Shown here: positions 1-64,000 of the stretch, in pieces | Layout of the letters: each line of letters begins with the position of its first letter | Numbering within the stretch: position 1 is the stretch's first letter | DNA from: Candidatus Aminicenantes bacterium | GTDB lineage: Bacteria; Acidobacteriota; Aminicenantia; Aminicenantales; UBA4085 | Length of the DNA stretch: 64,000 bases | NCBI GenBank assembly: GCA_022866045.1 | Contig: JALHTW010000049.1 | Location: 11,041 to 75,040, forward strand | Reading direction: 5' to 3' | Notes under the pieces: model-generated | Seen by the model: the letters and a program-made list of their open reading frames with translations, nothing else | Told to the model about the DNA's origin: nothing | Databases searched by the model: none | Program-made: the position numbers and the translations under genes

Positions 1-324
1 AGCCGCGACGAATTCCTTAGAGAACACGGGAATTCTTGAGATTCCCGTTTCCCGGCTGATTCCGTCTTGGAGGTTCTGGCGTCTCTGCACGTTACAACCC
101 GGAAATCCCCTCAACAAGATAATTATTAAACAGCGGCTTTCTTGGAAAAACCCTGGATGTCTTTTGACAGTTATTATGCATAGCTGGGGATGCGGGAGAA
201 ACCGTGGCAAGAAATATTCAACTTTCCTCATTCAAACGAAATCTTTGATACATTATCTCAAGCGAAAGAATTTTCGTTTTTGGACTTTGCAGGAAATAAG
301 ACAGAAAGTTATGGGAGAGGATAA

Positions 325-978
325 ATGAAATCCGATTCCCTAAAAAAGTTTTATGATGAAAATGCTTTAAAATGGCTAAAAATAAAAAAATCAAGGTCCA
401 TCGATAGAGTGGGAAAACTCCTCATCCAGACTCTGCCCATTAAGCGAGAGGCTGCTCTTGATTTGGGCTGTGGAACAGGAGTTTACGGTGAATTTCTTGG
501 GGGAAGGTTTAAAAAAGTCTGGGGCATAGACATTTCGCTTGAAATGCTTAAATTGGGAGAAGGATACCGTCGATCTATGGATTTCATCCAGGCGGATGCT
601 CTGCTCCTCCCATTTAAGAATAGTTCCGTCGACATTATTATTAGTTCAGGCTTAAGTGAGCATTTAAAGAAAGTAGAAGGATTATTTAGTGAAGTTTTTC
701 GCATTTTAAAACCCGAAGGATTGTTTTCCTTGAGCGTTTTGAATAAAAGCTCCATCTGGAATCGATATGGCTCATGGAACTATCCCTCAGGGCTTTACTA
801 TCATAGCTTCCATGAAATCAATAGGGCCGCTCAAGAGAACGGCTTAAAAAATAAAAAATTAAATTATTTGCTTTGGGCGGGGCCCTTTTCATCTCATCTG
901 CCCTCCTGCCTCGATAGGCTTGATTTTTATCTCCCCAGTTTCTTTTGTCATCGCTTTGTCGCTCTTTACTCAAAATAA
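325..978 (+). CDS. class I SAM-dependent methyltransferase (Methyltransf_11-like)
   Basis: Motif LDLGCGTGVYGEFL (SAM-binding motif I) followed by an acidic D/E loop and VDIIISSGLSEHL. Sits in the AT-rich segment. Confidence 0.7.
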   Translation: MKSDSLKKFYDENALKWLKIKKSRSIDRVGKLLIQTLPIKREAALDLGCGTGVYGEFLGGRFKKVWGIDISLEMLKLGEGYRRSMDFIQADALLLPFKNSSVDIIISSGLSEHLKKVEGLFSEVFRILKPEGLFSLSVLNKSSIWNRYGSWNYPSGLYYHSFHEINRAAQENGLKNKKLNYLLWAGPFSSHLPSCLDRLDFYLPSFFCHRFVALYSK

Positions 979-1140
979 TATTAAGCCGAATTTTCCCTCC
1001 ATTCGTTGTGCTCGTCATGCCTTTGAACGTATTTTCGCTGAGGAATCAGGTGGACTGGCTAATGCACCATTCCATCCCAAGAGTCAATCGCCGCCACCCG
1101 AGCCTCAACTCGAATTGAACTTGGGTTAATTCAGACAATT

Positions 1141-2148
1141 ATGACAAAATTTATGGAAAATGTCTGTGTTCGCCAAATTGAGAGAGACCGGTGGGAAGAA
1201 GTCATAAATCATTTTCCTTATAACCTTTATAACACTCTTTCAATGATTGATGTCATTTGTAATTCCTATAACGGAGAAGCAATTTTTCTGACTTTTTGGC
1301 GAAAAGATAATCTTGTGGGATGCATGAATTTAATCTTGGTGAAAGAACTTTATTTAAAATCCGCCTTTGCTCCCATGACTCGGCTCTGGGGACGCCCGAC
1401 CCTTCTTCTCTTAGAGGCTGAAAAAAATAATATTAAAATGTTTGTGGACTTGCTTTGCCGATACTTAAAACAAATGAACGTTGACGTCCTTCACATCTAT
1501 TTCCTCTTGCCTCAGGATTATCCTTATTTGATTAAGCGTCTGGACACAAAAATCATTTCCTTAGAGGATAAACCTGAAAATTTGTGGAAAAGGGTTCATC
1601 CTACGGGGAAGCGTCGATATGTTCAATATGCCCTAAAATATGGAGTTAATGTTAGGCCGTTAGAAAGCTATCGGGACCTCGAGACCTTCTATCAGATGTA
1701 TACCGAGGTCTGGAATAAGATGGATATTTCCCGCTATTTCCGTAAGAAACATACACTCGCGTACTTTCAGAATTTAATCAACAATCCCCAAAATATCCTC
1801 TGGCTGGCTTATCGGGAGAAGACATTGCTGGCTGGGACACTGGTAACATCTGGAAATGGCACGGCCTACTATCAGCACAACGCCTCATTTAGCAAGTATC
1901 AAAAATATTTCCCAAACCACTTGCTGATGTGGAACGCCATAAAATCCGCTGCCGCGAGCGGAAACCAGTATTTTGACTTAGCTGGAGTGTATCTAAATAT
2001 GAAAAGAGGAATTTTTAAAAGTGGTTGGGGAAAGTCATGCCAAGAATCATATTATTACTATTCCATCCCTCTAAGCCAGAAAGGAAAGATTCTTGTCAAA
2101 ACCTTCAAATTCGAGAATAAGCTTTACAATATTTTCATTAAAAGATGA
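1141..2148 (+). CDS. FemAB/BioF2-like GNAT-fold acyl/aminoacyl transferase (Acetyltransf_6-like)
   Basis: C-terminal signature GTAYYQHNASF...LLMWNAIKSAAASGNQYFDLAGV...FKSGWG is typical of the FemAB-like family. Overlaps the next gene by ATGA at 2145. Confidence 0.45.
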   Translation: MTKFMENVCVRQIERDRWEEVINHFPYNLYNTLSMIDVICNSYNGEAIFLTFWRKDNLVGCMNLILVKELYLKSAFAPMTRLWGRPTLLLLEAEKNNIKMFVDLLCRYLKQMNVDVLHIYFLLPQDYPYLIKRLDTKIISLEDKPENLWKRVHPTGKRRYVQYALKYGVNVRPLESYRDLETFYQMYTEVWNKMDISRYFRKKHTLAYFQNLINNPQNILWLAYREKTLLAGTLVTSGNGTAYYQHNASFSKYQKYFPNHLLMWNAIKSAAASGNQYFDLAGVYLNMKRGIFKSGWGKSCQESYYYYSIPLSQKGKILVKTFKFENKLYNIFIKR

Positions 2149-3467
2149 AACTTTTTAAGAATTTTGTTCGTTTTGTGGTTTCCCATAGGGAAAAGACAAA
2201 AAATCTTTTTAAAAATATTTTTCTTTTAGGCAGTGCGAATTTCATCGAACAAATTCTTTTTTTTATCCTTTATGTTTGGATTGCCAGAAAATTCGATCCC
2301 CAGCAATACGGCTATTTTTTTACCGCACTTGTCTTTTCCAGGATTGCTTTTAGGATATCAGAATTCGGCATAAACACAGTCATTACTCGCGATATCTCGC
2401 GAAATCACGAGCTTGCACCCAGCTATTTAGGAAATATTTTCACCTTGAGAGGTTTTATCTGCGTAATGACCTTATTCCTTATCCAACCCTTGATATACAT
2501 TATTGGCTATGAGCATCCCATTATAATAAGCGTGGAGTTTCTTTCAATTTACATAATTATCTGGGGATTTTCGCAATCCATTGGGGCCGCCTTTAGGGGC
2601 TTAGAAAGACAAGATATTGTGGCTTTGATAATTGTTTCTGGAATTATTCCACTCTTCATGCTCCTGGGGCTTGCTTTAATGGCCGGAACGACCATTCATA
2701 CGATAGAATTTTTATTCATTTTGGGAGCAGGAATACAACTCTACGTTGGATACATGTTAATGACTCATCTTGTGGGTAAATTTAAGCTCTCATACGATAT
2801 TGGTCTTTGGAAAAAAACATTAAAAGACTCCTTACCCTTAGGATTGGCTGGGATGTTTGCCTTAGTCTATTTTCGTATAGATACATTGATATTGTCCTTT
2901 TATTTCCCGCAAGGAAAAATCGTCGGATTATATAATACGGCCTACAATATTTTTGTCGCCCTTACTTTTTTACCCTTTATTTTCTATCAGATAGCTCTCC
3001 CTCTCTTTTCAAGGCTAGCTTTAAAATCTCTATCAAAACTCCGCTCTTATTATTATTACTCTCTTTTCGGCATTGGCCTTTGCGCCTTTAGCATTTCAGC
3101 CGCGGTATTTTTTTGTGCGAAGCCCCTCACTTTTTTTGTTTACGGTGAGAAGTATCTTGCTTCGGTGGAAGCGCTCAAAATTCTGTCTCCAGCAAGCATC
3201 TTGACATCATTAGGTTTTGTCTCCATGTCTGTGCTGACAGCGCTGAATCTTTCAAAAAAGTTATTAAAAGCAACCTTTGTTGCGGTCATAACAAATATTG
3301 TCCTGAACTTAATATTGATTCCTCATCTAGGTATGACAGGGGCTGCAGTGAATACGATCATTACCGAAGGCACATTTTTTGCCATATGCTCCCGCGACAT
3401 CGCGCTATTTTTTAACCGAGCACAGCGTGCGGATTATTGCGTAAGCTTGAAGAGCACCGAGGTGTAA
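2145..3467 (+). CDS. Wzx-like oligosaccharide flippase (MOP/polysaccharide biosynthesis protein family)
   Basis: 440 aa with about 12-14 hydrophobic helices, in glycan-locus context. Confidence 0.55.
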   Translation: MKLFKNFVRFVVSHREKTKNLFKNIFLLGSANFIEQILFFILYVWIARKFDPQQYGYFFTALVFSRIAFRISEFGINTVITRDISRNHELAPSYLGNIFTLRGFICVMTLFLIQPLIYIIGYEHPIIISVEFLSIYIIIWGFSQSIGAAFRGLERQDIVALIIVSGIIPLFMLLGLALMAGTTIHTIEFLFILGAGIQLYVGYMLMTHLVGKFKLSYDIGLWKKTLKDSLPLGLAGMFALVYFRIDTLILSFYFPQGKIVGLYNTAYNIFVALTFLPFIFYQIALPLFSRLALKSLSKLRSYYYYSLFGIGLCAFSISAAVFFCAKPLTFFVYGEKYLASVEALKILSPASILTSLGFVSMSVLTALNLSKKLLKATFVAVITNIVLNLILIPHLGMTGAAVNTIITEGTFFAICSRDIALFFNRAQRADYCVSLKSTEV

Positions 3468-3469
3468 AG

Positions 3470-5425
3470 ATGCTCAGTAAGCAAAGAATTATTAAGGAGC
3501 TTATACCTTTAATCATAGTCGTTTCCATCTCCTTCATTGTTCTCCCGGTTTCGGGCGTTAATGTCGGCAATAATACAGCCAAAATCCTCCATGAAGCACA
3601 TCAAGTATCCCATGGCAAAACTCTCAATATGACTTTTGAAGATCAACAGGCAACCAGAGGACCGCTTTTGCCGTTGATCCTGGCTTTGAGCTTTAAATTG
3701 GGAGGGAAGGATGTCCAGGCTGCCTCGTTGGCGGCAAGGAGTTTTTTTACCCTAATTATTATTTTAGCTTATCTTCTAGGAAGGATATTATTTAGCGCAG
3801 GTGTAGGTTTTCTCTTTAGCAGTCTTGTTCTGACATCATATGGCATCAATGAAGCAGCCGTCGCCATTAATACGGACATTATCCATCCTTTTTTCAACTT
3901 GCTCTTTGTGCTTTTATTTTATCTCGCCAAGAAAAAATCAAGTTGCACGTGGGCTGTTCTTTCTGGGTTCATCTTGGGGCTGGCCTTGATGGTTAAAGAA
4001 TCAGCTATTTTCTGTTTAGGTGTTCCTTTGGCTATGGCTGTCTTTGCCCCTCCCCAAAAAAAGAAGGAGGGGATCAAACTCGCTTTTTGGGTGATAATAG
4101 CGGTAACATTGACGTTAAGTCCCTGGGCTTTTTACATATTTAAAAACCATGGCTCATTGCTTCCCATGCTTGGTGTTGCACATCCCCAATATCAAATGGC
4201 GACGGCAAAGCAGATTGGCTATCATAGCCCCTTCGCCTATTGGGTTTCCCTGTTTTCGACGGGCTTGCTCAAAGCAATATTCAACTTTTATCAGAACGTA
4301 TTACAAAAAGTTACTCCCCTGTCTCCTTTATTGATAGTCTCCTGCCTATTTGCCTTTATCCGGGCAGTGTTCTTCAGAAAGCTCAGCGACCTGCTCCTGG
4401 TAATTTCTTTGATTTGTTTCTTACCTTTGATTCTAAGAGTAGGCGATCTGGGGCTGAGATTGGGCCAAACAGTTATGATCTATATGTTATTATATCTTTT
4501 CCTGGCCATTTTTATCATCTCAAGCATAAATTTTCTCGTGGAATATGTCCCTAAGGTTCTGAGAGGATCTAACTTTTTTCTATTTAAAAAGATTTTAAAG
4601 CCAATCCGGTCGCCTTTAGCCTCAAAAAAACGCGATGCTAAACTATCTTCCTTGAATAAAAAGAAGTTAACCGTTAGTTTATTGATAACTTTGGTCGGAT
4701 TCTTCCTCATTATGAATCAATTGATTGGAAAGAACCGTACATGGGAAATGTGGAAATCCGGAGAGCACGCTCTCGCTATCTTCTCAAAAAAGTCATTCGA
4801 GGTTCGCGGCCGGTATACTACCCGGCAACAGAAGGCAGCCGAATGGCTAAAAATGAATGCCACAAAACAGGCTAAGCTTGCAGCCGATGGATTCACCCAG
4901 GAGGCATTAGATTTTTTTGACGCCTCAAACAATGAAGTCTCTGTATTTCACACCGCAAAAGAAATTGTCGTGCCCATTGACATTATAAAAAAAAGAGATG
5001 ACAATTCCCGACTCCTTTTCTTAATAACTTATCATTCTTTCTGTAACGGCCCTGAGAGACTCCGTGCCATGTTCCTCATATTTGAGGACGATATCTTGAA
5101 TTTTCTGAGAAAAGATAAACCAGATTATCTTATTATTTCAGGAAGAGGCCTATTCATGAGAATCTACTTAGACCGAGCTTATTGGGCTCATTTGAGATTT
5201 GACAATAAAGATCTTCGAATCTATGAAATTAACCATGAGAAAATAGGGCCTGTGATATTTGAACACATTGGTGTAAATGAAACGATTAATGAGCACCTCG
5301 CCTGGCTGAGTAAGAATCATCCTGAGGAGTATTTGTTATTCAAAGAAAAAATTGCCATTTTGGGATTAAATGTAGAGATGCTTGTGAATAGTCCATATAA
5401 ACTCCAGAGCGGAGAGGTCTACTGA
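3470..5425 (+). CDS. polytopic membrane protein with large C-terminal soluble domain, possibly a GT-C fold (ArnT/PMT-like) glycosyltransferase
   Basis: N-terminal ~400 aa with multiple TM helices, then a ~250 aa soluble domain. Start moved to ATG 3470, abutting the upstream stop. Confidence 0.3.
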   Translation: MLSKQRIIKELIPLIIVVSISFIVLPVSGVNVGNNTAKILHEAHQVSHGKTLNMTFEDQQATRGPLLPLILALSFKLGGKDVQAASLAARSFFTLIIILAYLLGRILFSAGVGFLFSSLVLTSYGINEAAVAINTDIIHPFFNLLFVLLFYLAKKKSSCTWAVLSGFILGLALMVKESAIFCLGVPLAMAVFAPPQKKKEGIKLAFWVIIAVTLTLSPWAFYIFKNHGSLLPMLGVAHPQYQMATAKQIGYHSPFAYWVSLFSTGLLKAIFNFYQNVLQKVTPLSPLLIVSCLFAFIRAVFFRKLSDLLLVISLICFLPLILRVGDLGLRLGQTVMIYMLLYLFLAIFIISSINFLVEYVPKVLRGSNFFLFKKILKPIRSPLASKKRDAKLSSLNKKKLTVSLLITLVGFFLIMNQLIGKNRTWEMWKSGEHALAIFSKKSFEVRGRYTTRQQKAAEWLKMNATKQAKLAADGFTQEALDFFDASNNEVSVFHTAKEIVVPIDIIKKRDDNSRLLFLITYHSFCNGPERLRAMFLIFEDDILNFLRKDKPDYLIISGRGLFMRIYLDRAYWAHLRFDNKDLRIYEINHEKIGPVIFEHIGVNETINEHLAWLSKNHPEEYLLFKEKIAILGLNVEMLVNSPYKLQSGEVY

Positions 5426-5592
5426 CAGAATAAACTCAAAATAACGCCTCCTCAGCGCTCTTGAAGAAGAAAAGTGGCGATCAAAGTATAATGCTTAACG
5501 AGAAAATCAGGAAACGGAGACTCTCCATCGAGGCCTAAAAAACAGCCGGTGCCGGTTCCCCCGGGGACAAATCTATTAAAGGATTTCTTCAT

Positions 5593-7143
5593 ATGATCGG
5601 AAAAGATCGCATCCAGGAGATTTTACGGGAAAAACGTCCGGCTTTCGAACTGATCGTCCTATGCTTGGCCGCCCTTCTTCTTGGCCTGCTTTTTATTAAG
5701 AATCTTATGTTTTTTCTTCTTTTTTGTGTCGCCGTGGCGGGGCTCGCCCTGTTCTTATGGTTGAGCTCGGTCCGCAAGGAAACGCTCCTCACTTTCGCTC
5801 TCATGATCATGCTCTGGCTCGGATTCCTCCATGCTCCCTTCACTTCGGGCAATTATGTATTCTGGCTGCAGGAGCTGTTGATCCTGGCTTGTTTAAGCGT
5901 AATGATGATGCGGAGAGGAAAACATACGCGGCCGGCGTTCTGGCCCATTCTGATTCCCTACGGAATCGTCTGTTTTATGACGCTCGTACCCACCCTCAAT
6001 AACGAATCCCTCGTCACTTACCTAAACGGCGTGAGACGAATCGCCATCGCTCCCCTGCTGTTCATTCTGGGACAATTGCTGGCCCAGGAGAGATCTTCCC
6101 GAACGGCCTTTCGGGTTTTCCTCTGGACATTCGTCCTTCAGCTTCCCGCCTGCTTGATCCTGATCTATTGGCACACCGGGTCCTTTTTCCAACTTCCGGG
6201 AGCGGACCTGCTGACGGGCACGTTCGGACGCGGCGGGACAGGATATATCGTCATCTTCATGTCCGCCGTTCTCGGTATATCCGTGTGGCTGTTTGCCAAG
6301 CGGCAGCTTTCCTTAAAGATTCTGGCCCTTCTGAGCGGAATCTTTCTAGTGTTGGGAAGATGGTCTGATCTCAAATTTATTTATCTCCTCCTTCCTTTGA
6401 CCTTAGGCGTCGCCTTTCTTCTCGTGGTGAGGCAGCGGTCGTCCTCCAGGAAATGGAAGGCTCTCGTGGCCGAGTTGGCCGGCCTGACCATCCTCTTTGT
6501 CGTCCTTCTCTTGGTTATTTCGGCTTCTTCGGTCCGCTTCCACTCCGGCACTCTTGCAATTTCCTCCATGTTCAACCCGGACTATATACGTCAAGCTCTC
6601 TTTGTCGACTCAAAGGGAATCGTCACCTCAAACGAAGGGCGGGAATTCAGCCGCTATGGGGTTCTCGTCTATGCCTTGAATTTCATCTCTCGCGATTTCG
6701 TGACCCGAGCGGCGGGGCATGGTTTGGGGAGCACCGCCACCGAGGGCGCCTTGGGAGAGACCAAGCTGGGCCAGATGGTGGGCATAAGAAATATTGATTA
6801 TTCAACGCTATCCGTTCTTTTATTTGAGACTGGAATAGGGGGGACGCTTCTCTATCTTGCCCCTTTTTGCATCCTGATGGCGTCGGCTTTCTTTTCTTTG
6901 CGAAAAAAGAAGGTGTTGGGTACGGACCTGGAAATATTGAGCGGCATGGTCGTTCTCTACGGTTTCTGTCTTCTGGCCAGTCTTCCTTACAACGGTTTTG
7001 CCGTGACGCCGCGGGGAGGCGGAGTTTTCTGGCTGTTGGGGGGTCTCTGGTATGCCGCCCGCCGGAAAGCGTTTTCTAAGGCCGAAGGTCTTCCCCATGA
7101 TACTGATGAGCAGGGAGTTCAACATGCTCCTCCCAAATCTTGA
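5593..7143 (+). CDS. polytopic membrane protein, putative O-antigen polymerase/ligase-like (Wzy-like)
   Basis: 516 aa, more than 10 TM segments, glycan-locus context. The AT-rich to GC-rich transition occurs just upstream. Confidence 0.35.
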   Translation: MIGKDRIQEILREKRPAFELIVLCLAALLLGLLFIKNLMFFLLFCVAVAGLALFLWLSSVRKETLLTFALMIMLWLGFLHAPFTSGNYVFWLQELLILACLSVMMMRRGKHTRPAFWPILIPYGIVCFMTLVPTLNNESLVTYLNGVRRIAIAPLLFILGQLLAQERSSRTAFRVFLWTFVLQLPACLILIYWHTGSFFQLPGADLLTGTFGRGGTGYIVIFMSAVLGISVWLFAKRQLSLKILALLSGIFLVLGRWSDLKFIYLLLPLTLGVAFLLVVRQRSSSRKWKALVAELAGLTILFVVLLLVISASSVRFHSGTLAISSMFNPDYIRQALFVDSKGIVTSNEGREFSRYGVLVYALNFISRDFVTRAAGHGLGSTATEGALGETKLGQMVGIRNIDYSTLSVLLFETGIGGTLLYLAPFCILMASAFFSLRKKKVLGTDLEILSGMVVLYGFCLLASLPYNGFAVTPRGGGVFWLLGGLWYAARRKAFSKAEGLPHDTDEQGVQHAPPKS

Positions 7144-7164
7144 TGAGGACCGCATTCTCGAGAG

Positions 7165-8397
7165 ATGAATAGATGTTTATCGATTCTGTCCATTGCCGAC
7201 AGGCGTTTTCCCACGACCCAGTCTTTCCTGGGAGAGGTGATGGCCAAAATCCTGCCGGCGCGCGGACACCGGGTGAGATGGATCCTCCAGTCGGACTCTC
7301 CCCTCCGGGAGCCTCGAAAAGTTCGGTGGCACGGCAGCGATGTTTTCCTCTTGCCGTCCAAGACGAGAAATTCATTGCCGGAGAAGGTCCTCGACTGGAT
7401 TCCCAGGGCTTTCAACACCATCCGTTGCTTCAATAGGCTGGTGAAGATCGAACGTCCGGACATCATTCAGATCCGCAACGACTGGATCTCGGGATTATGG
7501 GCCCTCCGTATTCGCCGTAAATACGGGATCCCCTTTGTCTTTCAATATTCAAGGCCAGGGCCGGGATATCACCTGCAGAGGGCTCAAAAGGCCTCTCTCA
7601 CTTCCCGCCTCGGACTGATTTTCCGGGGACGTCTCGAAAATAGACTTGTTCATCGGATTTTGCGGCAGGCCGATCACGTCCTGCCCATCAGCGAGTGGAT
7701 GAAGGAAGCACTTGCCGCGTGGGGAATTCCTGATGACCGGATGACTCCCTTTCCCTTGGGATTCAACATCGACGTCTCTCCCGACAAAGTTTCAGGAAGC
7801 AGAATCAGGGAGAAGTATGGATTGGGCCGCGTCCCCGTCGTACTCTATTTCGGGGAGCTTGCCAGATTTAGAAAATTGGATTTTTTGCTCCGAACCATTA
7901 AACTGGTTATCCAAAAGATCCCTCAGACAAAGCTTTTAATCGTCGGAGGCAGCGAACGAAGCGGCGATGTGGCCAGTCTCAAAAAGGAGGCCGAGGAATT
8001 GGGATTAAAAGACCAGGTCATTTTTACGGGAAAAGTGCCGCGAGAAGAGATTCCCGAGTACATTGTCGCTTCCGACGTGGGCGTTTCGCCCATCCCCCCC
8101 ATTCCCATTTACTGGATCAGCTCACCCACCAAGCTCATTGAGACCATGGGCATGGCCCGGGCTGCGGTGGCCAATGATATCCCGGAACAAAAAGCGGTTC
8201 TGGAGGAGAGCGGCGCCGGCCTATGCGTGCCTTATGAGGAACAGGCCTTTGCCGAGGCGATTCTCTCTCTCCTGCGGTCTCCGGAGCTGGCCCGCAAAAT
8301 GGGATTGAAGGGCCGCCGGTACGTAGAAAACAAGCGGAGCTATCAGGACATGGCTGGCAAGCTCGAAAATATTTATTTATCGTTGGTGAGCAGATGA
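7165..8397 (+). CDS. glycosyltransferase family 4 (GT-B, Glycos_transf_1)
   Basis: N-terminus FPTTQSFLGEVMAKILPARGHRV matches the GT4 N-domain. C-terminal motifs EELGL..VIFTG and E..G..LLEAMA-like are present. Confidence 0.7.
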   Translation: MNRCLSILSIADRRFPTTQSFLGEVMAKILPARGHRVRWILQSDSPLREPRKVRWHGSDVFLLPSKTRNSLPEKVLDWIPRAFNTIRCFNRLVKIERPDIIQIRNDWISGLWALRIRRKYGIPFVFQYSRPGPGYHLQRAQKASLTSRLGLIFRGRLENRLVHRILRQADHVLPISEWMKEALAAWGIPDDRMTPFPLGFNIDVSPDKVSGSRIREKYGLGRVPVVLYFGELARFRKLDFLLRTIKLVIQKIPQTKLLIVGGSERSGDVASLKKEAEELGLKDQVIFTGKVPREEIPEYIVASDVGVSPIPPIPIYWISSPTKLIETMGMARAAVANDIPEQKAVLEESGAGLCVPYEEQAFAEAILSLLRSPELARKMGLKGRRYVENKRSYQDMAGKLENIYLSLVSR

Positions 8398-9296
8398 ACG
8401 AAAAGATGATTCCTCCAAAAAAATTGGGAAGATACTATAAAGCGTTCGCCGACAAACTCTCGCCGAAAACCCTTGATGAAAACGGAGTTCCTCTTTTGCC
8501 CTTTGGGCCTCCTCTGGGACCTCAATATTCTCCCGTCCTGGTTTCTCAGTATGCCCTGGGGCTTTTCAATCGATACATCGAGAAAGGAAGAGAGGAAGAC
8601 CGTGAGTCCTTTCTTGCTCTGGCCGACTGGTTCGTCCGGTCTGCGGTCCGGAGGAACGATTTCTTGGTTTGGGAATACAGATACGACCTCTGGAAATATA
8701 ACGCCCGAGCGCCCTGGATTTCGGGGATGGCCCAGGGGGAAGCCCTGTCCGTGCTGCTGAGGGCTTATGAATTGACGGAGCAGGATGTCTATCGGGACGC
8801 GGCGACCCAGTCTCTCGGGAGCTTCGAGCATGAGATCGAGAAAAGGGGCGTCCGCTCTCGGGACCGGCAAGGCCGAGTTTTCTACGAAGAAGTCGCCGCC
8901 GATCCGCCGGCTCACATTCTCAACGGCTTCATCTCGGCCTTGTGGGGATTGGAGGAGTATCACCGAGTCTTTAATGACTCGAGAAGCTTGAGCTTGTTCA
9001 ATGCGGGGATTCAGACTCTCAACGAACGGCTTGCCGATTACGACAATGGCTATTGGACCCGTTACTCTCTTTTTTATCCGAATCAAATCGCTTCGACGCA
9101 CTATCATCGAGTTCACATTCTTCAGATGGGAACCCTTTTTGCCATCACCGGTCAGGAGGTCTTTGGGGAATGGGCAGAGCGATGGCGGCGTTATCAGCAT
9201 AACGTCTTCAGCCGCATGAAGCAGGCGGTCGCCTATCGTTGGTTCCGCCTCTTCTATCTTATCCGGAGACTCCGGACGTTCCTCTCTTTATCCTGA
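8394..9296 (+). CDS. D-glucuronyl C5-epimerase C-terminal-domain-like protein
   Basis: Motifs VLVSQYALGLF and APWISGMAQGEALSVLLRAY resemble the PF06662 family. ATGA overlap with the upstream GT4. Confidence 0.4.
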   Translation: MNEKMIPPKKLGRYYKAFADKLSPKTLDENGVPLLPFGPPLGPQYSPVLVSQYALGLFNRYIEKGREEDRESFLALADWFVRSAVRRNDFLVWEYRYDLWKYNARAPWISGMAQGEALSVLLRAYELTEQDVYRDAATQSLGSFEHEIEKRGVRSRDRQGRVFYEEVAADPPAHILNGFISALWGLEEYHRVFNDSRSLSLFNAGIQTLNERLADYDNGYWTRYSLFYPNQIASTHYHRVHILQMGTLFAITGQEVFGEWAERWRRYQHNVFSRMKQAVAYRWFRLFYLIRRLRTFLSLS

Positions 9297-9305
9297 GATC
9301 GACCC

Positions 9306-10307
9306 ATGCGAGTGCTCGCGCTTGCCGACCTTCCCTCGGAAGGGACACACGTCGAAGGCATCTTCATCCAAAGGCAAATCGAATCCCTTCGCCGGCTGGG
9401 TGTTCAGGTCGATGTCATGTCTATCGGAGGGAAGAAGAATTCGTTGAATTACGTTCGATTGATTGGTAGACTATTGCACCGGAAAATTCCGCGAGGTTTC
9501 GACCTCGTTCATGCGCATTACGGCCTGACCGGATTTTTCGCCCGTTTTCAGCGGAAGCTGCCCTTGGTCGTGACATATCGCGGGTCTGATGTTTTCGGTA
9601 TTGTGGGCTCGAATTTCCAATATACTCTGAAAGGACGAATCATTGTCATGTTGAGCCTGAGAGCGGCCCGTTGGGCCGACGGCGTCATCGCCGTCTCCCG
9701 GAAAATCTCCGAGAGAATTCCGGCGAGAGTTCCGGTTCACATCATTCCCTCGGGCGTGGACCTTGACCGGTTCCGGCCTATGTCCAGGCAGGAAACGAGA
9801 GAAATCCTGGGGCTCCCGGGAGAAGGTCGTCTCGTCCTCTTCGCCGCCAATCCCCGGGAACCGCATAAGCGATTTGACCTGGCTCAGGACGCTGTAAACC
9901 GGCTTCGCGGGCAAGGCCTGGATGATGTGAAATTGATCGTCCCCTATCCCGTCCCCCCAGACCGGATGCCCCTTTACATGAATGCCTGTAACGTTCTCCT
10001 TCTCACGTCTCTCCATGAAGGGTCTCCAAACGTCGTCAAAGAAGCCCTGGCCTGCAATCTTCCCGTCGTCTCCACGGCCGTGGGAGACGTTCCGGAGCTG
10101 CTGGCGGGCCTCGAAGGCTGTTTTTTGTGCGGTTTTTCGGCCGAAGAAATCGCTGCCAGACTGAGACTGGCCCTTGAAGCCGGAGCGCTCTCCGGGGGGA
10201 GAGCCAAAATGGAACAGATCAGCACTTCCAAGACCGCGGAACAGGTCCTCGAGGTATATCGGGAAACTCTGCAGAGGTGGGAAAAGCGGCGGAGGATAGC
10301 ATCATGA
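9306..10307 (+). CDS. glycosyltransferase family 4
   Basis: GT-B two-domain architecture with C-terminal EGSPNVVKEALACNLPVVST (E-x7-E-like motif). Confidence 0.7.
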   Translation: MRVLALADLPSEGTHVEGIFIQRQIESLRRLGVQVDVMSIGGKKNSLNYVRLIGRLLHRKIPRGFDLVHAHYGLTGFFARFQRKLPLVVTYRGSDVFGIVGSNFQYTLKGRIIVMLSLRAARWADGVIAVSRKISERIPARVPVHIIPSGVDLDRFRPMSRQETREILGLPGEGRLVLFAANPREPHKRFDLAQDAVNRLRGQGLDDVKLIVPYPVPPDRMPLYMNACNVLLLTSLHEGSPNVVKEALACNLPVVSTAVGDVPELLAGLEGCFLCGFSAEEIAARLRLALEAGALSGGRAKMEQISTSKTAEQVLEVYRETLQRWEKRRRIAS

Positions 10308-11359
10308 AGCTTGTCTCCGTCGTAGGGACTCGTCCGAACTTCATTAAAGAGGTGCTGATCAACCGCAGGCTGAAAGCCCTGGGGGTTCATGAGGTCCTCG
10401 TACACACGGGCCAGCATTACGACCAGGCCATGTCCACGGACTTCTTCGATCAACTGGAGATCCCAACCCCGGATTATCTATTTAAAGTCCCCACGGATAG
10501 CGCTGCAAAACAAACGGCCGTCATCCTTATTAAAGTCGAGGACATTCTGCTGAAAGAAAAACCGGATGTGACGCTCGTCTATGGAGACGTCACGTCCACG
10601 CTGGCCGGGGCCCTCGCTTCGGCCCGGCTTCGCATTCCGGTGGCCCACGTCGAAGCCGGGATCAGAACGGAAGCCAGGCACAATCCGGAAGAAATAAACC
10701 GCCGGCTGACCGACCATCTTTCCTCCCTCCTGATGACGAATACCGAAGACGCCACCGCGGCCCTCCTGAAGGAAGGATTCTCTCCGTCGGATGTCGTCCA
10801 GACTGGGGATGTGATGCAGGATATCCTGATGCAGACGATCGACCGCATGAAACTGCAAATCCGCCGCGGCGACTATCATCTGGCCACCGTCCACAGGGCC
10901 GAAAACGTGGATGATCCGGTTCGCCTCAAAGAGATCGTGGAAGGCTTTATCAACTCGGGGGAGCGCATCCTGTTTCCCGTTCATCCCCGGACGAAAAAGC
11001 GTCTGGTCGAATTCGGGCTGATGGAAAGGCTCAAGAAAAGCGGAAACGTTAAAATCCTGCCGCCACTTGGATACAAAGAGTTCGTCCCCCTTTTGGCGGA
11101 AGCGGATAAGGTCCTGACGGATTCCGGGGGGGTGAGAAGAGAGGCCTACATTCTCGGGAAGCCCGTTATCGTCCTGATCGAGATCACCTGGTTCCCGGCC
11201 ATCGCCGACTGCGGATGGAAGAAGATCGCCGGCGCGAACCGGGCGGCCATCGTGGACGCCATCAGGAACTTTGTTCCTCCCGCCGAGCACCCGTCCCTCT
11301 TTGGGGACGGCCTGGCCCACGAGCACATCGTGGACGCCATCATCTCGAGATTTTCCTGA
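10304..11359 (+). CDS. wecB: UDP-N-acetylglucosamine 2-epimerase (non-hydrolysing), WecB/MnaA family
   Basis: MKLVSVVGTRPNFIKE...VHTGQHYDQAMSTDFFDQLEIPTPDYLFKV is the canonical WecB N-terminus. ATGA overlap with the upstream GT. Confidence 0.8.
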   Translation: MKLVSVVGTRPNFIKEVLINRRLKALGVHEVLVHTGQHYDQAMSTDFFDQLEIPTPDYLFKVPTDSAAKQTAVILIKVEDILLKEKPDVTLVYGDVTSTLAGALASARLRIPVAHVEAGIRTEARHNPEEINRRLTDHLSSLLMTNTEDATAALLKEGFSPSDVVQTGDVMQDILMQTIDRMKLQIRRGDYHLATVHRAENVDDPVRLKEIVEGFINSGERILFPVHPRTKKRLVEFGLMERLKKSGNVKILPPLGYKEFVPLLAEADKVLTDSGGVRREAYILGKPVIVLIEITWFPAIADCGWKKIAGANRAAIVDAIRNFVPPAEHPSLFGDGLAHEHIVDAIISRFS

Positions 11360-11366
11360 AGTCAAA

Positions 11367-12566
11367 ATGATCAAGGGCAAAATGAGAGTCTTGATGATCG
11401 TCCAGTCTATTTATCTCAACGACCCGCGGGTCCGCCGGGAGGCGGAGCTTCTGGCCAGGGAGGGCTGTCGGGTCGACGTCGTCTCTTTGAGAAACGAGCA
11501 GGAACCGTTCCTTCGCATCGTCAATAATGTGCGCATATATGGGATAAAACTGGGCCGGAGGTATGGAAGCAAATTCCGCTATCTCTATGAGTATGCCGCT
11601 TTTCAGGTCCTGGCCGCGTTCCTGACCGTGCGGCTGACCCTGGTCCATCGCTACGACCTGGTTCAGATCCACAACCTGCCCGATACCCTGATCTTTTGCG
11701 CCCTTTTTCCGAAGCTCCTCGGCGCCAAAGCGGTTTTTGACGCGCATGAAGCGATGCCGGAATCCCTCAGGATTAAATACGGGCTGAGCGAGGAAAGCCG
11801 GACCACGCGCTGCCTCAAGATCCTTGAACGTTTCTGCATGTCCCTGGCCGATCACGTCTTGACGATCCATGAGCCCATCCGCCAGCTCTTTATCTCCCGG
11901 GGGATACCCGCGGGGAAAATCTCCGTGGTGATGAATCTGCCTGACCCGGGACTTTTTCGTCCTCTTTGCGACAAGCCGGCGGAACGGCCGCTCCGGACGG
12001 AATTCGCCCTGATCTACGCGGGAACGATTGCCGAGCGATACGGCCTGCAGACCGCCATCAAAGCCCTTCCTCTGTTGCGCGCGGACATCCCGGGAATTCG
12101 TTTCCAAGTCTACGGCAAGGGCGATTTCCAGGCTCCGCTGGAGCGCCTGGCCGTTGAGCTGGACGTCAGAGACCGCGTTTTTTTCAAGTCCCCCGTTCCT
12201 CACTCGGACATGGCCGCTGTCTACGGTTCCGCCGACATAGGCATTTCGCCGCACGAGAACGATCTCTTCGGAGACATCTATTTCTCGACCAAGGTCGCGG
12301 AATACATGGCCTGCGGATTGCCCGTCATCGTCTCCCGGACGCGCGTCATGAATCATTATTACACCGACTCTCAAGTTGCCTTTTTTTCCCCGGGTGATTA
12401 TAATGACTTTGCTAAACGCGTCTTTGACATTTATCTGAATCCCGTTTACCGGCGTCAGCTCATTCAGAACGGCTTGAAATTGTGCGAGGAGTGGAGTTGG
12501 GCTCAAGAAGGCCGGAACTATATAGATGCGCTTGGCAAGTTCGGTCGACGGAGGCTTTTGTCATGA
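11367..12566 (+). CDS. glycosyltransferase family 4
   Basis: RVLMIVQSIYLNDPRVRREAELLAREGCRVDVVS N-domain; C-terminal GT1/4 domain with STKVAEYMACGLPVIVS. Confidence 0.7.
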   Translation: MIKGKMRVLMIVQSIYLNDPRVRREAELLAREGCRVDVVSLRNEQEPFLRIVNNVRIYGIKLGRRYGSKFRYLYEYAAFQVLAAFLTVRLTLVHRYDLVQIHNLPDTLIFCALFPKLLGAKAVFDAHEAMPESLRIKYGLSEESRTTRCLKILERFCMSLADHVLTIHEPIRQLFISRGIPAGKISVVMNLPDPGLFRPLCDKPAERPLRTEFALIYAGTIAERYGLQTAIKALPLLRADIPGIRFQVYGKGDFQAPLERLAVELDVRDRVFFKSPVPHSDMAAVYGSADIGISPHENDLFGDIYFSTKVAEYMACGLPVIVSRTRVMNHYYTDSQVAFFSPGDYNDFAKRVFDIYLNPVYRRQLIQNGLKLCEEWSWAQEGRNYIDALGKFGRRRLLS

Positions 12567-13618
12567 CGTCGAGTTCATCCCCGGACGGAATGTTGCGGAT
12601 CGCTCAAATCGGCTGCGGATACTGGGGGATCAATCTTCTGCGGTGCTTTCTCCAAAATCCTCGGGTGAGCCTCGTCGGAGTTGCCGAGCTGAGTCAGAAG
12701 AGGATCGGTGACCTGGCCAAACGATATCCGGCCATTCCTGCCACATCCGAACATAGAGAACTGATCAACGGACCGGCCGATGCGGTCGTTATTGCCACTC
12801 CGGCCGCCAACCATTTCGAGCTCGCGAAAGAATGCCTGCTCAAGGACAAGCATGTGTTCGTCGAAAAACCCATCGCTCTCAATGTCCGCGATGCCGAAGA
12901 GCTCGTACGCCTCGCCGAAGGCCGGAACTTGAGGTTGATGGTCGGCCATACCTTCGAGTACAACGCAGCGGTGAGGATGTTGCGCAACTATTTAGAAAAA
13001 GGCGAAGTGGGGGAGGTTTATTATCTCTATGGCGCCAGGTTGAACCTGGGGCGCGTTCAATCAGACATCAATGCCATGTGGAGCCTGGCCCCCCACGATC
13101 TGTCCATCCTCCTTTATATCCTCCAGAAGATGCCCGTTGCCGTCGCGGCCAGGGGCTTTTCGTTTTTGCAGCCCGGGATCGAGGATATCGTCTTCATGAT
13201 CCTGGATTTTCCCGGCGACGTTCATGCTCATATCCACGTGAGCTGGCTCGATCCCAATAAAGCACGGCTTTTGACAGTGGTGGGAAGCGAAAAAATGATC
13301 GTCTATGACGACACCAGCCTCGACGCCAAGATCCGCATTTTCGACAAGGGGATCACCCGGAACGCCGTCGATCAATCTCTGGGCGAATACGATTCCTTCG
13401 AGAAATTCCAGTTGATCCTCCGGGCCGGAGATGTCGCCGTGCCACATTTTATCTTTCCCGAACCCCTTCAGGTGGAGTGCGATCATTTCGTGGAGTGCAT
13501 CGAGAAACGACAGACCCCCTTGACCGACGGCAGGGACGGGCTTCATGTGGTGAATATCTTGGAAGCCGCCCAGCAATCCTTGAAAAGCGGCGGCGAGAAA
13601 GTGAATATTCCATGGTGA
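12563..13618 (+). CDS. Gfo/Idh/MocA-family NAD-dependent sugar dehydrogenase (WbpB-like UDP-GlcNAcA 3-dehydrogenase candidate)
   Basis: IAQIGCGYWGINLL Rossmann motif and EKP catalytic region. ATGA overlaps at both ends, and it is followed by acetyltransferase and aminotransferase genes. Confidence 0.7.
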   Translation: MTSSSSPDGMLRIAQIGCGYWGINLLRCFLQNPRVSLVGVAELSQKRIGDLAKRYPAIPATSEHRELINGPADAVVIATPAANHFELAKECLLKDKHVFVEKPIALNVRDAEELVRLAEGRNLRLMVGHTFEYNAAVRMLRNYLEKGEVGEVYYLYGARLNLGRVQSDINAMWSLAPHDLSILLYILQKMPVAVAARGFSFLQPGIEDIVFMILDFPGDVHAHIHVSWLDPNKARLLTVVGSEKMIVYDDTSLDAKIRIFDKGITRNAVDQSLGEYDSFEKFQLILRAGDVAVPHFIFPEPLQVECDHFVECIEKRQTPLTDGRDGLHVVNILEAAQQSLKSGGEKVNIPW

Positions 13619-14283
13619 ATCAACAAAGCCGGGAGAATCCTCTTTCGAGAATCTATCCCCGGGTCCGGCTGGGAGACAAGTCCCAGATCGGCGACTTCTG
13701 CGTCATCGGCCTCCCCGCCGGCGGCCATCAACCCGGGGAAGTGGAAACCATCATCGGCGACGACGCCATCATCCGCTCGCACACCGTTATATATGCCGGA
13801 AACAGGATCGGCTCCGGGTTCCGCGCGGGACACGGCGTCCTCATCCGCGAGGACAACCAGATCGGTCATAACTGCAGCATCGGCTCTCACACGGTGATCG
13901 AGCATCACCTCCAAATCGGGAACGGTGTGCGCATCCATTCCCAAGCGTTCGTCCCGGAATTCACGATCCTGGAAGACGGGTGCTGGATCGGTCCGAACGT
14001 CGTTTTCACCAATGCCTATCATCCCTTGTGCCCGAAAGTTAAGCAATGCCTCAAAGGAGCCACGGTCAAGCGGGGAGCCAAGGTCGGCGCCAATGCGACG
14101 ATTCTGCCCGATTTGGAGATCGGGGAGTTCGCCCTTGTCGGCGCCGGCGCCGTAGTCATTGGCAATGTGCCCGCTTACTCCGTTGTTGCGGGCAATCCGG
14201 CCAAGGTCGTCAAGAAGATCGCCGATCTGACCTGCCCCTACGACTTGATCGATCATCCCTATCCCATGAAACCGGAGAAATAA
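13613..14283 (+). CDS. left-handed beta-helix hexapeptide-repeat N-acetyltransferase (WbpD-like)
   Basis: Repeated [LIV]G-x-x-x-x hexapeptide units, for example [22 protein letters not shown] and IGPNVVFTN. Confidence 0.7.
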
Positions 14284-15395
14284 TGATGAACATCCCCCTC
14301 AACGATCTGAAAGCCCAGTATCTCACGATCAAAGATGAAATCGACGCCGCCATGAACGAGGTGATACTGAATTGTTCTTTTGTCGGCGGGAAAACCCTCG
14401 AAGCCTTTGAGCGAAGCTTCGCGGAATTTTGCGAGGTCCCTTACGCCGTGGGCGTCGGCAACGGGACGGACGCTCTCCAGCTCGCCCTCATGGCCTGCGG
14501 CGTGGGACCGGGCTCGGAAGTCATCACGGTCTCTCACACCTTTACCGCCACCGCCGAGGCCGTTGTCAACGTCGGAGCCAGGCCCGTGTTCGTCGATGTG
14601 GACGACTCCTATACCATGAACGTTGACCAGGCCGCGCGCCATATTACCCCGAGAACGAAGGCCATCCTTCCCGTCCATCTTTATGGACAGCCCGCCGACA
14701 TGGAACCCCTGATCGGCCTGGCCAAAAAAAACGGATTGGTCGTCATCGAAGACGCCGCCCAGGCCCACGGAGCCCGCTACAAGGGAAAAAGAGTCGGCTC
14801 CCTGGGTGATGCGGCCTGCTTTAGCTTTTATCCGGGCAAGAACTTGGGCGCCTATGGAGACGGCGGGGCCGTCGTGACGAACAACCAGGAAATTGCCCAA
14901 AGTGTCCGCATGCTGCGAGATCACGGGCGAACGCAAAAATATATCCACAAGAAAACCGGCTTTAACAGCCGCTTGGATACGCTTCAAGCCGCCATCCTCC
15001 GGGTGAAGCTCGGCCACCTTGAGGAATGGAATAAGCTTCGCCGGACGCATGCGGCCCTCTACAGCCGGCTTCTCTCCAAGATCCCGAATGTCGCGCTCCC
15101 TCCGAACTCCCCAGATACGGAACATGTTTATCACCTGTATGTGATTAGAATCCCCGACCGGGACAAAATTCAGGCAGCCCTTAAGTCGGCCGGAATCCAA
15201 ACGGGGATTCACTATCCGCTCCCCCTGCACGAACAGCCCGCCTACGCTTTCTTGGGTTATCGACCCGATGACCTTCCCCATACCCATGCCGTCGCTTCGG
15301 AGATCCTATCCCTGCCCATGTATTCGGAACTCGCGGAAGATCAGGTTCATCATATCGTCGCCGCCTTGAAGCAAAACCTCCCCGCAACCAGCTAG
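14284..15395 (+). CDS. DegT/DnrJ/EryC1/StrS PLP-dependent sugar aminotransferase (WbpE-like)
   Basis: [13 protein letters not shown]..., [44 protein letters not shown] (PLP-lysine region), [12 protein letters not shown]. Confidence 0.85.
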
Positions 15396-15456
15396 ACGGT
15401 TGTCGACAAGTCACGTTCCTGTATTGCCATGAAGGATTAAATCGATTTTTACGCCC

Positions 15457-16896
15457 GTGTTTAAAAAATATCCTTCGGTAAAGATTTATCTGGTGGCTTT
15501 TGATTTCGTTCTTCTGCTGCTTTCTCTGAGGGTCACTTTTATCCTGAGGTATCGGGTGCTGGAAGGACCCCTTCCTATCCCGAAGCTTGTCTTCGTCGTT
15601 TACGTCCTCCTCCTTCTCCCCTATGCCTTTATCTTTCGGCTGAACAATCTGTATAAACAGAGAATCTTCCTGAGCTCTTATGAGCAGATGCTGCAAATCG
15701 TTAAATCCCTGCTGTCCCTGCTGGGTCTTTATATCCTGGCCGTTTTCGGCCTTCGCAATCTCCTCATCGAGAAAAGCCGCGTCCTTCTTATCCTGTTCTT
15801 CATCATTGCCTTTTTCTTTTTGGCCCTGGGCCGCGTTTTCGTTTTCAGGAAGCTTTATAAAATCTTCAAGGGAAATGAAGCCCTGGACCTCAAAAGGCGC
15901 ATCATCGTCGTCGGCGCCGGTCAAGCCGGGACCGATCTCTTGACGAAAATCAAGGAAAGCCCGTATGAGGGGATCAAAATCCTGGGTTTCTTTGACGATG
16001 ACCCGGCAAAAAAGGGAAAGGAGATCCTGGGAGTGCCCGTTCTGGGGGCTATCCAAGACATGGATTACTATCTCCAGACGTTGAAGATATCCGTTGACGG
16101 GATCTATATTTGTATCAGCCTGATCGACCACCAAGCCCTCCTCGACCTGATTCAGCGGATCAAAGCCTACGGCTATCCCGTCTATCTGGATTCCCAGCCA
16201 TTCAAGGTGATCAATGACCGGATAAACGTCCACGAATTCGAATCGCTCCTTTCGGCCTCCGTCCATGGAGCTTCCAATGCCTTTTATACGGACTTCCTGA
16301 AGAGAATCATGGATGCCGTCTTCTCGGCTCTCTTCCTCCTGCTCCTCTCTCCGTTTTTTCTGGTCGTCTCGGTCTTGATCAAAATGACGTCCAAGGGAAC
16401 CGTGATTTACAAATCGCGGGTGGTCGGTAAAAACGAGAAACAGTTCACTTGGTACAAATTCAGAACCATGCGCGTGGGCCAAGATTCCGCGAAACACGAT
16501 ACTCTCATGTACGAATTGATCAAGAAAAAAAAGAAAGAGGGAACGCTGAAAATCAAGGACGACGAGCGAATCACCCGAGTGGGGAAGTTTTTGCGCAAGT
16601 TCAGCCTGGATGAACTGCCCCAGCTCGTCAACGTCCTCAAAGGACAAATGAGCCTTATCGGCCCACGGCCCTGTTCGCCGTACGAATTCAGTCTCTACGA
16701 AGAATGGCATAAAAAAAGATTCGCCGTTCTGCCGGGGATCACCGGTCTGTGGCAGGCCTTTGGCCGCAGTTATGTCGGATACGACGACATGATCATCATG
16801 GACGTTTATTACATCGAGAAAATGTCTTTCTGGCTCGATTTAAAAATCCTCTTCAAGACAGCCGAGGTCGTCCTCCTGGGAAAGGGAGCCTATTAA
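15457..16896 (+). CDS. polyprenyl-phosphate sugar phosphotransferase (initiating Bac_transf family, WbaP/EpsL-like)
   Basis: N-terminal TM helices, CoA-binding-like middle, then C-terminal SLIGPRP and ...YIEKMSFWLDLKIL signature. Confidence 0.85.
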   Translation: MFKKYPSVKIYLVAFDFVLLLLSLRVTFILRYRVLEGPLPIPKLVFVVYVLLLLPYAFIFRLNNLYKQRIFLSSYEQMLQIVKSLLSLLGLYILAVFGLRNLLIEKSRVLLILFFIIAFFFLALGRVFVFRKLYKIFKGNEALDLKRRIIVVGAGQAGTDLLTKIKESPYEGIKILGFFDDDPAKKGKEILGVPVLGAIQDMDYYLQTLKISVDGIYICISLIDHQALLDLIQRIKAYGYPVYLDSQPFKVINDRINVHEFESLLSASVHGASNAFYTDFLKRIMDAVFSALFLLLLSPFFLVVSVLIKMTSKGTVIYKSRVVGKNEKQFTWYKFRTMRVGQDSAKHDTLMYELIKKKKKEGTLKIKDDERITRVGKFLRKFSLDELPQLVNVLKGQMSLIGPRPCSPYEFSLYEEWHKKRFAVLPGITGLWQAFGRSYVGYDDMIIMDVYYIEKMSFWLDLKILFKTAEVVLLGKGAY

Positions 16897-16897
16897 G

Positions 16898-17873
16898 GAT
16901 GAATAAGATCAACGTCGGCGTCGTCGGGCTTGGCTGGTGGGGACCCAAGCTGGTTAAAAACTTTCGGAAGCATCCTCTGGTCGACAAAGTCTATGGCTGG
17001 GACATCTCCGAAAAGGCCGTTGAAAACGCCCTGAACTCGGGCCTCCTGTTTGAGCCCGTCCGTCGTCAGGACGATCTCTTCAGGGACGAAATCTCTTCAT
17101 TGATCATTGCCACTCCCCCAAAGACCCATTTCTCCTATGCTCAAGCAGCCCTGGAAAGGGGGAAACATGTCCTGGTGACAAAACCCCCCGTGGAAACGAA
17201 GGCGGAACTGGATTTGCTTGCCTCCCTCATCAAGGAAAAAAAATTGACCTTCATGGTCGATGCGACTTATGTCTTTAACCCTGGCCTGGAAAATATCGTT
17301 TCTTTGGCCCGGGAAAGGGGATTTCAAAATCTTAGGCTCCTGCGGATCGTCCGTTTCGGCGACGTCCTGCGGCTTCGCCATAAGAATCGCCTGGTCCAGA
17401 CGATGTTTGCCAACAAGGTCAATATCATCAAGGACCTTATCTTCCACGACCTCTCTGTTCTCTGCTCCTTATTTCCCGGCGACATCACCGTCGAATCTGT
17501 CGAAGAATTCCGCAATCTAGACGAAGAGTGCAGCGATTCGGCCGTCCTCATCCTTAGAGCCGAGAATATTCCAGTCCTCATCGAGTACAGTTGGATCTAC
17601 CCCGAGAGAAAATCCGAATATCAGTTTTATTACCATGATCATTTTTTAATCTTTGACGATTTCAGCCCGGGCGACAAAGTCTGGGAGTTCACTTATGACA
17701 ATCAGCAGAGACGGGCGTTCCCCGTCGAGAGCGCCGAACCCCTCTTCCGGGTCGTCGACCATTTTCTTTCCTGCATAGCGTCCGGAAAAGAGCCCCGGAC
17801 GGGGATTGAATTTGCCAAAAAAGTCATGGTCTCCACGGAGAAAATTAATCGAACCATGGAGAGGCGCCGATGA
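16898..17873 (+). CDS. Gfo/Idh/MocA-family oxidoreductase
   Basis: MNKINVGVVGLGWWG Rossmann start. First gene of a second dehydrogenase/aminotransferase/acetyltransferase module. Confidence 0.65.
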
Positions 17874-18982
17874 AAGTCCCATTTGTCGATCTGAAGGGCC
17901 AGTACCTCCGTCTTAAACCCGAGATCGACGCCGTTTTCGAAGACATCTTTGAACGTGCCGCGTTCATTTGCGGGAAATACGTCTCCGCTTTTGAGAAAGA
18001 GTACGCCAGGGCCCAGAAGGTGAATTTTTTCGTCGGCTTGAGCTCGGGGACTGATGCCGTTCATCTCATGCTCTGGGCTTCCGGCATCGGAGCGGGGGAC
18101 GAGGTCATCGTTCCCGTGAACACGTTCATCGCCACGGCCGAAGGGATTTCTCTCTGCGGCGCCACGCCGGTCTTCGTCGACAACGATCCCGAGACCTACA
18201 CCATCGACGTCCGTCAAATCGAGGACAGAATCACGCGAAAAACGGCGGCCATCCTCCCCGTCCATCTCTACGGGCAGCCGGCCGACATGGATCCCATCCT
18301 CGATCTGGCTTCCCGGCACGAGCTGGCCGTTTTCTAGGATGCCTGCCAGGCTCACTTGGCGGAATATAAGGGAAGGGCGGTAGGCGGTTTTGGACGGGCG
18401 GCGGCCTTCAGCTTTTTCCCCGGAAAAAATTTGGGGGCCTACGGTGAGGCCGGGGGGCTGGCGACGAGCGACGATGCCTTATATCAAAAAATTCTCCGCA
18501 TGAGAGGCCACGGCTCGGTGGAAAGGTACGTTCACGAGGTCGTCGGCCATAATTACCGGATGGAAGAGATTCAAGCGGCCGTCCTGCTCGTTAAGCTGAA
18601 ATACCTCGAAGAATGGACGCGCAAGCGAAGGGAGATTGCCGTTTTGTACAATTCCCTGTTGAACGACGTGGAGGGAATCGTCCTCCCCGTGGAAGCGAGC
18701 GGATCTCGTCATGTCTATCATCTCTACGTCGTCAGGGTCCGGAACGGGAAAAGAGACGGCTTGAAAGAGTTCCTAAAAAAGCAAGACATCGATACCGGGC
18801 TTCACTACCCTATCCCTATCCATCTGCAGAAAGCCTACGAGGATCTGGGCTACAAAAAAGGCAGTTTTCCGGTGGCGGAAGAGCAATCGTCCGAATGGCT
18901 GTCTTTGCCCCTTTATCCTGAGATGGAGAACGATAAAGTCGAATACGTCTGTGATAAAATCAGGAGTTTTTTCCATGCCTAA
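17870..18982 (+). pseudogene. DegT-family sugar aminotransferase interrupted by an in-frame TAG at 18335-18337
   Basis: ORFs 17870-18337 and 18356-18982 are in the same frame and together align to a full DegT protein. The stop falls in the conserved V-I-E-D-A motif (read here as V-F-*-D-A-C-Q-A-H), consistent with GAG to TAG. Confidence 0.6.
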
Positions 18983-19547
18983 GCCGGAGAACGTCTTCAT
19001 CCATCCCCAGGCTCTCGTGGAGAGCGAGAAGATCGGGCCCAAAACCCGGATCTGGGCTTTTGCCCATGTTTTGAAAGGCGCACGGATCGGCAGCAACGTC
19101 AATATCGGGGATCATTGTTTCATCGAAAACGACGTCGTCATCGGGAACAATGTGGTCATCAAAAACGGCATTTCCATCTGGGACGGGATCTCCATCGAGG
19201 ACGGAGCCTTTCTTGGCCCTAACGTCGTCTTGACCAATGAATTGTTACCTCGAGCCGGCTTCCCGAAGGGACTTGAGCGGACGGTCATAAGGAGGGGAGC
19301 CACTATCGGGGCCAACGCTACCATTATGACCGGAATCACGCTCGGCGAGCACTGCACCGTCGGCGCCGGCTCCGTGGTCACGAAGAACGTTATCCCCCAT
19401 GCTTTGATGTACGGAAATCCCGCCAGGCAGAAAGGCTGGGTATGTATCTGCGGATTGAAACTATCGTTTGATGAAAGGAATGCCGCCGTATGTTCCTGCC
19501 GGAGGGAATTCGTCCTCAAGAACGGCAAGGTCAAGCTGATCAAATAG
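18951..19547 (+). CDS. hexapeptide-repeat (LbH) acetyltransferase
   Basis: IGSNVNIGDHCFIENDVVIGNNVVIKNGISIWDG hexapeptide repeats. Confidence 0.7.
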   Translation: MIKSGVFSMPKPENVFIHPQALVESEKIGPKTRIWAFAHVLKGARIGSNVNIGDHCFIENDVVIGNNVVIKNGISIWDGISIEDGAFLGPNVVLTNELLPRAGFPKGLERTVIRRGATIGANATIMTGITLGEHCTVGAGSVVTKNVIPHALMYGNPARQKGWVCICGLKLSFDERNAAVCSCRREFVLKNGKVKLIK

Positions 19548-19560
19548 CGCGTCGTCGGAT

Positions 19561-20523
19561 ATGGAAAAGAAGATTCTGATTACCGGTGTAGCGGGTTTCA
19601 TCGGTTCCAACCTGGCTCTGTATCTGGCTCATGGCGGCCGGAGTGAGGAATCCCGGGAACATTTCGAGGTTATCGGAATTGATAATCTGAGCTATGGGTT
19701 AAGGGACAACGTCCCCCCTCAAGTGAATTTCCATGAACTGGATATCCGGAGCGAAGAGATTTTCGATCTTTTCCACGGCGTGGACACGGTCTTTCATCTT
19801 GCGGCGAAAAATTGCATCAGCGACTGCCAGCTCGATCCGGTGGAAACCGCGGACGTCAACGTCACGGGGACGGTGAACGTTTTCGAAGCGGCCCGGCGGG
19901 CGAAGATCAGAAAAATCGTCTATGCCGAGTCTTCGGCGTTGTATGAAGGAAGCCGTCTCTTCCCAACCCCCGAAGAGGAAAACAAGCCCGAGAGTTTCTA
20001 TGCGGTCAGTAAGCTTTCTTCCCGCTCCTTCGCTCAGGCGTACCGGCGGTATTATGGCATGACGTTCACGGCCCTTCGCTATTTCTGCGTATACGGGCCG
20101 GTTCAGGATTATCGCCGGACCATTCCCCCGGTGATGAGCGCCTTCATCATCAAGCTGCTCAAGGGCGAGCCGCCCATCATTTATGGAACGGGGACAAAGA
20201 GGCGAGACTTCGTCTATGTCGATGATGTAACTGAATTCCATCTTAAATGCCTCATCGATCCGAGGACGGATAACAAGACGTTCAATCTCGGCTCAGGGAC
20301 CAATCATTCTGTGCTCGAGATCTATGAGATCATCTCTGCGCTCCTGGGAAAAAGGATTGAGCCGCTCTTGAGGCCTGACTTGCCCGGTGAGGCCGAGGCC
20401 ACCCTGGCCGATATCTCCGAGGCCAGAAAATTGGGGTGGGCACCAAAAACTGATTTAAAAAGCGGCCTTCTCAAGGCCATCGAATATATCAAGGGCGAAA
20501 TGGAGAAAGGGAGAATCCCCTAA
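19561..20523 (+). CDS. NAD-dependent epimerase/dehydratase (extended SDR, GalE-like)
   Basis: ILITGVAGFIGSNL Rossmann motif and YAVSK (YxxxK) catalytic motif. Confidence 0.8.
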   Translation: MEKKILITGVAGFIGSNLALYLAHGGRSEESREHFEVIGIDNLSYGLRDNVPPQVNFHELDIRSEEIFDLFHGVDTVFHLAAKNCISDCQLDPVETADVNVTGTVNVFEAARRAKIRKIVYAESSALYEGSRLFPTPEEENKPESFYAVSKLSSRSFAQAYRRYYGMTFTALRYFCVYGPVQDYRRTIPPVMSAFIIKLLKGEPPIIYGTGTKRRDFVYVDDVTEFHLKCLIDPRTDNKTFNLGSGTNHSVLEIYEIISALLGKRIEPLLRPDLPGEAEATLADISEARKLGWAPKTDLKSGLLKAIEYIKGEMEKGRIP

Positions 20524-20525
20524 GC

Positions 20526-21260
20526 TTGCCGGGAGCCATAAAAGCCGTTGTTTTGGCCGCGGGAAAAGGGACGAGGCTCAAGCCCCTCACCGAAACCCTG
20601 CCCAAGGTGATGATTCCCGTGGCCGGGAAACCTGTCCTGGAGTACCATCTCGAACAACTGGCGGCGGCCGGCATCCGGGACGTTTTCATCAACCTCCATC
20701 ATCTGGCGGAGACAATCAAAGCTTATTTCGAGGATGGCCGTCGATGGGGAATCCGGATCACCTATTCTTATGAACCGGACATTCTGGGCACGGCCGGAGC
20801 CGTCAAGAATCTCGAGGACAAGCTGGGCGCAGCCCCGTTTTTAGTGGTTTATGGGGATAATTTCCTAAGCATGGACTACAAGGATTTTATCTCCTTTTCG
20901 GCATCCAGGGCCGGAATCGGAACCATAGGCGTTTTTGAAAAATCCGATGTGAGAGGAAGCGGGATTTTGTCCTTCGACAAGGATCACAGAGTCATCCGCT
21001 TCAAGGAAAAACCGAGGGAGGAGGAGATTTTCAGCCATTGGGTGAGTGCCGGCGTTTTCTATTTCCAAAAGTCCGTCATGGAGCATATTAAGCCCGGGAT
21101 TTCGGATTTCGGATTTAATGTCCTTCCCGAGTTGATCCACGACGGGGAAAAAATATTTGCGTATCCCTTGACAAACCCGGTCTGGGCCCTCGACGATCCT
21201 CAGCTCCTCCATGAGTTGAAAGCGCAGACAGAAAGAACGGGGGCAAAGGAAAAAAGATAA
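20526..21260 (+). CDS. hddC: sugar-1-phosphate nucleotidyltransferase (HddC-like D-glycero-alpha-D-manno-heptose-1-P guanylyltransferase candidate)
   Basis: AVVLAAGKGTRLKPLTETLPKVMIPVAGKPVLEY NTP-transferase motif. TTG start directly after the upstream stop. Adjacent to an HddA-like kinase. Confidence 0.6.
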   Translation: MPGAIKAVVLAAGKGTRLKPLTETLPKVMIPVAGKPVLEYHLEQLAAAGIRDVFINLHHLAETIKAYFEDGRRWGIRITYSYEPDILGTAGAVKNLEDKLGAAPFLVVYGDNFLSMDYKDFISFSASRAGIGTIGVFEKSDVRGSGILSFDKDHRVIRFKEKPREEEIFSHWVSAGVFYFQKSVMEHIKPGISDFGFNVLPELIHDGEKIFAYPLTNPVWALDDPQLLHELKAQTERTGAKEKR

Positions 21261-21295
21261 GGACGGCCTAAGTCGTTCCTTGTGGGAGAAGAAAT

Positions 21296-22297
21296 ATGAT
21301 CATCGTCAGAACTCCTTTCAGGATCACCCTCGGAGGCGGAGGAACAGACCTGCCCTCTTATTATTCCAAATTTGGAGGATTCATCTTTGCCGCCGGCATC
21401 AACAAATATATGTTCATCAGCGTGAACCGGCCCGTCGTCGACGATCTCGTGCGGGTCAAATATTCGAAATCGGAGATCGTCTCTCACCGGGACGAACTCC
21501 AACACGACATTGCCCGGGAAGCCATGAGAATGATGGAGATCGATAGGGCGTTGGAAATCGTTTCAATGGCCGATGTCCCGGCTGGAACGGGTCTGGGCTC
21601 TTCGAGCTGCTATGCCGTAGGGCTTCTCAATGCCTTGCACACGATGAAAAGGGATTACGTAACCCTTCAGCAGGTGGCTGAAGAGGCGTGCCACTTGGAA
21701 ATCGAGGTCCTGGGCAAGCCGATCGGGAAACAGGACCAGTACATGGCCGCCTTCGGGGGCCTGTCTGTGCTGGAGATCGGGAAGGACGGAAACGTCAAGG
21801 TGAGAAAGGCCAATATCTCCGAGACAACGATTGATGATCTCAACCAGAATCTGATCATATGGTATACAGGCACATCTCGCAGTGCCGACGAGATTCTCTC
21901 CGAACAAAGCCGGGGCGCTCAGGAGCAAAGAAAAGAAGTTCTGGAAAGCATGCATGACATCAAAGATATTGGCTACGAAATCCTTAAGGCCGTCGAAAGC
22001 GGCAATTTGACGGACGTCGGCTTGATGTTTGACCGCCACTGGCAATACAAAAAAAAGATCTCGGCCAAAATGTCAAACTCCCGCTTCGATCAGATCTATG
22101 AGGCCGCCAAAAAGAACGGAGCGCTGGGGGGCAAAATCCTGGGAGCTGGCGGAGGAGGATTCTTCCTGTTCTATGTCGAGGAACATCACGGTCGATTTCG
22201 GGAGAAAATGAAAGAGCTGGGCTTGAGGGAAATGCGCTACAGGTTTGAGTTCGAAGGAACAAAGGTATTGGCCAATTTCATGGACGGTGTCCGATGA
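21296..22297 (+). CDS. hddA: GHMP kinase, D-glycero-alpha-D-manno-heptose 7-phosphate kinase-like
   Basis: MIIVRTPFRITLGGGGTDLPSYY N-terminus and PAGTGLGSSSCYAVGL GHMP motif. Confidence 0.7.
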   Translation: MIIVRTPFRITLGGGGTDLPSYYSKFGGFIFAAGINKYMFISVNRPVVDDLVRVKYSKSEIVSHRDELQHDIAREAMRMMEIDRALEIVSMADVPAGTGLGSSSCYAVGLLNALHTMKRDYVTLQQVAEEACHLEIEVLGKPIGKQDQYMAAFGGLSVLEIGKDGNVKVRKANISETTIDDLNQNLIIWYTGTSRSADEILSEQSRGAQEQRKEVLESMHDIKDIGYEILKAVESGNLTDVGLMFDRHWQYKKKISAKMSNSRFDQIYEAAKKNGALGGKILGAGGGGFFLFYVEEHHGRFREKMKELGLREMRYRFEFEGTKVLANFMDGVR

Positions 22298-23157
22298 TTC
22301 ATCGTTTGAAACGTCTGGAAGGAAAGAACATCGTCATTACGGGAGGAAGTCTAGGGATCGGCTATGAGGTCGCCCTGAAGTGTGCGGAGAACGGGGCCAG
22401 GATCGCCATCGTCTCCCGGACGGAGAAAGATCTTCGGGCCGCTTGGGAAAAGCTTCGCAGCATGTCCCGGCAGGAACATCTCTGCCGGACCCTCAATGTC
22501 GGCGAAAAGGATCACGTCCGAGCATTTGCGGAAGAGATAAGGGCCGCCTGGGGCTCGGTCGACGGGCTGGTGAACTGCGCGGGAGTCCTTGGCCCGATCG
22601 GACGCATCAATGACATCGACATGGAGATGTTCGTCGAGGCCATCCGGATCAATCTGTTGGGCACGGCCTTCATGTGCCATTATTTCGTTCCTCTTATGAG
22701 GAATCGGGATGCCAGGATCGTCAATTACAGCGGCGGGGGAGCGACCGAATCCTTGCCCAACTATTCGGCCTACGCGGCAAGCAAGGCCGCCGTCGTCAGG
22801 CTGACGGAAAACCTGTCCAAGGAATTGTCCATCTGGGATATTGCGGTCAACGCCATCGCCCCCGGTTTTGTCGTGACCAGACTGCATCAGGAAACGCTCA
22901 AGGCCGGAGAAAAGGCGGGGCCTCTTTATTTGAAAAGGACAAAGGACCAGATCGGAAAAGGAGGCGTTCCTCCCGAGAAGGCGGCCGAACTGACTGTTTT
23001 CCTGCTTTCCGGGGAATCCCGAGGCATCACCGGAAAGCTCATCAGCGCACCCTGGGACCCTTGGCAGGAATCATCATTTCTAGAAAGGCTCAGGAAAGAA
23101 GAACACCTGGCCACTCTTCGTCGCATCGACGACAAGATATTCTTTGAAAAAAGATGA
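22294..23157 (+). CDS. short-chain dehydrogenase/reductase (classical SDR)
   Basis: ITGGSLGIGYEVAL (TGxxxGIG) and YSAYAASKAAV (YxxxK). Confidence 0.8.
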   Translation: MIHRLKRLEGKNIVITGGSLGIGYEVALKCAENGARIAIVSRTEKDLRAAWEKLRSMSRQEHLCRTLNVGEKDHVRAFAEEIRAAWGSVDGLVNCAGVLGPIGRINDIDMEMFVEAIRINLLGTAFMCHYFVPLMRNRDARIVNYSGGGATESLPNYSAYAASKAAVVRLTENLSKELSIWDIAVNAIAPGFVVTRLHQETLKAGEKAGPLYLKRTKDQIGKGGVPPEKAAELTVFLLSGESRGITGKLISAPWDPWQESSFLERLRKEEHLATLRRIDDKIFFEKR

Positions 23158-24224
23158 GTTCACAAGTGTCCTCCAGTCACGTATTCGGCGTCGGCGTCAT
23201 CGGCGCCGGCCTCATCGGGAACAAGCGGGCCGAGGCCGTCAGACAACTGGCCATGGGCCGGATTCTGGGAGTCGCGGATGTGGATCGGGAAAAAGCCTCG
23301 ACCTTTGCTGACAAGTTCGGCTGTCCCTCCTATTCCGATCCTCAAGAGCTCCTGAAAAGCAGGGACGTCGAGATCGTGATTGTCGCAACCGTTAACAAGT
23401 TCCTAGCTCCCCTCAGCTGTTCCGCTCTCGATCAGGGAAAACACGTTCTCTGTGAAAAACCCCTCGGCCGCAACGCCGATGAATCTCGAGAGATCGTGAC
23501 CTGCGCGGCTAGGAACAAGGTCGTGCTGAAGACGGGTTTCAATCACAGGCATCATCCTGCCGTCTGGAAGGCCAAACAGCTGGTGGACGAGGGCCGGCTC
23601 GGGCCCCTCTATTTCCTCCGCTGCTCTTATGGGCATGGCGGACGCTCGGGCTACGAAAAAGAATGGCGGGCCGATAAAGACCTCTGCGGAGGGGGAGAGC
23701 TGCTGGACCAAGGAGTTCATGTTGTTGACCTCTTCAGGTGGTTTGCGGGCGATTTTGAGGAAGTGTTCGGGGTCCTCCCCACGTATTATTGGGACATGAA
23801 GGTCGAGGATAACGCCTTCGCCGTCCTGAGAACGCCAAAGAAACAGACGGCCGTCATGCATACGAGTTGGACCCAATGGAAGAATAAATTCCGGTTTGAG
23901 ATTTTCGGGGAAAAGGGATATCTCGCCGTGGACGGCCTGGGCGGTAGCTATGGAATGGAGAAACTGGTCGTCGGGAAACGAAGAGTATCGGCCGAAAGCG
24001 GTCACCCAATATACCTCAGTGGCCCCCCCGATGAGGAGGTCATCGAATTCCCGGGCCCGGATATCTCATGGATGGAAGAATGGAAAGAATTTGTTCAAGC
24101 TATTGTGGGAAAAAGAGTTCCATGCGGGTCCGGATATGATGGTCTGATGGCCAACAGACTGATCGATGCGGTGTATCGATCGGCCAGGATCAACAGCCCG
24201 GTCAAGGTCGGGAATGAAGACTAG
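23154..24224 (+). CDS. Gfo/Idh/MocA-family oxidoreductase
   Basis: VGVIGAGLIGNKRAEAV Rossmann and EKP region. ATGA overlap with the upstream SDR. Confidence 0.65.
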   Translation: MSSQVSSSHVFGVGVIGAGLIGNKRAEAVRQLAMGRILGVADVDREKASTFADKFGCPSYSDPQELLKSRDVEIVIVATVNKFLAPLSCSALDQGKHVLCEKPLGRNADESREIVTCAARNKVVLKTGFNHRHHPAVWKAKQLVDEGRLGPLYFLRCSYGHGGRSGYEKEWRADKDLCGGGELLDQGVHVVDLFRWFAGDFEEVFGVLPTYYWDMKVEDNAFAVLRTPKKQTAVMHTSWTQWKNKFRFEIFGEKGYLAVDGLGGSYGMEKLVVGKRRVSAESGHPIYLSGPPDEEVIEFPGPDISWMEEWKEFVQAIVGKRVPCGSGYDGLMANRLIDAVYRSARINSPVKVGNED

Positions 24225-25413
24225 GATCGGTATCCTGACGGGCGGCGGCGACGTCCAGGCCCTCAACGCCGTTTTAGCGGCGGCTCAAAAAAAGGCCCAT
24301 TCTTTGGGCATCGAGCTTCTGGGATTCATCCGAGGATGGGAAGGCGTTCTGAAGGAAGAGTGGGTCGGCCTTTCCTCCCTTTCCTTTTCGCCCCGACTGG
24401 GCGGGACGGTCCTGAAATCCTCGCGCCTCAACTTCCAAAAGATTCCCAGGAGCCCGGAAATCGTCCTTGAGAAATTGGCCAAGAACCGCATCACGGGATT
24501 GATCGTCATCGGCGGTGAAGACACCCTGTCCAATGCCTTTTTGATCAAATCATTTCCCCTTGTCCTCATTTCAAAAACGATCGACAACGATGTTGGACAG
24601 ATCGGTCCCGGCGACAGAGAATTCAAAAAGGAAGAGGTCTTCAACTATTTCACCCTTGGCTTCCCCACGGCCGCCGGAAAAATCGTCTCTTTTGTCAGTT
24701 TGAAAGAAGGATTGAGGACGACCGCGTATTCCCATGAACGGATCATCGTCGTCGAATCCATGGGTATGCACGCGGGCTGGCTGGCCCTGGCCTCGGGTCT
24801 AGGGCATCCCGATTTCATCATCATCCCCGAATTTCCTCTTAATTATGATCTCTTGCTGGAGAAGGTAATCCGCGCCTATGAATCGCAGAGACACGTCATC
24901 ATCGTCGTGGCCGAAGGAGCCCGCTGGGAAGATGGGTCAAATGTGTACTCGGAGAAGGACGAGAGCGAGGAATTCGCCCATCCCCGTTTTGGAGGATCGG
25001 CCGCCGCTCTGAAAAAGAGGCTGAAGAATGATTTGTCTCCTTATTTTGATACGAGAAACGTTAATTCCGTCAATCCTTCCTATCTTTATCGGTCCGGAGC
25101 TCCCTGTCCGTTGGACCTCCGGTGGGCTCAAAGAATAGGAGAAAAGGCGGTCTCTCTTCTGGCCGGCCGGGCTCAAGAAAGTTCTTTTCTGGCGATCCAA
25201 AAGATCCCCTCGGGTTTCCGCCTGCAGATCGCGAGTCTCTCCCGGTTCGGGTCCATTGACGAACTGCACAGGTTTGTTGATAATAGGTTCTACGATCCCC
25301 GGGAATTCCGGATTACGGCGAAGGGCATGGCCTATTTGAAACCGATCGTCAAGGAAATTTCTCCGGATGATTCCTACGGGATCAGGAAGCCGGAACCGGC
25401 GCGGAAGGATTAA
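24215..25413 (+). CDS. phosphofructokinase-family sugar-phosphate kinase
   Basis: MKTRIGILTGGGDVQALNAVL and IGGEDTLSNA (PFK GGDGS-like) motifs. Context is heptose/sedoheptulose metabolism. Confidence 0.55.
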
Positions 25414-25420
25414 GAAAAGA

Positions 25421-26017
25421 ATGGATCATGTCGACACGTATCTCCTTGAGGTGAAAGAGATCATCGATAAAATCGATAAAAATCAAATTACAAAGATGAT
25501 TAGCCTGCTCCAAAAGGTCAGGGACGGAAAAGGAAGGGTTTTCTTTCTGGGAGTCGGGGGAGGAGCGGCCAACGCCTCCCATGCGGTGAACGACTTCCGG
25601 AAAATCTGCGGTTTCGAGGCTTATACCCCCCTGGATAATGTGGCCGAATTGACGGCCCGAACGAACGATGATGGGTGGGAGACCGTCTTCGTCCATTGGC
25701 TCCGGCAAAGCCGCCTCAATGAAAAGGACGCCCTCTTCATTTTCTCCGTGGGCGGGGGAAATTCGGAGAAGAACGTCAGCCGGAACCTGGTCCGGGCTAT
25801 CGACTTCGCAAAAAAAGCCGAAGCCAAGATCCTGGGGATCGTCGGCCGAGACGGAGGCTATACGGCCCAAAAGGCGGATGCCTGCATCGTTGTCCCCACC
25901 GTCAACCCCAAGGCCGTCACGCCGCACACGGACTCGTTCCAGTCCATCATCTGGCACATGATCGTCAGTCATCCGGAGATGAAGGCGTGTGAGATGAAAT
26001 GGGAATCCGTTAAATGA
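25421..26017 (+). CDS. gmhA: SIS-domain sedoheptulose-7-phosphate isomerase (GmhA-like)
   Basis: GRVFFLGVGGGAANASHAVNDF SIS motif, about 200 aa. Confidence 0.7.
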   Translation: MDHVDTYLLEVKEIIDKIDKNQITKMISLLQKVRDGKGRVFFLGVGGGAANASHAVNDFRKICGFEAYTPLDNVAELTARTNDDGWETVFVHWLRQSRLNEKDALFIFSVGGGNSEKNVSRNLVRAIDFAKKAEAKILGIVGRDGGYTAQKADACIVVPTVNPKAVTPHTDSFQSIIWHMIVSHPEMKACEMKWESVK

Positions 26018-26029
26018 TAGGAGAAGGGC

Positions 26030-26722
26030 ATGGCGATATTTCTTGATACCGGCAGGATCGAAGACGTCCAGAAATTCATGAATATGGGAATTATCCGAGG
26101 GGTGACGACAAACCCCTCGATTCTTCTGAAATCCGGCGTAACGGGAGGTCCGGCGGCCATCAAAAAAAGGTCCATCGAGATCGCCAACCTTATTAAGCCT
26201 TACCCGCTCTCCGTCGAAGTCACAACCAACGATCCCCCCCAAATGATCGAACAGGCAAAAGAATTTGCCGGCTGGGCCGAGAATATCAACGTCAAAATCA
26301 CCGTCCATGGCCCCCAGGGTGAGTTGGACAATTTCGAAGTCGCCCATCTGTTGGAAAAAAAATTCGATATCCGGGTGAATATGACGGCGATAATGAGCGC
26401 TCAGCAGTGCCTCTTGGGAGCCCTGGCCGGCGCCACATACGTCTCTCTTTTCGGGGGGAGAGTCAACAACATGGGCTACAACTGCGTCGAGGAAATCCGG
26501 AAAGCCCGGATCGTCCTGGATGATCAACAATTGAAGGCGAAAATCATCGTCGGATCGACCAGGGAAATCCTCAACGTCATCGAGTGGCTTGAGGCCGGAG
26601 CTCACATCGTAACCGTCGTGCCCGAACTCCTCCAGGGAATGATCGTCCATCCTTACAGCAAAGAAACGGTCCAGATGTTTCTGGACGACGCCAGAAAAGC
26701 TGAGGAAAAACTCAAGGCTTAG
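26030..26722 (+). CDS. transaldolase / fructose-6-phosphate aldolase family (TalC/Fsa)
   Basis: MAIFLDTGRIEDVQKFMNMGIIRGVTTNPSIL, about 230 aa. Can supply sedoheptulose 7-phosphate to the heptose branch. Confidence 0.75.
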   Translation: MAIFLDTGRIEDVQKFMNMGIIRGVTTNPSILLKSGVTGGPAAIKKRSIEIANLIKPYPLSVEVTTNDPPQMIEQAKEFAGWAENINVKITVHGPQGELDNFEVAHLLEKKFDIRVNMTAIMSAQQCLLGALAGATYVSLFGGRVNNMGYNCVEEIRKARIVLDDQQLKAKIIVGSTREILNVIEWLEAGAHIVTVVPELLQGMIVHPYSKETVQMFLDDARKAEEKLKA

Positions 26723-26783
26723 GGCATCTCCAGGCCTCGGCGACATTCCGAATCCCCTTTACTTTACTCCCAAGGGAACGCTT

Positions 26784-28049
26784 TTGGGAAAAAGAATCGT
26801 CAGCAAAATTGGACTTCGACCCTGGCTGGGAGTTCTCTGTTGTTCCGTGGCCATTTACCTCACCGTTCCCCTGGCGAGAAGGATCCAAAGATTTGTTTAC
26901 GTGAGATGGGGAAGAGAGGTCTTTCTCTATTTTGTCTTGAGTGTCCTGGCTCTCGGCTTTCTCATCTTGCTCTCCGTCTTGATCGTCAAGTTGAAGATCA
27001 AGACTCCATCCAACTACATCTGGCTGCTGATCACGGGCGGGCTGTATGCTTATTTCGCCCTGCAATTAAAAAGTTCTCCGGAAGAGGCCGTTCATTTTCT
27101 TGAATACGGGTTGCTGGGGTATTTCCTTTTCCGGGCCCTCAATCTTTCCATCAGGGATAAGAGCGTTTATCTCTCGGCCACCCTTTTTGCCCTCCTGATC
27201 GGGACCTTCGACGAGATCCTCCAATGGATCATTCCTTTGAGATATTGGGATTTCCGCGATGCGGGTCTCAACGGTCTATCGGGAGGATTGTTCCAATTGG
27301 CTGTCTGGAAGGTGGTCAAGCCGAAGACCACGCGGGATAAATTTTCGAGAAGAAGCTACCGGACCCTGACCATCATTTTCAGCGTCTGTCTAGCCCTCTT
27401 TGCTCTCTGCGCTTCCAATACTCCAAAGAGAGTCGCCGTCTACACAAGGTGGCTCCCCATTTTATCCTTCCTGCAAAAGGAAGAACCCATGAGCGAGTTC
27501 GGATTCAAGCACAGAGACCGGGACATCGGCATATTCTACTCCCGGTTGAGTCTCGCCGAGCTCAAAAAAACCGACGCAACCCAGAGTGATTATTGGGCCC
27601 CGATTCTCGATACCTCCAAGGATATCCGGTATGATGATTTTTTGGCAAAATATCCTCCCCTGACATTCCCCTTTCTTTATGAGCTCCGGGTTCACACATA
27701 CCGCAGGAACACTTATTATGGAAAGGCCGATTCGGCCTCAAGCCCCAAAGACAGAAAGGAGTTCTGCTGGATTGCCTACAAAGAAGACCTTATTTTAAGG
27801 AAATATTTTTCCCAGACCTATGCCAAGTCGCTCTACAGATGGGATGATAGCGTTTTTTCGAACATCTGCGGAGCCGTGGATAAGTCCAAACCCTATAAGA
27901 GCGCGGTTAGCGCGAGACTGATCACCGCCTTCTCCGAAAGAACGATGTGGGCGGTCGTATTGAGCGTCATCCTGATTCTCAATATAATCAATAGGATATG
28001 GAGATTCCAGGAACGTAGACGGGAGAGCCCTCGCCAGCCAGTTTCTTAG
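26784..28049 (+). CDS. VanZ-like domain membrane protein with C-terminal extension
   Basis: Four N-terminal TM helices with the EEAVHFLEYGLLGYFLFRAL motif typical of the VanZ family. Confidence 0.4.
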   Translation: MGKRIVSKIGLRPWLGVLCCSVAIYLTVPLARRIQRFVYVRWGREVFLYFVLSVLALGFLILLSVLIVKLKIKTPSNYIWLLITGGLYAYFALQLKSSPEEAVHFLEYGLLGYFLFRALNLSIRDKSVYLSATLFALLIGTFDEILQWIIPLRYWDFRDAGLNGLSGGLFQLAVWKVVKPKTTRDKFSRRSYRTLTIIFSVCLALFALCASNTPKRVAVYTRWLPILSFLQKEEPMSEFGFKHRDRDIGIFYSRLSLAELKKTDATQSDYWAPILDTSKDIRYDDFLAKYPPLTFPFLYELRVHTYRRNTYYGKADSASSPKDRKEFCWIAYKEDLILRKYFSQTYAKSLYRWDDSVFSNICGAVDKSKPYKSAVSARLITAFSERTMWAVVLSVILILNIINRIWRFQERRRESPRQPVS

Positions 28050-28086
28050 GTTTGAGACAGGCAGAATTTGATATAAGGATGATGGA

Positions 28087-30147
28087 ATGAACAAAAACAA
28101 GAGACACCGGCTTCTTCTCGGGTTCACGCTCCTCCTTTACGTCGGTGGTTTCACTCTTTTTTATTCCCGATATGTCCCGCTCCTAAAATCCTTTCAGATC
28201 GCTCTTGTCGTTCCTCTCCTCATCAATTTCATCCTGGCCTGCCTGAAAAAGGAATGGGGAATTCTCTTCTTTGTCGGGGCCTTCCCTTTGATCAATAATC
28301 TTCCCTATATGTTCGGCATCTTCGAGACTTCTCCCCATGCCCCGACGGCCCTCGTCCTGTTTTTGGCCTTCTTCCTGGGATACCTCATCAATCAGATGAT
28401 CCATCCGGCCGAAGCCGAAAGTCCCGGGAATCCTGATATCCTGAAACCCCTCCTCCTGTACTCGGGGGTCATCGCGGCTTCCGGGATCATCACGTTCATC
28501 AAGTATGCCAACTTCACGCCTCTCCTGTCGGACCGGATCTACGAACTCATCGTCAACACCAACATGGTCACGGCGGGCGGGGCCCTGATGAGCGTCGTCT
28601 TCAATTCGCTGAATTATCTGACCGGATTCCTTTTTTTCTTCATCCTGGCCAAATCATTGAAGACCAGAGAATTCCTGAACGCTGCCCTCGTTCTTCTTTC
28701 CCTATCGACTTTCATCGCCCTCGTCTTTTCCCTTGTTCAAAAATTTCTTTCCCTCTCCCTCGGGAATACGCCTCATTGGATTAATGCCCAACAAATCAAT
28801 GCTACGTTCAAGGACCCGAATTCGTTCGGGGTTTTTCTCTCCTCGTGTCTCCCCTTGTTTCTTGGCCTAGCCTTCTTCGGCTCCAAAGCGATGAGGTTGT
28901 TCTCCTCCGTCCTTATCGTTTTTTCCCTCTTCGTTTTTCCTTCGATCGGATCGCGAAGCGCCTTCCTCGGGCTTATCACGGCGTTCGGTCTTTTCTTTCT
29001 CTTGACCTTCCTCAAAGGAGGATTCGTCAGGAAAAAGGGCACTCATTTAGCCGTCATTCTGACGATCGCCCTTGTCGTCATCGTCGTGGCCGCCGTTTTA
29101 TTCAGGAACACCAAGCTGTATTCCCGACTCAGCTCAAACGTGAAAGACCTCAGGACAAATTTCTCCGTCAACCTCCTGTTCTCGGGGAAGCCGGGTTTCT
29201 GGTCCGTGGCGTCCCGCATGGCCGGAAGCTATCCCCTTACGGGAGTCGGCATCGGAGGTTTCATTGTCGAATTGCCGAACTATTACAAATTGAAGGGCCT
29301 CCCCCTGGATCAAACGGATGCCGCGGAAAACTATTTGTTTCAAGTTTGGTCTGAGCTGGGGTTGCTCGGTCTTCTCCTGGTTTTTTGGCTGTTCGTGACC
29401 ATCATCAAAGAGATGAGAAAAAGCTTTTCAAGAATTCCCCGCGGCGATAAGTCCATATTCCTACTCAACGGAGCCATCGCCGGCGTCGTTTCCTTTTTCG
29501 TCAATTTCCAATTCCATACCTACATCGGAAGCTATGAGGCAAAATATATGTTCTGGTTCCTTGTGGGGATCATCTTTGCTCTTGGCCGAATTTATCAGAA
29601 GCCTGAGGAGGAAGAAGAAAAGAATCTATTCAGCATAAAGTTCAAAATCGCCGGAGCGATTCTCATCCTGACTTTCGCTTCCGTCCATCTCTGGAACTCC
29701 GCTCATTCTCTCTCCCTCAAAACCAGCACGGCCCGATACGGCCTCCAGCAGGATTTCGGCGTGGACAAGCTGGAAAAAACGGATGACGGGCGGGAATTCC
29801 GCTGGACCCGAAGCTACGGCGGCCTGACCCTCAAGGTCGAAAAGCCGGTCATGGAGATTTCCCTCCTCGCCTCCCATCCGGATATCCGGAAAAATCCCGT
29901 CCGGGTGAAGATCTACATCGTCAAAGGTTTCTTTAAAGAGAAAAAGCTTTTAGCCGAGCTCACACTCAAGTATAGCATCTGGGAAAAGTACGAATTTTCC
30001 ATTCCGGAAGATTTAAATCAGACCGTGATCCTCCTCATCAAAGTGAGCCGGACGTGGAACCCCCTCAAGACATTCGGCACCCCGGACCCCAGGAATCTGG
30101 GGGTGGCCGTCGGTCCGATTCAGTTTAAAGATAAATCCGGCCCCTAA
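28087..30147 (+). CDS. large polytopic membrane protein, putative O-antigen ligase/polymerase-like (Wzy_C-like) with C-terminal periplasmic domain
   Basis: About 12 TM helices over ~500 aa, then a soluble ~170 aa tail. Last plus-strand gene of the glycan locus. Confidence 0.35.
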   Translation: MNKNKRHRLLLGFTLLLYVGGFTLFYSRYVPLLKSFQIALVVPLLINFILACLKKEWGILFFVGAFPLINNLPYMFGIFETSPHAPTALVLFLAFFLGYLINQMIHPAEAESPGNPDILKPLLLYSGVIAASGIITFIKYANFTPLLSDRIYELIVNTNMVTAGGALMSVVFNSLNYLTGFLFFFILAKSLKTREFLNAALVLLSLSTFIALVFSLVQKFLSLSLGNTPHWINAQQINATFKDPNSFGVFLSSCLPLFLGLAFFGSKAMRLFSSVLIVFSLFVFPSIGSRSAFLGLITAFGLFFLLTFLKGGFVRKKGTHLAVILTIALVVIVVAAVLFRNTKLYSRLSSNVKDLRTNFSVNLLFSGKPGFWSVASRMAGSYPLTGVGIGGFIVELPNYYKLKGLPLDQTDAAENYLFQVWSELGLLGLLLVFWLFVTIIKEMRKSFSRIPRGDKSIFLLNGAIAGVVSFFVNFQFHTYIGSYEAKYMFWFLVGIIFALGRIYQKPEEEEEKNLFSIKFKIAGAILILTFASVHLWNSAHSLSLKTSTARYGLQQDFGVDKLEKTDDGREFRWTRSYGGLTLKVEKPVMEISLLASHPDIRKNPVRVKIYIVKGFFKEKKLLAELTLKYSIWEKYEFSIPEDLNQTVILLIKVSRTWNPLKTFGTPDPRNLGVAVGPIQFKDKSGP

Positions 30148-30250
30148 ATTCTTCCCGCTTTTTGACGCCCTTCCCTGTTATTTCTCCCACTTTTAAGAAA
30201 AGAGAGGAGGCTTTTAGTCTCGAGAAATAATCCCATCCAAATACATTAGA

Positions 30251-30280
30251 ATGAGCGGCCTACGGGCCGCTCATTTTTTT
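30251..30280. terminator. bidirectional rho-independent terminator between convergent genes
   Basis: Perfect 10-bp stem atgagcggcc/ggccgctcat with a 4-nt loop, followed by TTTTTTT. Lies between the 3' ends of genes at 30147 (+) and 30319 (-). Confidence 0.75.
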
Positions 30281-30318
30281 ATGCCGGGCCTGTTCCAGGG
30301 CCGGGAGGCGTGTCTTTG

Positions 30319-31257
30319 TCACTGAATGTTCATCCTATTCCAGGCAACGGTTCGTCGAAGCCCTTCTTCGAACTCAACGGACGGTGTGTAGCCCAAGAAT
30401 TGTCCGGCCATGGACACATCGGCCAGGGAATGCTTGACGTCGCCGATCCGGGTTTGGGCATGTCGGGGAGTAAGGGCCGTTCCCAAGATCCGGTTCAACT
30501 TATCCACCAATTCTAAAAGGGAATATCTCGCTCCGCAGGCAATATTGAACACGCGACCTGGCGCATGAATGGCCTTGATCGCCAGCAGGTTTGCTTCAAC
30601 GACGTTCGCGACATAAGTAAAATCCCGGGATTGGCTTCCATCGCCGAAAATCGTCGGCCTTTCGTTCTTGAGCATGGATTTAATGAACAGCGGGATGACC
30701 GCGGCGTATTGCGAATCCGGATTCTGCCGGGGGCCGAAGATGTTAAAATATCGGAGGCATACGGTCTCCAGCCCGTAGACGCTGTGAAAGACCCGGCAGT
30801 AATACTCGCCTGCCAGCTTGGAAACGGCGTACGGCGAATATGGATTGGGAGGTATCGTCTCTATTTTCGGCAGCGTCGGCGTATCGCCGTAAACGGAGGA
30901 GGACGAGGCATAAACGACTCTCTTCACCGAAGCGTCCTTAGAGCACATCAGCAGGTTGAGCGTTCCGGCGACGTTGGTCTCGTTTGATGAGACCGGGTCT
31001 TTCACCGAACGTGAAACAGAGGCCAAGGCGCCAAGATGCAGAACATAATCCACACCGTCCACGGCCTTTCGGACCATCGCCGGGTCTCGAAGATCCCCTT
31101 CCTGTAATTCGATAACGTTCATGAACGGCGCCAGGTTTTCCCTGCGCCCCGTCGAAAAGTTGTCAAGCACCCTTACTCGTTCGCCTTGCTTCAGCAGCTC
31201 CTCAACGATATTCGATCCGATGAAACCGGCTCCGCCCGTGACCAGATACAAAGCCAT
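30319..31257 (-). CDS. UDP-GlcNAc/UDP-GlcNAcA 4-epimerase (WbpP/TviC-like extended SDR)
   Basis: MALYLVTGGAGFIGSNIVEELLKQGERVRVLDNFSTGRRENL closely follows the WbpP/TviC N-terminus. YAVSK catalytic motif. Confidence 0.75.
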   Translation of the reverse strand: MALYLVTGGAGFIGSNIVEELLKQGERVRVLDNFSTGRRENLAPFMNVIELQEGDLRDPAMVRKAVDGVDYVLHLGALASVSRSVKDPVSSNETNVAGTLNLLMCSKDASVKRVVYASSSSVYGDTPTLPKIETIPPNPYSPYAVSKLAGEYYCRVFHSVYGLETVCLRYFNIFGPRQNPDSQYAAVIPLFIKSMLKNERPTIFGDGSQSRDFTYVANVVEANLLAIKAIHAPGRVFNIACGARYSLLELVDKLNRILGTALTPRHAQTRIGDVKHSLADVSMAGQFLGYTPSVEFEEGLRRTVAWNRMNIQ

Positions 31258-31519
31258 TTCGTCCTCCTCTTCAAAAGCGATCCTTAAGGAATTGATAAGG
31301 AATTACTTTTCTGCTGCGCTGGCTGAATGAGCATTCATGCGCCAATTTTGCCTCATCCCATAGTCAGGGATGATAAATCGCAGCGTGATCGGATGTCAAG
31401 TTGAGTAAAACCCAATTTTTCGGTTGATAATTCAGAAACAATGCAATTAAATCGTCAAGCCTTCTTTAAGGACGCCAAAACCAACTTGACTTTTTATCTC
31501 TAATTTTCCTTGACACGAA

Positions 31520-31548
31520 ATGTAAAATCGGCTAAATTTGTTGCGTGT
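31520..31548 (+). promoter_or_regulatory. candidate sigma70-type promoter for the precursor-peptide operon
   Basis: TTGACA (31520-31525) - 17 nt - TAAATT (31543-31548) in the AT-rich divergent intergenic region. (TA)n tract at ~31597-31606. RBS AAAGGAGGT 7 nt before ATG 31644. Confidence 0.3.
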
Positions 31549-31643
31549 CACTTCTTGGAAAATGGGAGGTTGGAGTCGCCTTAGGATGGCTAAATAGATA
31601 TATATATAAGAGATAGCTACATTTAGAAAAAGGAGGTATCCAA

Positions 31644-31952
31644 ATGTCAAAGTACGAAGCGCCAATCCTTGTCCCCTTAGGGGAGATCGCCAAAGGGTCT
31701 GGAGTCTGTTCAGTTGGAACTGCAGTTGTCGGCGGCAACTGGGGCGGAATCGGTACCTGTACTGTGGGTGCTTGTTTTGATGCCCTCTTTCCTGGAATAA
31801 CTGATTGTACGGCGGGTCCTAATGCAACACAGGATTGCTCGGCGGGTCCTACAGCAAATCGGGATTGCACGGCCGGCACTTGCGCACTCAGGGATTGCAC
31901 GGGCGGTACTGCTGCAACAGATGTGACTTGCTCGGCAGGCGGGGCTGTATAG
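31644..31952 (+). CDS. Cys/Gly-rich repetitive RiPP-like precursor peptide (102 aa, 9 Cys)
   Basis: Strong SD sequence; first gene of an operon with PqqD-like and rSAM/SPASM genes. C-terminal half consists of D-C-(T/S)-A-G-x-x-A-x-x decapeptide repeats. Confidence 0.6.
   Translation: MSKYEAPILVPLGEIAKGSGVCSVGTAVVGGNWGGIGTCTVGACFDALFPGITDCTAGPNATQDCSAGPTANRDCTAGTCALRDCTGGTAATDVTCSAGGAV
31797..31946 (+). repeat. 30-nt in-frame tandem repeats (4 full + 1 partial) inside the precursor ORF
   Basis: gattgtacggcgggtcctaatgcaacacag / gattgctcggcgggtcctacagcaaatcgg / gattgcacggccggcacttgcgcactcagg / gattgcacgggcggtactgctgcaacagat / gtgacttgctcggcaggcggggctgta. Confidence 0.85.
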
Positions 31953-32186
31953 GTACTTTATTATAGCAGATTGCACTGCCGGCAGCGGCATGTAAGAGAC
32001 CGCATGACGGCCTACCTGGCTCTTTAATGCTATTTCGGCGAGAATGATTTTTCCAAGCCGAAAGCAGCGTTAGGCTTGAGAGCGATATTTTCTGGAACAA
32101 TCGCTCAAGACCGAGGGGACTCATCTTTTTGGCGGGATGTCAAGCGGCGTTGTTGCCACGAATGAAATAAATGGAGGAAATGATCC

Positions 32187-32474
32187 ATGAATCAAACGGA
32201 CAGACCGATTGCCAATCCCATCGTTGTGCTCCGGGAGGAATTCGATGACTGGGCCGTACTCTTCAATCCCGATACGGCCGAAGCCGTGGGAACCAATCCC
32301 GTCGGTGTAGCGGTATGGAAACGGATGGACGGCAAGAGGAGCATCGAGGATATAGCGGCGGAGATCAAAAACAGCTTTGAAGACGCTCCGGACGCCGCCT
32401 TCAAAGAGATCGCCGCCTTCGTTAACAGGCTTGCTGAAAACGGTTTTGTGGGGCTGGAACTGGAGAGCAAATAG
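32187..32474 (+). CDS. PqqD-family peptide chaperone (RiPP recognition element)
   Basis: 95 aa with W-x-x-(L/M)DG-x-R-(S/T)-x-x-(D/E)-I core (VWKRMDGKRSIEDIAAEI) and C-terminal FVNRLAENGFV. GGAGG RBS. Confidence 0.75.
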   Translation: MNQTDRPIANPIVVLREEFDDWAVLFNPDTAEAVGTNPVGVAVWKRMDGKRSIEDIAAEIKNSFEDAPDAAFKEIAAFVNRLAENGFVGLELESK

Positions 32475-32477
32475 CGG

Positions 32478-33608
32478 ATGCCCGAGGAACTCAAGGACAA
32501 GACAGAACCAACGGTGTCAAAGGTTATGCGTACCCCGCGCAGCCTGATCATTGAAATCACCTCCCGCTGCAATCTGCGCTGCCGCTACTGCTACTTCTTC
32601 AACAACCCGGCGATGGTTTACCGGGATCTGCCTGCCAACGAATGGCTCACCTTCTTCGACGAACTGGGGTCGCTCGGCGTGATGAAAGTCACCCTGGCAG
32701 GCGGAGAGCCGTTTATCCGGGAGGACCTGCCCGTACTCCTTGAGGGTATTGTCCGCAACCGGATGCGCTTCTCTTTCCTGTCCAATGGCGGGCTGATCAA
32801 CGATGAAATCGCCGCTTTCATGGCCGGCACAGGCCGCTGTGAGTATGTTCAGGTGTCGGTGGATGGTTCGTGCGCAGAGGTCCACGACTCCTGTCGCGGG
32901 CAAGGCTCTTTTGACGGTGCGATACGCGGCATTCGCACCCTGCAGCGCCATCGGATTAGGGTGGCAGTGCGGGTCACGATTCATCGGAACAACGTGCATG
33001 ATTTGGAGAACATCGCTCACTTTCTTCTGGATGAGCTGGGCCTGCCGGATTTCGGCACTAACTCTGCAGGATACATGGGCACGTGCTGCGGGAACGCGGA
33101 TGATGTGCTGCTGAACATAGAGGAACGGAAGGAGGCCATGGCGACCTTGCTGCGCCTCACGGCGAAATACGATGGACGCATCTCGTCAAACGCCGGCCCA
33201 TTGACGGATGGGCGCATGTGGCGCCGGATGGAGGAGGCACGGGCACAGGGCAAGCCGGCCTTTCACAACGGTGGCCGCCTCACCGCGTGCGGCTGTCCGA
33301 ACAACAAGATCTCCGTGCGCGCCGATGGCGCAATCGTTCCCTGCAATATGTTAGCCCATGTCGAATTAGGGCGCATCAACCATGATTCTCTGGCAGAAAT
33401 ATGGCAAAACAGCCCGGCTCTGAACCAACTCCGCAACCGACATTCGATCCCGTTGACCGGGTTTGAGTTCTGCGCCGGTTGTTCATACATCCCTTATTGC
33501 ACAGGCAACTGTCCGGGATTGGGCTACACGTTAACAGGTATGGTTGACCATCCCAGTCCGGATGCTTGTTTGCGCCGCTTTCTCGAGGAAGGTGGGGCCA
33601 TCGCATGA
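32478..33608 (+). CDS. radical SAM / SPASM-domain peptide-modifying enzyme
   Basis: CNLRCRYCYF (CxxxCxxC) near the N-terminus, GGEP motif, and a C-terminal Cys-rich SPASM region (CGCPNN...PCN...CAGCSYIPYCTGNCPG). Confidence 0.85.
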   Translation: MPEELKDKTEPTVSKVMRTPRSLIIEITSRCNLRCRYCYFFNNPAMVYRDLPANEWLTFFDELGSLGVMKVTLAGGEPFIREDLPVLLEGIVRNRMRFSFLSNGGLINDEIAAFMAGTGRCEYVQVSVDGSCAEVHDSCRGQGSFDGAIRGIRTLQRHRIRVAVRVTIHRNNVHDLENIAHFLLDELGLPDFGTNSAGYMGTCCGNADDVLLNIEERKEAMATLLRLTAKYDGRISSNAGPLTDGRMWRRMEEARAQGKPAFHNGGRLTACGCPNNKISVRADGAIVPCNMLAHVELGRINHDSLAEIWQNSPALNQLRNRHSIPLTGFEFCAGCSYIPYCTGNCPGLGYTLTGMVDHPSPDACLRRFLEEGGAIA

Positions 33609-34765
33609 GCATTTTGAGCGATATGAAACAGCGGAAGACGGGACAGGCTGGAATGCGGACGATCAACACTTTGTATTTCTACTTGACCGAAGGGTGTAAC
33701 CTCGCCTGCCGCCATTGTTGGATGGGTCCCCGGTTCGACGCCACAGGCAACCATTATCCCACCCTGCCGGTTGAGTTGTTCGAGACGGCCATCCGTGAAG
33801 CCAAGCCTCTGGGGCTGAGTGGTGTCAAACTTACCGGCGGCGAGCCGTTGTTGCATCCCCACTTCACTCGTTTGCTGGAGATTGTCCGGCGTGAAGAGTT
33901 GAAGCTGACGATCGAGACCAACGGCCTGCTGTGCACGCCGGAGATCGCCGCTGAGATCGCCAAATCTCCCAACCGATTCGTATCCGTAAGTATCGACGGA
34001 ACTGATGCAGCGACCCACGAATGGGTGCGCGGTGTACCGGGAGCCTTTGAAGCGGCCCGCCAGGCGGTGCGCAGCCTTGTGGCCGCCGGCACCAGGCCGC
34101 AGATCATTTTCACGGTGATGCGCAGCAATGCCGGCCAGGTGGACGCCATGGTCCGAATGGCCGAAGAACAGGGTGCGGCCTCACTCAAGTTCAACGTGGT
34201 GCAGCCCACGGCACGAGGCGAGAAGTTGCATGAAAACCAGGAGACCCTGAACATCGGCGACCTCATCGAGTTGGGGCGGCACGTGGAACAGGAACTGGCG
34301 CCTAAGACCAAGTTGAAGATCTTCTTTCATTACCCACACGCTTTTAGAGCCCTCCATCGCATCGCCAGCGGGGATGGGTGCAGCGCCTGCGGGATCTTCG
34401 GCATCCTGGGCGTCATCGCCAGCGGACACTATGCCCTGTGCGGGATCGGCGAGCAGGTGCCGGATCTGATCTTTGGCGCGGTAGGGAAAGCCAGGCTGGA
34501 AGAGGTATGGCGAGAAAACGCCATCTTGAAGGCTCTCCGGGAGGGACTGCCCGAGCGACTGGAAGGGGTCTGCGGTCGGTGCCTGATGAAAGGGCGCTGC
34601 CTGGGCGCGTGCATTGCCCAGAACTACTACAGCAAGGGCAGCCTGTGGGCGCCATACTGGTTCTGTGAACAGGCGGAAGAAGCGGGTCTCTTTCCAACGT
34701 CACGTCTGGGAACAAGACCTACACAGTCTCCACTTATCACTATCGGCAATGCCGCTTCAGAATAG
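33605..34765 (+). CDS. radical SAM / SPASM-domain peptide-modifying enzyme (second copy)
   Basis: CNLACRHCWM, GGEPLLHP, and SPASM cysteines (CSACGIF...CG...CGRCLMKGRCLGACIA). ATGA overlap with the upstream rSAM. Confidence 0.85.
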   Translation: MSILSDMKQRKTGQAGMRTINTLYFYLTEGCNLACRHCWMGPRFDATGNHYPTLPVELFETAIREAKPLGLSGVKLTGGEPLLHPHFTRLLEIVRREELKLTIETNGLLCTPEIAAEIAKSPNRFVSVSIDGTDAATHEWVRGVPGAFEAARQAVRSLVAAGTRPQIIFTVMRSNAGQVDAMVRMAEEQGAASLKFNVVQPTARGEKLHENQETLNIGDLIELGRHVEQELAPKTKLKIFFHYPHAFRALHRIASGDGCSACGIFGILGVIASGHYALCGIGEQVPDLIFGAVGKARLEEVWRENAILKALREGLPERLEGVCGRCLMKGRCLGACIAQNYYSKGSLWAPYWFCEQAEEAGLFPTSRLGTRPTQSPLITIGNAASE

Positions 34766-36311
34766 TAACGGGAATGTCCCGGGGGCCATGTTCTTCGCTG
34801 CTTATGTCGGCCCGAGCATGAATCCGACTCTGCGCGAGCCGGAGATCATGGAGATCCTGCCTTATGACAAGAGGCCCTTGCGCGTTGGCGATGTGGCCTT
34901 TTTTCTGCCACCGGAGGCTGATCAGCCGGTCGTACACCGCATTATACGTGTGACCCCCGCAGGTATATCCACACTCGGTGACAACAACACCCAAGAGGAT
35001 ACTCTTCTCTTGCAGCCAAAGAGCATTAAAGGCCGGGTGGTGGCCGCCTGGCGTGGTCAAAAGCGGCGGAAGATCGCGGGCGGGTACCAGGGCCGGTTGA
35101 TAGGCCGCTGGCTTCATTGGCGACGCGTCCTTGACCGTGGCGTGTCTCCTCTGCTGCACCCCCTTTATCAAGCCCTATCTCACTGGGGATTGATCGCCTG
35201 GGTGTTGCCTGCTCCATTCCGGCCGCGAGTCGTCGTTTTCCAGGCCCAAGGTCGGGATCAGTTTCAGCTTCTGCTGGGACAGCGTATCATTGGGCGATAT
35301 GATGACCACAGGCATCAATGGCAGATCCAACGACCCTTTCACTTGTTTGTGGATGGAAGGGCGCTTCCAAGTAAACAGGATAGGGACCGAGTGAACCGGA
35401 AAGTTTTGACTGAACGGCGACGAACCATGAACCATCTACTGACGCAGGGAGTGCGGCATGACCTCGTCCTGGCTGATGGGAGTCATTGGGAAATTGCCGC
35501 CGAGGACAAGGAGGCCGCATCCATCGTTTCACAACTGGGATGCGCGATGCAGTTGCGCATGACACCAGGCGCAATCGAACCTTCTCATCACGGCAATCTG
35601 TGCCGACTGCTCGTCCAGGTTGACGCACAGACGTCCGTGGCGGATTGCTATGTCCCGTTGGCATCAGAAAATGACGGCGTCGTGGTCTGCATTCTAAGTC
35701 CATGCGATCACTGGGGCGGCCCGTTCGTCAATCTTATGAGATTATCGCTCGTCTTTGCTCGCGAAGCGCAGGCCCATGGAGGAGTCCTCATACACGGTGC
35801 GCTCTCTGAACGGGACGGCAGCGGTGTGATCCTGGCTGCGCCGGGCGGGGCGGGAAAGACCACGGCCAGCAATCGGCTTCCGGCCCCGTGGCGCTCGCTG
35901 TGCGACGATACCACGCTGGTGGTGCGGGACCCGCAAGGCAACTACTGGGCGCACCCCTGGCCCACCTGGAGCCGTTTCCTGGACGGGGGACCGGGCGGTA
36001 CGTGGGACGTGCAGAGCGCTGTGCCTCTCAAGGGCATCTTCTTCCTGGCCCAGGCGGTTGAAGATCGGGTGGAACGGGTAGGCCCCGGGCATGCGGTCAG
36101 CCTGCTCGGGGAGTGCGTAGGACAGGCCTCAATGTTCATGCCACTGGGCCTATTAAAAGAAGAACTCCGCGCCCTGCATCTGGAACGGTTCAATAACCTT
36201 TGCGCCTTGGCCCGGGTCGTACCCGCACACTTGCTTTACATCAGCCTGACCGGTACCTTCTGGCAAGAGATCGAGCAGGCGCTTGAGGGAGGACATTGTG
36301 AAGACACGTGA
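34749..36311 (+). CDS. fusion protein: N-terminal S26/S24-type (signal-peptidase-I-like) peptidase domain + C-terminal HprK-related P-loop kinase-like domain
   Basis: N-terminus VGPSMNPTLREPEIMEILPY...VGDVAFF...VVHRIIRV (SPase I box B GxSMxPTL). C-terminus GGVLIHGALSERDGSGVILAAPGGAGKTTASNRL resembles the HprK C-domain Walker A. Start at ATG 34749 is inferred. Confidence 0.55.
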   Translation: MPLQNSNGNVPGAMFFAAYVGPSMNPTLREPEIMEILPYDKRPLRVGDVAFFLPPEADQPVVHRIIRVTPAGISTLGDNNTQEDTLLLQPKSIKGRVVAAWRGQKRRKIAGGYQGRLIGRWLHWRRVLDRGVSPLLHPLYQALSHWGLIAWVLPAPFRPRVVVFQAQGRDQFQLLLGQRIIGRYDDHRHQWQIQRPFHLFVDGRALPSKQDRDRVNRKVLTERRRTMNHLLTQGVRHDLVLADGSHWEIAAEDKEAASIVSQLGCAMQLRMTPGAIEPSHHGNLCRLLVQVDAQTSVADCYVPLASENDGVVVCILSPCDHWGGPFVNLMRLSLVFAREAQAHGGVLIHGALSERDGSGVILAAPGGAGKTTASNRLPAPWRSLCDDTTLVVRDPQGNYWAHPWPTWSRFLDGGPGGTWDVQSAVPLKGIFFLAQAVEDRVERVGPGHAVSLLGECVGQASMFMPLGLLKEELRALHLERFNNLCALARVVPAHLLYISLTGTFWQEIEQALEGGHCEDT

Positions 36312-36393
36312 GACACGATCAGCAAGAATGAATCAGAATCAAAGCAGCAGAGCGCTGGATGATTACATTTAATTATGCAAGAGCAGGTTAATT

Positions 36394-38214
36394 ATGCAAG
36401 AGCAGGCTGAATCGATAAAACTGAAAATACAACGCGCCCTACAGCTTGGTCGCGCCGTGCGTTTTGTCTGGCAGAGCGCGAAAAGCTGGACAATAGCGAA
36501 CGGGGCTCTCATTGTGGTCCAAGGAATATTGCCGTTACTCCCGCTGTATCTCATGAAGCTCATGGTGGACGCCGTGACCGCGGGGCTGGCGGCTCCTGAC
36601 AAAGGGGCCGCTCTTAGACACGTGCTGTTGCTTGTTGGCTTTATGGGGGCAGCAACCCTGTTTGCCTTCTTGATCCGCCTGATAGCGGGACTGGTTAGCG
36701 AATGGCAGGGTTACATTGTCACGGATCACATGAACGACGTCCTCCTTGCCAAGTCCATTGAGGTAGATCTGGAGTATTACGAGAGTGCGCGATACTACGA
36801 CACCCTTCATCGCGCCCAACGCGAAGCCCCTTATCGCCCTATGAATATCGTTAATGGTTTGGCCCAGATTGGTCAGAACGGAATCTCGCTGCTGGCAATA
36901 GCAGGACTGCTCGTGTCATTTCATTGGCTCATCGCGGCAATCCTATTCACTGCCGTTATTTCCGGGACCGCAGTGCGATTAAGATATACCCGCAAGATGT
37001 ATCGCTGGCAACGTGAGCAGACATCCACGGAACGGCAAGCCGGCTACCTCAATTGGATTCTCACCGACAGCAGCCACGCCAAGGAAATCCGCCTGTTTGA
37101 CCTTGGACCTCTGTTCATGCGCCGGTTTCGCGATATCCGCCGGAAACTCCGCAAGGGAAGGCTGGCCATCACGCGCAGGCGTTATATCGCTGATTTTGCG
37201 GCTCAGACCTTTGCCACCGCGGCCATCTACGGTTCGTATGCTTATGTTGCTTCTCAGGCGGTGTGGGGGAAGATCACGTATGGTGATCTGGTGATGTATT
37301 ATCAGGCATTTCAGCGCGTCCAGGGATTTCTTCAGGGGATATTGGGCAGTCTGGCAGGACTGTATGCAGACAACCTGTTCCTTTCAAATCTCTACGAGTT
37401 TCTTGATCTGAAACGTACAGTCATCGAACCGGCTCATGCCAGCCCTGTGCCTCAGCCGATGCAACGCGGCATCGTGCTGGACCATGTGAGTTTTCAGTAT
37501 CCCACAGGCACCAGAAAGGTTTTTGAGGATATTTCCCTCACCATCCGGCCGGGAGAAGTGGTGGCTTTGGTGGGTGAGAATGGCTCGGGTAAGACGACTT
37601 TGATCAAGTTGTTGTGTCGATTGTACGATCCGACAGGTGGGACCATTACCATCGACGGGGTAGATCTGCGCCAGTTTGAAACAAAAGCGTTAAGACACGA
37701 AATCGCTATCATTTTTCAGGACTATGCCCACTACCATCTGACGGCCCGAGAGAACATCTGGTTTGGGAATACCGCCCTTCCGCCCGACCATGAACGTGTC
37801 ATCGCCGCTGCGCGCCGCTCGGGGGCTGACGACGTCATCAGCGCGTTGCCTCATGGCTATGATACGATTCTGGGAAAGTGGTTCGAGGACGGGGAGGAAC
37901 TAAGCATTGGCGAGTGGCAGAAAGTGGCCCTGGCCCGCGCCTTCATGCGCGATGCACAGATCATCGTCCTTGACGAACCGACAAGCTCTATGGACGCCAA
38001 GGCGGAATATGAGGTCTTCAAGAGTTTTCGCCAACTGGTGTCCGGTCGAACAGCCATCCTGATCAGTCATCGCTTTTCCACCGTCCGGATGGCCGACCGC
38101 ATTTATGTGCTGAAGCATGGAAGCATCATCGAAGGTGGCACCCACGAAGAGCTCCTTCGCGTGGGAGGAACCTATGCCCGGTTGTTCGAAATGCAAGCCC
38201 AGCATTACCGGTGA
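36394..38214 (+). CDS. ABC exporter, fused permease + ATPase (type I exporter, no peptidase domain)
   Basis: Six N-terminal TM helices. Walker A GENGSGKTTL, signature LSIGEWQKVALARA, Walker B IIVLDEPTSSMD. Confidence 0.9.
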   Translation: MQEQAESIKLKIQRALQLGRAVRFVWQSAKSWTIANGALIVVQGILPLLPLYLMKLMVDAVTAGLAAPDKGAALRHVLLLVGFMGAATLFAFLIRLIAGLVSEWQGYIVTDHMNDVLLAKSIEVDLEYYESARYYDTLHRAQREAPYRPMNIVNGLAQIGQNGISLLAIAGLLVSFHWLIAAILFTAVISGTAVRLRYTRKMYRWQREQTSTERQAGYLNWILTDSSHAKEIRLFDLGPLFMRRFRDIRRKLRKGRLAITRRRYIADFAAQTFATAAIYGSYAYVASQAVWGKITYGDLVMYYQAFQRVQGFLQGILGSLAGLYADNLFLSNLYEFLDLKRTVIEPAHASPVPQPMQRGIVLDHVSFQYPTGTRKVFEDISLTIRPGEVVALVGENGSGKTTLIKLLCRLYDPTGGTITIDGVDLRQFETKALRHEIAIIFQDYAHYHLTARENIWFGNTALPPDHERVIAAARRSGADDVISALPHGYDTILGKWFEDGEELSIGEWQKVALARAFMRDAQIIVLDEPTSSMDAKAEYEVFKSFRQLVSGRTAILISHRFSTVRMADRIYVLKHGSIIEGGTHEELLRVGGTYARLFEMQAQHYR

Positions 38215-38245
38215 AGGCTTGATGATCTCGGAGGCGTAAAAAAGT

Positions 38246-39526
38246 ATGCCAGATTTTTTTAAGGAACGCAGCGTGACCATGGATAAGCGGTATACCGGAG
38301 ACGGCAAAAATACTTTGAAGCGCATTCTTGACTTATCGTGGCGAATTTCTGTCTATGCGCCTCCAATGAAGCCATTTATCCGCTTCTCGAAGCACGCAGA
38401 TACACTATACAAGGGAAAAACAAACAGCTACAAACATTTCTTCTGGGATTTCGACGACGCTTTGCAGAGGGTTCTTTTAGGCATGGCCCGTACCATAGCA
38501 ACACCCTCGGAGATTGCTGAAGCGTGCATCGAACGATGGAAAATTAACCTTGAGAAGTTCTACCAAAGAAGGAAGAGACAATTGGAAGAGTTGCGAAAAA
38601 ATGGCGAGGTTCCCCAATTTCGATACACGCCGCGCAACGAGTTTATCTTCTCACGGGTTGAGCCTGGCAGCCGCTTGCTTTATGTAGGATGTGGCACTGG
38701 AACAGAATGCCTCGGCTTGGCGCAGAGAGGCTATGAGGTTATCGGAATTGATACGGACGAACAACTGATTGAGATTGCAAATGAGTGGGCGGAATATCTT
38801 AAGCTTCCTTTTCAGGCAGTTTGCATGGATGCTGACAACATCGGTTTTTCGCCAGGATCTTTTGATGGCTTTTTATTGGAATTTTATGGATTTCAGTCTT
38901 CCCTGGTTCAGGCGTTGGCTCTTCAAAGAGGCCTCGCAAGTGTACTGAATGACAATGGAAAAGGGTTTATCTCAGCACCCCGCAAAAAATATGCCTCTCT
39001 CTGGTACAGGATGCCGAATCTTGGGTATCCAGAATCCATGTTTCATTGGCTGACAAGCCAATGCCGATTGGACCACTACTTTTCACAGATGGATGCGTGT
39101 GAAGAGAAGCTCGCTTTTGGACTGTATATCCGGAGCCATACTGTAGACTCTCTGTCTCGCGAATTGGGTGGCGTTTTCGATGTGCAAGAATGTATGTATG
39201 AAAAATATGATCCGCGCTATCTGATAAGTGTGGTCAAAAGAAAGGGCCGTTTTTCGGATTCATCCCCGACCTCAGAGAATGACGATACCGAGGATTGGAC
39301 AAAGCAGGAATATCTGCAAAGGGAGGGGGTGTCCATTGAAGATGTCTTGTACGAGATTCACGCTATTTGCGATCTACTTGAATTACAGAAGGAGAGAGTC
39401 GAGCGGTTTTTCCTCAATGGTGATGTTTCTGGGGGAAAAAGCCCTCTATCCATGGTGGATACGGATCTTCCAAGGTTTATCGAGCTTCTCGAGCATACCT
39501 ACGGAATGCGGCCCTTCCGCTCTTAG
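38246..39526 (+). CDS. class I SAM-dependent methyltransferase with N-terminal accessory domain
   Basis: LLYVGCGTGTECLGLAQRGYEVIGIDTDEQLIEIA (motif I plus acidic loop). Lower GC than the rSAM genes. Confidence 0.65.
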   Translation: MPDFFKERSVTMDKRYTGDGKNTLKRILDLSWRISVYAPPMKPFIRFSKHADTLYKGKTNSYKHFFWDFDDALQRVLLGMARTIATPSEIAEACIERWKINLEKFYQRRKRQLEELRKNGEVPQFRYTPRNEFIFSRVEPGSRLLYVGCGTGTECLGLAQRGYEVIGIDTDEQLIEIANEWAEYLKLPFQAVCMDADNIGFSPGSFDGFLLEFYGFQSSLVQALALQRGLASVLNDNGKGFISAPRKKYASLWYRMPNLGYPESMFHWLTSQCRLDHYFSQMDACEEKLAFGLYIRSHTVDSLSRELGGVFDVQECMYEKYDPRYLISVVKRKGRFSDSSPTSENDDTEDWTKQEYLQREGVSIEDVLYEIHAICDLLELQKERVERFFLNGDVSGGKSPLSMVDTDLPRFIELLEHTYGMRPFRS

Positions 39527-39540
39527 GGGGGAATATAGAA

Positions 39541-39692
39541 AAAGAGTGTCACGCTTGTCGTTAGCAGCCAAACGTCGCCAAATAGGTGTCAACCTGTTTT
39601 CCGCTGTATCTCGTGAAGTTCATGGTGGACGCCGTGACCGCCAGGGTGTTTACGCTGACCTCTTTGAGAAGCAAGCCCGGTCCTATCGTTAG
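39541..39692 (+). pseudogene. collapsed remnant of a second ABC exporter paralog (5' fragment joined out of frame to last 16 codons)
   Basis: 39601-39643 is ~95% identical to 36541-36582 of the ABC gene. 39644-39692 encodes GVYADLFEKQARSYR*, versus GGTYARLFEMQAQHYR* at the ABC C-terminus. Confidence 0.6.
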
Positions 39693-39715
39693 CCGCAAGA
39701 ACTGGAGGACTTATC

Positions 39716-40963
39716 ATGGAACAAAGAGAAGCGGGCAGACTTTTATGCGATTTTCTTTCAGGTAGAAAAATACCAGAAGCCAGGCTCGAAAAATTATCGC
39801 CGGCTGATGGGGAGAGTCTGGCAGACTTGGCGCTGCGTTTTAAAGTGGGGGGGTTGTTCTATCGGGAAATAAAGTCCCGTAACATTCCGACTGAGCTTAT
39901 CCCGGTTGATGTCAGAAACAGACTCAGGGACGCCTACCGCAACCTGGCCACTGTGAACACGAGTCTTTTTCTTGATGCCTCAAAAGTTCTTAAGTCTCTG
40001 GCCGACAATCAACTGCCGGTCATTGCGCTCAAAGGTCTTTCGCTGGCAAAAAATATCTATGGTGATATCGCTTTAAGACCAATGTCCGATATGGATCTTT
40101 TAGTGAAAGAAGAAGATCTGGTCAGGGCCGGCCGGATACTGCTGGCTCTTGGCTATAAGCCGCATTTTTCTGCTTGGGAGAGCATGTTGAAGACTCGCCG
40201 TCATTTGCCGCCTTTTACGAATAAAAGCGGGGCGATGATAGAACTTCACTGGAATATTGTGACTCCGGATAGCCCCATTGAAGTAGATCTTGACGGGTTG
40301 TGGGAGAGAGCGTGTCTTATCAAAGTGGATAATGTCGAGGTCCGGGCTTTTTCTCCGGAGGATTTATTTTTACATTTGTGTATCCATGCTGGTCATCATC
40401 TGCAGACCGGAATAGACTTGATTCCTTTCTGTGATATGGCCGGATTGATAAAAACATCCGGAGATAAAATCGACTGGCAAATAGTCATTGAGAGGGCCAC
40501 CCGGTGGGGCGGCCAAAAGTGTGTTTACCTGATGTTGCTTCTGGTCCGGGAATTGCTGGGAGCGGCGCCGCCGGATAAAATTATGTCAGAAATAAAACCC
40601 GATGATTACCGGTCTGTTTTTTTTGATGAAGCCCTGGAACAGATTTTTGATGTAAGCCCGGCAGGTCAGCTGTTTAGAATAAGAATCGGCAAACTTTCAA
40701 AAATAAAAAAAGTTAAAGGGATTAGAGGTAAAGTTTTGGCTCTTTTAAAAGGAGTTTTTCCGTCAAGGGAGAATCTGGCCCGCATCTATCCGGTGTCGGT
40801 TTCTTCCCCGAAGATATATCTGTGTTATTTATTTCGCCTGGGCCGCATGATTGTCTACTATACGATTGTGCTTCTTCGGTTATTCCGCCGTGATCAATCG
40901 GTTATAAAAGCGGTCCATCAGGAGCATCGGGTGAGCGCGGTTTCCGACTGGATGTTTTCATAA
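39716..40963 (+). CDS. nucleotidyltransferase-family protein (PF14907-like, HPr-rel-A-system-type NTase)
   Basis: Pol-beta-like motif GDIALRPMSDMDLLVKEED (hG..x9-13 DxD). About 415 aa. Sits in a neighbourhood with PqqD-like and HprK-like genes. Confidence 0.5.
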   Translation: MEQREAGRLLCDFLSGRKIPEARLEKLSPADGESLADLALRFKVGGLFYREIKSRNIPTELIPVDVRNRLRDAYRNLATVNTSLFLDASKVLKSLADNQLPVIALKGLSLAKNIYGDIALRPMSDMDLLVKEEDLVRAGRILLALGYKPHFSAWESMLKTRRHLPPFTNKSGAMIELHWNIVTPDSPIEVDLDGLWERACLIKVDNVEVRAFSPEDLFLHLCIHAGHHLQTGIDLIPFCDMAGLIKTSGDKIDWQIVIERATRWGGQKCVYLMLLLVRELLGAAPPDKIMSEIKPDDYRSVFFDEALEQIFDVSPAGQLFRIRIGKLSKIKKVKGIRGKVLALLKGVFPSRENLARIYPVSVSSPKIYLCYLFRLGRMIVYYTIVLLRLFRRDQSVIKAVHQEHRVSAVSDWMFS

Positions 40964-41147
40964 TGATCTGTGCCCAGAAATAAAATCTTAAAAATGGGGA
41001 CAGCTGTACGAGCTCACTCATTCGGTAACTTTTCGTGGTTTATCAAAAGGTGTTTCATAGTTCAGGTCTCCATGTTTCCTCAGGTGGTTATATTCCAAAC
41101 ATGGAATATTTTTCCGAGGTTCTTTTGTTCAGACGATTACTAAAGTA

Positions 41148-42287
41148 TTAAGCTGCGATTTTCTTTTTATTTTTTTTGAGATATTCCAAGAAAAACGTGA
41201 GGAACCCAAAGATGGTCAAACCAATCAGGCCGGCGATTAACACATTCATTTTTTTCTTTGGCGCTACTGGACCTGGAGATGGCGTTGGTTCTTTTATGAG
41301 CTGGGCATAGTCGATTCTCGTTTTTCGTTCGATCAGGAGCTCGATCTGTTTTTTGAAGTTTTCCGTAGAGTTGCTGATCTTAGCGGCAGCATTTTTGTAC
41401 TTTTCAATCTGGGCGTCGATTTCCTTAAGATTTTCAGTTTTTATTTTAATCTCTAACTTCAGGGACTCTTGAAGGTTTTTTTCCACGCTCAAATTTCCGT
41501 CGAGTGTACCGTAATACTGGAGGTTGCTCTGGACATAGCTCATATATAAAAGCAGGCCGATGGATTCTCCCGTTTCGCGTTGTTCCGCCAAGGTTTTTTT
41601 TAGCTGTTCCTCTAAGGCTTCCATTCTTTTTTTGACGGATCCCATTTCTTCAGAAATGTTTTTGGCACGCTCTTCGGAAATATTTATTCTATTTTCATCC
41701 GTCGATATTTCCTGCCTGGTTTTCGTCTTTTGAATGTCCAAGAGCTTGATTTCATTGTAGTTATCTTTGATTATCAACTCATTTTGTTTGATGGCATTTT
41801 CGTTTGAGGCGATCTGCGTATCGAGACCCTTGATTTGCACGTCGAGTTTTCTGTCCAGCTCATTTTTGAGATGTCGGAAAAGAGAATTTAATATCTTAAT
41901 TCCTCGGTCGATATTGGAGTCCCTTATCCAAAACCTCACAAGCTTTGTGTCCTTGAGGTTCTCCGCTTTAATGGCGGATAATGTTCTGGGGTCGAGATTT
42001 AATTCCGCGGCGATAAGGTCACTGTAGGCATGCTGATTGATTTGGCCGGCGATCTGTCTTGGGTCAACGACGAGGACCTCTAAAAATTGGACATTCTCAG
42101 CCTGAACGTAAAATTTACTGGGCTGGATGATGGCGTCGACTTCCCAGACAGGAGTTATAAAAAAGCTGACGATCCCCGCTGTAACCGCAATAATAAGCGT
42201 TGGGACGATGATCATCCATTTTCTTCTCCAAAGGACTTCCAAATATTCCATGAGATTGATTTCTTCATTATGCTCGGTCTCGTTCAT
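41148..42287 (-). CDS. wzz: Wzz / polysaccharide co-polymerase chain-length determinant
   Basis: N-terminal EINLMEYLEVLWRRKWMIIVPTLIIAVTAGIVSFF TM helix, long coiled-coil periplasmic region, C-terminal TM helix. AT-rich. Confidence 0.7.
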   Translation of the reverse strand: MNETEHNEEINLMEYLEVLWRRKWMIIVPTLIIAVTAGIVSFFITPVWEVDAIIQPSKFYVQAENVQFLEVLVVDPRQIAGQINQHAYSDLIAAELNLDPRTLSAIKAENLKDTKLVRFWIRDSNIDRGIKILNSLFRHLKNELDRKLDVQIKGLDTQIASNENAIKQNELIIKDNYNEIKLLDIQKTKTRQEISTDENRINISEERAKNISEEMGSVKKRMEALEEQLKKTLAEQRETGESIGLLLYMSYVQSNLQYYGTLDGNLSVEKNLQESLKLEIKIKTENLKEIDAQIEKYKNAAAKISNSTENFKKQIELLIERKTRIDYAQLIKEPTPSPGPVAPKKKMNVLIAGLIGLTIFGFLTFFLEYLKKNKKKIAA

Positions 42288-42358
42288 GGGGTCCTCGCCA
42301 TATTAAAAATAAGAAGTTATGATACGTGATTTGGAATAAAATTCAAGAGAAAATATTC

Positions 42359-42901
42359 TCACTTCTCTTTTACCATAAATTCTAGGGCGAATTGATAATT
42401 ATTATAATCATCGATGGGGACTCGACCCGCTTTAGACCAATCTCCCTTTGGGAGAAACGTGGCTTTTGCAAAGGGCCTGCAATCTTCGGGCTTCCCGGTT
42501 AATTCGTTTTCATAAAAAAGGTGGGCGGTAAAACTATGGTAGGTATTCGGATATTTCTCTATGGTGGCCTTGATAATTTCCCGGACCAGCTCTTCGACTT
42601 TTTTTTGAGGTGTTTGATCGGGAACGCAGACCCAGAGGAATTTGTGAATAGGCGCGGAACCTAGGGCTTGGGTCTTGATGATCCTGCAGCGGATGCCTGT
42701 CCGAGCCGTGATGTCCTGCGTGTTGATTTCGGAAGCTGTCACGTGGGCTTGAGTGTCTGCCGGTTTGGGCGGAGCCGCTCTTTTACAGCCGGTAAGAACG
42801 CAAAGAGAAAGAAATCCTATGGCCAGTCCGATTCTCAGGGAAAGAGAAACCCCCGATTTTTTCATTTCCGCCTCCACATAACGAGGTTCCCCAAAACTCA
42901 A
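42359..42901 (-). CDS. hypothetical lipoprotein
   Basis: Signal peptide with lipobox LTGC (…CVLTGCKRA). 180 aa. Confidence 0.45.
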   Translation of the reverse strand: MSFGEPRYVEAEMKKSGVSLSLRIGLAIGFLSLCVLTGCKRAAPPKPADTQAHVTASEINTQDITARTGIRCRIIKTQALGSAPIHKFLWVCVPDQTPQKKVEELVREIIKATIEKYPNTYHSFTAHLFYENELTGKPEDCRPFAKATFLPKGDWSKAGRVPIDDYNNYQFALEFMVKEK

Positions 42902-43245
42902 AATTGTGACTTATTCTTTATCACAATCGGCCTACGCCTGTCAATTTATTGAAGTTGTCCACTTTTAAAACACAGAGGGAATACGCCTATCGAATTCCCA
43001 TGTTTTCATGATCATCGAAAGAGCAGATGTCAACGGAATTCAGTTTTTGCACCTAAAGAAGGGAGCTACTCAACGGGCCGGCTAATCTGTCGCTTAAAAG
43101 AACGAATAGCTGATTGAAACAAAATCGATCGCGTTCCAATTAATTTGATGCTCCAACAAGGTCCCCAATAAAGATTGGGCCGAACGGGAGATTAAACCAA
43201 GAAGTGAAAAACAACGTCCTTTCGATCCTCTTCGGTTATTCGTTC

Positions 43246-43392
43246 AATTGAGGACGAGGGGGACACGATCCCAAATTCCGTAGAATTTGGGTCATGTCCC
43301 CGAATTCGGCGCCCGGCTGAAAATTCAGGATCTGGAGATACAACGTAATTCATGAATAATTCAGGTTAGTGATTGAATGGGATTCTTCGCTG
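43246..43392. repeat. REP-like palindrome-rich intergenic repeat, copy A
   Basis: Near-identical to 56792-56937. Contains the hairpin ggggacacgatcccaaattc-cgt-agaatttgggtcatgtcccc and the palindrome aattcatgaataattca. Confidence 0.7.
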
Positions 43393-43419
43393 CGCTCAGA
43401 ATGACAGGGGGAGGTGATT

Positions 43420-44409
43420 TTACCCTTTGTCGTTTTCCCGCTCGAGCGCCTTCAATAATTCCTCGGGCGAGCAGACGGCTGTGCCGATCTTTCCCACAAC
43501 GACGCCCGCAGCGGCGTTGGCCATGGCCGCCGCCTCTTGGATCGTCGCGCCCGCCAGCAGCCCCAGCGCCGCCGTCGCGATCACGGTATCGCCCGCGCCC
43601 GTGACATCGAAAACCTCCCGGGCGATGGTCGGAATGTGGACGGGCTTTTTTCCCTTCTCGAAGATGGACATGCCCTGTTCGCCGCGCTTGATGATCAAGT
43701 AGCGGCTCGCCGCCAGGGCCAGGATCTCCCGCCCCGCGCGCTCGATGTCCGCGTCCGAATGGCAGGCGTGATGGACAATCCGCTCGGCTTCTTGATGGTT
43801 GGGAGAGAGGAAGGTTACGGGAGAATAGAGCGCGAAATTCTCCACCTTGGGGTCGACAAACACCGGGATCTTCCGCTTTAAGGCGAAAGGCAGCACGCGT
43901 TCCATCAGCGTCCGCGTCACGATGCCCTTGTTGTAATCCGAGATGACGATCCCTTCGTATTTTTCTTTCTCGATGAAACCGGCGATCTTCTCTTCGATCT
44001 CGGACGCGACGGGCTTCTTTTTCTCCTGGTCTACCCGGACGACCTGCTGGTGTTGGGCGATGATGCGCATTTTGACCGTCGTCGGCCGTTCCGCGTCGAT
44101 GAATATTCCGCGGCTTTCGCCAACGTAGCGCTTGATCCAGGCTCCTTCCTCGTCATCGCCCACGACGCCCACGAGGATCGGCGACGCGCCCAGGGACCCG
44201 AGGTTTTGGCTGACGTTGCCGGAGCCGCCAAGGCAGGAGGTGCTCTTGCGGACCTCCACGACGGGCACCGGCGCTTCGGGCGAAATGCGGGAGACGTCGC
44301 CCCAGATATACCGGTCGAGCATCACGTCGCCGAGGACGAGCACCCGCCGGCCTTTGAATTTCCTGATGAGACGTTGAGTTTTTTGGATATTCAAAGAAAG
44401 CGCGGTCAT
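43420..44409 (-). CDS. hldE: D-glycero-beta-D-manno-heptose 7-phosphate kinase (HldE/RfaE domain I, PfkB family)
   Basis: RVLVLGDVMLDRYIWGDVSRISPEAPVPVVEV is the canonical RfaE domain I N-terminus. C-terminal GAGDT motif. ATGA overlap with the upstream PHP gene. Confidence 0.8.
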   Translation of the reverse strand: MTALSLNIQKTQRLIRKFKGRRVLVLGDVMLDRYIWGDVSRISPEAPVPVVEVRKSTSCLGGSGNVSQNLGSLGASPILVGVVGDDEEGAWIKRYVGESRGIFIDAERPTTVKMRIIAQHQQVVRVDQEKKKPVASEIEEKIAGFIEKEKYEGIVISDYNKGIVTRTLMERVLPFALKRKIPVFVDPKVENFALYSPVTFLSPNHQEAERIVHHACHSDADIERAGREILALAASRYLIIKRGEQGMSIFEKGKKPVHIPTIAREVFDVTGAGDTVIATAALGLLAGATIQEAAAMANAAAGVVVGKIGTAVCSPEELLKALERENDKG

Positions 44410-45518
44410 CGGTTTTCCCTTCCAAAATAGATCGGATTGGACAAGATCCACGGAACGCCGGGGGCGAGGGGCGTCCGCTCACGGAGATAGACTTCGGCGC
44501 GATAGACGCCGGGTCCGCTGAGAGGGAGCGTCACTTCGTTATCGCGCGTCTGGTGAATCATTTTGCCGTCATGAATGATAACTATTTCGTGGGCGAATGA
44601 AAAGGGCGCGATGGCGCGAAGCGAGCCGGCCTCGAGCCAGAAGCGGAAGCCGCGCGCGTCAGCGGCCGCGTCCACCGCGCTGTAAAAGCTACCGCGGCGG
44701 AGCGCATCGAAGACCTGCCGCCGGGCCGTCTCAAAATCCGCGGACCGCGGTTTGTCGAGCAGGACGTGCAGATGAAAGACCGGAAAGATGGCGCCGTAGA
44801 GCAGGTGGGCATCGGCGCTGAAAAAGCCGAGGGCCGGCCGCCGGCTCAACAGCTGGTCCCACTTGCGCAGAGCCTGCTCCGGCGGGTCGATCATCTTCAG
44901 CAGGGCGAATCCCGGCTTGATGAGAAGCGCGGGAAGATAGGACAGGGTGCGGACCGGATGGCGTTTCAGCATGGTGTCCGCGTCGATGATCTCAATGCCG
45001 GCGTATTCGAAGAGATCGCCCCACGACCAGCGGACTTTGGAATAGGGGTGGGCGATGATCGCGAAGCCGCCGAGGGCCGCGATCTCCCGGACAGCGACTT
45101 CGGCGTCCCGGGAGAATGCCGTGGAGTCTTTGGGGCGGTCGAATCCTAGGGCGACCAGATGTCCGCGGTTCGTGGAGAGCTCGGAGCCGGCCAGAACGAG
45201 CAGGCCATGGTTCCATCCCTGGGCGTCGAGCGTCGCGTAGTTCGGCTTGCCGTGATCGGCGAGGATGATGAAGTCCAGCCCGGCGCCGGCGGCCGTTTCG
45301 GCGATCTTGTCCACGGTCTTCCAGCCGTCCGAATAGCGCGAATGGATGTGATAGACGCCCGAGAATTCGTAAAGAGGAGGAACGGGCAAGGCTGCCTGCG
45401 CTGTTGTTGAGATGGGGGATTCGTATCGCTTGAATCGAGCGATCTGCCAGCCCAGCCAGAGGACATAAAGTCCAAATGCGGCCAGGACAGTGCGCCCGAG
45501 GATCTTTTTAATTCTCAT
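44406..45518 (-). CDS. PHP-domain metal-dependent phosphoesterase with N-terminal membrane anchor
   Basis: GVYHIHSRYSDGWKTVDKIAETAAGAGLDFIILADHG is the PHP His/Asp motif cluster. Confidence 0.55.
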   Translation of the reverse strand: MRIKKILGRTVLAAFGLYVLWLGWQIARFKRYESPISTTAQAALPVPPLYEFSGVYHIHSRYSDGWKTVDKIAETAAGAGLDFIILADHGKPNYATLDAQGWNHGLLVLAGSELSTNRGHLVALGFDRPKDSTAFSRDAEVAVREIAALGGFAIIAHPYSKVRWSWGDLFEYAGIEIIDADTMLKRHPVRTLSYLPALLIKPGFALLKMIDPPEQALRKWDQLLSRRPALGFFSADAHLLYGAIFPVFHLHVLLDKPRSADFETARRQVFDALRRGSFYSAVDAAADARGFRFWLEAGSLRAIAPFSFAHEIVIIHDGKMIHQTRDNEVTLPLSGPGVYRAEVYLRERTPLAPGVPWILSNPIYFGRENR

Positions 45519-45537
45519 TTATTGTCCCTGAAGGATT

Positions 45538-46746
45538 TCATTGCGAGGCGTTTTGCGCCGCGGCCGCCTCGCCATTTTTAAGCCGCTCCAAGGCGAACGG
45601 AATGGTGATGATGAACAATAAAAGCGTTGAGACCTCTGAATCGCCGAAGTTATACTCGAAAAATCCGGCGGCGATGAAAGCCGCCAGCGCCGCGAGCGCG
45701 CCGGCCGCCGGAGCCAAAAGCCCCTTCGCCCTTTTCTTCACCAGCCTGGCCAACGAGACAAATACCGTCACAACAAAAGTCAGCCAGGCGAGAAGGGTCG
45801 CGATCCCCCGTTCGGCCGCGATCTGAATGATGTTATTGTGGAGATGGACGTTCCGCTTATAACTCTCCTCGAGGCCGTACTTCGGGTTTTGAAAGACCAT
45901 GTCCACGGTGTCGGGGCCTGTCCCGAGCCAAGGAAAATCTTTGATGATCTTGATCCCGGCATGGATATATTCGACACGGGCCATGTTGGAGAATTCGCGG
46001 AAGCTGAAAATGCTCAGGGCCCGGTCTTTGACCGGTTTCGGGCTGACGAAGAAGATGAGCCCGGCAAGGACGGGAACGAGGATGAGCGTTTTCGGCTTCC
46101 AGAGGAGAAGGCTGACGCACAGGGCCACGGCCAGGCCGATCCATCCGCTCCGCGTCAGCGTCAGGATCAGGGCGATCGAGGAGAGGACGAGCCCGGAGGC
46201 CCAGAGAAGCCGCTGGCGGCCCCGGCCCAAGAAAATAAATCCCATGGCGACCGCCCCGAACAGGATAAGGAGCCCGGCCTGGGTCATGTAATGGCCCATG
46301 AATCCCTTGACCCGCTGGCCAGGATCGGCCTTAAAAATAAAATAGGCGATGGAATAGGCGGCGTTGATGAAACCCGAGCCGAGAAGGGCGACGAACAAAA
46401 GTTCGATATCATCCCTGCACGTAAAGGCGGTGAAGACGATGAGGATGAGGACATAGAGAAGGAGCTCCCGCGAATCCTTGAAGCTCATTTCCGTGTTCAC
46501 CGAATAGATCGAGGAAACGAGGGACAGCCAGGCGTAGACGAGGAGAGGCCAGAAGAACGAGGGAAAAGCGAGCCGGCGCTTTTTCTGGAGGAGAAGAAGG
46601 AGCCAGGATAAGAGAGCGAGGGTCAAAAAGATCTGGACGATTGAGATCGAGATCTGGGAGAACAGAAGACAGATTGCGAGGGAGAAAAGAAGCGAGATTT
46701 CCCAAGGGGTCTTGCCGGTCGTGAGTTTATGGAAATAATCTCTCAT
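45538..46746 (-). CDS. O-antigen ligase-like (Wzy_C / WaaL-like) polytopic membrane protein
   Basis: About 10-12 TM helices with a periplasmic loop. LPS core context. Confidence 0.45.
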   Translation of the reverse strand: MRDYFHKLTTGKTPWEISLLFSLAICLLFSQISISIVQIFLTLALLSWLLLLLQKKRRLAFPSFFWPLLVYAWLSLVSSIYSVNTEMSFKDSRELLLYVLILIVFTAFTCRDDIELLFVALLGSGFINAAYSIAYFIFKADPGQRVKGFMGHYMTQAGLLILFGAVAMGFIFLGRGRQRLLWASGLVLSSIALILTLTRSGWIGLAVALCVSLLLWKPKTLILVPVLAGLIFFVSPKPVKDRALSIFSFREFSNMARVEYIHAGIKIIKDFPWLGTGPDTVDMVFQNPKYGLEESYKRNVHLHNNIIQIAAERGIATLLAWLTFVVTVFVSLARLVKKRAKGLLAPAAGALAALAAFIAAGFFEYNFGDSEVSTLLLFIITIPFALERLKNGEAAAAQNASQ

Positions 46747-46867
46747 AACCCGCCTATTATATCATTTTATGTATTCGCGAATAAAAGGAGCTTTTCATTT
46801 TAATTCCGGAAAAAGAGACGCTTCCTTTTCATCTTATTCTCCCCCTTTTTAAAGAGAAGAGGAGGGA

Positions 46868-47905
46868 TCATAGATACGGCCGGCAGGCGGCGAAAACCTC
46901 TTCGGGCGTGATCGTGAGCAGGCACCGGAAATCGTTCGTGACGCACTCCCGCTGCTTGCACGGCCGGCAAGGGACATCTTTTTCGAGGATCACGGTCCGG
47001 CTCCCTTTTGTCCGCCAGGGGGCGAAATTCGAGGGCAAGGTCGGGCCGAAATAGGCCACGATCGGCGTTGCCGTGGACGCGGCAATGTGCATCGGGCCGC
47101 TGTCCGGTCCGACGAAAAGCGCGGCGCGCGCGATCAATTCTTTGATCTCGATGAGGTTCAGCCGGCCGGCGAGAGGGACGGCGATATTCTTCGTTGTGGT
47201 GAGGAGTTCGGCCTCGGCCCTCTGATCGTCTTCCCCTCCGATGAGGGCAACTTTCACGGCCGGGATTTGGCCGAGACGCTTTATCAGCGCCGCGATATGG
47301 GGCAATCCCCAGTCCCGGAACCGGTTTCCGGCGCCAATGTGAAGAACGACGACCTTCGCCTCTTCGGCGCCGCCCGCTCCGGCCTTCCCCAGAATACCCT
47401 GGACGCGTTTGATTTCCTCCGCATCCGGCTCGGGGAGAAAGAGGGGCGGGATATCGGTCTCGTCAAACGCGGCCCCGAGGGCCCGGACGAGATTGGCGTG
47501 ATTCTGAACGCTGTGGATGGGGCCGTTCGGTCCTTGCCGCGAGACCTGGATGTCGTAGAGAAAGCTTTTATTCTTGATCGTGTAACCGACCTTGAGCCTT
47601 GCCCCGCTCCAGAACGTGATCCAGGACGCGCGCGGCCCGCCGTGAAAATCCAGGAGAACATCATACTTTTCTTTCCGGACCTCGCCGATGAGCCGGATGA
47701 AGTCTTTGAACTTTTGTCTACGCGGCGTGGCGATGACCCGGTCGAGGTGCGGGTTCCCTTCGACGAGCCTTCGATACGGCTCTTCGACAAGATACGTCAG
47801 CGACGTCTCGGGGAAATGCTTTTTAAGGAGCGCCACGGCGGGCGTCGTCATCACGACGTCACCGATGCGGCGCAGCCGGATGAGCAGGATTTTGGACGGG
47901 GTCAA
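46868..47905 (-). CDS. glycosyltransferase family 9, ADP-heptose:LPS heptosyltransferase-like
   Basis: KILLIRLRRIGDVVMTTPAVALLKKHFP is the classic GT9 N-terminus. Confidence 0.8.
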   Translation of the reverse strand: MTPSKILLIRLRRIGDVVMTTPAVALLKKHFPETSLTYLVEEPYRRLVEGNPHLDRVIATPRRQKFKDFIRLIGEVRKEKYDVLLDFHGGPRASWITFWSGARLKVGYTIKNKSFLYDIQVSRQGPNGPIHSVQNHANLVRALGAAFDETDIPPLFLPEPDAEEIKRVQGILGKAGAGGAEEAKVVVLHIGAGNRFRDWGLPHIAALIKRLGQIPAVKVALIGGEDDQRAEAELLTTTKNIAVPLAGRLNLIEIKELIARAALFVGPDSGPMHIAASTATPIVAYFGPTLPSNFAPWRTKGSRTVILEKDVPCRPCKQRECVTNDFRCLLTITPEEVFAACRPYL

Positions 47906-48120
47906 TTTTTCGTCGGGCGGTTGGGCTCGATCGTGGCCTCTTCGATCAGCATGACCGGGATGTCATCCTTGATCTGATAGACGCGGTGGCATTTCACGCA
48001 TTTCAGCCCTTTCTCATCCGCCGTGAGCTTCACGTCCGCCTTGCACTGGGGACAGGCCAGGATGTCGAGAAGTTGGGGATCAAGTGCCATGTCGGCTCTC
48101 CTGTTTGATTTTATTGGCAA
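47902..48120 (-). CDS. Trm112/YcaR-like small zinc-ribbon protein (DUF343)
   Basis: LLDILACPQCKADVKL...LKCVKCHRVYQIKDDIPVMLIEEA. Confidence 0.75.
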   Translation of the reverse strand: MPIKSNRRADMALDPQLLDILACPQCKADVKLTADEKGLKCVKCHRVYQIKDDIPVMLIEEATIEPNRPTKN

Positions 48121-48215
48121 TAAAAATAATTCGGAAATAGGATATCCTAGAATGTCCCGAGCGTCAACCTTGACAAAAAGCGCTTAATCGATTAATCTAC
48201 GCGAAGGAGGATTTT

Positions 48216-48467
48216 ATGATGAACACGGCAACCATCCGCATCCCTGAAGATAAAAAGAACATGCTAAAAGCCGTATCCTGCCTGGAGAACAAAAAGATCA
48301 ACGAGATCATCGTCGAGCTCATTGAAGAATATCTCCAACGGCACAAAGAGACGATCGAACTCCTTTCGATCCCCGGACTCTCTGAACGTGTCGCGGCCGC
48401 CTCGGCGGAATTCCGCAAGGGGAAGGGAATCAGCCTGAAAAATGGGCGAAAAGAACTGGACCGTTGA
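48216..48467 (+). CDS. type II antitoxin (partner of RelE/ParE toxin)
   Basis: 83-aa ORF immediately upstream of, and overlapping, the RelE/ParE-like gene. Strong AGGAGG RBS. Confidence 0.55.
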   Translation: MMNTATIRIPEDKKNMLKAVSCLENKKINEIIVELIEEYLQRHKETIELLSIPGLSERVAAASAEFRKGKGISLKNGRKELDR

Positions 48468-48717
48468 GCTTTCCAAAGATACATTGAAATATCTGAAGAA
48501 GTTGAGCCGGAACACGGCCCAAAGGATCCTCGACAGCCTTGAGCGACTCGAATCCACGAAAAATCCGGCATTTCACAAAGACGTTAAACCTCTCACGGGA
48601 AAGCTCAAAGGGTGTTACCGGCTGAGGGTCGGAGATTATCGCCTGATTCTTGAGCTGGATAACGATAATAGAAGGATCGGCATTCTTATCATTGTCCCGC
48701 GAGGAGACGCGTACTGA
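48442..48717 (+). CDS. RelE/ParE-family type II toxin
   Basis: 91 aa with LKYLKKLSRNTAQRILDSLERL and YRLRVGDYRLILELDNDNRRIGILIIVPRGDAY, the canonical RelE/ParE C-terminal pattern. Confidence 0.75.
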   Translation: MGEKNWTVELSKDTLKYLKKLSRNTAQRILDSLERLESTKNPAFHKDVKPLTGKLKGCYRLRVGDYRLILELDNDNRRIGILIIVPRGDAY

Positions 48718-48724
48718 TTTTTAA

Positions 48725-49807
48725 ATGAGATTCACGTTTTTCGGAGCCTATGATCCTGCTTACCCGCGGAGCGCTGTCATCCGGAAAGGCCTGAAGCTCC
48801 ACGGGGTGGAGGTTCGGGAGTGTCGTTCAACGCCGAAATTGAAATTCTGGGCCCGTTACCCTCTCCTGCTTTTTAAATGGAGGGGCGACTCGGACCTCAT
48901 TTTTGTCCCCGAATTTTGCCAAAAGGACGTTCCCCTGGCCAAGTTTTTGGGGTTGCTGACAGCGACGGGGGTGATCTTCGATCCCCTCGCGGCGCGCTAT
49001 GAGACCAAGATCATCGATTGGAAAAGAAAATCCGCCGATTCGCTCTCGGCCTGGTGGAATCTCCAGATCGACCGGGCAGCGTTTGCTGCGGCCGGTCTCA
49101 TCCTGGCCGATACGGCGGCGCATAAAGCCTACTACGTCGACGCCTACGGACTGAAACCGGAGAAGGTTGAGGTTCTGCCGCTCGGTTATGATGACGAATT
49201 CTTCAGGCCGAGGGAGGACGGCGGGGAGCCCGCTCCAGGACAAGCTTCCCCAACGTTTGAAGTTTTGTTCTTCGGCTCGTTCCTGCCGCTCCACGGGACG
49301 GACGTGATCGTCGAAGCGGCGAAGATCGTCGCCGGCAAAGACCCGTCGGTCCATTTCAAGCTTATCGGCTCCGGGCAGACGCTGGACAAAGTCCGGGCGG
49401 CGGCCTCGGGGTTGAGCAATGTTGAGTTCATCGGATGGCTGCCGGCCCGGGAACTTCCGGGTGTCATCGGGGCGGCGGACGTCTGCCTCGGCATTTTCGG
49501 CCGCACGGAGAAGGCCCGCCGCGTCGTCCCTCATAAGATCTATCAATCCATGGGCATGCGGAAGGCGGTGATCACCGCTCGGACGCCGGCCGCTGAAGAA
49601 TTTTTTAAGCATGGGGAAAATATCCTCTTCTGCGACGAACCGCTGGCGGAATCCCTGGCCGAGGCCGTCCTGGAGCTAAAAAACGATACGGACTTAAGGA
49701 CCGGCATCGCCGGCCGCGGGTTCGAACGGGTCAAGGAGAATTATTCTCCGAAGGCCATCGGCCGCTGCCTGCTCGAGATTGTCGGGAAACATTTCGGCAA
49801 GAAATAA
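48725..49807 (+). CDS. glycosyltransferase (GT-B, GT4-like)
   Basis: C-terminal Glycos_transf_1-like region (FFGSFLPLHGTDVIVEAAKIV...KIYQSMGMRKAVI). Confidence 0.55.
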   Translation: MRFTFFGAYDPAYPRSAVIRKGLKLHGVEVRECRSTPKLKFWARYPLLLFKWRGDSDLIFVPEFCQKDVPLAKFLGLLTATGVIFDPLAARYETKIIDWKRKSADSLSAWWNLQIDRAAFAAAGLILADTAAHKAYYVDAYGLKPEKVEVLPLGYDDEFFRPREDGGEPAPGQASPTFEVLFFGSFLPLHGTDVIVEAAKIVAGKDPSVHFKLIGSGQTLDKVRAAASGLSNVEFIGWLPARELPGVIGAADVCLGIFGRTEKARRVVPHKIYQSMGMRKAVITARTPAAEEFFKHGENILFCDEPLAESLAEAVLELKNDTDLRTGIAGRGFERVKENYSPKAIGRCLLEIVGKHFGKK

Positions 49808-49817
49808 GATAGTCGTC

Positions 49818-50636
49818 ATGAAAAGCTGTCCACTTGACCTGCCGCCTTACTCGGGCGAGATCGCCGAGGAATATGCCACGCCCGAGGTCCTCGCCCTATT
49901 CGCCGGCCCGCATAAGCTCCTGGCCGGGCCGGGCGCCGAAATCCTGCTCGAAGGCCGGAACCGCGTTGGCGCGGTGAAGATCGCGGCCGGGAGGGCCGGA
50001 ACAACGGAGATCGTCGTTAAAGAATATCTTTCCTACGGGATCAATAAACTTAAAAGCCGCGTCCAGCCGTCCAAGGCGGCGAAGGCCTGGCGAGGCGCGC
50101 GCGTCCTCTTGGACGCGGGTTTTGAAACACCTTTCCAGATCGCCTTCCTGGAAAAAAGAAAAGGCGGCTTTGTCGATGAGGGCTATTTTATCGCCGAGCG
50201 GATCTTCGCTGCCGGCGAGATCAGACATCTCCTTCGCCGGCTTTCCGAGGAAGATCTCCGGCCGCTCTTGGCGGAGCTTGCCCGGACACTCTTCCGGCTC
50301 CATGAGAAGGGAATCCTCCACCGCGACCTTTCGGACGGCAATGTCCTTGTCGGGAAAGAGGCGGGCGGGTCTCATTTCTTTTTCCTCGACACCAATCGCA
50401 TCCGCCGGCGGAGGTCCCTCGGCGCCGCGGCGCGGGCGAAAAATCTCATCCGCCTCGGCGTTCCGCCCCTTCTCCAGCGTTTCTTTCTAGAGGAATATGC
50501 CGCGGCCGGCAACCATCCCCTTCGCAGATCGTTCGTCTTCTGGTATAAATTATCGAAGAACACATTCTCGGCCTGGGTCAGATTGAAAAAAGTCCTACGC
50601 CTTAAGAGATTAGGGAGAAAGCTGAGAATACAATAG
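49818..50636 (+). CDS. Kdo/WaaP-family lipopolysaccharide kinase-like protein
   Basis: Kinase catalytic loop ILHRDLSDGNVLV and FLDTNRI metal-binding region. Start set to the internal ATG after the upstream stop. Confidence 0.65.
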   Translation: MKSCPLDLPPYSGEIAEEYATPEVLALFAGPHKLLAGPGAEILLEGRNRVGAVKIAAGRAGTTEIVVKEYLSYGINKLKSRVQPSKAAKAWRGARVLLDAGFETPFQIAFLEKRKGGFVDEGYFIAERIFAAGEIRHLLRRLSEEDLRPLLAELARTLFRLHEKGILHRDLSDGNVLVGKEAGGSHFFFLDTNRIRRRRSLGAAARAKNLIRLGVPPLLQRFFLEEYAAAGNHPLRRSFVFWYKLSKNTFSAWVRLKKVLRLKRLGRKLRIQ

Positions 50637-50788
50637 AGTCCGATGGAGACGGGTTCGAAATGAAAAGAGGGGACAGATCACTTTTTCCCCAAACAAGGCC
50701 GATCTATTCCATGATTCGGGAGCGAAAAAAGCCGTGTGTCCGCGTTTTTCGATTGGGCCTGACGACAGGATGAACAAGGGTCCATAAA

Positions 50789-52066
50789 ATGACATTCAAA
50801 TTCGAATGGAACGAGTTCGCCGACCAGCCCCACAATGTCGTGCCGCGGTCCGAGCGGATGCGCCACCATTTCCGGCACTGGCGGGCATATTTTTCGCTGG
50901 CCTGGGCCGACATCCTGCGCGGCGTTCCAGGTCTGTTCCTTTACCGCCGCTACCGGAAGCGGATGTTCCGCCGTCCGGTGAAGATCGAATGCGATATGTT
51001 CGCCGTTTCGGCTTCGCCGCGCGCCGGACGCGATGAAGATATTGTCGCGCTCTTAGGAGAGGCCGGCGTCCGCCAAACGCTCGTCCGCATCCCGTCCTGG
51101 GAGAAGGAAAAGCTCGATGCCTACGAAAGATTCGTCAGGCTTCTCCGCGGCCAGGGCATCGGCCTGACCATCGCTCTGCTCCAGCGGCGCGAGGATGTCT
51201 TCGAGGCGGCGGCCTGGAGGCGCTTCCTGGAAGAAGTCTTTGCCCGCTTCCATTCCCTCTGTCCGTTCTATGAGGTCGGACACGCCTGGAACAGGACGAA
51301 GTGGGGCGTTTGGGATTACACGGAGTACCTGAAGCTGGCCAGACCCGCTTTCGAGCTCCGCGAAAAATACGGGGTGAAGCTCGTCGGCCCGGCTGTGATC
51401 GATTTCGAATACCACCTCTATCCGCCGACGCTCCGTGTCCTTCCTTTCGATAAAGCAAGTGCCCTTCTCTATGTGGACCGGGTGGGTGCGCCTGAGAACG
51501 CCCAGTTCGGCTGGACGGCGGCCATGAAGGTCGCCCTGTTTAAAGCGATTTCGGACAGCTCGGCCCGGAAGCCGGTCGACTGCTGGATCACCGAGATGAA
51601 TTGGCCGCTCGAGGGGACCGGAAAATATTCGCCGGCCTCGGGGAAGCCGAACGTTACAGAGGACGAACAGGCGAATTATCTGGTGCGGTATTATATTATT
51701 TGCCTGGCGAGCGGGCTCATCGAACGCGTTTTCTGGTGGCAGCTTGTTGCTCCGGGGTATGGCCTTATCGACAGCCGCGAGGAGGCGTGGAGGAGGAGGC
51801 CCGGTTTCTTCGCCTTCAAAACGATGATCGACATCCTCGCCGGGAGCACGTTCACCGGCAAGGCGGAGACCGGCGGGGCGGAGATCTTTTGTTTCGAAAA
51901 GGAGGGGAGAGAGTTCGCTGTAGGCTGGACGAACGGCCCTCCGGTTGAACATGAATTTTCGAGGCCGGTGGAAAGGGTCTTGAGCCGGGACGGGTTCGAC
52001 GCGGCCGTCCGCGGCGGACGGATCGAACTTGGCGGGAATCCCAAATATGTCTTCTTCAAACCGTAG
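50789..52066 (+). CDS. hypothetical protein, possible TIM-barrel clan GH-A glycoside-hydrolase-like fold
   Basis: Candidate nucleophile motif CWITEMNWP and alternating beta/alpha pattern. No firm family assignment. Confidence 0.25.
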   Translation: MTFKFEWNEFADQPHNVVPRSERMRHHFRHWRAYFSLAWADILRGVPGLFLYRRYRKRMFRRPVKIECDMFAVSASPRAGRDEDIVALLGEAGVRQTLVRIPSWEKEKLDAYERFVRLLRGQGIGLTIALLQRREDVFEAAAWRRFLEEVFARFHSLCPFYEVGHAWNRTKWGVWDYTEYLKLARPAFELREKYGVKLVGPAVIDFEYHLYPPTLRVLPFDKASALLYVDRVGAPENAQFGWTAAMKVALFKAISDSSARKPVDCWITEMNWPLEGTGKYSPASGKPNVTEDEQANYLVRYYIICLASGLIERVFWWQLVAPGYGLIDSREEAWRRRPGFFAFKTMIDILAGSTFTGKAETGGAEIFCFEKEGREFAVGWTNGPPVEHEFSRPVERVLSRDGFDAAVRGGRIELGGNPKYVFFKP

Positions 52067-52709
52067 CAGCGAAAGCTCGAAATTCACCGAGCAGGGCGTC
52101 GGGGAATACGAGCGCCGGCGCTATCGAGGGATCGACCAGAGGATCGTCCATGCCCGGGAAGTCCATCTCATCAAAAGATTGTTCGACGCCATCCGCCTCG
52201 CCGAGGGGGGGAGAACTGACGGGCCGGTCTTGGACCTGCCCTGCGGCTACGGCCGGTTCACGGATTTTTTACGAACGCGGACGAGTGGCATCGTCAACTG
52301 CGACCTATCCTTCGAAATGGTCTGCCGGGCCGGAGAAAAGCTCGGGAGACCGGGCGTCGTGGCGAACGCGAAACGAGGGCTGCCTTTTAAAGAGGGCGTC
52401 TTCGGCGCTGTCTTTTCGGTCCGGTTCTTCCACCACATCCATGACCCCGCGGACCGGGAAGCCATCCTTCGTGAATTTCGCCGCGTTTCGTCCGGATGGG
52501 CGATCCTTTCTTTTTATAGAATGAACGGCCTCCATGTTTTGCAGCGCCGCGTCCGCCGATTGTTCAATAAAAGCCGGGCCAATATCAAGATGAGTGAGCC
52601 CGGTTTATTCGAGAAGGAAACCGCGGCGGCCGGTTTTGAGCTGGTTCGGGTATGGCCGCTTTTTCGCGGGCTCCACGCCTACCACATCGCGTTGCTTAGA
52701 AAAAAATAG
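52047..52709 (+). CDS. class I SAM-dependent methyltransferase
   Basis: VLDLPCGYGRFTDFL (motif I) and AVFSVRFFHHI (motif II region). Confidence 0.6.
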   Translation: MSSSNRSSESSKFTEQGVGEYERRRYRGIDQRIVHAREVHLIKRLFDAIRLAEGGRTDGPVLDLPCGYGRFTDFLRTRTSGIVNCDLSFEMVCRAGEKLGRPGVVANAKRGLPFKEGVFGAVFSVRFFHHIHDPADREAILREFRRVSSGWAILSFYRMNGLHVLQRRVRRLFNKSRANIKMSEPGLFEKETAAAGFELVRVWPLFRGLHAYHIALLRKK

Positions 52710-52762
52710 GTTCTCATCCATAATGGGAGCAAGGCTGTTCCAGGATCTTCTCCGATCCAGGC

Positions 52763-53959
52763 TTAAAACTTGATTTTGATCCCTGCCCGCAGAGACATCC
52801 CCGAGAAATCGACAGTGGCCTCGCGCGCGTTCTCGACATATGCGTCATGGGCGGGGTTCTGTCTGCGGATGAGAAGAAGGGGAGAGATCGTCTTGCCGGA
52901 CTCCGTGTAATCGTAGGCGTAGAGCTTTCCTTCTTCCGTGACCGGATCGGGTGACTGGGAACTCTGAGAGGTCCCGGTGCCCTCAAATCCTTTGATCGGA
53001 GCATACTGGCCCGTCGCCTCGATAACCAGGGAAATATTCCTGGCAAACGCCAATTCGAACCCCAGGCTTCCCCAAAGGCCGAGGCCGCTCGCGGTAGCGT
53101 CGCCCTCCTGCTCCTGCCAGAATTTGTCTTGTTCGTAGCGGTAATAATAGCCGCACTTAGCGAAATAGTAGGCTACGCCCACTTTGAAGTAGAGGAATTC
53201 GGAGGGATAGAACATGACCGCCAATCTCACCGGTACGGCCTGAAACTTGGGCTTTGTCGTGAACGTGGCGGCGGGGGTCGCCTTGGGATAGGAGATCAGG
53301 CTTTCTTTCGAGCTGCTGAAGAATTCGGCGCCGACTGTGACATATAAGCGGGAGAGGAGTGAAATGGCGATCTCTCCTCCGAAGAGGTAGCTCAGGCGCG
53401 CCGGATCCGTTTCTTTATCGGCCGCGCCGCCCGACTTTGTTTCGTAGAAATCGGCGAACCCCTGGGCTCCCTTGTTCAGATCGCCCCCGAGGGAATAGTT
53501 CCCTCCGGCCATAAGCATGATCGTCCAGGATGCGGGCAGGGAGGTTTCTTCTCCGGTCTCCGTCGTCTGCGTTTCCGAGGAGATGACTTCCGTTCTCCGC
53601 GGCCGTTCAGCCTCTTTCTCTTTTTTAACTGCGGGTTCGACGATCTGAGGTTTCCGTTCCGTTTTGGGGGTCTCTCCGAGCGGAAGGACGAGGCTTTCGT
53701 GGACATACCCTGAGGTCAGACCGCTCTCGTCGGGCTCGAACGTGACCAGGTACCATTCGCCCTCCTGGCGGATGGCTTCGAGGACGGTGCCCTCGGGGAA
53801 TTGACGGATGATGACGCTGCTGATCGAAGGCTTCTGCCGGATGTTGGCCAGCTCGGCCGTGACCTTCAATTTAATGGGAGCGGCGGAGAGGGCCAATGCT
53901 CCTCCAAGGACCACCAAGAATGAAACAAAACCGAACGCTCTCGCTTTCCTCTTGTTCAT
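52763..53959 (-). CDS. outer-membrane beta-barrel protein (putative)
   Basis: Signal peptide MNKRKARAFGFVSFLVVLGGALALSA, alternating amphipathic strands, C-terminal aromatic residue (…GIKIKF). Confidence 0.45.
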   Translation of the reverse strand: MNKRKARAFGFVSFLVVLGGALALSAAPIKLKVTAELANIRQKPSISSVIIRQFPEGTVLEAIRQEGEWYLVTFEPDESGLTSGYVHESLVLPLGETPKTERKPQIVEPAVKKEKEAERPRRTEVISSETQTTETGEETSLPASWTIMLMAGGNYSLGGDLNKGAQGFADFYETKSGGAADKETDPARLSYLFGGEIAISLLSRLYVTVGAEFFSSSKESLISYPKATPAATFTTKPKFQAVPVRLAVMFYPSEFLYFKVGVAYYFAKCGYYYRYEQDKFWQEQEGDATASGLGLWGSLGFELAFARNISLVIEATGQYAPIKGFEGTGTSQSSQSPDPVTEEGKLYAYDYTESGKTISPLLLIRRQNPAHDAYVENAREATVDFSGMSLRAGIKIKF

Positions 53960-54160
53960 AAATCGCCCTTTTATCCGACCCGAATTATAGCATGAAAATT
54001 TGGGGACACAACACATTTCCTCATGAGAAAAAAACTTCAGCCCGCCGTTCCCTTATATCTCATTGTCTGGCGCATTTCAAGGTGTCCGCAGGGGACCGGC
54101 TGGATCGAACTTGCTAATTGACCCGAAAAAGTGTAATTTTTAAGTCCTGGGGAGGCCGAT

Positions 54161-54943
54161 ATGAGAAAGAAGGTCTGTCAAAAATTCACGGCCGCTTTGA
54201 TCGGCGTTCTGGCCATCGCGCTGGCCTCGGGCGTCTTTGCCTCAAGCGCCAAAAAGCCTAAGATCGTCTTCAAGGAAGCCGCAAAGAATTTCGGTAAGAT
54301 CAAGCAGGGCGACGTCCCGACCTACGAGTTCATTTTCAAGAACGAGGGCGATGATGTCCTGACCATCGGGAACGTTGAAACCTCGTGCGGCTGCACCGCG
54401 GCCCTTGTTTCGGAGAAGAAGGTCGAGCCGGGCAAAACGGGCAATATCAAGGTCGCCTTCAACTCGCGGGGCTACCAGGGTGAAGTGACGAAATACATCT
54501 ACGTCAGTTCCGACGACCCTTCGGCGCCGCGCGTCGAGCTCAAGATCACGGCCGCTGTGGACGTACCTCCCCAGCCGCGGATCGAGCTCGACCGATATTC
54601 CTTTGATGCCGGCCTCCTCGTCGAGGGCGACGACCTCTTCGCCAGCGTCGTCGTGAAGAACAGGGGAGAGCTCGAACTGAAGTTCGAATGCGCCCTCCAG
54701 AGCGCGAGCTTCCTCGTGGACGGGAAGCCGGCCAAGTTCCCGGTCAAGGTCGCAGCGGGGAAGGAGATCGAGGTAGGAGTGAAACTGGCCCTTCCTGGCC
54801 GCATCGGCCCGGTCCGGGAGTTCATGCTGTTCAAGACGAACGACCCGCTGCGAGCCACGATCTCGATGAACCTCAACGGCTACATCGTCACCAAGGACGA
54901 GCTCAAGAAGCTCTTCGAAAAGTATAAAAACATCATAAAGTAA
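54161..54943 (+). CDS. DUF1573-domain secreted protein (tandem Ig-like domains)
   Basis: Signal peptide followed by FGKIKQGDVPTYEFIFKNEGDDVLTIGNVETSCGCTA, the DUF1573 signature. Confidence 0.65.
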   Translation: MRKKVCQKFTAALIGVLAIALASGVFASSAKKPKIVFKEAAKNFGKIKQGDVPTYEFIFKNEGDDVLTIGNVETSCGCTAALVSEKKVEPGKTGNIKVAFNSRGYQGEVTKYIYVSSDDPSAPRVELKITAAVDVPPQPRIELDRYSFDAGLLVEGDDLFASVVVKNRGELELKFECALQSASFLVDGKPAKFPVKVAAGKEIEVGVKLALPGRIGPVREFMLFKTNDPLRATISMNLNGYIVTKDELKKLFEKYKNIIK

Positions 54944-55071
54944 GCATTGAGAGAAACCCATTTTAAGGCGCGGAACCACTTCTTTTGAATCGGAGGAAAT
55001 CCTCTCTTTCCCCCTTTAAAAAAGGGGGTTCCGGGGGGATTGGAAGTTTCTTCTCGAGGCAACATTTAGGG

Positions 55072-55344
55072 ATGCCTGTGCATATCACGGTCAAGGTCCA
55101 GCCCCGCTCATCGAAGCCGGGCATCGAAAAGACCGGAGAGAGAGAGTACAAGGTCCGGGTGAAGGCGTCGCCGGACAAGGGTCAAGCGAATGCCGAGGTC
55201 ATCGAGCTTATAGCCCAACACTTCCACATCCCCCGCTCATGCGTCAAAATTGCGCGCGGCCAGACGTCGCGGATTAAAATGTTAATAATCGACACAGAAG
55301 CTGACAGGACCCGGGCCTCATTTATTGTAAAGGACGACGCATGA
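55072..55344 (+). CDS. DUF167 (YggU-like) protein
   Basis: VKVQPRSSKPGIEK...YKVRVKASPDKGQANAEVIELIAQHFHIPRSCVKIARGQTSRIKMLII. Confidence 0.65.
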   Translation: MPVHITVKVQPRSSKPGIEKTGEREYKVRVKASPDKGQANAEVIELIAQHFHIPRSCVKIARGQTSRIKMLIIDTEADRTRASFIVKDDA

Positions 55345-56651
55345 GCATTTATAACTTCGTCAGCTTCCTCGGCATCTTCGTTCTCGCCTTCATCGCCTGG
55401 CTCTTCTCGAGCGACAAAAAGGTCGTCAATTGGCGGGCCGTTCTCTGGGGTATCGGACTCCAGCTCCTCTTCGCCTTTTTCATCTTCGTCGTTCCGGTCG
55501 GAACCAAGGTCTTCATCTTCATGAACGACGCCGTGGTCAAAGTCCTGGAGAGCGCCCAAGCCGGGACGCGGTTTCTGTTCGGCCGGCTGGCCCTCCCGCC
55601 CGGCACGACGAACGAGGCCGGCGAGACGTCGCTCGGATATTTCCTGATCTTTCAGGGGCTTTCGACGATCGTCTTTTTCGCCGCGCTCATGGGCGTTCTC
55701 TATTATCTGAAGGTCATGCCCTTCTTTATCCGGGTCTTTGCCCGCGTCTTCACCAAATCGATGAGGATCAGCGGAGCCGAAGCCCTCAGCGTTTCGGCCA
55801 ACATCTTCGTCGGAGTGGAATCATCGCTTGTCGTCCAGCCGCATCTGGCCGAAATGACCTTGTCCGAGCTGGCGACGATCATCACCGCAGGCATGGCCAC
55901 CGTCGCTTCCACGGTCCTGGCCATTTATGTCATGTTTCTCCAGAAGCAGCTTCCGACCATTGCCGGCCATTTGATGTCGGCTTCCTTCATCGCCGCGCCC
56001 GCATCCATCGTCATGGCCAAGCTCATTGTCCCCGAAACCGGGAAACCGGCGACGCTGGGGACGGACGTGAAACCTTATTACCAGCGGGAAAATAATCTGA
56101 TTGAGGCGATCATCAACGGGGCGAACTCCGGCCTGAAGCTCCTCGGCGGGATTGTTACGCTGCTGCTTGCTTTCCTCGGGCTGCTCGCTCTTCTCGATAT
56201 CGTCCTGGGCTTTGGCGGCGGTTACTTGAACAAGCTCTTGGGGATTCATTTTGAGTGGTCCATAAGGTCTCTCCTCGGATATCTTTTCTATCCCTTCGCG
56301 GCCGTTTTGGGCATTCCGCCTTCGGACATCATGCCCGTGGCCAAGATCCTCGGAGAGAGGGCCGTCGCCACCGAAGTCGTCGCTTATCAGCATCTGGCCG
56401 ATTTGATGGCCAAAGGAGAGTTGGCCTCCCCCCGCTCGGCCGTTATCGCTTCCTATGCTTTGTGCGGGTTCGCCCACTTCGCTTCGCTTGCGATTTTCGT
56501 CGGGGGAACAGGTGCCCTCGCTCCGAGCCGGCTTAAGGACCTGTCTAAGATTGGATTGCGGGCCTTGCTCGCCGCGACGCTCGCAACCTTGATGACCGCG
56601 GCAGTCGCCGGCACGTTTTTCAACGGCAGCACGATCCTATTGGGCGGGTAA
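55341..56651 (+). CDS. nupC: concentrative nucleoside transporter, NupC family
   Basis: MSIYNFVSFLGIFVLAFIAWLFSSDKKVVNWRAVLWGIGLQLLFAFFIF matches the NupC N-terminal domain. About 12 TM segments. Confidence 0.7.
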   Translation: MSIYNFVSFLGIFVLAFIAWLFSSDKKVVNWRAVLWGIGLQLLFAFFIFVVPVGTKVFIFMNDAVVKVLESAQAGTRFLFGRLALPPGTTNEAGETSLGYFLIFQGLSTIVFFAALMGVLYYLKVMPFFIRVFARVFTKSMRISGAEALSVSANIFVGVESSLVVQPHLAEMTLSELATIITAGMATVASTVLAIYVMFLQKQLPTIAGHLMSASFIAAPASIVMAKLIVPETGKPATLGTDVKPYYQRENNLIEAIINGANSGLKLLGGIVTLLLAFLGLLALLDIVLGFGGGYLNKLLGIHFEWSIRSLLGYLFYPFAAVLGIPPSDIMPVAKILGERAVATEVVAYQHLADLMAKGELASPRSAVIASYALCGFAHFASLAIFVGGTGALAPSRLKDLSKIGLRALLAATLATLMTAAVAGTFFNGSTILLGG

Positions 56652-56791
56652 AAAGTAATTCCCCTGAACTCCCCTTTAACAAAGGGGAGAAATAGAGAAT
56701 GAAAACAAACACCATCTTCTGACTTCTTTTCAAGCTAGAATTATTCATAAATTGCGTCTTTTCCTCGAGAGAGAATGCGCAGATGGCGCCG

Positions 56792-56937
56792 AATTCAAGA
56801 CGAGGGGGACACGATCCCAAATTCCGGAGAATTTGGGTCATGTCCCCGAATTCAGCGTCCGTCTGCAAATTCATGGCGGGAGAGATAACGTAATTCATGA
56901 ATAATTCAGACTAGAGGGGGAAAGAGGGATTCGTGAT
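56792..56937. repeat. REP-like palindrome-rich intergenic repeat, copy B
   Basis: Aligns with 43246-43392 (same hairpin and aattcatgaataattca core). Confidence 0.7.
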
Positions 56938-56975
56938 AATTCTGCCCATCCCCGACGTCTATTAATTTTGAAGGC

Positions 56976-57318
56976 TCTCTTCCATTTTGTGCGGTTAAAA
57001 TGAGGAAGAAGATCCGGGAACAGCCGCAGCGACCGTGGAAGGTTTAGCCTTCTCGAACCGTCCTTGAGGGAACCCGGCTGAGCCGGGCGCCGCGGATGTT
57101 TGAGCTTGCTCTGGAGAAGGGAGACGCCCAGATGAAAAAAATGGGAGTTTTGGGGCCCCATTTTTTAAAACATCTTATTGATGCCGATATCTTTCGTGCG
57201 AGTTCCGCGGCACCGAAAAGGGCGGTGAGAGAACGGCGTTAAAAACCTGGATGGGAGCTAGGCTGTTTCCGGATCTTCTCCCATCATAATTAACCCACCC
57301 AAAATGGAAGAGTACCAA
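56976..57318 (+). repeat. ~345-bp TIR-bounded repeat element (MITE-like or structured leader RNA), copy 1, ending 9 nt before the dprA ATG
   Basis: About 85-90% identical to 61829-62174. Left end tctcttccattttgtgcggttaa; right end ttaacccacccaaaatggaagag. Internal ggggcccc stem followed by a T-run. Confidence 0.7.
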
Positions 57319-57326
57319 TTTGAAAA

Positions 57327-58427
57327 ATGGACGACCGTCATGTTTCTTGGCTGGCCCTGAACCTGGCCCTTTGGGACAGCCTCAAGCTCATGGGGAAGGC
57401 CCTCGGGCGCTTTTCCTCGCCGGCCGAAGCCTTCCGCGCGTCTCATTTCGAGCTCCTCGGCCTCGGTTTTGACGAAGAGCGCGCGAAACGCTTCAAGTCT
57501 CCGAGTCTTGTCTCGCAAGCCGACAAAGAATTTGACAGACTCAAAAAGAAAGGCTATTCTCTTGTAACCTTTGGGGATATCGAATATCCGGCTTACCTCA
57601 GAGAAATATTCGACCCTCCCTGTGTCTTGTATTGTAAGGGACGCCTGGAGATGCTCCAGGCCCCGGCTGTCGCCATCGTCGGCACGCGGAAGCCTTCCCC
57701 TTACGGAAGGGCCGTCGCCGAGCGGCTGGCTGAGGACCTTGCCTCGCGGGGAGTCGTGGTCGTGAGCGGGCTGGCCGTGGGCATCGATTCAACCGCCCAC
57801 TGGGGAGCCCTTAGAGGAGGACAAACGATCGCCGTGTTAGGATCGGGATTGGAAAATTTATATCCAAAGGAGAACCGCAGGCTCATGGACAAGATCGCGG
57901 AAAACGGGACGGTCGTATCCGAATTTCCGTTGGACACGGAGCCGTTCGCCGGAAATTTTCCGCGGCGCAATCGGATTATCAGCGGGCTGGCGCAGGCGGT
58001 CGTCGTCGTTGAGGCCGCCGAAAAAAGCGGTTCCCTTATCACGGCCCGATTCGCTCTTGACCAGGACCGTGAGGTCATGGCCGTTCCCGGGAACATCACC
58101 TCGGACCTGAGCCGGGGCGCGAACAGACTGATCAAGATGGGCGCGAAGCTCGTCGAGGGCTGGGAGGATGTGGCCGAGGAATTGCCGTCTCCTCTCCGCG
58201 AACGGCTTCTGGCCCAACGGGAAGGCGAAACGCAGCCTCTTCCGCTGATGACCGACGAAGAGGCGGCCGTTTATAGATTGTTGAAAACGGATGAGCTCAT
58301 TCATATCGATGAACTTTCAGAACAAGGCCGTCTTTCAATTTCCGAGCTGCTGGTTCTTCTCCTGAACCTCGAGATCAAGGGATTGATCACGCAGAGCCCG
58401 GGCAAGTATTACCAGAGGAGAATGTGA
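57327..58427 (+). CDS. dprA: DNA processing protein A (DprA/Smf)
   Basis: VAIVGTRKPSPYGR...VVSGLAVGIDSTAHWGAL...VLGSGLENLYPKEN...SEFPLDTEPFAGNFPRRNRIISGL is the canonical DprA Rossmann-like domain. Confidence 0.9.
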   Translation: MDDRHVSWLALNLALWDSLKLMGKALGRFSSPAEAFRASHFELLGLGFDEERAKRFKSPSLVSQADKEFDRLKKKGYSLVTFGDIEYPAYLREIFDPPCVLYCKGRLEMLQAPAVAIVGTRKPSPYGRAVAERLAEDLASRGVVVVSGLAVGIDSTAHWGALRGGQTIAVLGSGLENLYPKENRRLMDKIAENGTVVSEFPLDTEPFAGNFPRRNRIISGLAQAVVVVEAAEKSGSLITARFALDQDREVMAVPGNITSDLSRGANRLIKMGAKLVEGWEDVAEELPSPLRERLLAQREGETQPLPLMTDEEAAVYRLLKTDELIHIDELSEQGRLSISELLVLLLNLEIKGLITQSPGKYYQRRM

Positions 58428-60698
58428 ATGGACAAGGTGCTTGTCATCGTCGAATCCCCGGCCAAGGCGAAGACCATCAACCGCTATCTCGGCCCGGACT
58501 ATGAGGTCATGGCCTCGATGGGCCACGTGAGGGACCTCCCGAAGAGCAAGCTGGGCGTCGATGTCGAAAAGAATTTCGAACCCCAATATGTCGTCATCCC
58601 CGAACGGCTCAAGGTCGTCGCCGAGCTTAAGAAAGCCGCCGAGAAGGCCGGCTCGATCATCCTGGCGGCCGACCCGGACCGCGAAGGCGAGGCCATCTGT
58701 TGGCACCTGAGCGCCCTGCTCGAGGACGCGAACAAGAACATCTACCGGGTGATGCTCCACGAGATCACGAAGCCCGCGGTCGAGGAGGCGATCCAGCACA
58801 TGGGGAAGCTCGACCAGAACATGTTCAACGCCCAGCAGACGCGACGGATCCTGGACCGGCTTGTCGGCTACCTCATCAGCCCTCTGCTGTGGAAGAAGGT
58901 CGGACGGGGGCTGAGCGCCGGCCGCGTCCAGTCCATCGCTCTGCGCCTGATCTGCGAGCGTGAGAAAGAGATCAAGGCCTTCGTCACGGAAGAGTATTGG
59001 TCGATCTTCGCTCATCTCGCGGCCTCGAACCCGCCGCCGTTCAAGGCCGCTCTGGCCAAGATCGACGGCAAAAAAGCCAAGATTGAGGACGGCAAGAGCG
59101 CGGAAGCGATCGTCGGCGAGCTCAAAGGCGCGGATTTCATCCTGAACAAGGTCAAGGTCCAGGAGAAGAAGAAAACCCCTCCTCCGCCGTACATCACGAG
59201 CACGCTCCAGCAGGACGCGTTCCGCCTTCTTCACTTCCCGGTCAAGAGGACGATGTTCATCGCCCAGAAGCTGTATGAAGGTCTGTCCATCGGCGAGCGG
59301 GGGCCCGTCGGCCTCATCACGTATATGCGCACGGATTCGGTGCGCGTTTCGAATGAGGCTCAGGCTTGGGCCCGGAAATACATCGAGCAGAAATATTCGG
59401 CCAAGCACGTGCCGGCCAAGCCGCATTTCTACAAGAATAGGAGCCAGGCGCAGGACGCGCACGAGGCCATCCGTCCCACGTCGCCCGATCTTGTGCCCGA
59501 GGCCGTCAAGCCCTATCTCAAGAGAGAGGAATTCAGCCTCTACCAGCTCATCTGGAACCGTTTCCTCGCCTCCCAGATGAGCGCGGCCGTGGTCGAAGAG
59601 ACCGCGTTCGAGATTACGGCCTCGAAATATCTCTTCACGGCCAAGGGCGAAGTCCTAAAGTTTGCCGGGTACTTGTCCCTTTATCCCAACCGGGAAAACA
59701 GCGAGAAGGAAACGCTGCCGGACGCCGCGGCCGGCGAGAAGCTGAGGCTGGCCGGGACGGGCCTCGAATCCAAGCAGAATTTCACCCAGCCGCCTCCGCG
59801 CTACACGGAAGGCACGCTGGTCAAAGAACTCGAGGCCAAGGGCATCGGCCGGCCTTCGACATATGCCCCGATCATCACCACGCTCCAGAACCGCGTCTAT
59901 GTCGTCAAGGACCAGGGAAGGTTCGTCCCGACCGACCTGGGCATGTTTGTCACGGATTTCCTCGTCCAGAACTTTCCCGACCTCATGGAGGTCAAATTCA
60001 CTGCCCAGATGGAAGAGGAACTCGACCGCATCGGCGAGGGCGGCCAGGACTGGCTCGCCTCGCTCAAAAATTATTATGAGAAGCTCGACAAAGACCTCAA
60101 GGAGGGCATGAAGGTCGAGAGCGTCGCGGGAACGGGCATCCCGACGAAGGAGGTCTGCCCGAAATGCGGCAAGCCGGTCATGCTTAAAAGCGGAAGATTC
60201 GGCCCGTTCAAGGCCTGCTCCGGCTATCCGGAATGCGACTTCAAGGAGGACATGATCAAAAAGGAAGTGACGCCGCTCGAGGAGAAATGCCCGGTCTGCG
60301 GCGCTCAGCTCGTCCAGCGCTGGGGCCGGTTCGGCTCATTCATCGCCTGCTCGGATTATCCGAAGTGCAAGTACATTAAAAAGGAGCAGACGGACACGGG
60401 CATCGCCTGTCCGAACGCCTGCGGCGGGACGATCCTCAAGCGCAAAACGCGGCGCGGAAAATTCTTCTACGGCTGCAGCCACTTCCCGAAATGCCGGTTC
60501 GCCACATGGGACGAGCCCCTGACAAAACCATGTCCCACGTGCGGGAAGCCGTTTTTGCTCCAGAAAATTTCCAAGAAGGACGGGACATACCTTCACTGCT
60601 GGGACGAAAAATGCGGGTACCGGGACCCGGCCAAGCCCGAGCCGGCTCTTAAAAAAGAGAAACAGACCAAAGAAAGCGTGCCTCCGGCCGCGGAGTAG
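58428..60698 (+). CDS. topA: DNA topoisomerase I
   Basis: MDKVLVIVESPAKAKTI TOPRIM N-terminus, active-site region ITYMRTDS, and multiple C-terminal C4 zinc ribbons (CPKCGK..., CPVCGA..., CPNACGG..., CPTCGK...). Confidence 0.95.
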   Translation: MDKVLVIVESPAKAKTINRYLGPDYEVMASMGHVRDLPKSKLGVDVEKNFEPQYVVIPERLKVVAELKKAAEKAGSIILAADPDREGEAICWHLSALLEDANKNIYRVMLHEITKPAVEEAIQHMGKLDQNMFNAQQTRRILDRLVGYLISPLLWKKVGRGLSAGRVQSIALRLICEREKEIKAFVTEEYWSIFAHLAASNPPPFKAALAKIDGKKAKIEDGKSAEAIVGELKGADFILNKVKVQEKKKTPPPPYITSTLQQDAFRLLHFPVKRTMFIAQKLYEGLSIGERGPVGLITYMRTDSVRVSNEAQAWARKYIEQKYSAKHVPAKPHFYKNRSQAQDAHEAIRPTSPDLVPEAVKPYLKREEFSLYQLIWNRFLASQMSAAVVEETAFEITASKYLFTAKGEVLKFAGYLSLYPNRENSEKETLPDAAAGEKLRLAGTGLESKQNFTQPPPRYTEGTLVKELEAKGIGRPSTYAPIITTLQNRVYVVKDQGRFVPTDLGMFVTDFLVQNFPDLMEVKFTAQMEEELDRIGEGGQDWLASLKNYYEKLDKDLKEGMKVESVAGTGIPTKEVCPKCGKPVMLKSGRFGPFKACSGYPECDFKEDMIKKEVTPLEEKCPVCGAQLVQRWGRFGSFIACSDYPKCKYIKKEQTDTGIACPNACGGTILKRKTRRGKFFYGCSHFPKCRFATWDEPLTKPCPTCGKPFLLQKISKKDGTYLHCWDEKCGYRDPAKPEPALKKEKQTKESVPPAAE

Positions 60699-60875
60699 CC
60701 GGAGGATGAACTCCTTCCAGGCGAAAATCCCTCAAACTCTACTTCTCAGTCGGCCCAGAATAATCCCCCCGTTTTCCCTTGGGAAAGACGGATCCAGGGG
60801 GATTTGCCCTTTTATTGCGTCTTGTTTTCTGAACCTTTAAAATAACGATGAATCGGATCATAATAGGTCGTAATA

Positions 60876-61769
60876 ATGAGGAAGGAACTCGGAGAATTCC
60901 TGGCTTATCTTCAGCACGAGCGAAACGCGTCCCCTCACACCATATCCAGCTATCGCATAGATCTGACCCAGCTCGCTGATCATCTCCAGGCGAAAAAGAT
61001 CAAGCTGATCCAGGTGGATAATGTCGTCCTCCGCGGCTTCCTTGTCGAGCTTTACCGGAGAAGTCTGACGAAGACCTCGGCGGCCCGGAAGCTCGCCGCC
61101 ATCCGCTCTTTTTTCGAGTATGGCGTCAGACAAAAGTGGGCCGCGGACAACCCGGCCAAAATCGTGGCAACGCCCAGGCTTGACCGGCACGTGCCGGCGT
61201 TCCTCTCCGAAGAGGAGATGGAAAAACTGCTTGAGATCCCGGTGACGGATAACGCTCTCGGTCTTCGGGACCGGGCGGTCCTCGAGCTTTTTTATGCCAC
61301 CGGAATGCGGGTCAGCGAGCTCGTCGGGGTCGATCTCGAAGACGTGAGCTTGGATGAGAAGATGATCCGGGTGCGCGGCAAGGGCAAAAAGGAGCGGCTC
61401 ATACCCTTCGGCCGGAAGGCCGCGGAAAGTCTGGAAGCGTATCTGCGCGTCCGGCATACGTTCCCTTTGGCCCTCGGAGAGAAAGCACTGTTTCTGAATT
61501 ACCAGGGAACGCGAATCACGGCGCGCTCGGTGCAGAGGCTCGCCGGGAAATATTTCAAGAAGGCCGCGCTGAGGAAAAAGATGAGCCCCCACGCGCTGCG
61601 CCATTCGTTCGCCACGCATCTTTTAAGCCGGGGCGCGGACCTTCGTGTCATCCAGGAACTCTTGGGTCACGAGAGCTTGGCCACGACCCAGAAATACACA
61701 CATGTGGACGTCAAGCAATTGCTCGATGTTTACCGCAAGAGCCACCCGCGCGCAGGGAGTTCGGGGTAA
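60876..61769 (+). CDS. xerC: tyrosine site-specific recombinase XerC/XerD family
   Basis: SAP-like N-terminal core-binding domain. Catalytic residues in RVSEL..., HALRHSFATHLLSRGADLRVIQELLGHESLATTQKYTHV. dprA-topA-xerC synteny. Confidence 0.85.
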   Translation: MRKELGEFLAYLQHERNASPHTISSYRIDLTQLADHLQAKKIKLIQVDNVVLRGFLVELYRRSLTKTSAARKLAAIRSFFEYGVRQKWAADNPAKIVATPRLDRHVPAFLSEEEMEKLLEIPVTDNALGLRDRAVLELFYATGMRVSELVGVDLEDVSLDEKMIRVRGKGKKERLIPFGRKAAESLEAYLRVRHTFPLALGEKALFLNYQGTRITARSVQRLAGKYFKKAALRKKMSPHALRHSFATHLLSRGADLRVIQELLGHESLATTQKYTHVDVKQLLDVYRKSHPRAGSSG

Positions 61770-61828
61770 GCCGCTTAAAAGCGCGCCGGCAAGCTTGGAC
61801 GGAATTCGCCATTTAATAAAAGCGTGGT

Positions 61829-62174
61829 TCTCTTCCATTTTGTGCGGTTAAAAATGACGGAGAAGGTCCGGGAATGGCCGCAGCGACCGTGGAAGGTTTA
61901 GCCTTCTCGAATCGCCCTTGAGGGTACCCGGCCAAGCCGGGCGCCGCGGATGTCTGAGCTTGATCCAAATGAGGAAAACGCCCAGATGAAAAAAATGGGA
62001 GTTTTGGGGCCCCATTTTTTAGAACATATGTTTGATACCGAAATCTGCTGTGCGAGTTCCGCGGCGCTGAAAAGGGCGGTGAGAGAACGGCGGTAAAAAC
62101 CTGGATGGGAGCAAGGCCGTTTCCGGATCTTCTCCAATAATCCTTAACCCACACAAAATGGAAGAGAACCAAAA
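61829..62174 (+). repeat. ~345-bp TIR-bounded repeat element, copy 2, upstream of comEA
   Basis: Homologous to 56976-57318 with the same terminal inverted repeats and internal terminator-like hairpin. Confidence 0.7.
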
Positions 62175-62328
62175 GCGTTAACTTATGTCTGCATTGAGAG
62201 CCTTTATCCGTAAACGACGGTATACGCAGCGGCAAATGAGAATTTTGTAACTTGTTGATATCAAAAAAGAAAAAAGCTCGGACCTCCTGGCATTGGACTT
62301 GCATTAATCAGAGCGAAAGGAGGTCCTC

Positions 62329-62625
62329 ATGAAAGAACTCATTTTCAAAGGACTGGCGTTCAGTCTCATCCTCAGCCTTTTTGTTTTCCCTCTTCTCGCC
62401 CAGCAGCAGGCCCAGACCGGGAAATCCGCGGCTGAAAAGATCAACCTCAACACGGCGACGCTCGAAGAGCTCCAGAAGCTGCCCCGGATCGGCGCGAAAG
62501 TCGCTCAGCGGATCATCGATTACCGGAAGCAGAACGGGAACTTCAAAAAGATCGAAGAGATCATGAAGGTCCGCGGCATCGGGGAGAAGACGTTCGCCAG
62601 GATGAAAGACCTGCTCACGGTCTAG
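62329..62625 (+). CDS. comEA: ComEA-family helix-hairpin-helix DNA-binding competence protein
   Basis: Signal peptide, then INLNTATLEELQKLPRIGAKVAQRIIDYRKQNGNFKKIEEIMKVRGIGEKTFARMKDLL. Confidence 0.85.
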   Translation: MKELIFKGLAFSLILSLFVFPLLAQQQAQTGKSAAEKINLNTATLEELQKLPRIGAKVAQRIIDYRKQNGNFKKIEEIMKVRGIGEKTFARMKDLLTV

Positions 62626-62671
62626 GCCTTGGTCCTCTAGCGCCCTCACAGGGTGCGCCCTCCACCCTACG

Positions 62672-62709
62672 CTGTCCCCCTTCCCTACGAAGGGGGACAG
62701 CCTTTTTTT
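62672..62709 (+). terminator. rho-independent terminator after comEA
   Basis: Stem ctgtccccctt / aagggggacag (11 bp) with loop ccctacg, followed by TTTTTTT. Overlaps the last codons of convergent rdgB. Confidence 0.6.
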
Positions 62710-63311
62710 AGATCATCCTCGAGGAAGGCCTTCATTTTCTTCAATGCGCGACCGCGGTGGCTGACGGCATTCTTTTCTTTGGGCCGCAGTTCGCCGAACG
62801 TTTTTCGCAAAGGCTTGAAAAAAAAGATCGGGTCGTAGCCGAAGCCGAGGCCCCCCTTTTTGTCGAAGGCGATCATTCCCCGGACTTGGCCTGTGACGGT
62901 CTTGACGATCGTGCCGTTCCGTGACAGGACCATACAGCAGACGAACCGCCCGCGCCGGTTGTCTTCGGCGACGCCCTTCATCAGAAGCAAAACCTTTTGG
63001 ATGTTTTTCTCGTCCGTGGCCCGGCGTCCGGAAAATCGGGCCGAATATACGCCGGGCGCTTCGCCCAGGGCTTCGACCTCAAGGCCCGAGTCTTCGGCCA
63101 GAGTCAGGAACCCGGACCGGCGGCTGTAGAACAGGCTTTTCCCTCTTGCATTCTCATAGAACGACGGACCCTTTTCCGGAAAGGGTGTTCGGATGCCGAG
63201 GTCGGCCAGGGTGATGACTTTCAGCGGTAGATCGAGAAGAGCGTTCCGGATCTCCCGGGCTTTTCCCTCGTTCGTGGTCGCCAGGACAAGGACGGTCTTT
63301 TTTGGCTTCAC
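62685..63311 (-). CDS. rdgB: non-canonical purine NTP pyrophosphatase (RdgB/HAM1 family)
   Basis: VLVLATTNEGKAREI and FGYDPIF motifs characteristic of dITP/XTP pyrophosphatases. Confidence 0.85.
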   Translation of the reverse strand: MKPKKTVLVLATTNEGKAREIRNALLDLPLKVITLADLGIRTPFPEKGPSFYENARGKSLFYSRRSGFLTLAEDSGLEVEALGEAPGVYSARFSGRRATDEKNIQKVLLLMKGVAEDNRRGRFVCCMVLSRNGTIVKTVTGQVRGMIAFDKKGGLGFGYDPIFFFKPLRKTFGELRPKEKNAVSHRGRALKKMKAFLEDDLKKGCPPS

Positions 63312-63318
63312 GGTGGAC

Positions 63319-64000
63319 CTACTGCCCGATCGTATCTATGAAATAGGACAGGACGAACATCAGGATCAGGACGATGGCCAGGAGCGCGAACTTGGGGCTG
63401 ATCAGCAATTTTTCCGGCTCTTCCATGACTTCGGCCTCGCTCATGGTCTTCAGAAAGAAGAGGAAGAAGAGGACGAGCAGGAAAGGCAAGATCATGTAGA
63501 ATGTCTGCAGCTTGAGCGAATGCGCGAGATACAGGAAGGACAGGAGGCAGATCGCAGCGCTGGCCGCCATCCCGAAGAGGAGGTAATTCCGGGTGTATCG
63601 TTTGTGCGAGGTCCGGTAGTCGCCTGCCTTTTCTTTGAGAAAACGGAACTCCGAAAGCCGCTTGGCAACCATCAGGAAGTTCCCGAACGACCACCAGCTT
63701 AGGAGGAGGCTTACGGGCGGAAAGATGCCTTTAGGCGCAAAAGCAAACCAGCCGATGAGGAACCGGATGGGGTTGTTGGCTGACTCCGAGATGGAATCCA
63801 GGAAGGGGATGTCCTTGGCCCGGATGGGTTTTACGTTATAGACGATCCCGGCCCCAAAAAGGGCGAGGATCGAGAAAAAGAACGGGCCAGCGAAGATTGC
63901 GTAGGACGCGGCGAGGCTGACGCAGATGATCAGGATGCCAAAGAGGGCGAACGGGAATTTTTTGATCTCGCCCTGAACGAGAGGCCGGAAGCGTTTGGTC
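63319..64000 (-). CDS. UbiA-family prenyltransferase-like polytopic membrane protein (partial, N-terminus beyond window end)
   Basis: The reverse-strand reading frame stays open to the window edge. Asp-rich motif RAKDIPFLDSISESANNP sits between TM helices. Confidence 0.4.
   Translation of the reverse strand, partial: TKRFRPLVQGEIKKFPFALFGILIICVSLAASYAIFAGPFFFSILALFGAGIVYNVKPIRAKDIPFLDSISESANNPIRFLIGWFAFAPKGIFPPVSLLLSWWSFGNFLMVAKRLSEFRFLKEKAGDYRTSHKRYTRNYLLFGMAASAAICLLSFLYLAHSLKLQTFYMILPFLLVLFFLFFLKTMSEAEVMEEPEKLLISPKFALLAIVLILMFVLSYFIDTIGQ

Follow-up and report, generated by a model that had tools for sequence, protein, structure and literature searches.

A single G-to-T change places an in-frame TAG in a putative sugar C3-aminotransferase gene of a Candidatus Aminicenantes bacterium

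An aminotransferase gene of the DegT/DnrJ/EryC1 family is interrupted by an in-frame TAG in the window, by which we mean the whole stretch of 64,000 nucleotides analysed here. The gene is a member of the PF01041 family by descent, and since the uninterrupted frame of a functional DegT protein is broken at codon 156 it is, as sequenced, a null allele. The interruption is a single-base nonsense lesion of an ordinary sort, in an enzyme family that is well known, and has no novelty of kind; it reflects either a recent knockout or a wrong base, and no new mode of decoding. Judging from the comparison with close relatives described below, the null allele is probably real and recent, and carried by the cells and not just by the assembly.

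The interrupted gene

The gene, its parts and the neighbouring genes are listed in Table 1. The first-pass annotation had joined the two open reading frames 17870-18337 and 18356-18982 into one aminotransferase gene, and this is borne out by the PF01041 profile (DegT/DnrJ/EryC1/StrS; 360 positions), which runs contiguously over both, the N-terminal part covering profile positions 5-142 (E 6e-47) and the C-terminal part positions 145-360 of 360 (E 5e-67). Because the two parts join at 142/145, one codon has been hit and there is no frameshift. The annotation had also placed the break correctly, while the paralogous aminotransferase in module 1 starts at 14283 and not at 14284, and the module 2 dehydrogenase at 16899 and not at 16898.

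Table 1 Features of the interrupted aminotransferase gene and of the two sugar modules in the window.
Feature	Position	Strand	Basis
Module 1 dehydrogenase	12563-13618	+	Pfam
Module 1 acetyltransferase	13612-14283	+	Pfam
Intact paralogous aminotransferase, module 1, with [10 protein letters not shown]	14283..15395	+	46% identity
Polyprenyl-phosphate glycosyl-phosphotransferase (Bac_transf), first gene of the block conserved in L002	15457..16896	+	TIGR03025, 382 bits against a cut-off of 295.55
GFO/IDH/MocA oxidoreductase, module 2, putative sugar 3-dehydrogenase; stop codon shares ATGA with the aminotransferase start codon	16899..17873	+	
DegT/DnrJ/EryC1-family sugar aminotransferase gene, module 2, 370 codons with one in-frame TAG	17870..18982	+	Translation; PF01041 over both parts; 98% identity to intact P0001
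N-terminal open reading frame, 155 aa if translated, lacking the PLP-binding Asp and the catalytic Lys	17870..18337	+	Translation, Pfam
Premature TAG, codon 156, from GAG (Glu) by G-to-T at 18335	18335..18337	+	GAG in L001 and L002
Remainder after the stop, 214 codons, untranslated; no decay	18338..18982	+	Invariant alignment columns; 14:1 synonymous:non-synonymous against L001
Mechanical open reading frame from TTG (codon 163), without Shine-Dalgarno sequence, Asp157 and Gln160; not a plausible gene	18356..18982	+	
Hexapeptide-repeat N-acetyltransferase, module 2; ATG inside the last aminotransferase codons with AGGAG just upstream; ends at TAG	18975..19547	+	

Translation of 17870-18982 gives ELAVF*DACQAHLAEY around the stop, and in a pairwise alignment with the module 1 paralog the TAG falls on the Glu of [10 protein letters not shown]. 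Downstream of the stop the residues Asp157 (18338-18340), Gln160 and Lys186 (18425-18427) are all encoded in the window and occupy invariant columns among 18 aligned homologs; their roles, including those of PLP-binding Asp and Schiff-base Lys, we take to be the ones known from WbpE by homology. The unusual AHL, where AHG would be expected, is in the alignment a trait of the subfamily and not a sign of damage.

A six-frame scan of the window for single stops with 100 or more open codons to either side gave 25 cases, most of which are neighbouring genes sharing a frame, or non-coding frames. Among the genes annotated with Pfam, 18335-18337 was the sole case in which both sides belong to one family.

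The ancestral codon and the age of the change

A homolog search with the aminotransferase returned an uninterrupted protein of 370 aa with 98% identity (P0001) and an uninterrupted homolog with 80% identity (P0002). The contig encoding P0001, called L001 and taken from the Logan assembly of SRR18214467, is colinear with positions 16883-19875 of the window at 97.6% nucleotide identity, gap-free over 2,993 bp. The codon corresponding to 18335-18337 is GAG in L001 and also in L002, the 80% relative that serves as outgroup. Since both carry GAG, the T at 18335 is derived and one G-to-T change suffices, so that the single GAG-to-TAG change proposed from the paralog alone is upheld by the ortholog comparison. 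The Glu of the motif VFEDACQAH is present in 18 of 18 aligned homologs, and at the same site across 163 related loci from genomes and metagenomes we found Glu in 161, Gln in one and Gly in one, with an in-frame stop in none of the 163. The earlier claim that the stop has replaced a conserved Glu was correct.

The rest of the gene is intact. Compared with L001, and with the stop left out, it has 19 synonymous and 6 non-synonymous codon changes, and only one of the non-synonymous changes lies 3' of the stop, next to 14 synonymous ones. This downstream ratio is tighter than in the flanking genes, where synonymous and non-synonymous changes number 13:11 in the dehydrogenase and 11:8 in the acetyltransferase. 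With no trace of relaxed selection, the change is either very recent or not real.

The allele was absent from other public assemblies in exact protein look-ups of both fragments and three neighbouring genes, in a search of genome and metagenome contigs with a 50-nt pattern carrying N at the variable base, and in a search with the N-terminal fragment. A protein-based scan of metagenome contigs for close alleles gave, among the matches listed, only relatives of at most 61% identity. The search with the N-terminal fragment also brought up many truncated N-terminal DegT fragments of 140-270 aa on long contigs of up to 767 kb (for example P0243, P0259, P0276, P0284 and P0289), and in one of them, P0243, a frameshift is visible in the sequence that follows. 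Public assemblies therefore commonly contain broken DegT genes as a background.

Genuine null allele or consensus error

If the allele is genuine, a very recent single G-to-T change at 18335 would have turned codon 156 from GAG (Glu) into TAG, and translation would halt after 155 residues, ahead of the PLP-anchoring Asp157 and the Schiff-base Lys186. Because the stop precedes both of these residues, the product would be inactive and the gene a null allele, or nascent pseudogene. The loss may be tolerated since surface-sugar genes can be dispensable, or through partial backup from the module 1 paralog, and it could even have been favoured by phage or predator pressure.

Point-mutation pseudogenes are known from O-antigen and capsule loci, the inactivated O-antigen cluster of Yersinia pestis being an example. 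The present case is alike in that a single nonsense change has struck a surface-polysaccharide gene whose neighbours are intact, but differs in showing one lesion with no further decay and in being known from an assembly consensus alone.

The strongest alternative is that the true gene has GAG and is functional, and that the T at 18335 arose as an artefact of sequencing, library preparation or assembly, or entered the consensus from a minority strain. We regard this as possible but less likely. An error would leave just such a gene, perfectly intact apart from the stop and with the pattern of purifying selection described above. The window is probably a metagenome-assembled contig from an uncultured lineage, and no other public assembly that was searched has a matching allele. 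Moreover, G-to-T is the classic error caused by oxidative damage (8-oxoG) in short-read libraries, and the base change at 18335 is the same. Unlike what is expected of such damage, however, the window has no cluster of G-to-T changes. It is 99.1% identical to L169, 98.4% to L170, 98.5% to L171 and 97.6% to L001, and transitions make up most of the differences. G>T and C>A are not in excess among them, with none of the 22 substitutions against L169 being of these types and only 3 G>T and 2 C>A among the 73 against L001. In the 64 kb, the stop scan together with the Pfam annotation revealed no second gene whose two halves belong to a single family. The assembly does not, therefore, appear to be generally error-prone, which favours a genuine allele in the dominant strain. 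In addition, a contig of at least 64 kb would usually have the coverage to outvote damage in a single read.

Annotators should mark the gene as a possible pseudogene or a low-quality site; it should not be entered as two genes or cited as evidence of an alternative code, and beyond annotation the case matters little. If the allele is real, the strain probably lacks, or has less of, one acetamido-sugar in its surface polysaccharide, which is the kind of change that alters recognition by phages or predators.

A second TAG at the same codon in another contig

In the search with the 155-aa fragment one protein, P0345, was 53% identical to the fragment, was itself 155 aa long and ended just before the ED motif. 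Its contig (L164; ENA ERZ27250193 k141_722404), which is unrelated to the window, has a TAG at exactly the same aminotransferase codon as the window, and the PGT gene next to it contains another in-frame TAG, while the L164 genes terminate with TGA and TAA. At first sight this could point to a recurrent or programmed TAG at this codon, but P0345 clusters with an intact protein of 368 aa that is present on 12 contigs, and in a comparison with the independent assemblies L165, L167 and L168 L164 differs at only 3 of 2,720 bases (1089, 2232 and 2278), all of them G>T on one strand. Two of the three are GAG-to-TAG changes, one in the PGT gene and one in the DegT aminotransferase. A recurrent or programmed TAG is rejected on these findings, since nothing but three same-strand G>T changes separates L164 from three intact assemblies and the PGT position under the second TAG is not conserved among homologs. 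The pattern in L164 points to oxidative damage, a low-coverage artefact or hypermutation, and not to recoding; that it matches the codon in the window can be ascribed to chance together with the screening of a very large database for products of 155 aa.

L164 bears on the window in two ways. It is a worked example of GAG-to-TAG changes of the artefact type reaching metagenome contigs, and to that extent it speaks for an error also at 18335; it contains the G>T cluster that the window lacks. Of practical value is the observation that clusters of same-strand G-to-T changes can create false GAG-to-TAG "pseudogenes" in metagenome contigs.

TAG as a stop codon in the window

If TAG were read as sense, whether by programmed read-through, by a suppressor tRNA, as pyrrolysine or under a reassigned code, a full-length enzyme would be made from the gene. 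We find this very improbable, and the same can be said of functional decoding of the TAG of any kind. What could suggest it is the otherwise perfect conservation of the gene around the stop, and the TAG at the corresponding codon of the P0345 gene, a homolog with 53% identity along the N-terminal 155 residues. The latter is accounted for by the three same-strand changes in L164, set against 12 intact contigs. TAG is a normal stop codon here. About 10 other long open reading frames in the window terminate at TAG. The acetyltransferase gene following the aminotransferase has a terminal TAG whose position is conserved in both L001 and L002, and in topA TAG follows after 756 residues and gives the same length as in orthologs of 97-99% identity. 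Genome-wide reassignment of TAG is rejected on account of these stops, and a nearby suppressor tRNA because the 64-kb window has no tRNA genes. The TAG at the site is found in no ortholog, the 120 nt from the TAG onward fold no better than shuffled sequence (z = -0.08), and the stretch 18338-18360 is identical in L001, which carries GAG.

The downstream part has no usable restart either, as the first in-frame start 3' of the stop is the TTG at codon 163, which has no ribosome-binding site and from which a product would lose Asp157 and Gln160. With TAG as a normal terminator, no structure and no restart, read-through, reassignment and a split enzyme are all unsupported, in agreement with the first-pass annotation, in which read-through had been the less likely reading.

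It is conceivable that the TAG is real but tolerated, either because weak natural read-through or suppression gives a trickle of full-length aminotransferase and tunes down the second diamino-sugar branch, or because phage pressure on the surface polysaccharide maintains a standing loss-of-function polymorphism in the Aminicenantes population, although we would give this little credence. That the N- and C-terminal fragments reassemble into a functional split enzyme, for which one could cite that both halves are intact and lie in the same operon, is so improbable as to be negligible, given the TTG without a ribosome-binding site, a fragment devoid of the two invariant residues, and no relative split in the same way among the 163 loci.

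The enzyme and its pathway

The structures closest to the intact ortholog P0001, all matching over the full length, are 7b0d (E 3e-113), QdtB (3frk, 3e-108) and DesV (2oga, 1e-91), followed by WbpE (3nu7/3nys) at about 1e-74, also full length. A motif IEDA(A/C)QAH is aligned in these matches. QdtB, DesV and WbpE are PLP-dependent nucleotide-sugar C3-aminotransferases of the DegT/DnrJ/EryC1 family, and the product of the interrupted gene is, by this homology, best explained as a PLP-dependent sugar C3-aminotransferase of the WbpE/QdtB type. It differs from the three in that the module 2 copy carries a premature stop.

WbpB, WbpE and WbpD catalyse steps in the synthesis of 2,3-diacetamido-sugars (PMC10622841). 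Module 2 resembles this set in that genes for a 3-dehydrogenase, a C3-aminotransferase and an N-acetyltransferase lie next to each other, with the GFO_IDH_MocA, DegT and Hexapep families in one overlapping operon. None of the three module 2 genes reached an NCBIfam equivalog cut-off, and a Pfam search of the window found no 6-dehydrogenase of the WbpA type (UDPG_MGDP_dh), whereas L002 has one. The substrate may be UDP-GlcNAc or its uronic acid. As to the other partner enzyme of the pathway, the 2-epimerase WbpI, a WecB-type 2-epimerase gene at 10277-11359 scored 266 bits against the TIGR00236 cut-off of 210.

Two modules of different history

The first-pass annotation had described the two modules as a tandem duplication of a whole three-gene unit, and this part of it did not stand. 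Between modules 1 and 2 the aminotransferases share 46% identity, the dehydrogenases 23% and the acetyltransferases 42% over 116 aa. The genes are arranged as dehydrogenase-acetyltransferase-aminotransferase in module 1 versus dehydrogenase-aminotransferase-acetyltransferase in module 2, and a phosphoglycosyl transferase gene lies in between. L002 is syntenic with positions 5809-8258 and 15446-23594 of the window. Between the two syntenic blocks L002 (2764-7489) has genes for a glycosyltransferase, a methyltransferase, a UDP-sugar 6-dehydrogenase and another glycosyltransferase, while the same interval in the window (8394-15395) holds a glucuronyl C5-epimerase-like gene, two glycosyltransferases, the 2-epimerase mentioned above and all of module 1. 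The synteny therefore places module 2 in the conserved portion of the locus, and module 1 in a variable cassette (about 8394-15395). A recent tandem duplication is not supported, given the low identities, the differing gene order and the lack of the module 1 cassette in L002; the two modules are old paralogs. Base composition, used as a test of a foreign origin for one module, was uninformative, with a GC content of 0.49-0.60 and no clear boundary.

The module 1 aminotransferase might back up the broken gene. The aminotransferases of both modules have the same set of closest structures, but the dehydrogenases that accompany them differ strongly.

Surroundings

The surrounding 50 kb form a polysaccharide/LPS region, with genes for glycosyltransferases, a flippase-like protein, Wzy_C proteins, Wzz, a GT9 heptosyltransferase and a Kdo-kinase family protein, after which dprA, topA and a tyrosine recombinase gene follow. 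Among named sequences, the best relatives of TopA come from Candidatus Aminicenantes.

Several further genes in the window deserve mention. At 8394-9296 (+) a gene with the C-terminal domain of D-glucuronyl C5-epimerase (PF06662, E 6e-46) is located inside this bacterial surface-polysaccharide cluster; the family is best known from the modification of heparan sulfate and heparosan. A third GFO/IDH/MocA oxidoreductase with complete N- and C-terminal domains at 23154-24224 (+) closes the block conserved in L002 and is followed by a phosphofructokinase-family gene at 24166-25413 (+). On the minus strand, at 25382-26746, there is an open reading frame of 454 aa without a Pfam match, lying opposite an open frame of 233 codons at 26021-26722 (+) that ends with TAG at 26720-26722; either strand may be the coding one.

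Further downstream, genes for a radical-SAM/SPASM protein (32478-33608), a 565-aa protein without a family match (34614-36311), an ABC exporter (36394-38214), a methyltransferase (38246-39526) and an NTP_transf_5 protein (39716-40963) stand in a row, all on the plus strand, and could constitute a cluster for peptide maturation and export within the polysaccharide region. Finally, the order dprA-topA-tyrosine recombinase (57327-61769) is conserved at 98.4% nucleotide identity in L170 (ENA contig ERZ27247880), and the species has thus been sampled in several public metagenomes.

Follow-up and report, generated by a model that had tools for sequence, protein, structure and literature searches.

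A ScmA-like precursor peptide with periodic cysteines beside a SynChlorMet cassette in a Candidatus Aminicenantes bacterium

The 64,000-nt stretch of Candidatus Aminicenantes DNA analysed here (hereafter, the window) carries a small gene whose product is probably the ScmA-type substrate of an adjacent SynChlorMet (SCM) cassette, a reading which includes one thioether per repeat unit and to which we assign a probability of about 55%. The ORF (31644-31952, + strand) translates into a 102-aa peptide with seven C-x-x-G units. ScmD, ScmE, ScmF and ScmC are encoded together next to it, all scoring above their curated NCBIfam cutoffs, and the context is that of ScmA: a small ORF in or beside scmDEFC, combining a Y-x-x-P leader with a Cys/Gly-rich core. 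The original prediction for this DNA had proposed that a RiPP precursor is encoded, its core made of Cys-containing modules, and the ORF is indeed a real coding one of this type, with a strong Shine-Dalgarno sequence and a location directly upstream of genes for a PqqD-type RRE and two radical SAM (rSAM)/SPASM enzymes. As a whole, that earlier interpretation is partly supported, as its claims on leader length and chemistry fared less well.

The precursor gene, its repeats and its leader

Features of the gene and of the spacer separating it from scmD are as follows.

31510..31538 (+), promoter-like TTGACA-17-TAAATT (10/12 matches), some 105 nt ahead of the ATG
31630..31636 (+), Shine-Dalgarno AAGGAGG, read in the sequence 7 nt ahead of the ATG
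31644..31952 (+), precursor peptide gene (ScmA-like long-repeat variant, 102 aa plus stop), conserved beside the SCM cassette
31644..31703 (+), predicted leader, residues 1-20 (MSKYEAPILVPLGEIAKGSG), with Y4, P7, L9, G13 and S19 in lasso-type RRE-binding register
31704..31949 (+), predicted core (residues 21-102) containing seven C-x-x-G units (translation, family alignment)
31773..31775 (+), extra Cys C44 outside C-x-x-G (C-T-V-G-A-C), one half of a co-varying pair
31803..31922 (+), four tandem 30-nt units, DCTAGPNATQ / DCSAGPTANR / DCTAGTCALR / DCTGGTAATD (repeat search, lag-30 test, Tandem Repeats Finder, translation)
31881..31883 (+), extra Cys C80 outside C-x-x-G (C-T-A-G-T-C-A), the other half of the pair
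31923..31949 (+), fifth, C-terminal unit VTCSAGGAV, with a one-codon shift (33 nt spacing from unit 4)
31969..31984 (+), non-coding, out-of-frame copy of the repeat-unit head, GATTGCACTGCCGGCA, past the stop codon (94% identity with unit 3)
32019..32083 (+), conserved stem-loop within the 234 nt that separate the precursor gene from scmD (dG -26.7 kcal/mol, z -3.3)

The 3' half of the ORF consists of four in-frame 30-nt units and a fifth offset by one codon, whose Cys lies 11 residues past the preceding one, versus 10 elsewhere in the block. Copies detected by the repeat search start at 31803, 31833, 31863 and 31893 (100, 77, 60 and 73% identity to the first, respectively), and pairwise nucleotide identity among the four units ranges from 60 to 77%. 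Because Tandem Repeats Finder, run at its lowest score threshold, scored only 31803-31873 (2.4 copies, 80% match), periodicity was judged instead by the repeat search and a lag-30 codon-shuffle test. Lag-30 identity across the four units is 0.68, whereas codon shuffles of the same ORF yield 0.285 +/- 0.048 and none out of 20,000 reaches the observed value. This signal is the strongest in the 64-kb window (the runner-up reaches 0.50), and the 30-nt periodicity of the precursor ORF is far beyond chance. The in-frame, head-to-tail repeats announced for this region are thus real, as four units plus a displaced fifth; the peptide sequences then quoted are the exact translation of 31644-31952 (+), and the block then delimited (31797-31946) is within 6 nt of the true one (31803-31949). 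The proposed check with Tandem Repeats Finder does detect the repeat, but not all of its units.

Repeat-number variation had also been anticipated and is found family-wide: among 86 unique homologues, the number of C-x-x-G units per peptide varies from 3 to 11 (mode 7). The idea of a slippage hotspot fares less well: the DNA of the units is no more than 60-77% identical, and the one unit-number difference seen between close relatives (P0002, with 8 units) involves a 13-nt indel plus substitutions, and no clean 30-nt slip. The out-of-frame sixth copy of the unit head (31969-31984) is conserved in the spacers of homologous loci.

Two further C-x-x-G motifs, at C22 and C39, are located upstream of the tandem block, within the ~50 aa that had been taken for the leader. 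The Cys codons of the core are C22 (31707), C39 (31758), C55 (31806), C65 (31836), C75 (31866), C85 (31896) and C96 (31929). In an alignment of close homologues (A1), invariant residues are C22, G25, C55, G58, A61, C65, G68, A71, C75, G78, C85 and G88. The leader should therefore be shortened to ~20 aa, given the invariance of C22 and G25 and the lasso-type register of the residues preceding them. The leader follows the pattern Y-x-x-P-x-[L/V/I]-x-x-L-G-x-x-A-K-G-S-G, in which Y, P, L12 and G13 are invariant over the 86 peptides. The leader rule of lasso peptides is Tyr-17/Pro-14/Leu-12/Thr-2 (PMC10368454). When Y4, P7 and L9 are equated with Tyr-17/Pro-14/Leu-12, S19 falls at -2, where 72 of the 86 peptides have Ser or Thr. 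The leader thus conforms to the lasso rule by residue register, while its recognition by the RRE is a prediction; NCBIfam model lasso_leader_L3 is matched below threshold by 15 of 142 family members. From this register and the invariance of C22 and G25, we infer cleavage at G20|V21, with a core beginning at V21-C22. The analogy here is to lasso peptides, which use another type of protease.

The core is rich in Ala, Gly, Thr, Cys and Ser, and its units are usually 10 residues apart. Two additional Cys fall outside the motif and co-vary. The late one (C80) is present in 36 of the 86 peptides, each time together with a second extra Cys; raw counts, in which kinship is ignored, are 36 peptides with both, none with the late one only, eight with the other only and 42 with neither.

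AlphaFold2 (AF2) predicts the peptide to be disordered (pLDDT 41, no predicted fold), and no signal peptide was found in it. Counting synonymous and nonsynonymous changes against close relatives reveals no overall purifying selection (16 nonsynonymous versus 10 synonymous codon differences with the L061 sequence), so that coding status rests on the deep conservation of frame and motif. In RiPP cores, a surplus of nonsynonymous changes outside the motif is nothing unusual. From Thermodesulfobacteriota to Chloroflexota, Verrucomicrobiota and Clostridia, frame, leader and Cys/Gly positions are all kept, and homologous precursors always lie inside the cassette, sometimes at another position within it. 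The promoter-like site is weak evidence, because the count of such sites in the region does not exceed shuffle expectation. Long ORFs are also present on the antisense strand.

The precursor-scmD spacer is 100-420 nt long in 22 of 23 loci. Its stem-loop folds better than all of 200 shuffles and its sequence is conserved in 10 loci, with a covariation term of about zero; nothing in Rfam matched between 30000 and 42000.

The cassette and the precursor family

Downstream of the spacer, the following genes were identified.

32187..32474 (+), scmD, discrete PqqD-family RRE (TIGR04248, 108.5 bits, cutoff 100; PF05402)
32478..33608 (+), scmE, radical SAM/SPASM protein with CNLRCRYC and 8 C-terminal Cys (TIGR04250, 559.7 bits, cutoff 400)
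33605..34765 (+), scmF, second radical SAM/SPASM protein (TIGR04251, 531.4 bits, cutoff 400)
34749..36311 (+), S26B peptidase/ScmC fusion (TIGR04249, 187.4 bits, cutoff 125; TIGR02228, E 5e-9; SEC11)
36394..38214 (+), ABC exporter with permease and ATPase fused (synteny seen in 37 fetched loci)
38246..39526 (+), SAM-dependent methyltransferase, optional in the cassette (follows the ABC gene in just 6 fetched loci)
39716..40963 (+), PF14907 nucleotidyltransferase (NTP_transf_5, E 1.8e-59), which recurs in the cassette

The first four genes are contiguous on one strand (32187-36311). Only 3 nt separate scmD from scmE, and the likely ATG of scmF overlaps the scmE stop codon (ATGA; the mechanically delimited ORF starts at 33566). 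Both ScmE and ScmF carry the CX3CX2C motif and a full set of SPASM Cys, ScmF being unscored by the Pfam SPASM model. The fusion protein (mechanical ORF from 34614) comprises an N-terminal S26B (SipW/Sec11-type) peptidase, a middle region and a C-terminal ScmC domain (HprK/PEPCK-like P-loop); the ScmC of SynChlorMet also corresponds to Pfam PF27840. Its motifs are GPSMNPTL, VVHRII, GDNN and GGAGKT, and 32 homologues all retain the Ser, His, Asp and Walker A Lys. As the AF2 model of the fusion is poor (pLDDT 52), the kinase-like domain has weak support from fold comparison (PEPCK/HPr kinase matches with TM 0.2-0.3), and assignment of the S26 peptidase, for which AF2 gives no confident domain model, rests on sequence motifs.

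The cassette is abundant in anaerobic environmental bacteria. It was found in 53 species-level genomes from many phyla, and the ScmC fusion forms more than 700 clusters at 90% identity. A small precursor ORF is present beside the cassette in 46 of the 53 ScmE loci, again in many phyla (40 by strict motif search and six by a relaxed one), and four of the seven loci without a detected precursor end at a contig edge. Precursor homologues accompany the cassette in every long contig examined, and the precursor adjoins it, for example, in loci L001-L007 and L061. This gene has never been named and is often not called in annotations. Our literature search recovered no experimental work or paper on the SynChlorMet cassette, and no source naming any of its precursors of long-repeat form. 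In the window, L061 and L005, the cassette sits in a large Wzy/Wzz/glycosyltransferase region; we did not count these polysaccharide genes in the system, because, of the 62 fetched loci, just a few have them nearby according to tblastn.

The precursor has 42 close homologues and up to ~450 representative clusters. The family profile was built on the 86 unique homologous peptides (472 units), over which the conserved unit is C-[T/S]-A-G-x-x-A. Five large proteins from the profile search (P0048, P0049, P0050, P0068 and P0170) first suggested that the repeat could be a structural module, but were rejected, being unrelated low-complexity proteins with periodic Cys.

The curated ScmA model, TIGR04252 (cutoff 35 bits), shares with this family the Y-x-x-P leader start and the C-x-x-G core logic, and its alignment with the L042 peptide begins at the leader Tyr. 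Of the 142 representatives of the family, 41 touch the model at E <= 1, the best one at E 6e-8. However, the model has 49 positions whereas the window peptide has 102 aa and seven units; the latter obtains no match even at E <= 10, and close homologues and short variants tested individually score 7.7-20.6 bits. The curated model thus misses the long-repeat forms.

Candidate chemistry of the periodic cysteines

If the main reading holds, ScmD would bind the lasso-like leader via Tyr-17/Pro-14/Leu-12 and present the core to ScmE and ScmF, which would act on the seven periodic Cys. The most likely outcome, by analogy with known RiPPs, is a local thioether ring at each Cys, that is, one small unnested ring per unit joining the Cys sulphur to a carbon of a nearby residue of the same unit. 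The leading acceptor candidate is the invariant Gly at +3, which would give a four-residue sactionine ring as in streptosactin, followed by the Ala at +6; the invariant Gly could also be a conformational requirement rather than the acceptor. The extra Cys C44 and C80 would probably pair together. The S26-type peptidase domain fused to ScmC may cut behind ...K-G-S-G, where -3 and -1 are small residues, and so release the leader. Phospho-glycosylated lasso peptides suggest that the peptide may then be tailored by the kinase-like domain of ScmC, by the PF14907 nucleotidyltransferase and by the methyltransferase, and the ABC transporter would export the product.

Type 2 sactipeptides (streptosactin/GggB, QmpB products) offer a model for such rings. 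They likewise combine an rSAM/SPASM maturase with a core rich in small residues, and the enzymatic equipment here is that of sactipeptides (rSAM CX3CX2C, SPASM Cys and an RRE, the discrete ScmD). Streptosactin contains two unnested 4-residue sactionine macrocycles, whose Cys(i)-to-(i+3) spacing offers an analogy to C-x-x-G. The streptosactin type nevertheless makes two rings in a ~14-mer with one rSAM enzyme, whereas seven units, two rSAM enzymes, a discrete RRE and extra tailoring genes are found here. Type 1 topology, a nested hairpin with N-terminal Cys donors and C-terminal acceptors, does not fit the precursor, in which Cys are periodic throughout the core.

Other named systems were compared as well. 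The closest solved relatives of ScmE and ScmF are the peptide maturases SkfB, PqqE, CteB and SuiB. In NCBIfam, where we compared the best 25 of the 77 (ScmE) and 82 (ScmF) matched families, neither enzyme is close to any characterised thioether synthase: ScmE falls far below the family cutoffs of StsB (112 bits), PapB (91.2 bits) and AlbA (78 bits), and the best non-Scm matches listed are WgkB, NirJ and AhbD for ScmE and AhbD, NirJ2 and MftC for ScmF. GeoRSP_rSAM shows a full-length, sub-threshold likeness (ScmE 114 bits, ScmF 107 bits, cutoff 400), as does the GeoRSP PqqD model with ScmD, at sub-threshold level. The rSAM_ACGX model gives 94 bits with ScmE (cutoff 400); a short Cys-Gly motif recurs periodically in the ACGX system too. 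The precursor motifs of GeoRSP and ACGX differ from those found here. Both systems come from the same curators and are, to our knowledge, uncharacterised. As for SCIFF, its precursor model has no match at E <= 10 and its maturase model is absent from the best 25 families for ScmE (of 77) and ScmF (of 82). These PDB and NCBIfam comparisons do not discriminate between chemistries, and no sequence feature separates thioether formation from other Cys-directed rSAM reactions.

Similarities with lasso peptides raise a second, more tentative possibility, to which we give less credence than to the main reading: SCM peptides may form a RiPP class of their own. An HPr-kinase homologue and a nucleotidyltransferase are known to tailor lasso peptides, and the clusters of phosphorylated or glycosylated lasso peptides (paeninodin, pseudomycoidin, bsf) share with the SCM cassette the leader register, a PqqD-type RRE, an HPr-kinase-like protein, a nucleotidyltransferase and an ABC exporter. 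However, no lasso cyclase (Asn-synthetase-like) or B2 Cys protease was found in 31644-40963 or in syntenic loci, their place being taken by an S26 Ser peptidase and a pair of rSAM/SPASM enzymes; the core, rich in Cys, greatly exceeds that of lasso peptides in length; and the C-termini of the precursor family lack a conserved Ser, the residue phosphorylated by lasso kinases. A class of its own would then have arisen by recombination, the leader, RRE, kinase, nucleotidyltransferase and exporter of lasso type being joined to a leader protease of signal-peptidase type and to two rSAM/SPASM enzymes, yielding one modification per C-x-x-G (seven here) whose bond or topology matches no named class. 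For example, the product might be a ladder of Cys-to-Gly(+3) alpha-thioether rings with a C44-C80 link as its clasp, to which phospho-glycosylation or methylation would be added; alternatively, ScmE and ScmF might perform two different Cys chemistries.

We consider it unlikely that ScmE and ScmF alter Cys without any cross-link, through thiooxazole formation as by SbtM (-4 H) or formylglycine formation as by anSME on C-x-[A/P]-x-R, to give a linear poly-heterocycle or poly-aldehyde, perhaps a metal binder. Conservation centred on Cys and its immediate neighbours (C-[T/S]-A-G), with no distant acceptor, is the pattern expected of local Cys modification; conversion of Cys to thio(seleno)oxazoles is a known rSAM/SPASM activity; and the sub-threshold, full-length GeoRSP rSAM and PqqD matches of ScmE, ScmF and ScmD point the same way, as does C-T-A-G, which we take to be loosely similar to the anSME target C-x-A-x-R. 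The motif is, however, not followed by the Arg required at sulfatase-type formylglycine sites, SbtM could not be placed in any family near ScmE or ScmF, and, in RiPPs, rSAM/SPASM enzymes that target Cys form thioethers far more often than anything else.

Even less probable is the chemistry put forward in the original prediction, in which the Asp-Cys pairs would mark Cys-to-Asp beta-carbon thioethers, taken here to be of the freyrasin/PapB or QhpD kind, the peptide being a multi-ring ranthipeptide with Asp as acceptor. Freyrasin does resemble the window peptide in its repeated Cys modules, each thought to form one ring, in its RRE-dependent rSAM/SPASM enzyme (rSAM/SPASM maturases and an RRE are present here too) and in the Asp of the window subfamily. 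Moreover, the window peptide has four D-C units, D54 is nearly invariant in the 42 closest homologues while D64 and D74 are common, and PapB is able, with lower efficiency, to join a Cys and an Asp that are direct neighbours (n = 0). In freyrasin, however, the motif is Cys-X3-Asp, with Cys N-terminal to Asp, whereas the order is reversed in the window peptide (D-C), the next Asp lying at C-X8-D. ScmE scores 91 bits against the 340-bit cutoff of the PapB family (NF047865), and PapB is absent from the best 25 of the 82 families matched by ScmF. The supposedly strict Asp-Cys pairing is lineage-specific. Asp occurs at -1 of Cys in 37% of the 472 units and 20 of the 86 peptides have no Asp-Cys at all, although their cassette is the same; other subfamilies have Tyr-Cys, Ala-Cys, Thr-Cys or Gly before Cys instead, and even among close homologues the fourth unit has Ala before Cys as consensus. 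On these figures, the family does not follow the logic of a freyrasin-type Cys-Asp link, and its sequences indicate that Asp before Cys is a subfamily feature rather than a family-defining acceptor.

Finally, the idea that the ORF is no modified-peptide precursor at all, being a chance spacer ORF or encoding a small repeat protein, Cys-rich and secreted, that has no relation to the neighbouring enzymes, could invoke the antisense ORFs, the nonsynonymous excess and the unrelated large periodic-Cys proteins also collected by the family profile, but is close to refuted by the conservation of frame, leader and Cys/Gly across phyla, always within the cassette, by the strong Shine-Dalgarno sequence, by the lack of a detected signal peptide or predicted fold and by the overlap of the curated ScmA model with the family, such nonsynonymous excess outside the motif being usual in RiPP cores.

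Significance

SynChlorMet is a widespread system which database curators have catalogued for years without any paper that we could find. The present analysis offers a starting point, in the form of a family-wide definition of the precursor (a lasso-like 20-aa leader followed by C-[T/S]-A-G-x-x-A units), a predicted cleavage site and a co-varying pair of extra Cys. Since TIGR04252 misses the long-repeat forms, genome mining that relies on this model under-reports these clusters. Natural variants free of Asp-Cys already exclude Asp as a required acceptor. Should the chemistry prove new, the modular design of one ring per ten residues would be attractive for engineering multi-cyclic peptides.

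The precursor gene and its cassette

The small gene is in our estimation a conserved precursor of the SynChlorMet (SCM) cassette (probability about 0.9), combining a defined leader with a periodic C-x-x-G-x-x-A core. The gene set 3' of it is this cassette.

Features of the cassette (window positions)
31644-31952, + strand: precursor ORF, encoding MSKYEAPILVPLGEIAKGSGVCSVGTAVVGGNWGGIGTCTVGACFDALFPGITDCTAGPNATQDCSAGPTANRDCTAGTCALRDCTGGTAATDVTCSAGGAV
32187-32474, + strand: ScmD, PqqD family (TIGR04248, 108.5 bits, cutoff 100)
32478-33608, + strand: ScmE (TIGR04250, 560 bits, cutoff 400)
33566/33605-34765, + strand: ScmF (TIGR04251, 531 bits, cutoff 400)
+ strand: peptidase-ScmC fusion, 520-565 aa, whose C-terminus is ScmC (TIGR04249, 187 bits, cutoff 125; HprK-related)
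Downstream of the fusion gene, + strand: ABC exporter
Downstream, + strand: SAM-dependent methyltransferase
Downstream, + strand: nucleotidyltransferase (PF14907)

An AAGGAGG motif lies 7 nt 5' of the precursor ATG. A repeat search recovered four 30-nt copies, at 31803, 31833, 31863 and 31893 (100, 77, 60 and 73% identity to the first), of which Tandem Repeats Finder scored the first 2.4 and no more; unit 5 is displaced by one codon. The in-frame repetition described in the original prediction is genuine and not due to chance, as identity at a lag of 30 nt reaches 0.68 across the four units, against 0.285 +/- 0.048 in codon shuffles (0/20,000), and is the top lag-30 signal of the 64-kb window. 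The peptide carries seven C-x-x-G motifs, two of them upstream (at C22 and C39), and two other cysteines, C44 and C80; an AF2 model of the precursor predicted no fold (pLDDT 41).

The two closest relatives (loci L061 and L062) start eight codons further 5' (MSDQNVKGK-SKYE...). A 24-nt deletion in the window (31620-31650 relative to these loci) places the Shine-Dalgarno motif next to the downstream ATG, so that the window peptide begins MSKYE; long and short N-terminal forms both occur across the family. Another copy of the unit head, the sixth (GATTGCACTGCCGGCA, 31969-31984, 94% identical to unit 3), lies out of frame 17 nt 3' of the stop codon and is kept as non-coding DNA in L061, L062 and seven other loci, in the spacers of different lineages. 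This copy could be the remnant of a unit that has since become an RNA element or a regulatory one. The long spacer separating precursor and scmD (31953-32186), of 100-420 nt in 22 of 23 loci, is conserved in sequence across phyla, whereas the genes 3' of it abut or overlap. Its stem-loop at 32019-32083 (dG -26.7 kcal/mol, z -3.3) shows no U-tract, Rfam match or convincing covariation; the element may act in processing, stability or attenuation, setting the precursor-to-enzyme ratio.

ScmE and ScmF, whose genes overlap at ATGA, each contain CX3CX2C and eight C-terminal cysteines. Their closest solved relatives are SkfB, PqqE, CteB, SuiB and BlsE, none near enough for a chemistry to be assigned. 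At its N-terminus the fusion is similar to signal peptidase I of the archaeal/ER type (TIGR02228, E 5e-9; SEC11 in PDB). GPSMNPTL, VVHRII and GDNN are its peptidase motifs and GGAGKT its Walker A sequence, and the Ser, His, Asp and Lys do not vary among 32 homologues. Its mechanical ORF begins at a TTG at 34614, 150 nt within scmF; homologue lengths (499-545 aa) suggest ATG 34749 as the true start, overlapping the end of scmF by about 17 nt. Between methyltransferase and nucleotidyltransferase (39598-39689) lies the scar of a second ABC-exporter gene, in which residues 49-63 (FPLYLVKFMVDAVTA; 41 nt here are 95% identical to 36541-36581) are joined straight to C-terminal residues 592-606 (GVYADLFEKQARSYR) and a stop. 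This scar suggests that the methyltransferase was gained through recombination of two cassettes.

Around the cassette, 1-31257 and 41148-52066 form a large cell-surface polysaccharide/LPS region (two Wzy_C, Wzz, a Bac_transf initiating transferase, DegT, a heptosyltransferase, a Kdo-kinase-like protein, several epimerases and glycosyltransferases). L061 and L005 have similar neighbours, which a tblastn survey detected in few further loci; they may reflect coincidence or a lineage-specific link between peptide and envelope glycan.

Family and distribution

A search of 5.8 billion proteins returned 42 precursor homologues, none of them named beyond "hypothetical protein" or assigned a Pfam domain; in all long contigs examined the small ORF accompanies PqqD, rSAM/SPASM, rSAM, ScmC, ABC and NTP_transf_5 genes. 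When 1.84 billion representatives were searched with a profile, 448 matches were obtained (E <= 1e-3), mainly of 50-150 aa and aligned from the leader on; a few large ones were rejected as spurious low-complexity proteins. Scanning genomes with ScmE identified 53 loci (52-89% identity), with few exceptions in metagenome-assembled genomes, from Thermodesulfobacteriota, Acidobacteriota, Lentisphaerota, Kiritimatiellia, Verrucomicrobiota, Chloroflexota, Clostridia, Gammaproteobacteria, Aminicenantes, Brocadiaceae, Riflebacteria and others. In forty of these a small ORF combines the leader motif with three or more C-x-x-G, and relaxed criteria add six (L031, L048, L049, L053, L054, L057); in four of the seven left, ScmE lies at a contig edge.

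Cassette architecture varies. In the divergent cassettes L005, L049, L053 and L054 the precursor gene lies 3' of both rSAM genes instead of 5' of scmD, and leaders diverge too (e.g. RYQPPQVIRFRDLARGYG). Loci L035, L041 and L047 carry two or three precursor copies, tandem or dispersed, with short cores of 3-5 units; in L035, ScmC apparently follows ScmE directly, with no ScmF between. Precursors of L012, L027 and L052 contain (GT)n or poly-Gly linkers of 15-70 residues between the first post-leader C-x-x-G and the repeat block, and the distance from the leader-proximal unit to the repeats is therefore unconstrained. At about position 4999 of L048, a cassette 89-93% identical to that of the window has an intact leader and a frameshifted core (...GACTMGSSVIPVPLCLPVPDAPD), the mark of a pseudogene or else of an indel in the long-read assembly.

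Databases already list the cassette, together with a narrow model of the precursor: TIGR04252, "SynChlorMet cassette protein ScmA" (49 positions, cutoff 35 bits). In a permissive scan the window peptide had no match to it at E <= 10; relatives scanned singly gave 7.7-20.6 bits, and 41 of 142 family representatives reached it at E <= 1. These scores place the window peptide beyond the curated model, as a long-repeat relative of ScmA. Our literature search found no experimental or descriptive paper on the SynChlorMet cassette, and none of the annotations reached describes the long-repeat form, the motif shared by the whole family, the lasso-type register of the leader or the pair of co-varying Cys.

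Leader, unit motif and extra cysteines

Among 86 unique peptides the leader reads Y-E-S-P-[I/V]-L-V-P-L-G-E-M-A-K-G-S-G-[V/A]-C, in which Y, P, L and G never vary. In lasso peptide leaders the rule is Tyr-17, Pro-14, Leu-12 and Thr-2 (PMC10368454). Taking Y4 as -17 places P7 at -14, L9 at -12, S19 at -2 and G20 at -1; position -2 is Ser or Thr in 72 of the 86. The NCBIfam lasso leader model NF033521 is the second commonest match among the 142 representatives (15 matches, all below threshold), which lends independent support to this register. The predicted core start is V21-C22, just before the first invariant C-x-x-G. Signal-peptidase-type enzymes require small residues at -3 and -1, a rule with which G-S-G is compatible.

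The unit profile of the same peptides is A(-4) x x [-1] C [T 60%/S 23%] A 67% G x x A 58%, spaced by 10 residues in 255 cases and 11 in 90. An alignment of close homologues shows no variation at C, G(+3) and A(+6) from one unit to the next, and the Gly invariance seen there is independent of the regular expression behind the profile. The supposedly strict Asp-Cys pairing does not hold across the family: residue -1 is D in 37% of units, A in 24%, T in 15% and Y in 5%, Asp-Cys is absent from 20 of the 86 peptides, and among close homologues D54 is the only nearly invariant Asp and unit 4 has the consensus R-A-C-T-A-G.

The predicted repeat-number variation is borne out at the family level (3-11 units per peptide, mode 7), but without evidence for an active slippage hotspot, since window units are only 60-77% identical in DNA and what sets apart the closest relative with another count (protein P0002, 8 units, 85% identical) is a 13-nt indel together with substitutions near the 3' end.

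Cysteines outside C-x-x-G mostly number zero (42 peptides) or two (38). A late one (C-x-x-G-x-C-A; C80 in the window) occurs in 36 peptides, never alone, its partner lying in C-x-x-G-x-C (C44 in the window) or C-x-C-G. These raw counts, uncorrected for phylogeny, suggest a coupled pair, and the fact that the partner occurs at either of two sites speaks for pairing being maintained.

Putative maturation pathway

We propose that ScmD would bind the leader and that ScmE and ScmF would act on the periodic Cys, most likely closing a local thioether ring in each unit, for which Gly(+3) or Ala(+6) would be the candidate acceptor. C44 would pair with C80, the S26 domain would cut off the leader, and the peptide would be tailored by ScmC, nucleotidyltransferase and methyltransferase and exported via the ABC transporter. 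The odds that thioethers are formed appear even. The two sactionine rings of streptosactin are unnested and span four residues each (PMC9389541), a ring size matching the C-x-x-G spacing. A Cys-to-Gly(+3) link specifically is doubtful. In lasso peptides an HPr-kinase homologue acts with a nucleotidyltransferase in phosphorylation and glycosylation, the kinase being stimulated by the RRE (PMC8498205, PMC10368454, PMC7533575); the SCM cassette shares this enzyme pair and, unlike lasso clusters, has neither lasso cyclase nor B2 protease.

The Cys may instead undergo chemistry without cross-links, as in the formation of thiooxazole from Cys by SbtM, another rSAM/SPASM enzyme (PMC11002830). Freyrasin-type Cys-Asp thioethers, as originally predicted, are improbable: Asp is not conserved in SCM precursors, it precedes Cys whereas Cys comes first in the six C-X3-D motifs of the freyrasin/PapB system (PMC9413430), and the ScmE score of 91 bits compares with a PapB cutoff of 340. 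If the chemistry acting on the periodic Cys is new, the interest of SCM peptides would be much higher.

Follow-up and report, generated by a model that had tools for sequence, protein, structure and literature searches.

A Sec11/SipW-type peptidase fused to an HprK-like ScmC domain in a SynChlorMet cassette: a putative leader peptidase and peptide kinase in one polypeptide

The window, a stretch of 64,000 nucleotides from contig JALHTW010000049.1 of a Candidatus Aminicenantes bacterium, carries on its plus strand a SynChlorMet (SCM) cassette composed of a precursor, ScmD, ScmE, ScmF, a peptidase-kinase fusion, an exporter, a methyltransferase and an NTP_transf_5 protein. The candidate precursor, which is ScmA-like (31644..31952, 102 aa) and gave no family match in NCBIfam and Pfam scans, comprises the leader KYEAPILVPLGEIAKGSG and a Cys-rich core in which a C[TS]xG repeat occurs about every 10-11 residues. 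It is followed by ScmD, a PqqD-family RiPP recognition element (RRE; 32187..32474; TIGR04248 108.5 bits vs a cutoff of 100; Pfam PqqD E 5.8e-15), and by two radical SAM (rSAM)/SPASM maturases, ScmE (32478..33608; TIGR04250 559.7 bits vs 400; Pfam Radical_SAM and SPASM) and ScmF (33566..34765; TIGR04251 531.4 bits vs 400), the TTG start of the latter being uncertain because the family match begins only at aa 33. The fusion gene itself (34749..36311, ATG start, 520 aa) joins an S26B-type peptidase module to a ScmC/HprK-like module. Downstream lie an MsbA-like ABC exporter (36394..38214, 606 aa; best NCBIfam match TIGR02203; in Pfam only ABC_membrane and ABC_tran, no peptidase domain), an accessory SAM-dependent methyltransferase (38246..39526; Pfam Methyltransf_25 and Methyltransf_11) and an LppN/PsmN-type putative nucleotidyltransferase of the NTP_transf_5 family (39716..40963; PF14907 E 1.8e-59).

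The order ScmD-ScmE-ScmF is kept in most of 80 loci, and with these three genes directly upstream, all above their cutoffs, the fusion belongs to ScmC by context. The NTP_transf_5 gene is found downstream of the exporter in most loci, the methyltransferase in some only (L004, L009, L011, L021, L029, L032 and L036). The flanking genes (VanZ-like, Wzy_C, an epimerase, Wzz) are not conserved across the 80 loci, and the polysaccharide surroundings are peculiar to this window. The cassette occurs in Desulfobacterota, Acidobacteriota, Chloroflexota, the Verrucomicrobia/Lentisphaerae group and methanogenic archaea, and a literature search on the SynChlorMet name, on ScmC/ScmE/ScmF and on the TIGR numbers returned no relevant paper.

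Since ScmF ends at 34765, its gene shares 17 nt with the fusion ORF if the ATG at 34749 is the start, as a previous reading of the sequence alone (the sequence-only reading) had pointed out. The overlap was seen again in no fewer than 17 related loci: there, the alignment of ScmF extends 14 nt beyond the first codon of the fusion. It is conditional on this ATG: Met14 (MFFAAY...), with which two homologues begin, is a possible alternative start, and a start there would leave no overlap. A longer frame could also open with the TTG at 34614. The largest mean hydropathy of the protein in a Kyte-Doolittle scan with 19-residue windows was 1.44 and no hydrophobic N-terminal segment was present, so that the fusion is predicted to be soluble and cytoplasmic. 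The motifs highlighted by the sequence-only reading are located at aa 21-28 (GPSMNPTL), 46-52 (VGDVAFF), 61-68 (VVHRIIRV) and, in the P-loop half, at aa 344-377 (GGVLIHGALSERDGSGVILAAPGGAGKTTASNRL). A local Pfam scan of the full protein gave no match; its homologues carry the precomputed domain PF27840.

The peptidase catalytic domain (34749..35048, aa 1-100) has the LexA/signal-peptidase beta-fold of family S26, in agreement with the S26/S24 assignment of the sequence-only reading, and displays the motifs of the Sec11/SipW type, i.e. GxSMxP with the Ser, (V/I)HR with the His and GDNNxxxD with the Asp. The Ser/Lys dyad suggested earlier had to be replaced by a Ser-His-Asp triad composed of Ser23 (34815-34817), His63 (34935-34937) and Asp84 (34998-35000); because the general-base position is occupied by His63 in the VHR motif, like in Sec11, SipW and LppS, a Ser-Lys dyad was rejected. 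The three residues are unchanged across close homologues, and among 66 diverse relatives (representatives of 50%-identity clusters) Ser is retained in 59, His in 61 and Asp84 in 62. The best PDB sequence matches of this half are SEC11C and SEC11A, the triad aligning with that of SEC11 (profile-level match to SEC11C: E 7.4e-13). In an hhalign comparison with LppS, S23/H63/D84 pair with S29/H68/D93 (probability 96.6%, E 5.7e-10). The scores against TIGR02228 (36.3 bits, trusted cutoff 51.85) and Pfam Peptidase_S26 (PF10502; 16.9 bits, cutoff 22.9) remained below the respective thresholds.

The catalytic domain is followed by a peptidase-associated 'mid' module (35049..35408, aa 101-220), consisting of a long basic helix (112-146) and a small SH3/Tudor-like beta-barrel (159-193). 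An AF2 model of the full-length fusion built with 81 close homologues left the N-terminal 230 aa at pLDDT <60; a rerun of the N-terminal module alone with 28 diverse sequences gave a pLDDT of 90.3. While fold and motifs resemble Sec11/SipW (S26B), the fusion differs from these enzymes in its predicted cytoplasmic location and in its putative substrate, a RiPP leader instead of a Sec signal peptide. No membrane anchor that would put the active site outside the cytoplasm was found in the hydropathy scan, and therefore a true secretory signal peptidase was ruled out.

The ScmC part starts with an N-terminal subdomain (35454..35738, aa 236-330), modelled mostly at pLDDT 70-90, which can be aligned with the N-terminal region of stand-alone ScmC proteins (270-310 aa) and to which positions 1-108 of the TIGR04249 profile gave no match. 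It is followed by the P-loop domain of HprK/PEPCK fold (35739..36287, aa 331-513). TIGR04249 (ScmC) scores 187.7 bits against a cutoff of 125, with profile positions 109-292 covering aa 329-512. The C-terminal 285 aa lie above the family cutoff and have ScmD, ScmE and ScmF as neighbours; the model, however, describes a stand-alone protein of 292 positions, matches only aa 329-512 of the fusion, and leaves the N-terminal 220 aa (peptidase and mid module) outside, as does every SCM model, these residues being unreflected in the annotations seen. ScmC is a conserved hypothetical protein with thousands of sequence clusters in public databases.

Four residues of this domain, His349 (35793-35795), the Walker-A Lys370 (35856-35858) and Asp386-Asp387 (35904-35909), are the counterparts of the His-Lys-Asp-Asp motif on which lasso-peptide kinases depend (PMC9266682). 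They are invariant in 81 close homologues and, among 142 diverse relatives, His349 is kept in 140 and the other three in 139 each (98%), so that the residue set of HprK-like RiPP kinases is complete in the fusion. Similarity to HprK_rel_A (NCBIfam) is confined to the P-loop region (E 3e-6, aa 340-391) and the HprK match among PDB sequences has an E of about 1e-3. The fusion showed no match to Pfam Hpr_kinase_C, and it lacks the features of HPr kinase/phosphorylase proper (Hpr_kinase_C or TIGR00679, the HprK N-terminal domain). Sequence similarity to both HprK/P and PEP carboxykinase is marginal, the N-terminal subdomain is unlike theirs, and the motif HPWPTWS (35952-35972), nearly invariant in ScmC, is absent from both enzymes; in contrast to HprK/P, the genomic context is peptide maturation instead of carbon catabolite control. 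The best structural matches are PEPCKs over HprK. As PEPCK and HprK share one common fold, a PEPCK as top match is no argument against a kinase. The HprK-related P-loop assignment proposed from the sequence alone was corroborated, in the form of a member of ScmC with HprK/PEPCK fold, a family for which no different function is known.

The occurrence of peptidase and HprK-like domain in a single protein, as initially proposed, was confirmed by an uninterrupted ORF which recurs in genome loci and metagenome clusters, its description as unusual was not. At E<=1e-3 the fusion matches 714 protein clusters, and the 120 matches listed are full-length fusions of 71-89% identity; full-length homologues are already named 'SynChlorMet cassette protein ScmC' in public databases. 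The fusion is the standard form of a large ScmC-annotated clade. The 80 loci comprise 25 fusions in this order, 10 in reverse order and 30 adjacent separate ORFs, and among the best 150 cluster representatives about 58 reverse-order fusions were counted.

The 36 related precursors are encoded upstream of ScmD, and their leaders show invariant Y, P, L-G and G..G positions, with the consensus KYESPILVPLGEMAKGSG-x-C. The leader contains the RRE-binding motif [Y/W]xxPx[LVIFA], and its invariant small residues (G-x-G) are located at the position expected of an SPase-type site. Of the 256 Cys in these precursors, 175 precede a [TS]xG, and 150 of the intervals between Cys measure 10-11 residues. A conserved acceptor Ser as in substrates of HprK-like RiPP kinases was found neither at the C-terminus, which varies (V, A, G, Q and others), nor at the equivalent of the LPP acceptor position (core Ser3), where the SCM precursors have a Cys. 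Among hydroxyl residues, the one at C+4 of the first CxxG[ST] motif is the best conserved (34 of 36 precursors); in this window it is Thr26.

In the sequence-only reading the kinases of lasso-peptide clusters served as precedent. The nearest precedent, however, are the linear polyphosphorylated peptide (LPP) clusters of Bacillota described by Popov et al. (Nat Commun 2026, PMC13381572). The lasso tailoring kinases PadeK, ThcoK, SyanK and PsmK are HprK-related and phosphorylate the precursor ahead of leader removal (PMC9266682). Together with the nucleotidyltransferase-like PsmN these systems share with the SCM cassette the His-Lys-Asp-Asp set, a PqqD-type RRE, an NTP_transf_5-type protein and an ABC exporter; in contrast to them, the cassette contains neither a lasso cyclase nor a B2 protease, and its precursors are devoid of a conserved C-terminal Ser.

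LPP clusters encode the SipW-like signal peptidase I LppS, the HprK-like kinase LppK, the RRE LppB, the NTP_transf_5 protein LppN and the MsbA-like LppD (PMC13381572). LppK polyphosphorylates core Ser3 and does not accept Thr, whereas LppS, a poorly soluble protein whose triad S29/H68/D93 was validated by mutation and whose N-terminal helix docks on the RRE, removes the leader in an RRE-dependent manner (PMC13381572). Deletion of lppK nearly abolishes cleavage by LppS, a separate kinase and peptidase thus acting on one precursor (PMC13381572). All five families are present in the SCM cassette (32187..40963), namely a TIGR02228-like signal peptidase I with Ser-His-Asp triad, an HprK-like kinase, a PqqD RRE, NTP_transf_5 and a TIGR02203-like exporter. 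Of the 152 genes listed as 'HprK kinase' in the LPP data, 67 fall under TIGR04249, and several LPP-only neighbourhoods contain kinases of no other class. Furthermore, both share the YxxP leader motif and a location within a polysaccharide locus, the latter in this window only for the cassette.

The two systems nevertheless differ in several respects. Peptidase and kinase are one polypeptide here and separate in LppS/LppK; the SCM peptidase carries the extra helix and SH3-like module and is missing the RRE-docking N-terminal helix of LppS. The SCM cassette has two conserved rSAM/SPASM maturases, while no radical SAM was found in the LPP paper and the accessible part of its supplementary data (PMC13381572), and consequently the LPP definition of a linear product made with no other core-modifying enzymes does not apply to it. 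C[TS]xG repeats rich in Cys make up the SCM core, a linear peptide with Ser3 the LPP core; of the LPP leader YxxPxVLxHQxIxFETxxS only the YxxPx[LVI] part is present in SCM precursors, which have no VLxHQxIxFETxxS part. LPP hosts are Bacillota, SCM hosts other phyla and methanogenic archaea. Because a BLASTP comparison of ScmD with LppB was not significant (E 0.53), no specific RRE relationship is claimed. With respect to the proposed coupling of proteolysis and phosphorylation on one substrate, the unfused LppS/LppK provide the precedent, and the functional coupling established for LPP is transferred to the cassette by analogy, while we infer both activities of the present protein.

On balance, from its domains and the LPP analogy, the fusion probably acts in the cytoplasm as both leader peptidase and peptide kinase within a SynChlorMet-type RiPP pathway. 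In such a pathway ScmD would bind the YxxP leader of the precursor and the two rSAM/SPASM enzymes would then introduce cross-links into the Cys-rich core of C[TS]xG repeats. Subsequently, the ScmC domain would use ATP at its His-Lys-Asp-Asp/P-loop site and phosphorylate the precursor on a Ser or Thr, with Thr26 and Ser19 (the latter within KGSG) as candidate acceptors. The Ser-His-Asp peptidase would remove the leader by a cut within the invariant KGxG or directly behind it, 15-17 residues past the Tyr of YxxP. Finally the MsbA-like pump would export the product, which the NTP_transf_5 protein and the methyltransferase may decorate further. The fusion would thereby hard-wire the phosphorylation-dependent cleavage that was demonstrated for the separate LppK/LppS.

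Three other explanations were weighed against this assignment. In 17 related loci the S26-first arrangement is split into two ORFs, as would be expected if faulty assembly or gene calling had produced the fusion from modules that are truly separate genes here; some of these splits, however, are probably themselves frameshift errors (e.g. in assemblies L026 and L034, which show clear frameshifts). As the window ORF is unbroken, 25 genome loci and hundreds of independent metagenome clusters contain the protein in the same continuous form, and the linker between the peptidase and ScmC modules is conserved among homologues, an artefact is hardly credible. It is also quite improbable that the N-terminal module is catalytically irrelevant or not directed at the leader, acting as a LexA-like self-cleaving regulator, a SipA-like chaperone or a peptide-binding adaptor while another protease cuts the leader. 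Ser, His and Asp are kept in about 90% or more of the diverse relatives, the sequence profiles favour the catalytic SEC11 subunits, and the homologous LppS is a proven leader peptidase of a soluble pathway with the same triad. Moreover, Pfam and NCBIfam scans revealed the peptidase module of the fusion as the sole protease encoded in the cassette, the exporter having no C39 domain.

The role of ScmC leaves more room for an alternative. With a genuine peptidase at its side, ScmC could be an ATP-binding regulator or scaffold which gates cleavage or organises the rSAM enzymes, or could transfer phosphate to a non-peptide acceptor. Cleavage by lasso B proteins is ATP-dependent and may serve as a comparison. 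The missing conserved Ser at the LPP-equivalent position and at the C-terminus, the family's own HPWPTWS motif and extra N-terminal subdomain outside the HprK profiles, and the PEPCKs as best structural matches point in this direction. The last point is equally compatible with a kinase owing to the common fold, and the highly conserved His-Lys-Asp-Asp set argues for a peptide kinase. In addition, the kinases of LPP clusters are often of the TIGR04249 class, and peptide phosphorylation was demonstrated in LPP (PMC13381572). Taken together, we regard a ScmC other than a peptide kinase as unlikely and retain the bifunctional peptidase-kinase.

The finding adds no new principle, as the enzymology is already known from separate proteins (LPP, 2026); the fused variant is what is new. 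The fusion is real but not unprecedented, the same two activities having been demonstrated in 2026 on separate proteins. The conserved hypothetical protein ScmC gains a testable function, a SipW-like peptidase module is recognised as a conserved SynChlorMet component missing from the family names seen, and a likely precursor family with YxxP leader and C[TS]xG-repeat core can be named. The fusions, found in either orientation, provide Rosetta-stone evidence of a physical unit formed by the putative kinase and leader peptidase. This supports what LPP genetics showed, namely a dependence of cleavage on phosphorylation. A natural single-chain fusion might also ease biochemical and structural work, LppS being poorly soluble. 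The SynChlorMet cassette is also tied to the LPP/paeninodin phosphorylation logic described in 2026. In a tentative and rather doubtful extension, the pair could be the hub of a distinct, very widespread and never characterised RiPP class of rSAM-cross-linked, phosphorylated C[TS]xG-repeat peptides, possibly glycosylated, nucleotidylated or methylated, in anaerobes of many phyla and methanogenic archaea, in which phosphorylation licenses leader cleavage within one polypeptide. If true, SynChlorMet would be a radical-SAM branch of the phosphorylated-peptide family, whose reach would extend far beyond Bacillota.

The open reading frame at 34749..36311 (+) starts with ATG and runs over 520 codons without interruption; an alternative longer reading begins at TTG 34614. 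The motifs quoted in the sequence-only reading were all found at the positions expected in the product, namely GPSMNPTL (aa 21-28), VGDVAFF (aa 46-52), VVHRIIRV (aa 61-68) and GGVLIHGALSERDGSGVILAAPGGAGKTTASNRL (aa 344-377). With the end of the upstream radical-SAM (rSAM) gene, ScmF, at 34765, the coordinates also confirm the proposed 17-nt overlap, and this overlap is seen again in the gene maps of many related loci. Since two homologues begin at the equivalent of Met14, the start at 34749 can only be called probable, and so can the overlap that depends on it.

Taken alone, the fusion protein gave weak matches to TIGR02228 (archaeal-type signal peptidase I; E 4.9e-9, under cutoff) and human SEC11C (E 0.003). 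A profile built from 28 diverse copies of the peptidase module (aa 1-220) matched SEC11C with E 7.4e-13, SEC11A with 2.7e-12 and bacterial SPase I with 1.4e-5, and 20 of its 28 members matched Pfam Peptidase_S26 and 11 of 28 Peptidase_S24, corroborating the suggested S26/S24 domain. The conserved residues are Ser23 in GPSMNP, His63 in VVHR and Asp84 in GDNNTQED, kept in 59/66, 61/66 and 62/66 representatives of 50%-identity clusters, respectively. Judged from these residues, the arrangement is the Ser-His-Asp type of Sec11/SipW, and the suggested Ser-Lys dyad as in bacterial LepB or LexA was rejected. The stretch from 101 to 220 consists of a long basic helix plus a small SH3/Tudor-like barrel; in unfused forms this 'mid' stretch always accompanies the peptidase domain and never ScmC. 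As no membrane-spanning segment was found in the whole fusion protein, a cytoplasmic peptidase is predicted and a secretory signal peptidase was rejected. Three fusions of reverse order have lost the catalytic Ser, to Ala in P0152 and P0154 and to Asn in P0159, and P0152 and P0154 also have Arg for the catalytic His, with the remaining module kept; these are possible pseudo-peptidases that retain a binding role.

The second half (aa 236-513) is equivalent to a whole stand-alone ScmC protein of 270-310 aa, and aa 329-512 match the NCBIfam ScmC model TIGR04249 with 187.7 bits (cutoff 125). The full-length AF2 model is confident over this half (pLDDT 70-95), for which Foldseek returned PEP carboxykinases (E about 1e-8). 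The HprK-related P-loop domain of the sequence-only reading was likewise recovered: the top PDB matches of a 61-sequence ScmC profile are four HprK/P entries (E 1.4e-3 to 9.6e-3), the alignment lines up the HG motif, the P-loop and the Asp-Asp pair, and 17 of the 61 members match Pfam Hpr_kinase_C. All 81 close homologues keep His349, Lys370, Asp386 and Asp387, as do 139-140 of 142 diverse relatives; the four residues correspond to the His-Lys-Asp-Asp motif, which mutagenesis showed to be essential in lasso-peptide kinases (PMC9266682, citing Zhu et al. 2016). HPWPTWS (aa 402-408) is a nearly invariant motif specific to the ScmC family. Furthermore, the precomputed Pfam domain PF27840.1, present on all homologues P0001-P0120, may already describe part of the fusion protein.

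Around the fusion gene, NCBIfam models identified a complete SynChlorMet (SCM) cassette, on which no paper was found in our literature search. It comprises the PqqD-type recognition element ScmD (32187..32474; 108.5 bits, cutoff 100) and the rSAM/SPASM enzymes ScmE (32478..33608; 559.7 bits) and ScmF (33566..34765; 531.4 bits), followed downstream of the fusion by an MsbA-like ABC exporter (606 aa) lacking a peptidase domain, a SAM-dependent methyltransferase and an NTP_transf_5 protein (PF14907, E 1.8e-59). The listed coordinates give ScmE and ScmF a 43-nt overlap (33566..33608); since the family match of the TTG-initiated ScmF frame begins only at aa 33, its true start probably lies further downstream. 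Between the methyltransferase and NTP_transf_5 genes, 39601..39641 (41 nt) is 95% identical to 36541..36581 of the exporter gene, and 39645..39689 encodes GVYADLFEKQARSYR, similar to the exporter C-terminal GTYARLFEMQAQHYR; 39601..39689 is a collapsed remnant of a second exporter copy. Similar fragments follow the methyltransferase gene in loci L011 and L036, which suggests that this gene came in by insertion or duplication.

Upstream of ScmD, a Cys-rich ORF of 102 aa (31644..31952) without any family match is likely the precursor. In 36 related cassettes a homologous small ORF is found at this place, and these ORFs share the leader consensus KYESPILVPLGEMAKGSG-x-C-x-x-G-S, with a [Y/W]xxPx[LVIFA] RRE-binding motif and an invariant KGxG 13-16 residues past the Tyr; their cores are hypervariable, with C[TS]xG units every 10-11 residues. 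Some precursors (L012 4731..5216; L017 4871..5227; L021 4597..5316) are extended by long low-complexity inserts, poly-Gly or (Thr-Gly)n, that separate the first CxxGS motif from the C[TS]AG repeats. In L012 another precursor-like region, broken into two overlapping ORFs, follows about 8 kb on (13240..13864).

The fusion had been called unusual, and turned out to be common. Among 5.8 billion proteins, 714 clusters matched at E<=1e-3; the 120 clusters listed (489-570 aa, 71-89% identity, >=94% query coverage) include many named 'SynChlorMet cassette protein ScmC', the name under which the fusion protein is already in databases. A genome scan gave 80 loci in MAGs of Acidobacteriota, Syntrophia and other Desulfobacterota, Verrucomicrobia/Lentisphaerae, Chloroflexota, Brocadiaceae and, among archaea, Methanothrix and Methanoregulaceae. 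The window order, peptidase then ScmC, is fused in 25/80 loci and split into two ORFs in 17/80, some by evident frameshift errors; ScmC precedes the peptidase as a fusion in 10/80 and as a separate adjacent gene in 13/80, and only a handful have ScmC without a nearby peptidase. Of the 150 best cluster representatives at 50% identity, 81 were stand-alone ScmC, about 58 reverse-order fusions, 2 window-order fusions and 7 stand-alone proteins of peptidase plus the 101-220 module. The two modules have therefore fused on at least two occasions, in opposite orders, and where not fused they are neighbours, which indicates that they work together. The peptidase is in effect a conserved SCM component, unmentioned in the SCM family names seen. 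Between window positions 31644..40963 and loci L001-L052, the cassette proteins show 80-90% identity in MAGs assigned to different phyla, including Acidobacteriota, Syntrophobacteraceae, Terriglobia, Victivallales and Chloroflexia, and no flanking genes common to the SCM loci were found; together, this points to recent horizontal transfer or mis-binned contigs.

The linear polyphosphorylated peptide (LPP) clusters that Popov et al. (Nat Commun 2026, PMC13381572) describe in Bacillota are the closest system characterised so far, and a nearer precedent than the lasso-peptide systems proposed before. From the sequence-only reading, the fusion of a peptidase with a kinase-like domain is confirmed and its interpretation as a coupling of proteolysis and phosphorylation is supported; the Ser-Lys type, the rarity and the lasso precedent do not stand. 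In LPP clusters the kinase LppK adds several phosphates to core Ser3 and does not accept Thr. Leader removal by LppS, 16 residues past the Tyr, needs presentation by LppB, is lost in S29A, H68A and D93A and is almost abolished by lppK deletion; SpI-like peptidases were, per the authors, previously unseen in RiPP pathways (PMC13381572). The tables of that paper class 67 LPP 'HprK kinase' genes as TIGR04249, the ScmC model, 65 as TIGR04352 and 11 as TIGR04355; TIGR04249 is the single kinase in several LPP-only neighbourhoods and one of two in that of P. alginolyticus. PqqD, NTP_transf_5, TIGR02228 and TIGR02203 occur both in its domain tables and in the window. Aligned by hhalign to the peptidase profile, LppS (Supplementary Data 1) scored a probability of 96.6% (E 5.7e-10), and S23/H63/D84 of the fusion paired with S29/H68/D93. 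Both leaders contain YxxP, and the KGxG of the SCM leader is near the LPP cleavage distance. The window cassette, like LPP clusters, lies among polysaccharide genes: VanZ, epimerases and polysaccharide synthases are reported near LPP clusters (PMC13381572), and polysaccharide/envelope genes flank the window cassette at 26784..31257 and 41148..42287, with a weak VanZ-like match (28.4 bits, just under the Pfam threshold), a Wzy_C O-antigen-ligase-like gene, an NAD-dependent epimerase (-) and a Wzz chain-length determinant (-). The other SCM loci, however, do not share these flanking genes.

Filing the window cassette as an LPP cluster was rejected because of six differences. Peptidase and kinase-like domain form one chain in the window, whereas they are separate proteins in LPP; the fusion peptidase has an additional helix/SH3-like module but not the N-terminal helix with which LppS docks on its RRE; the SCM cassette includes two rSAM/SPASM enzymes as integral parts, and no such enzyme is mentioned for LPP; the SCM core is made of Cys-rich repeats, unlike that of LPP; the leaders have only the YxxP part in common; and SCM cassettes occur in many anaerobic bacterial phyla and in methanogenic archaea, against a described restriction of LPP to Bacillota. 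We read the cassette as the radical-SAM (SynChlorMet) branch of the LPP kind, with a fused putative peptidase-kinase.

With its two folds, both conserved catalytic sets, the cassette context and the repeated fusion or adjacency, the protein is most likely a bifunctional maturation enzyme, both activities of which we infer. ScmD would bind the YxxP leader, and ScmE and ScmF would modify the Cys-rich repeats, in a chemistry that is putative. The ScmC domain would then, with ATP, phosphorylate a presumed Ser or Thr acceptor, after which, in the proposed order, the Ser-His-Asp domain would cut off the leader at its predicted site, KGxG or its immediate vicinity. The MsbA-like pump, lacking a protease domain, would export the product, and NTP_transf_5 and methyltransferase may add further decorations. 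The acceptor is the weakest point of this scheme, because the LPP-equivalent position is Cys in SCM precursors, the best conserved hydroxyl (C+4 of the first CxxG[ST] motif, in 34/36 precursors) is Thr in the window precursor, a residue LppK did not accept, and a conserved C-terminal Ser is missing from the SCM precursors. Consequently, ScmC as an ATP-dependent gate or scaffold, instead of a peptide kinase, is kept as a substantial alternative beside the preferred kinase role, with which the His-Lys-Asp-Asp correspondence is consistent.

The bifunctional reading involves no new biochemical principle. Its value is that a 'hypothetical' cassette protein of wide occurrence gains a specific function that can be tested; the protein would unite in one natural chain two enzymes whose pairing was discovered only recently.
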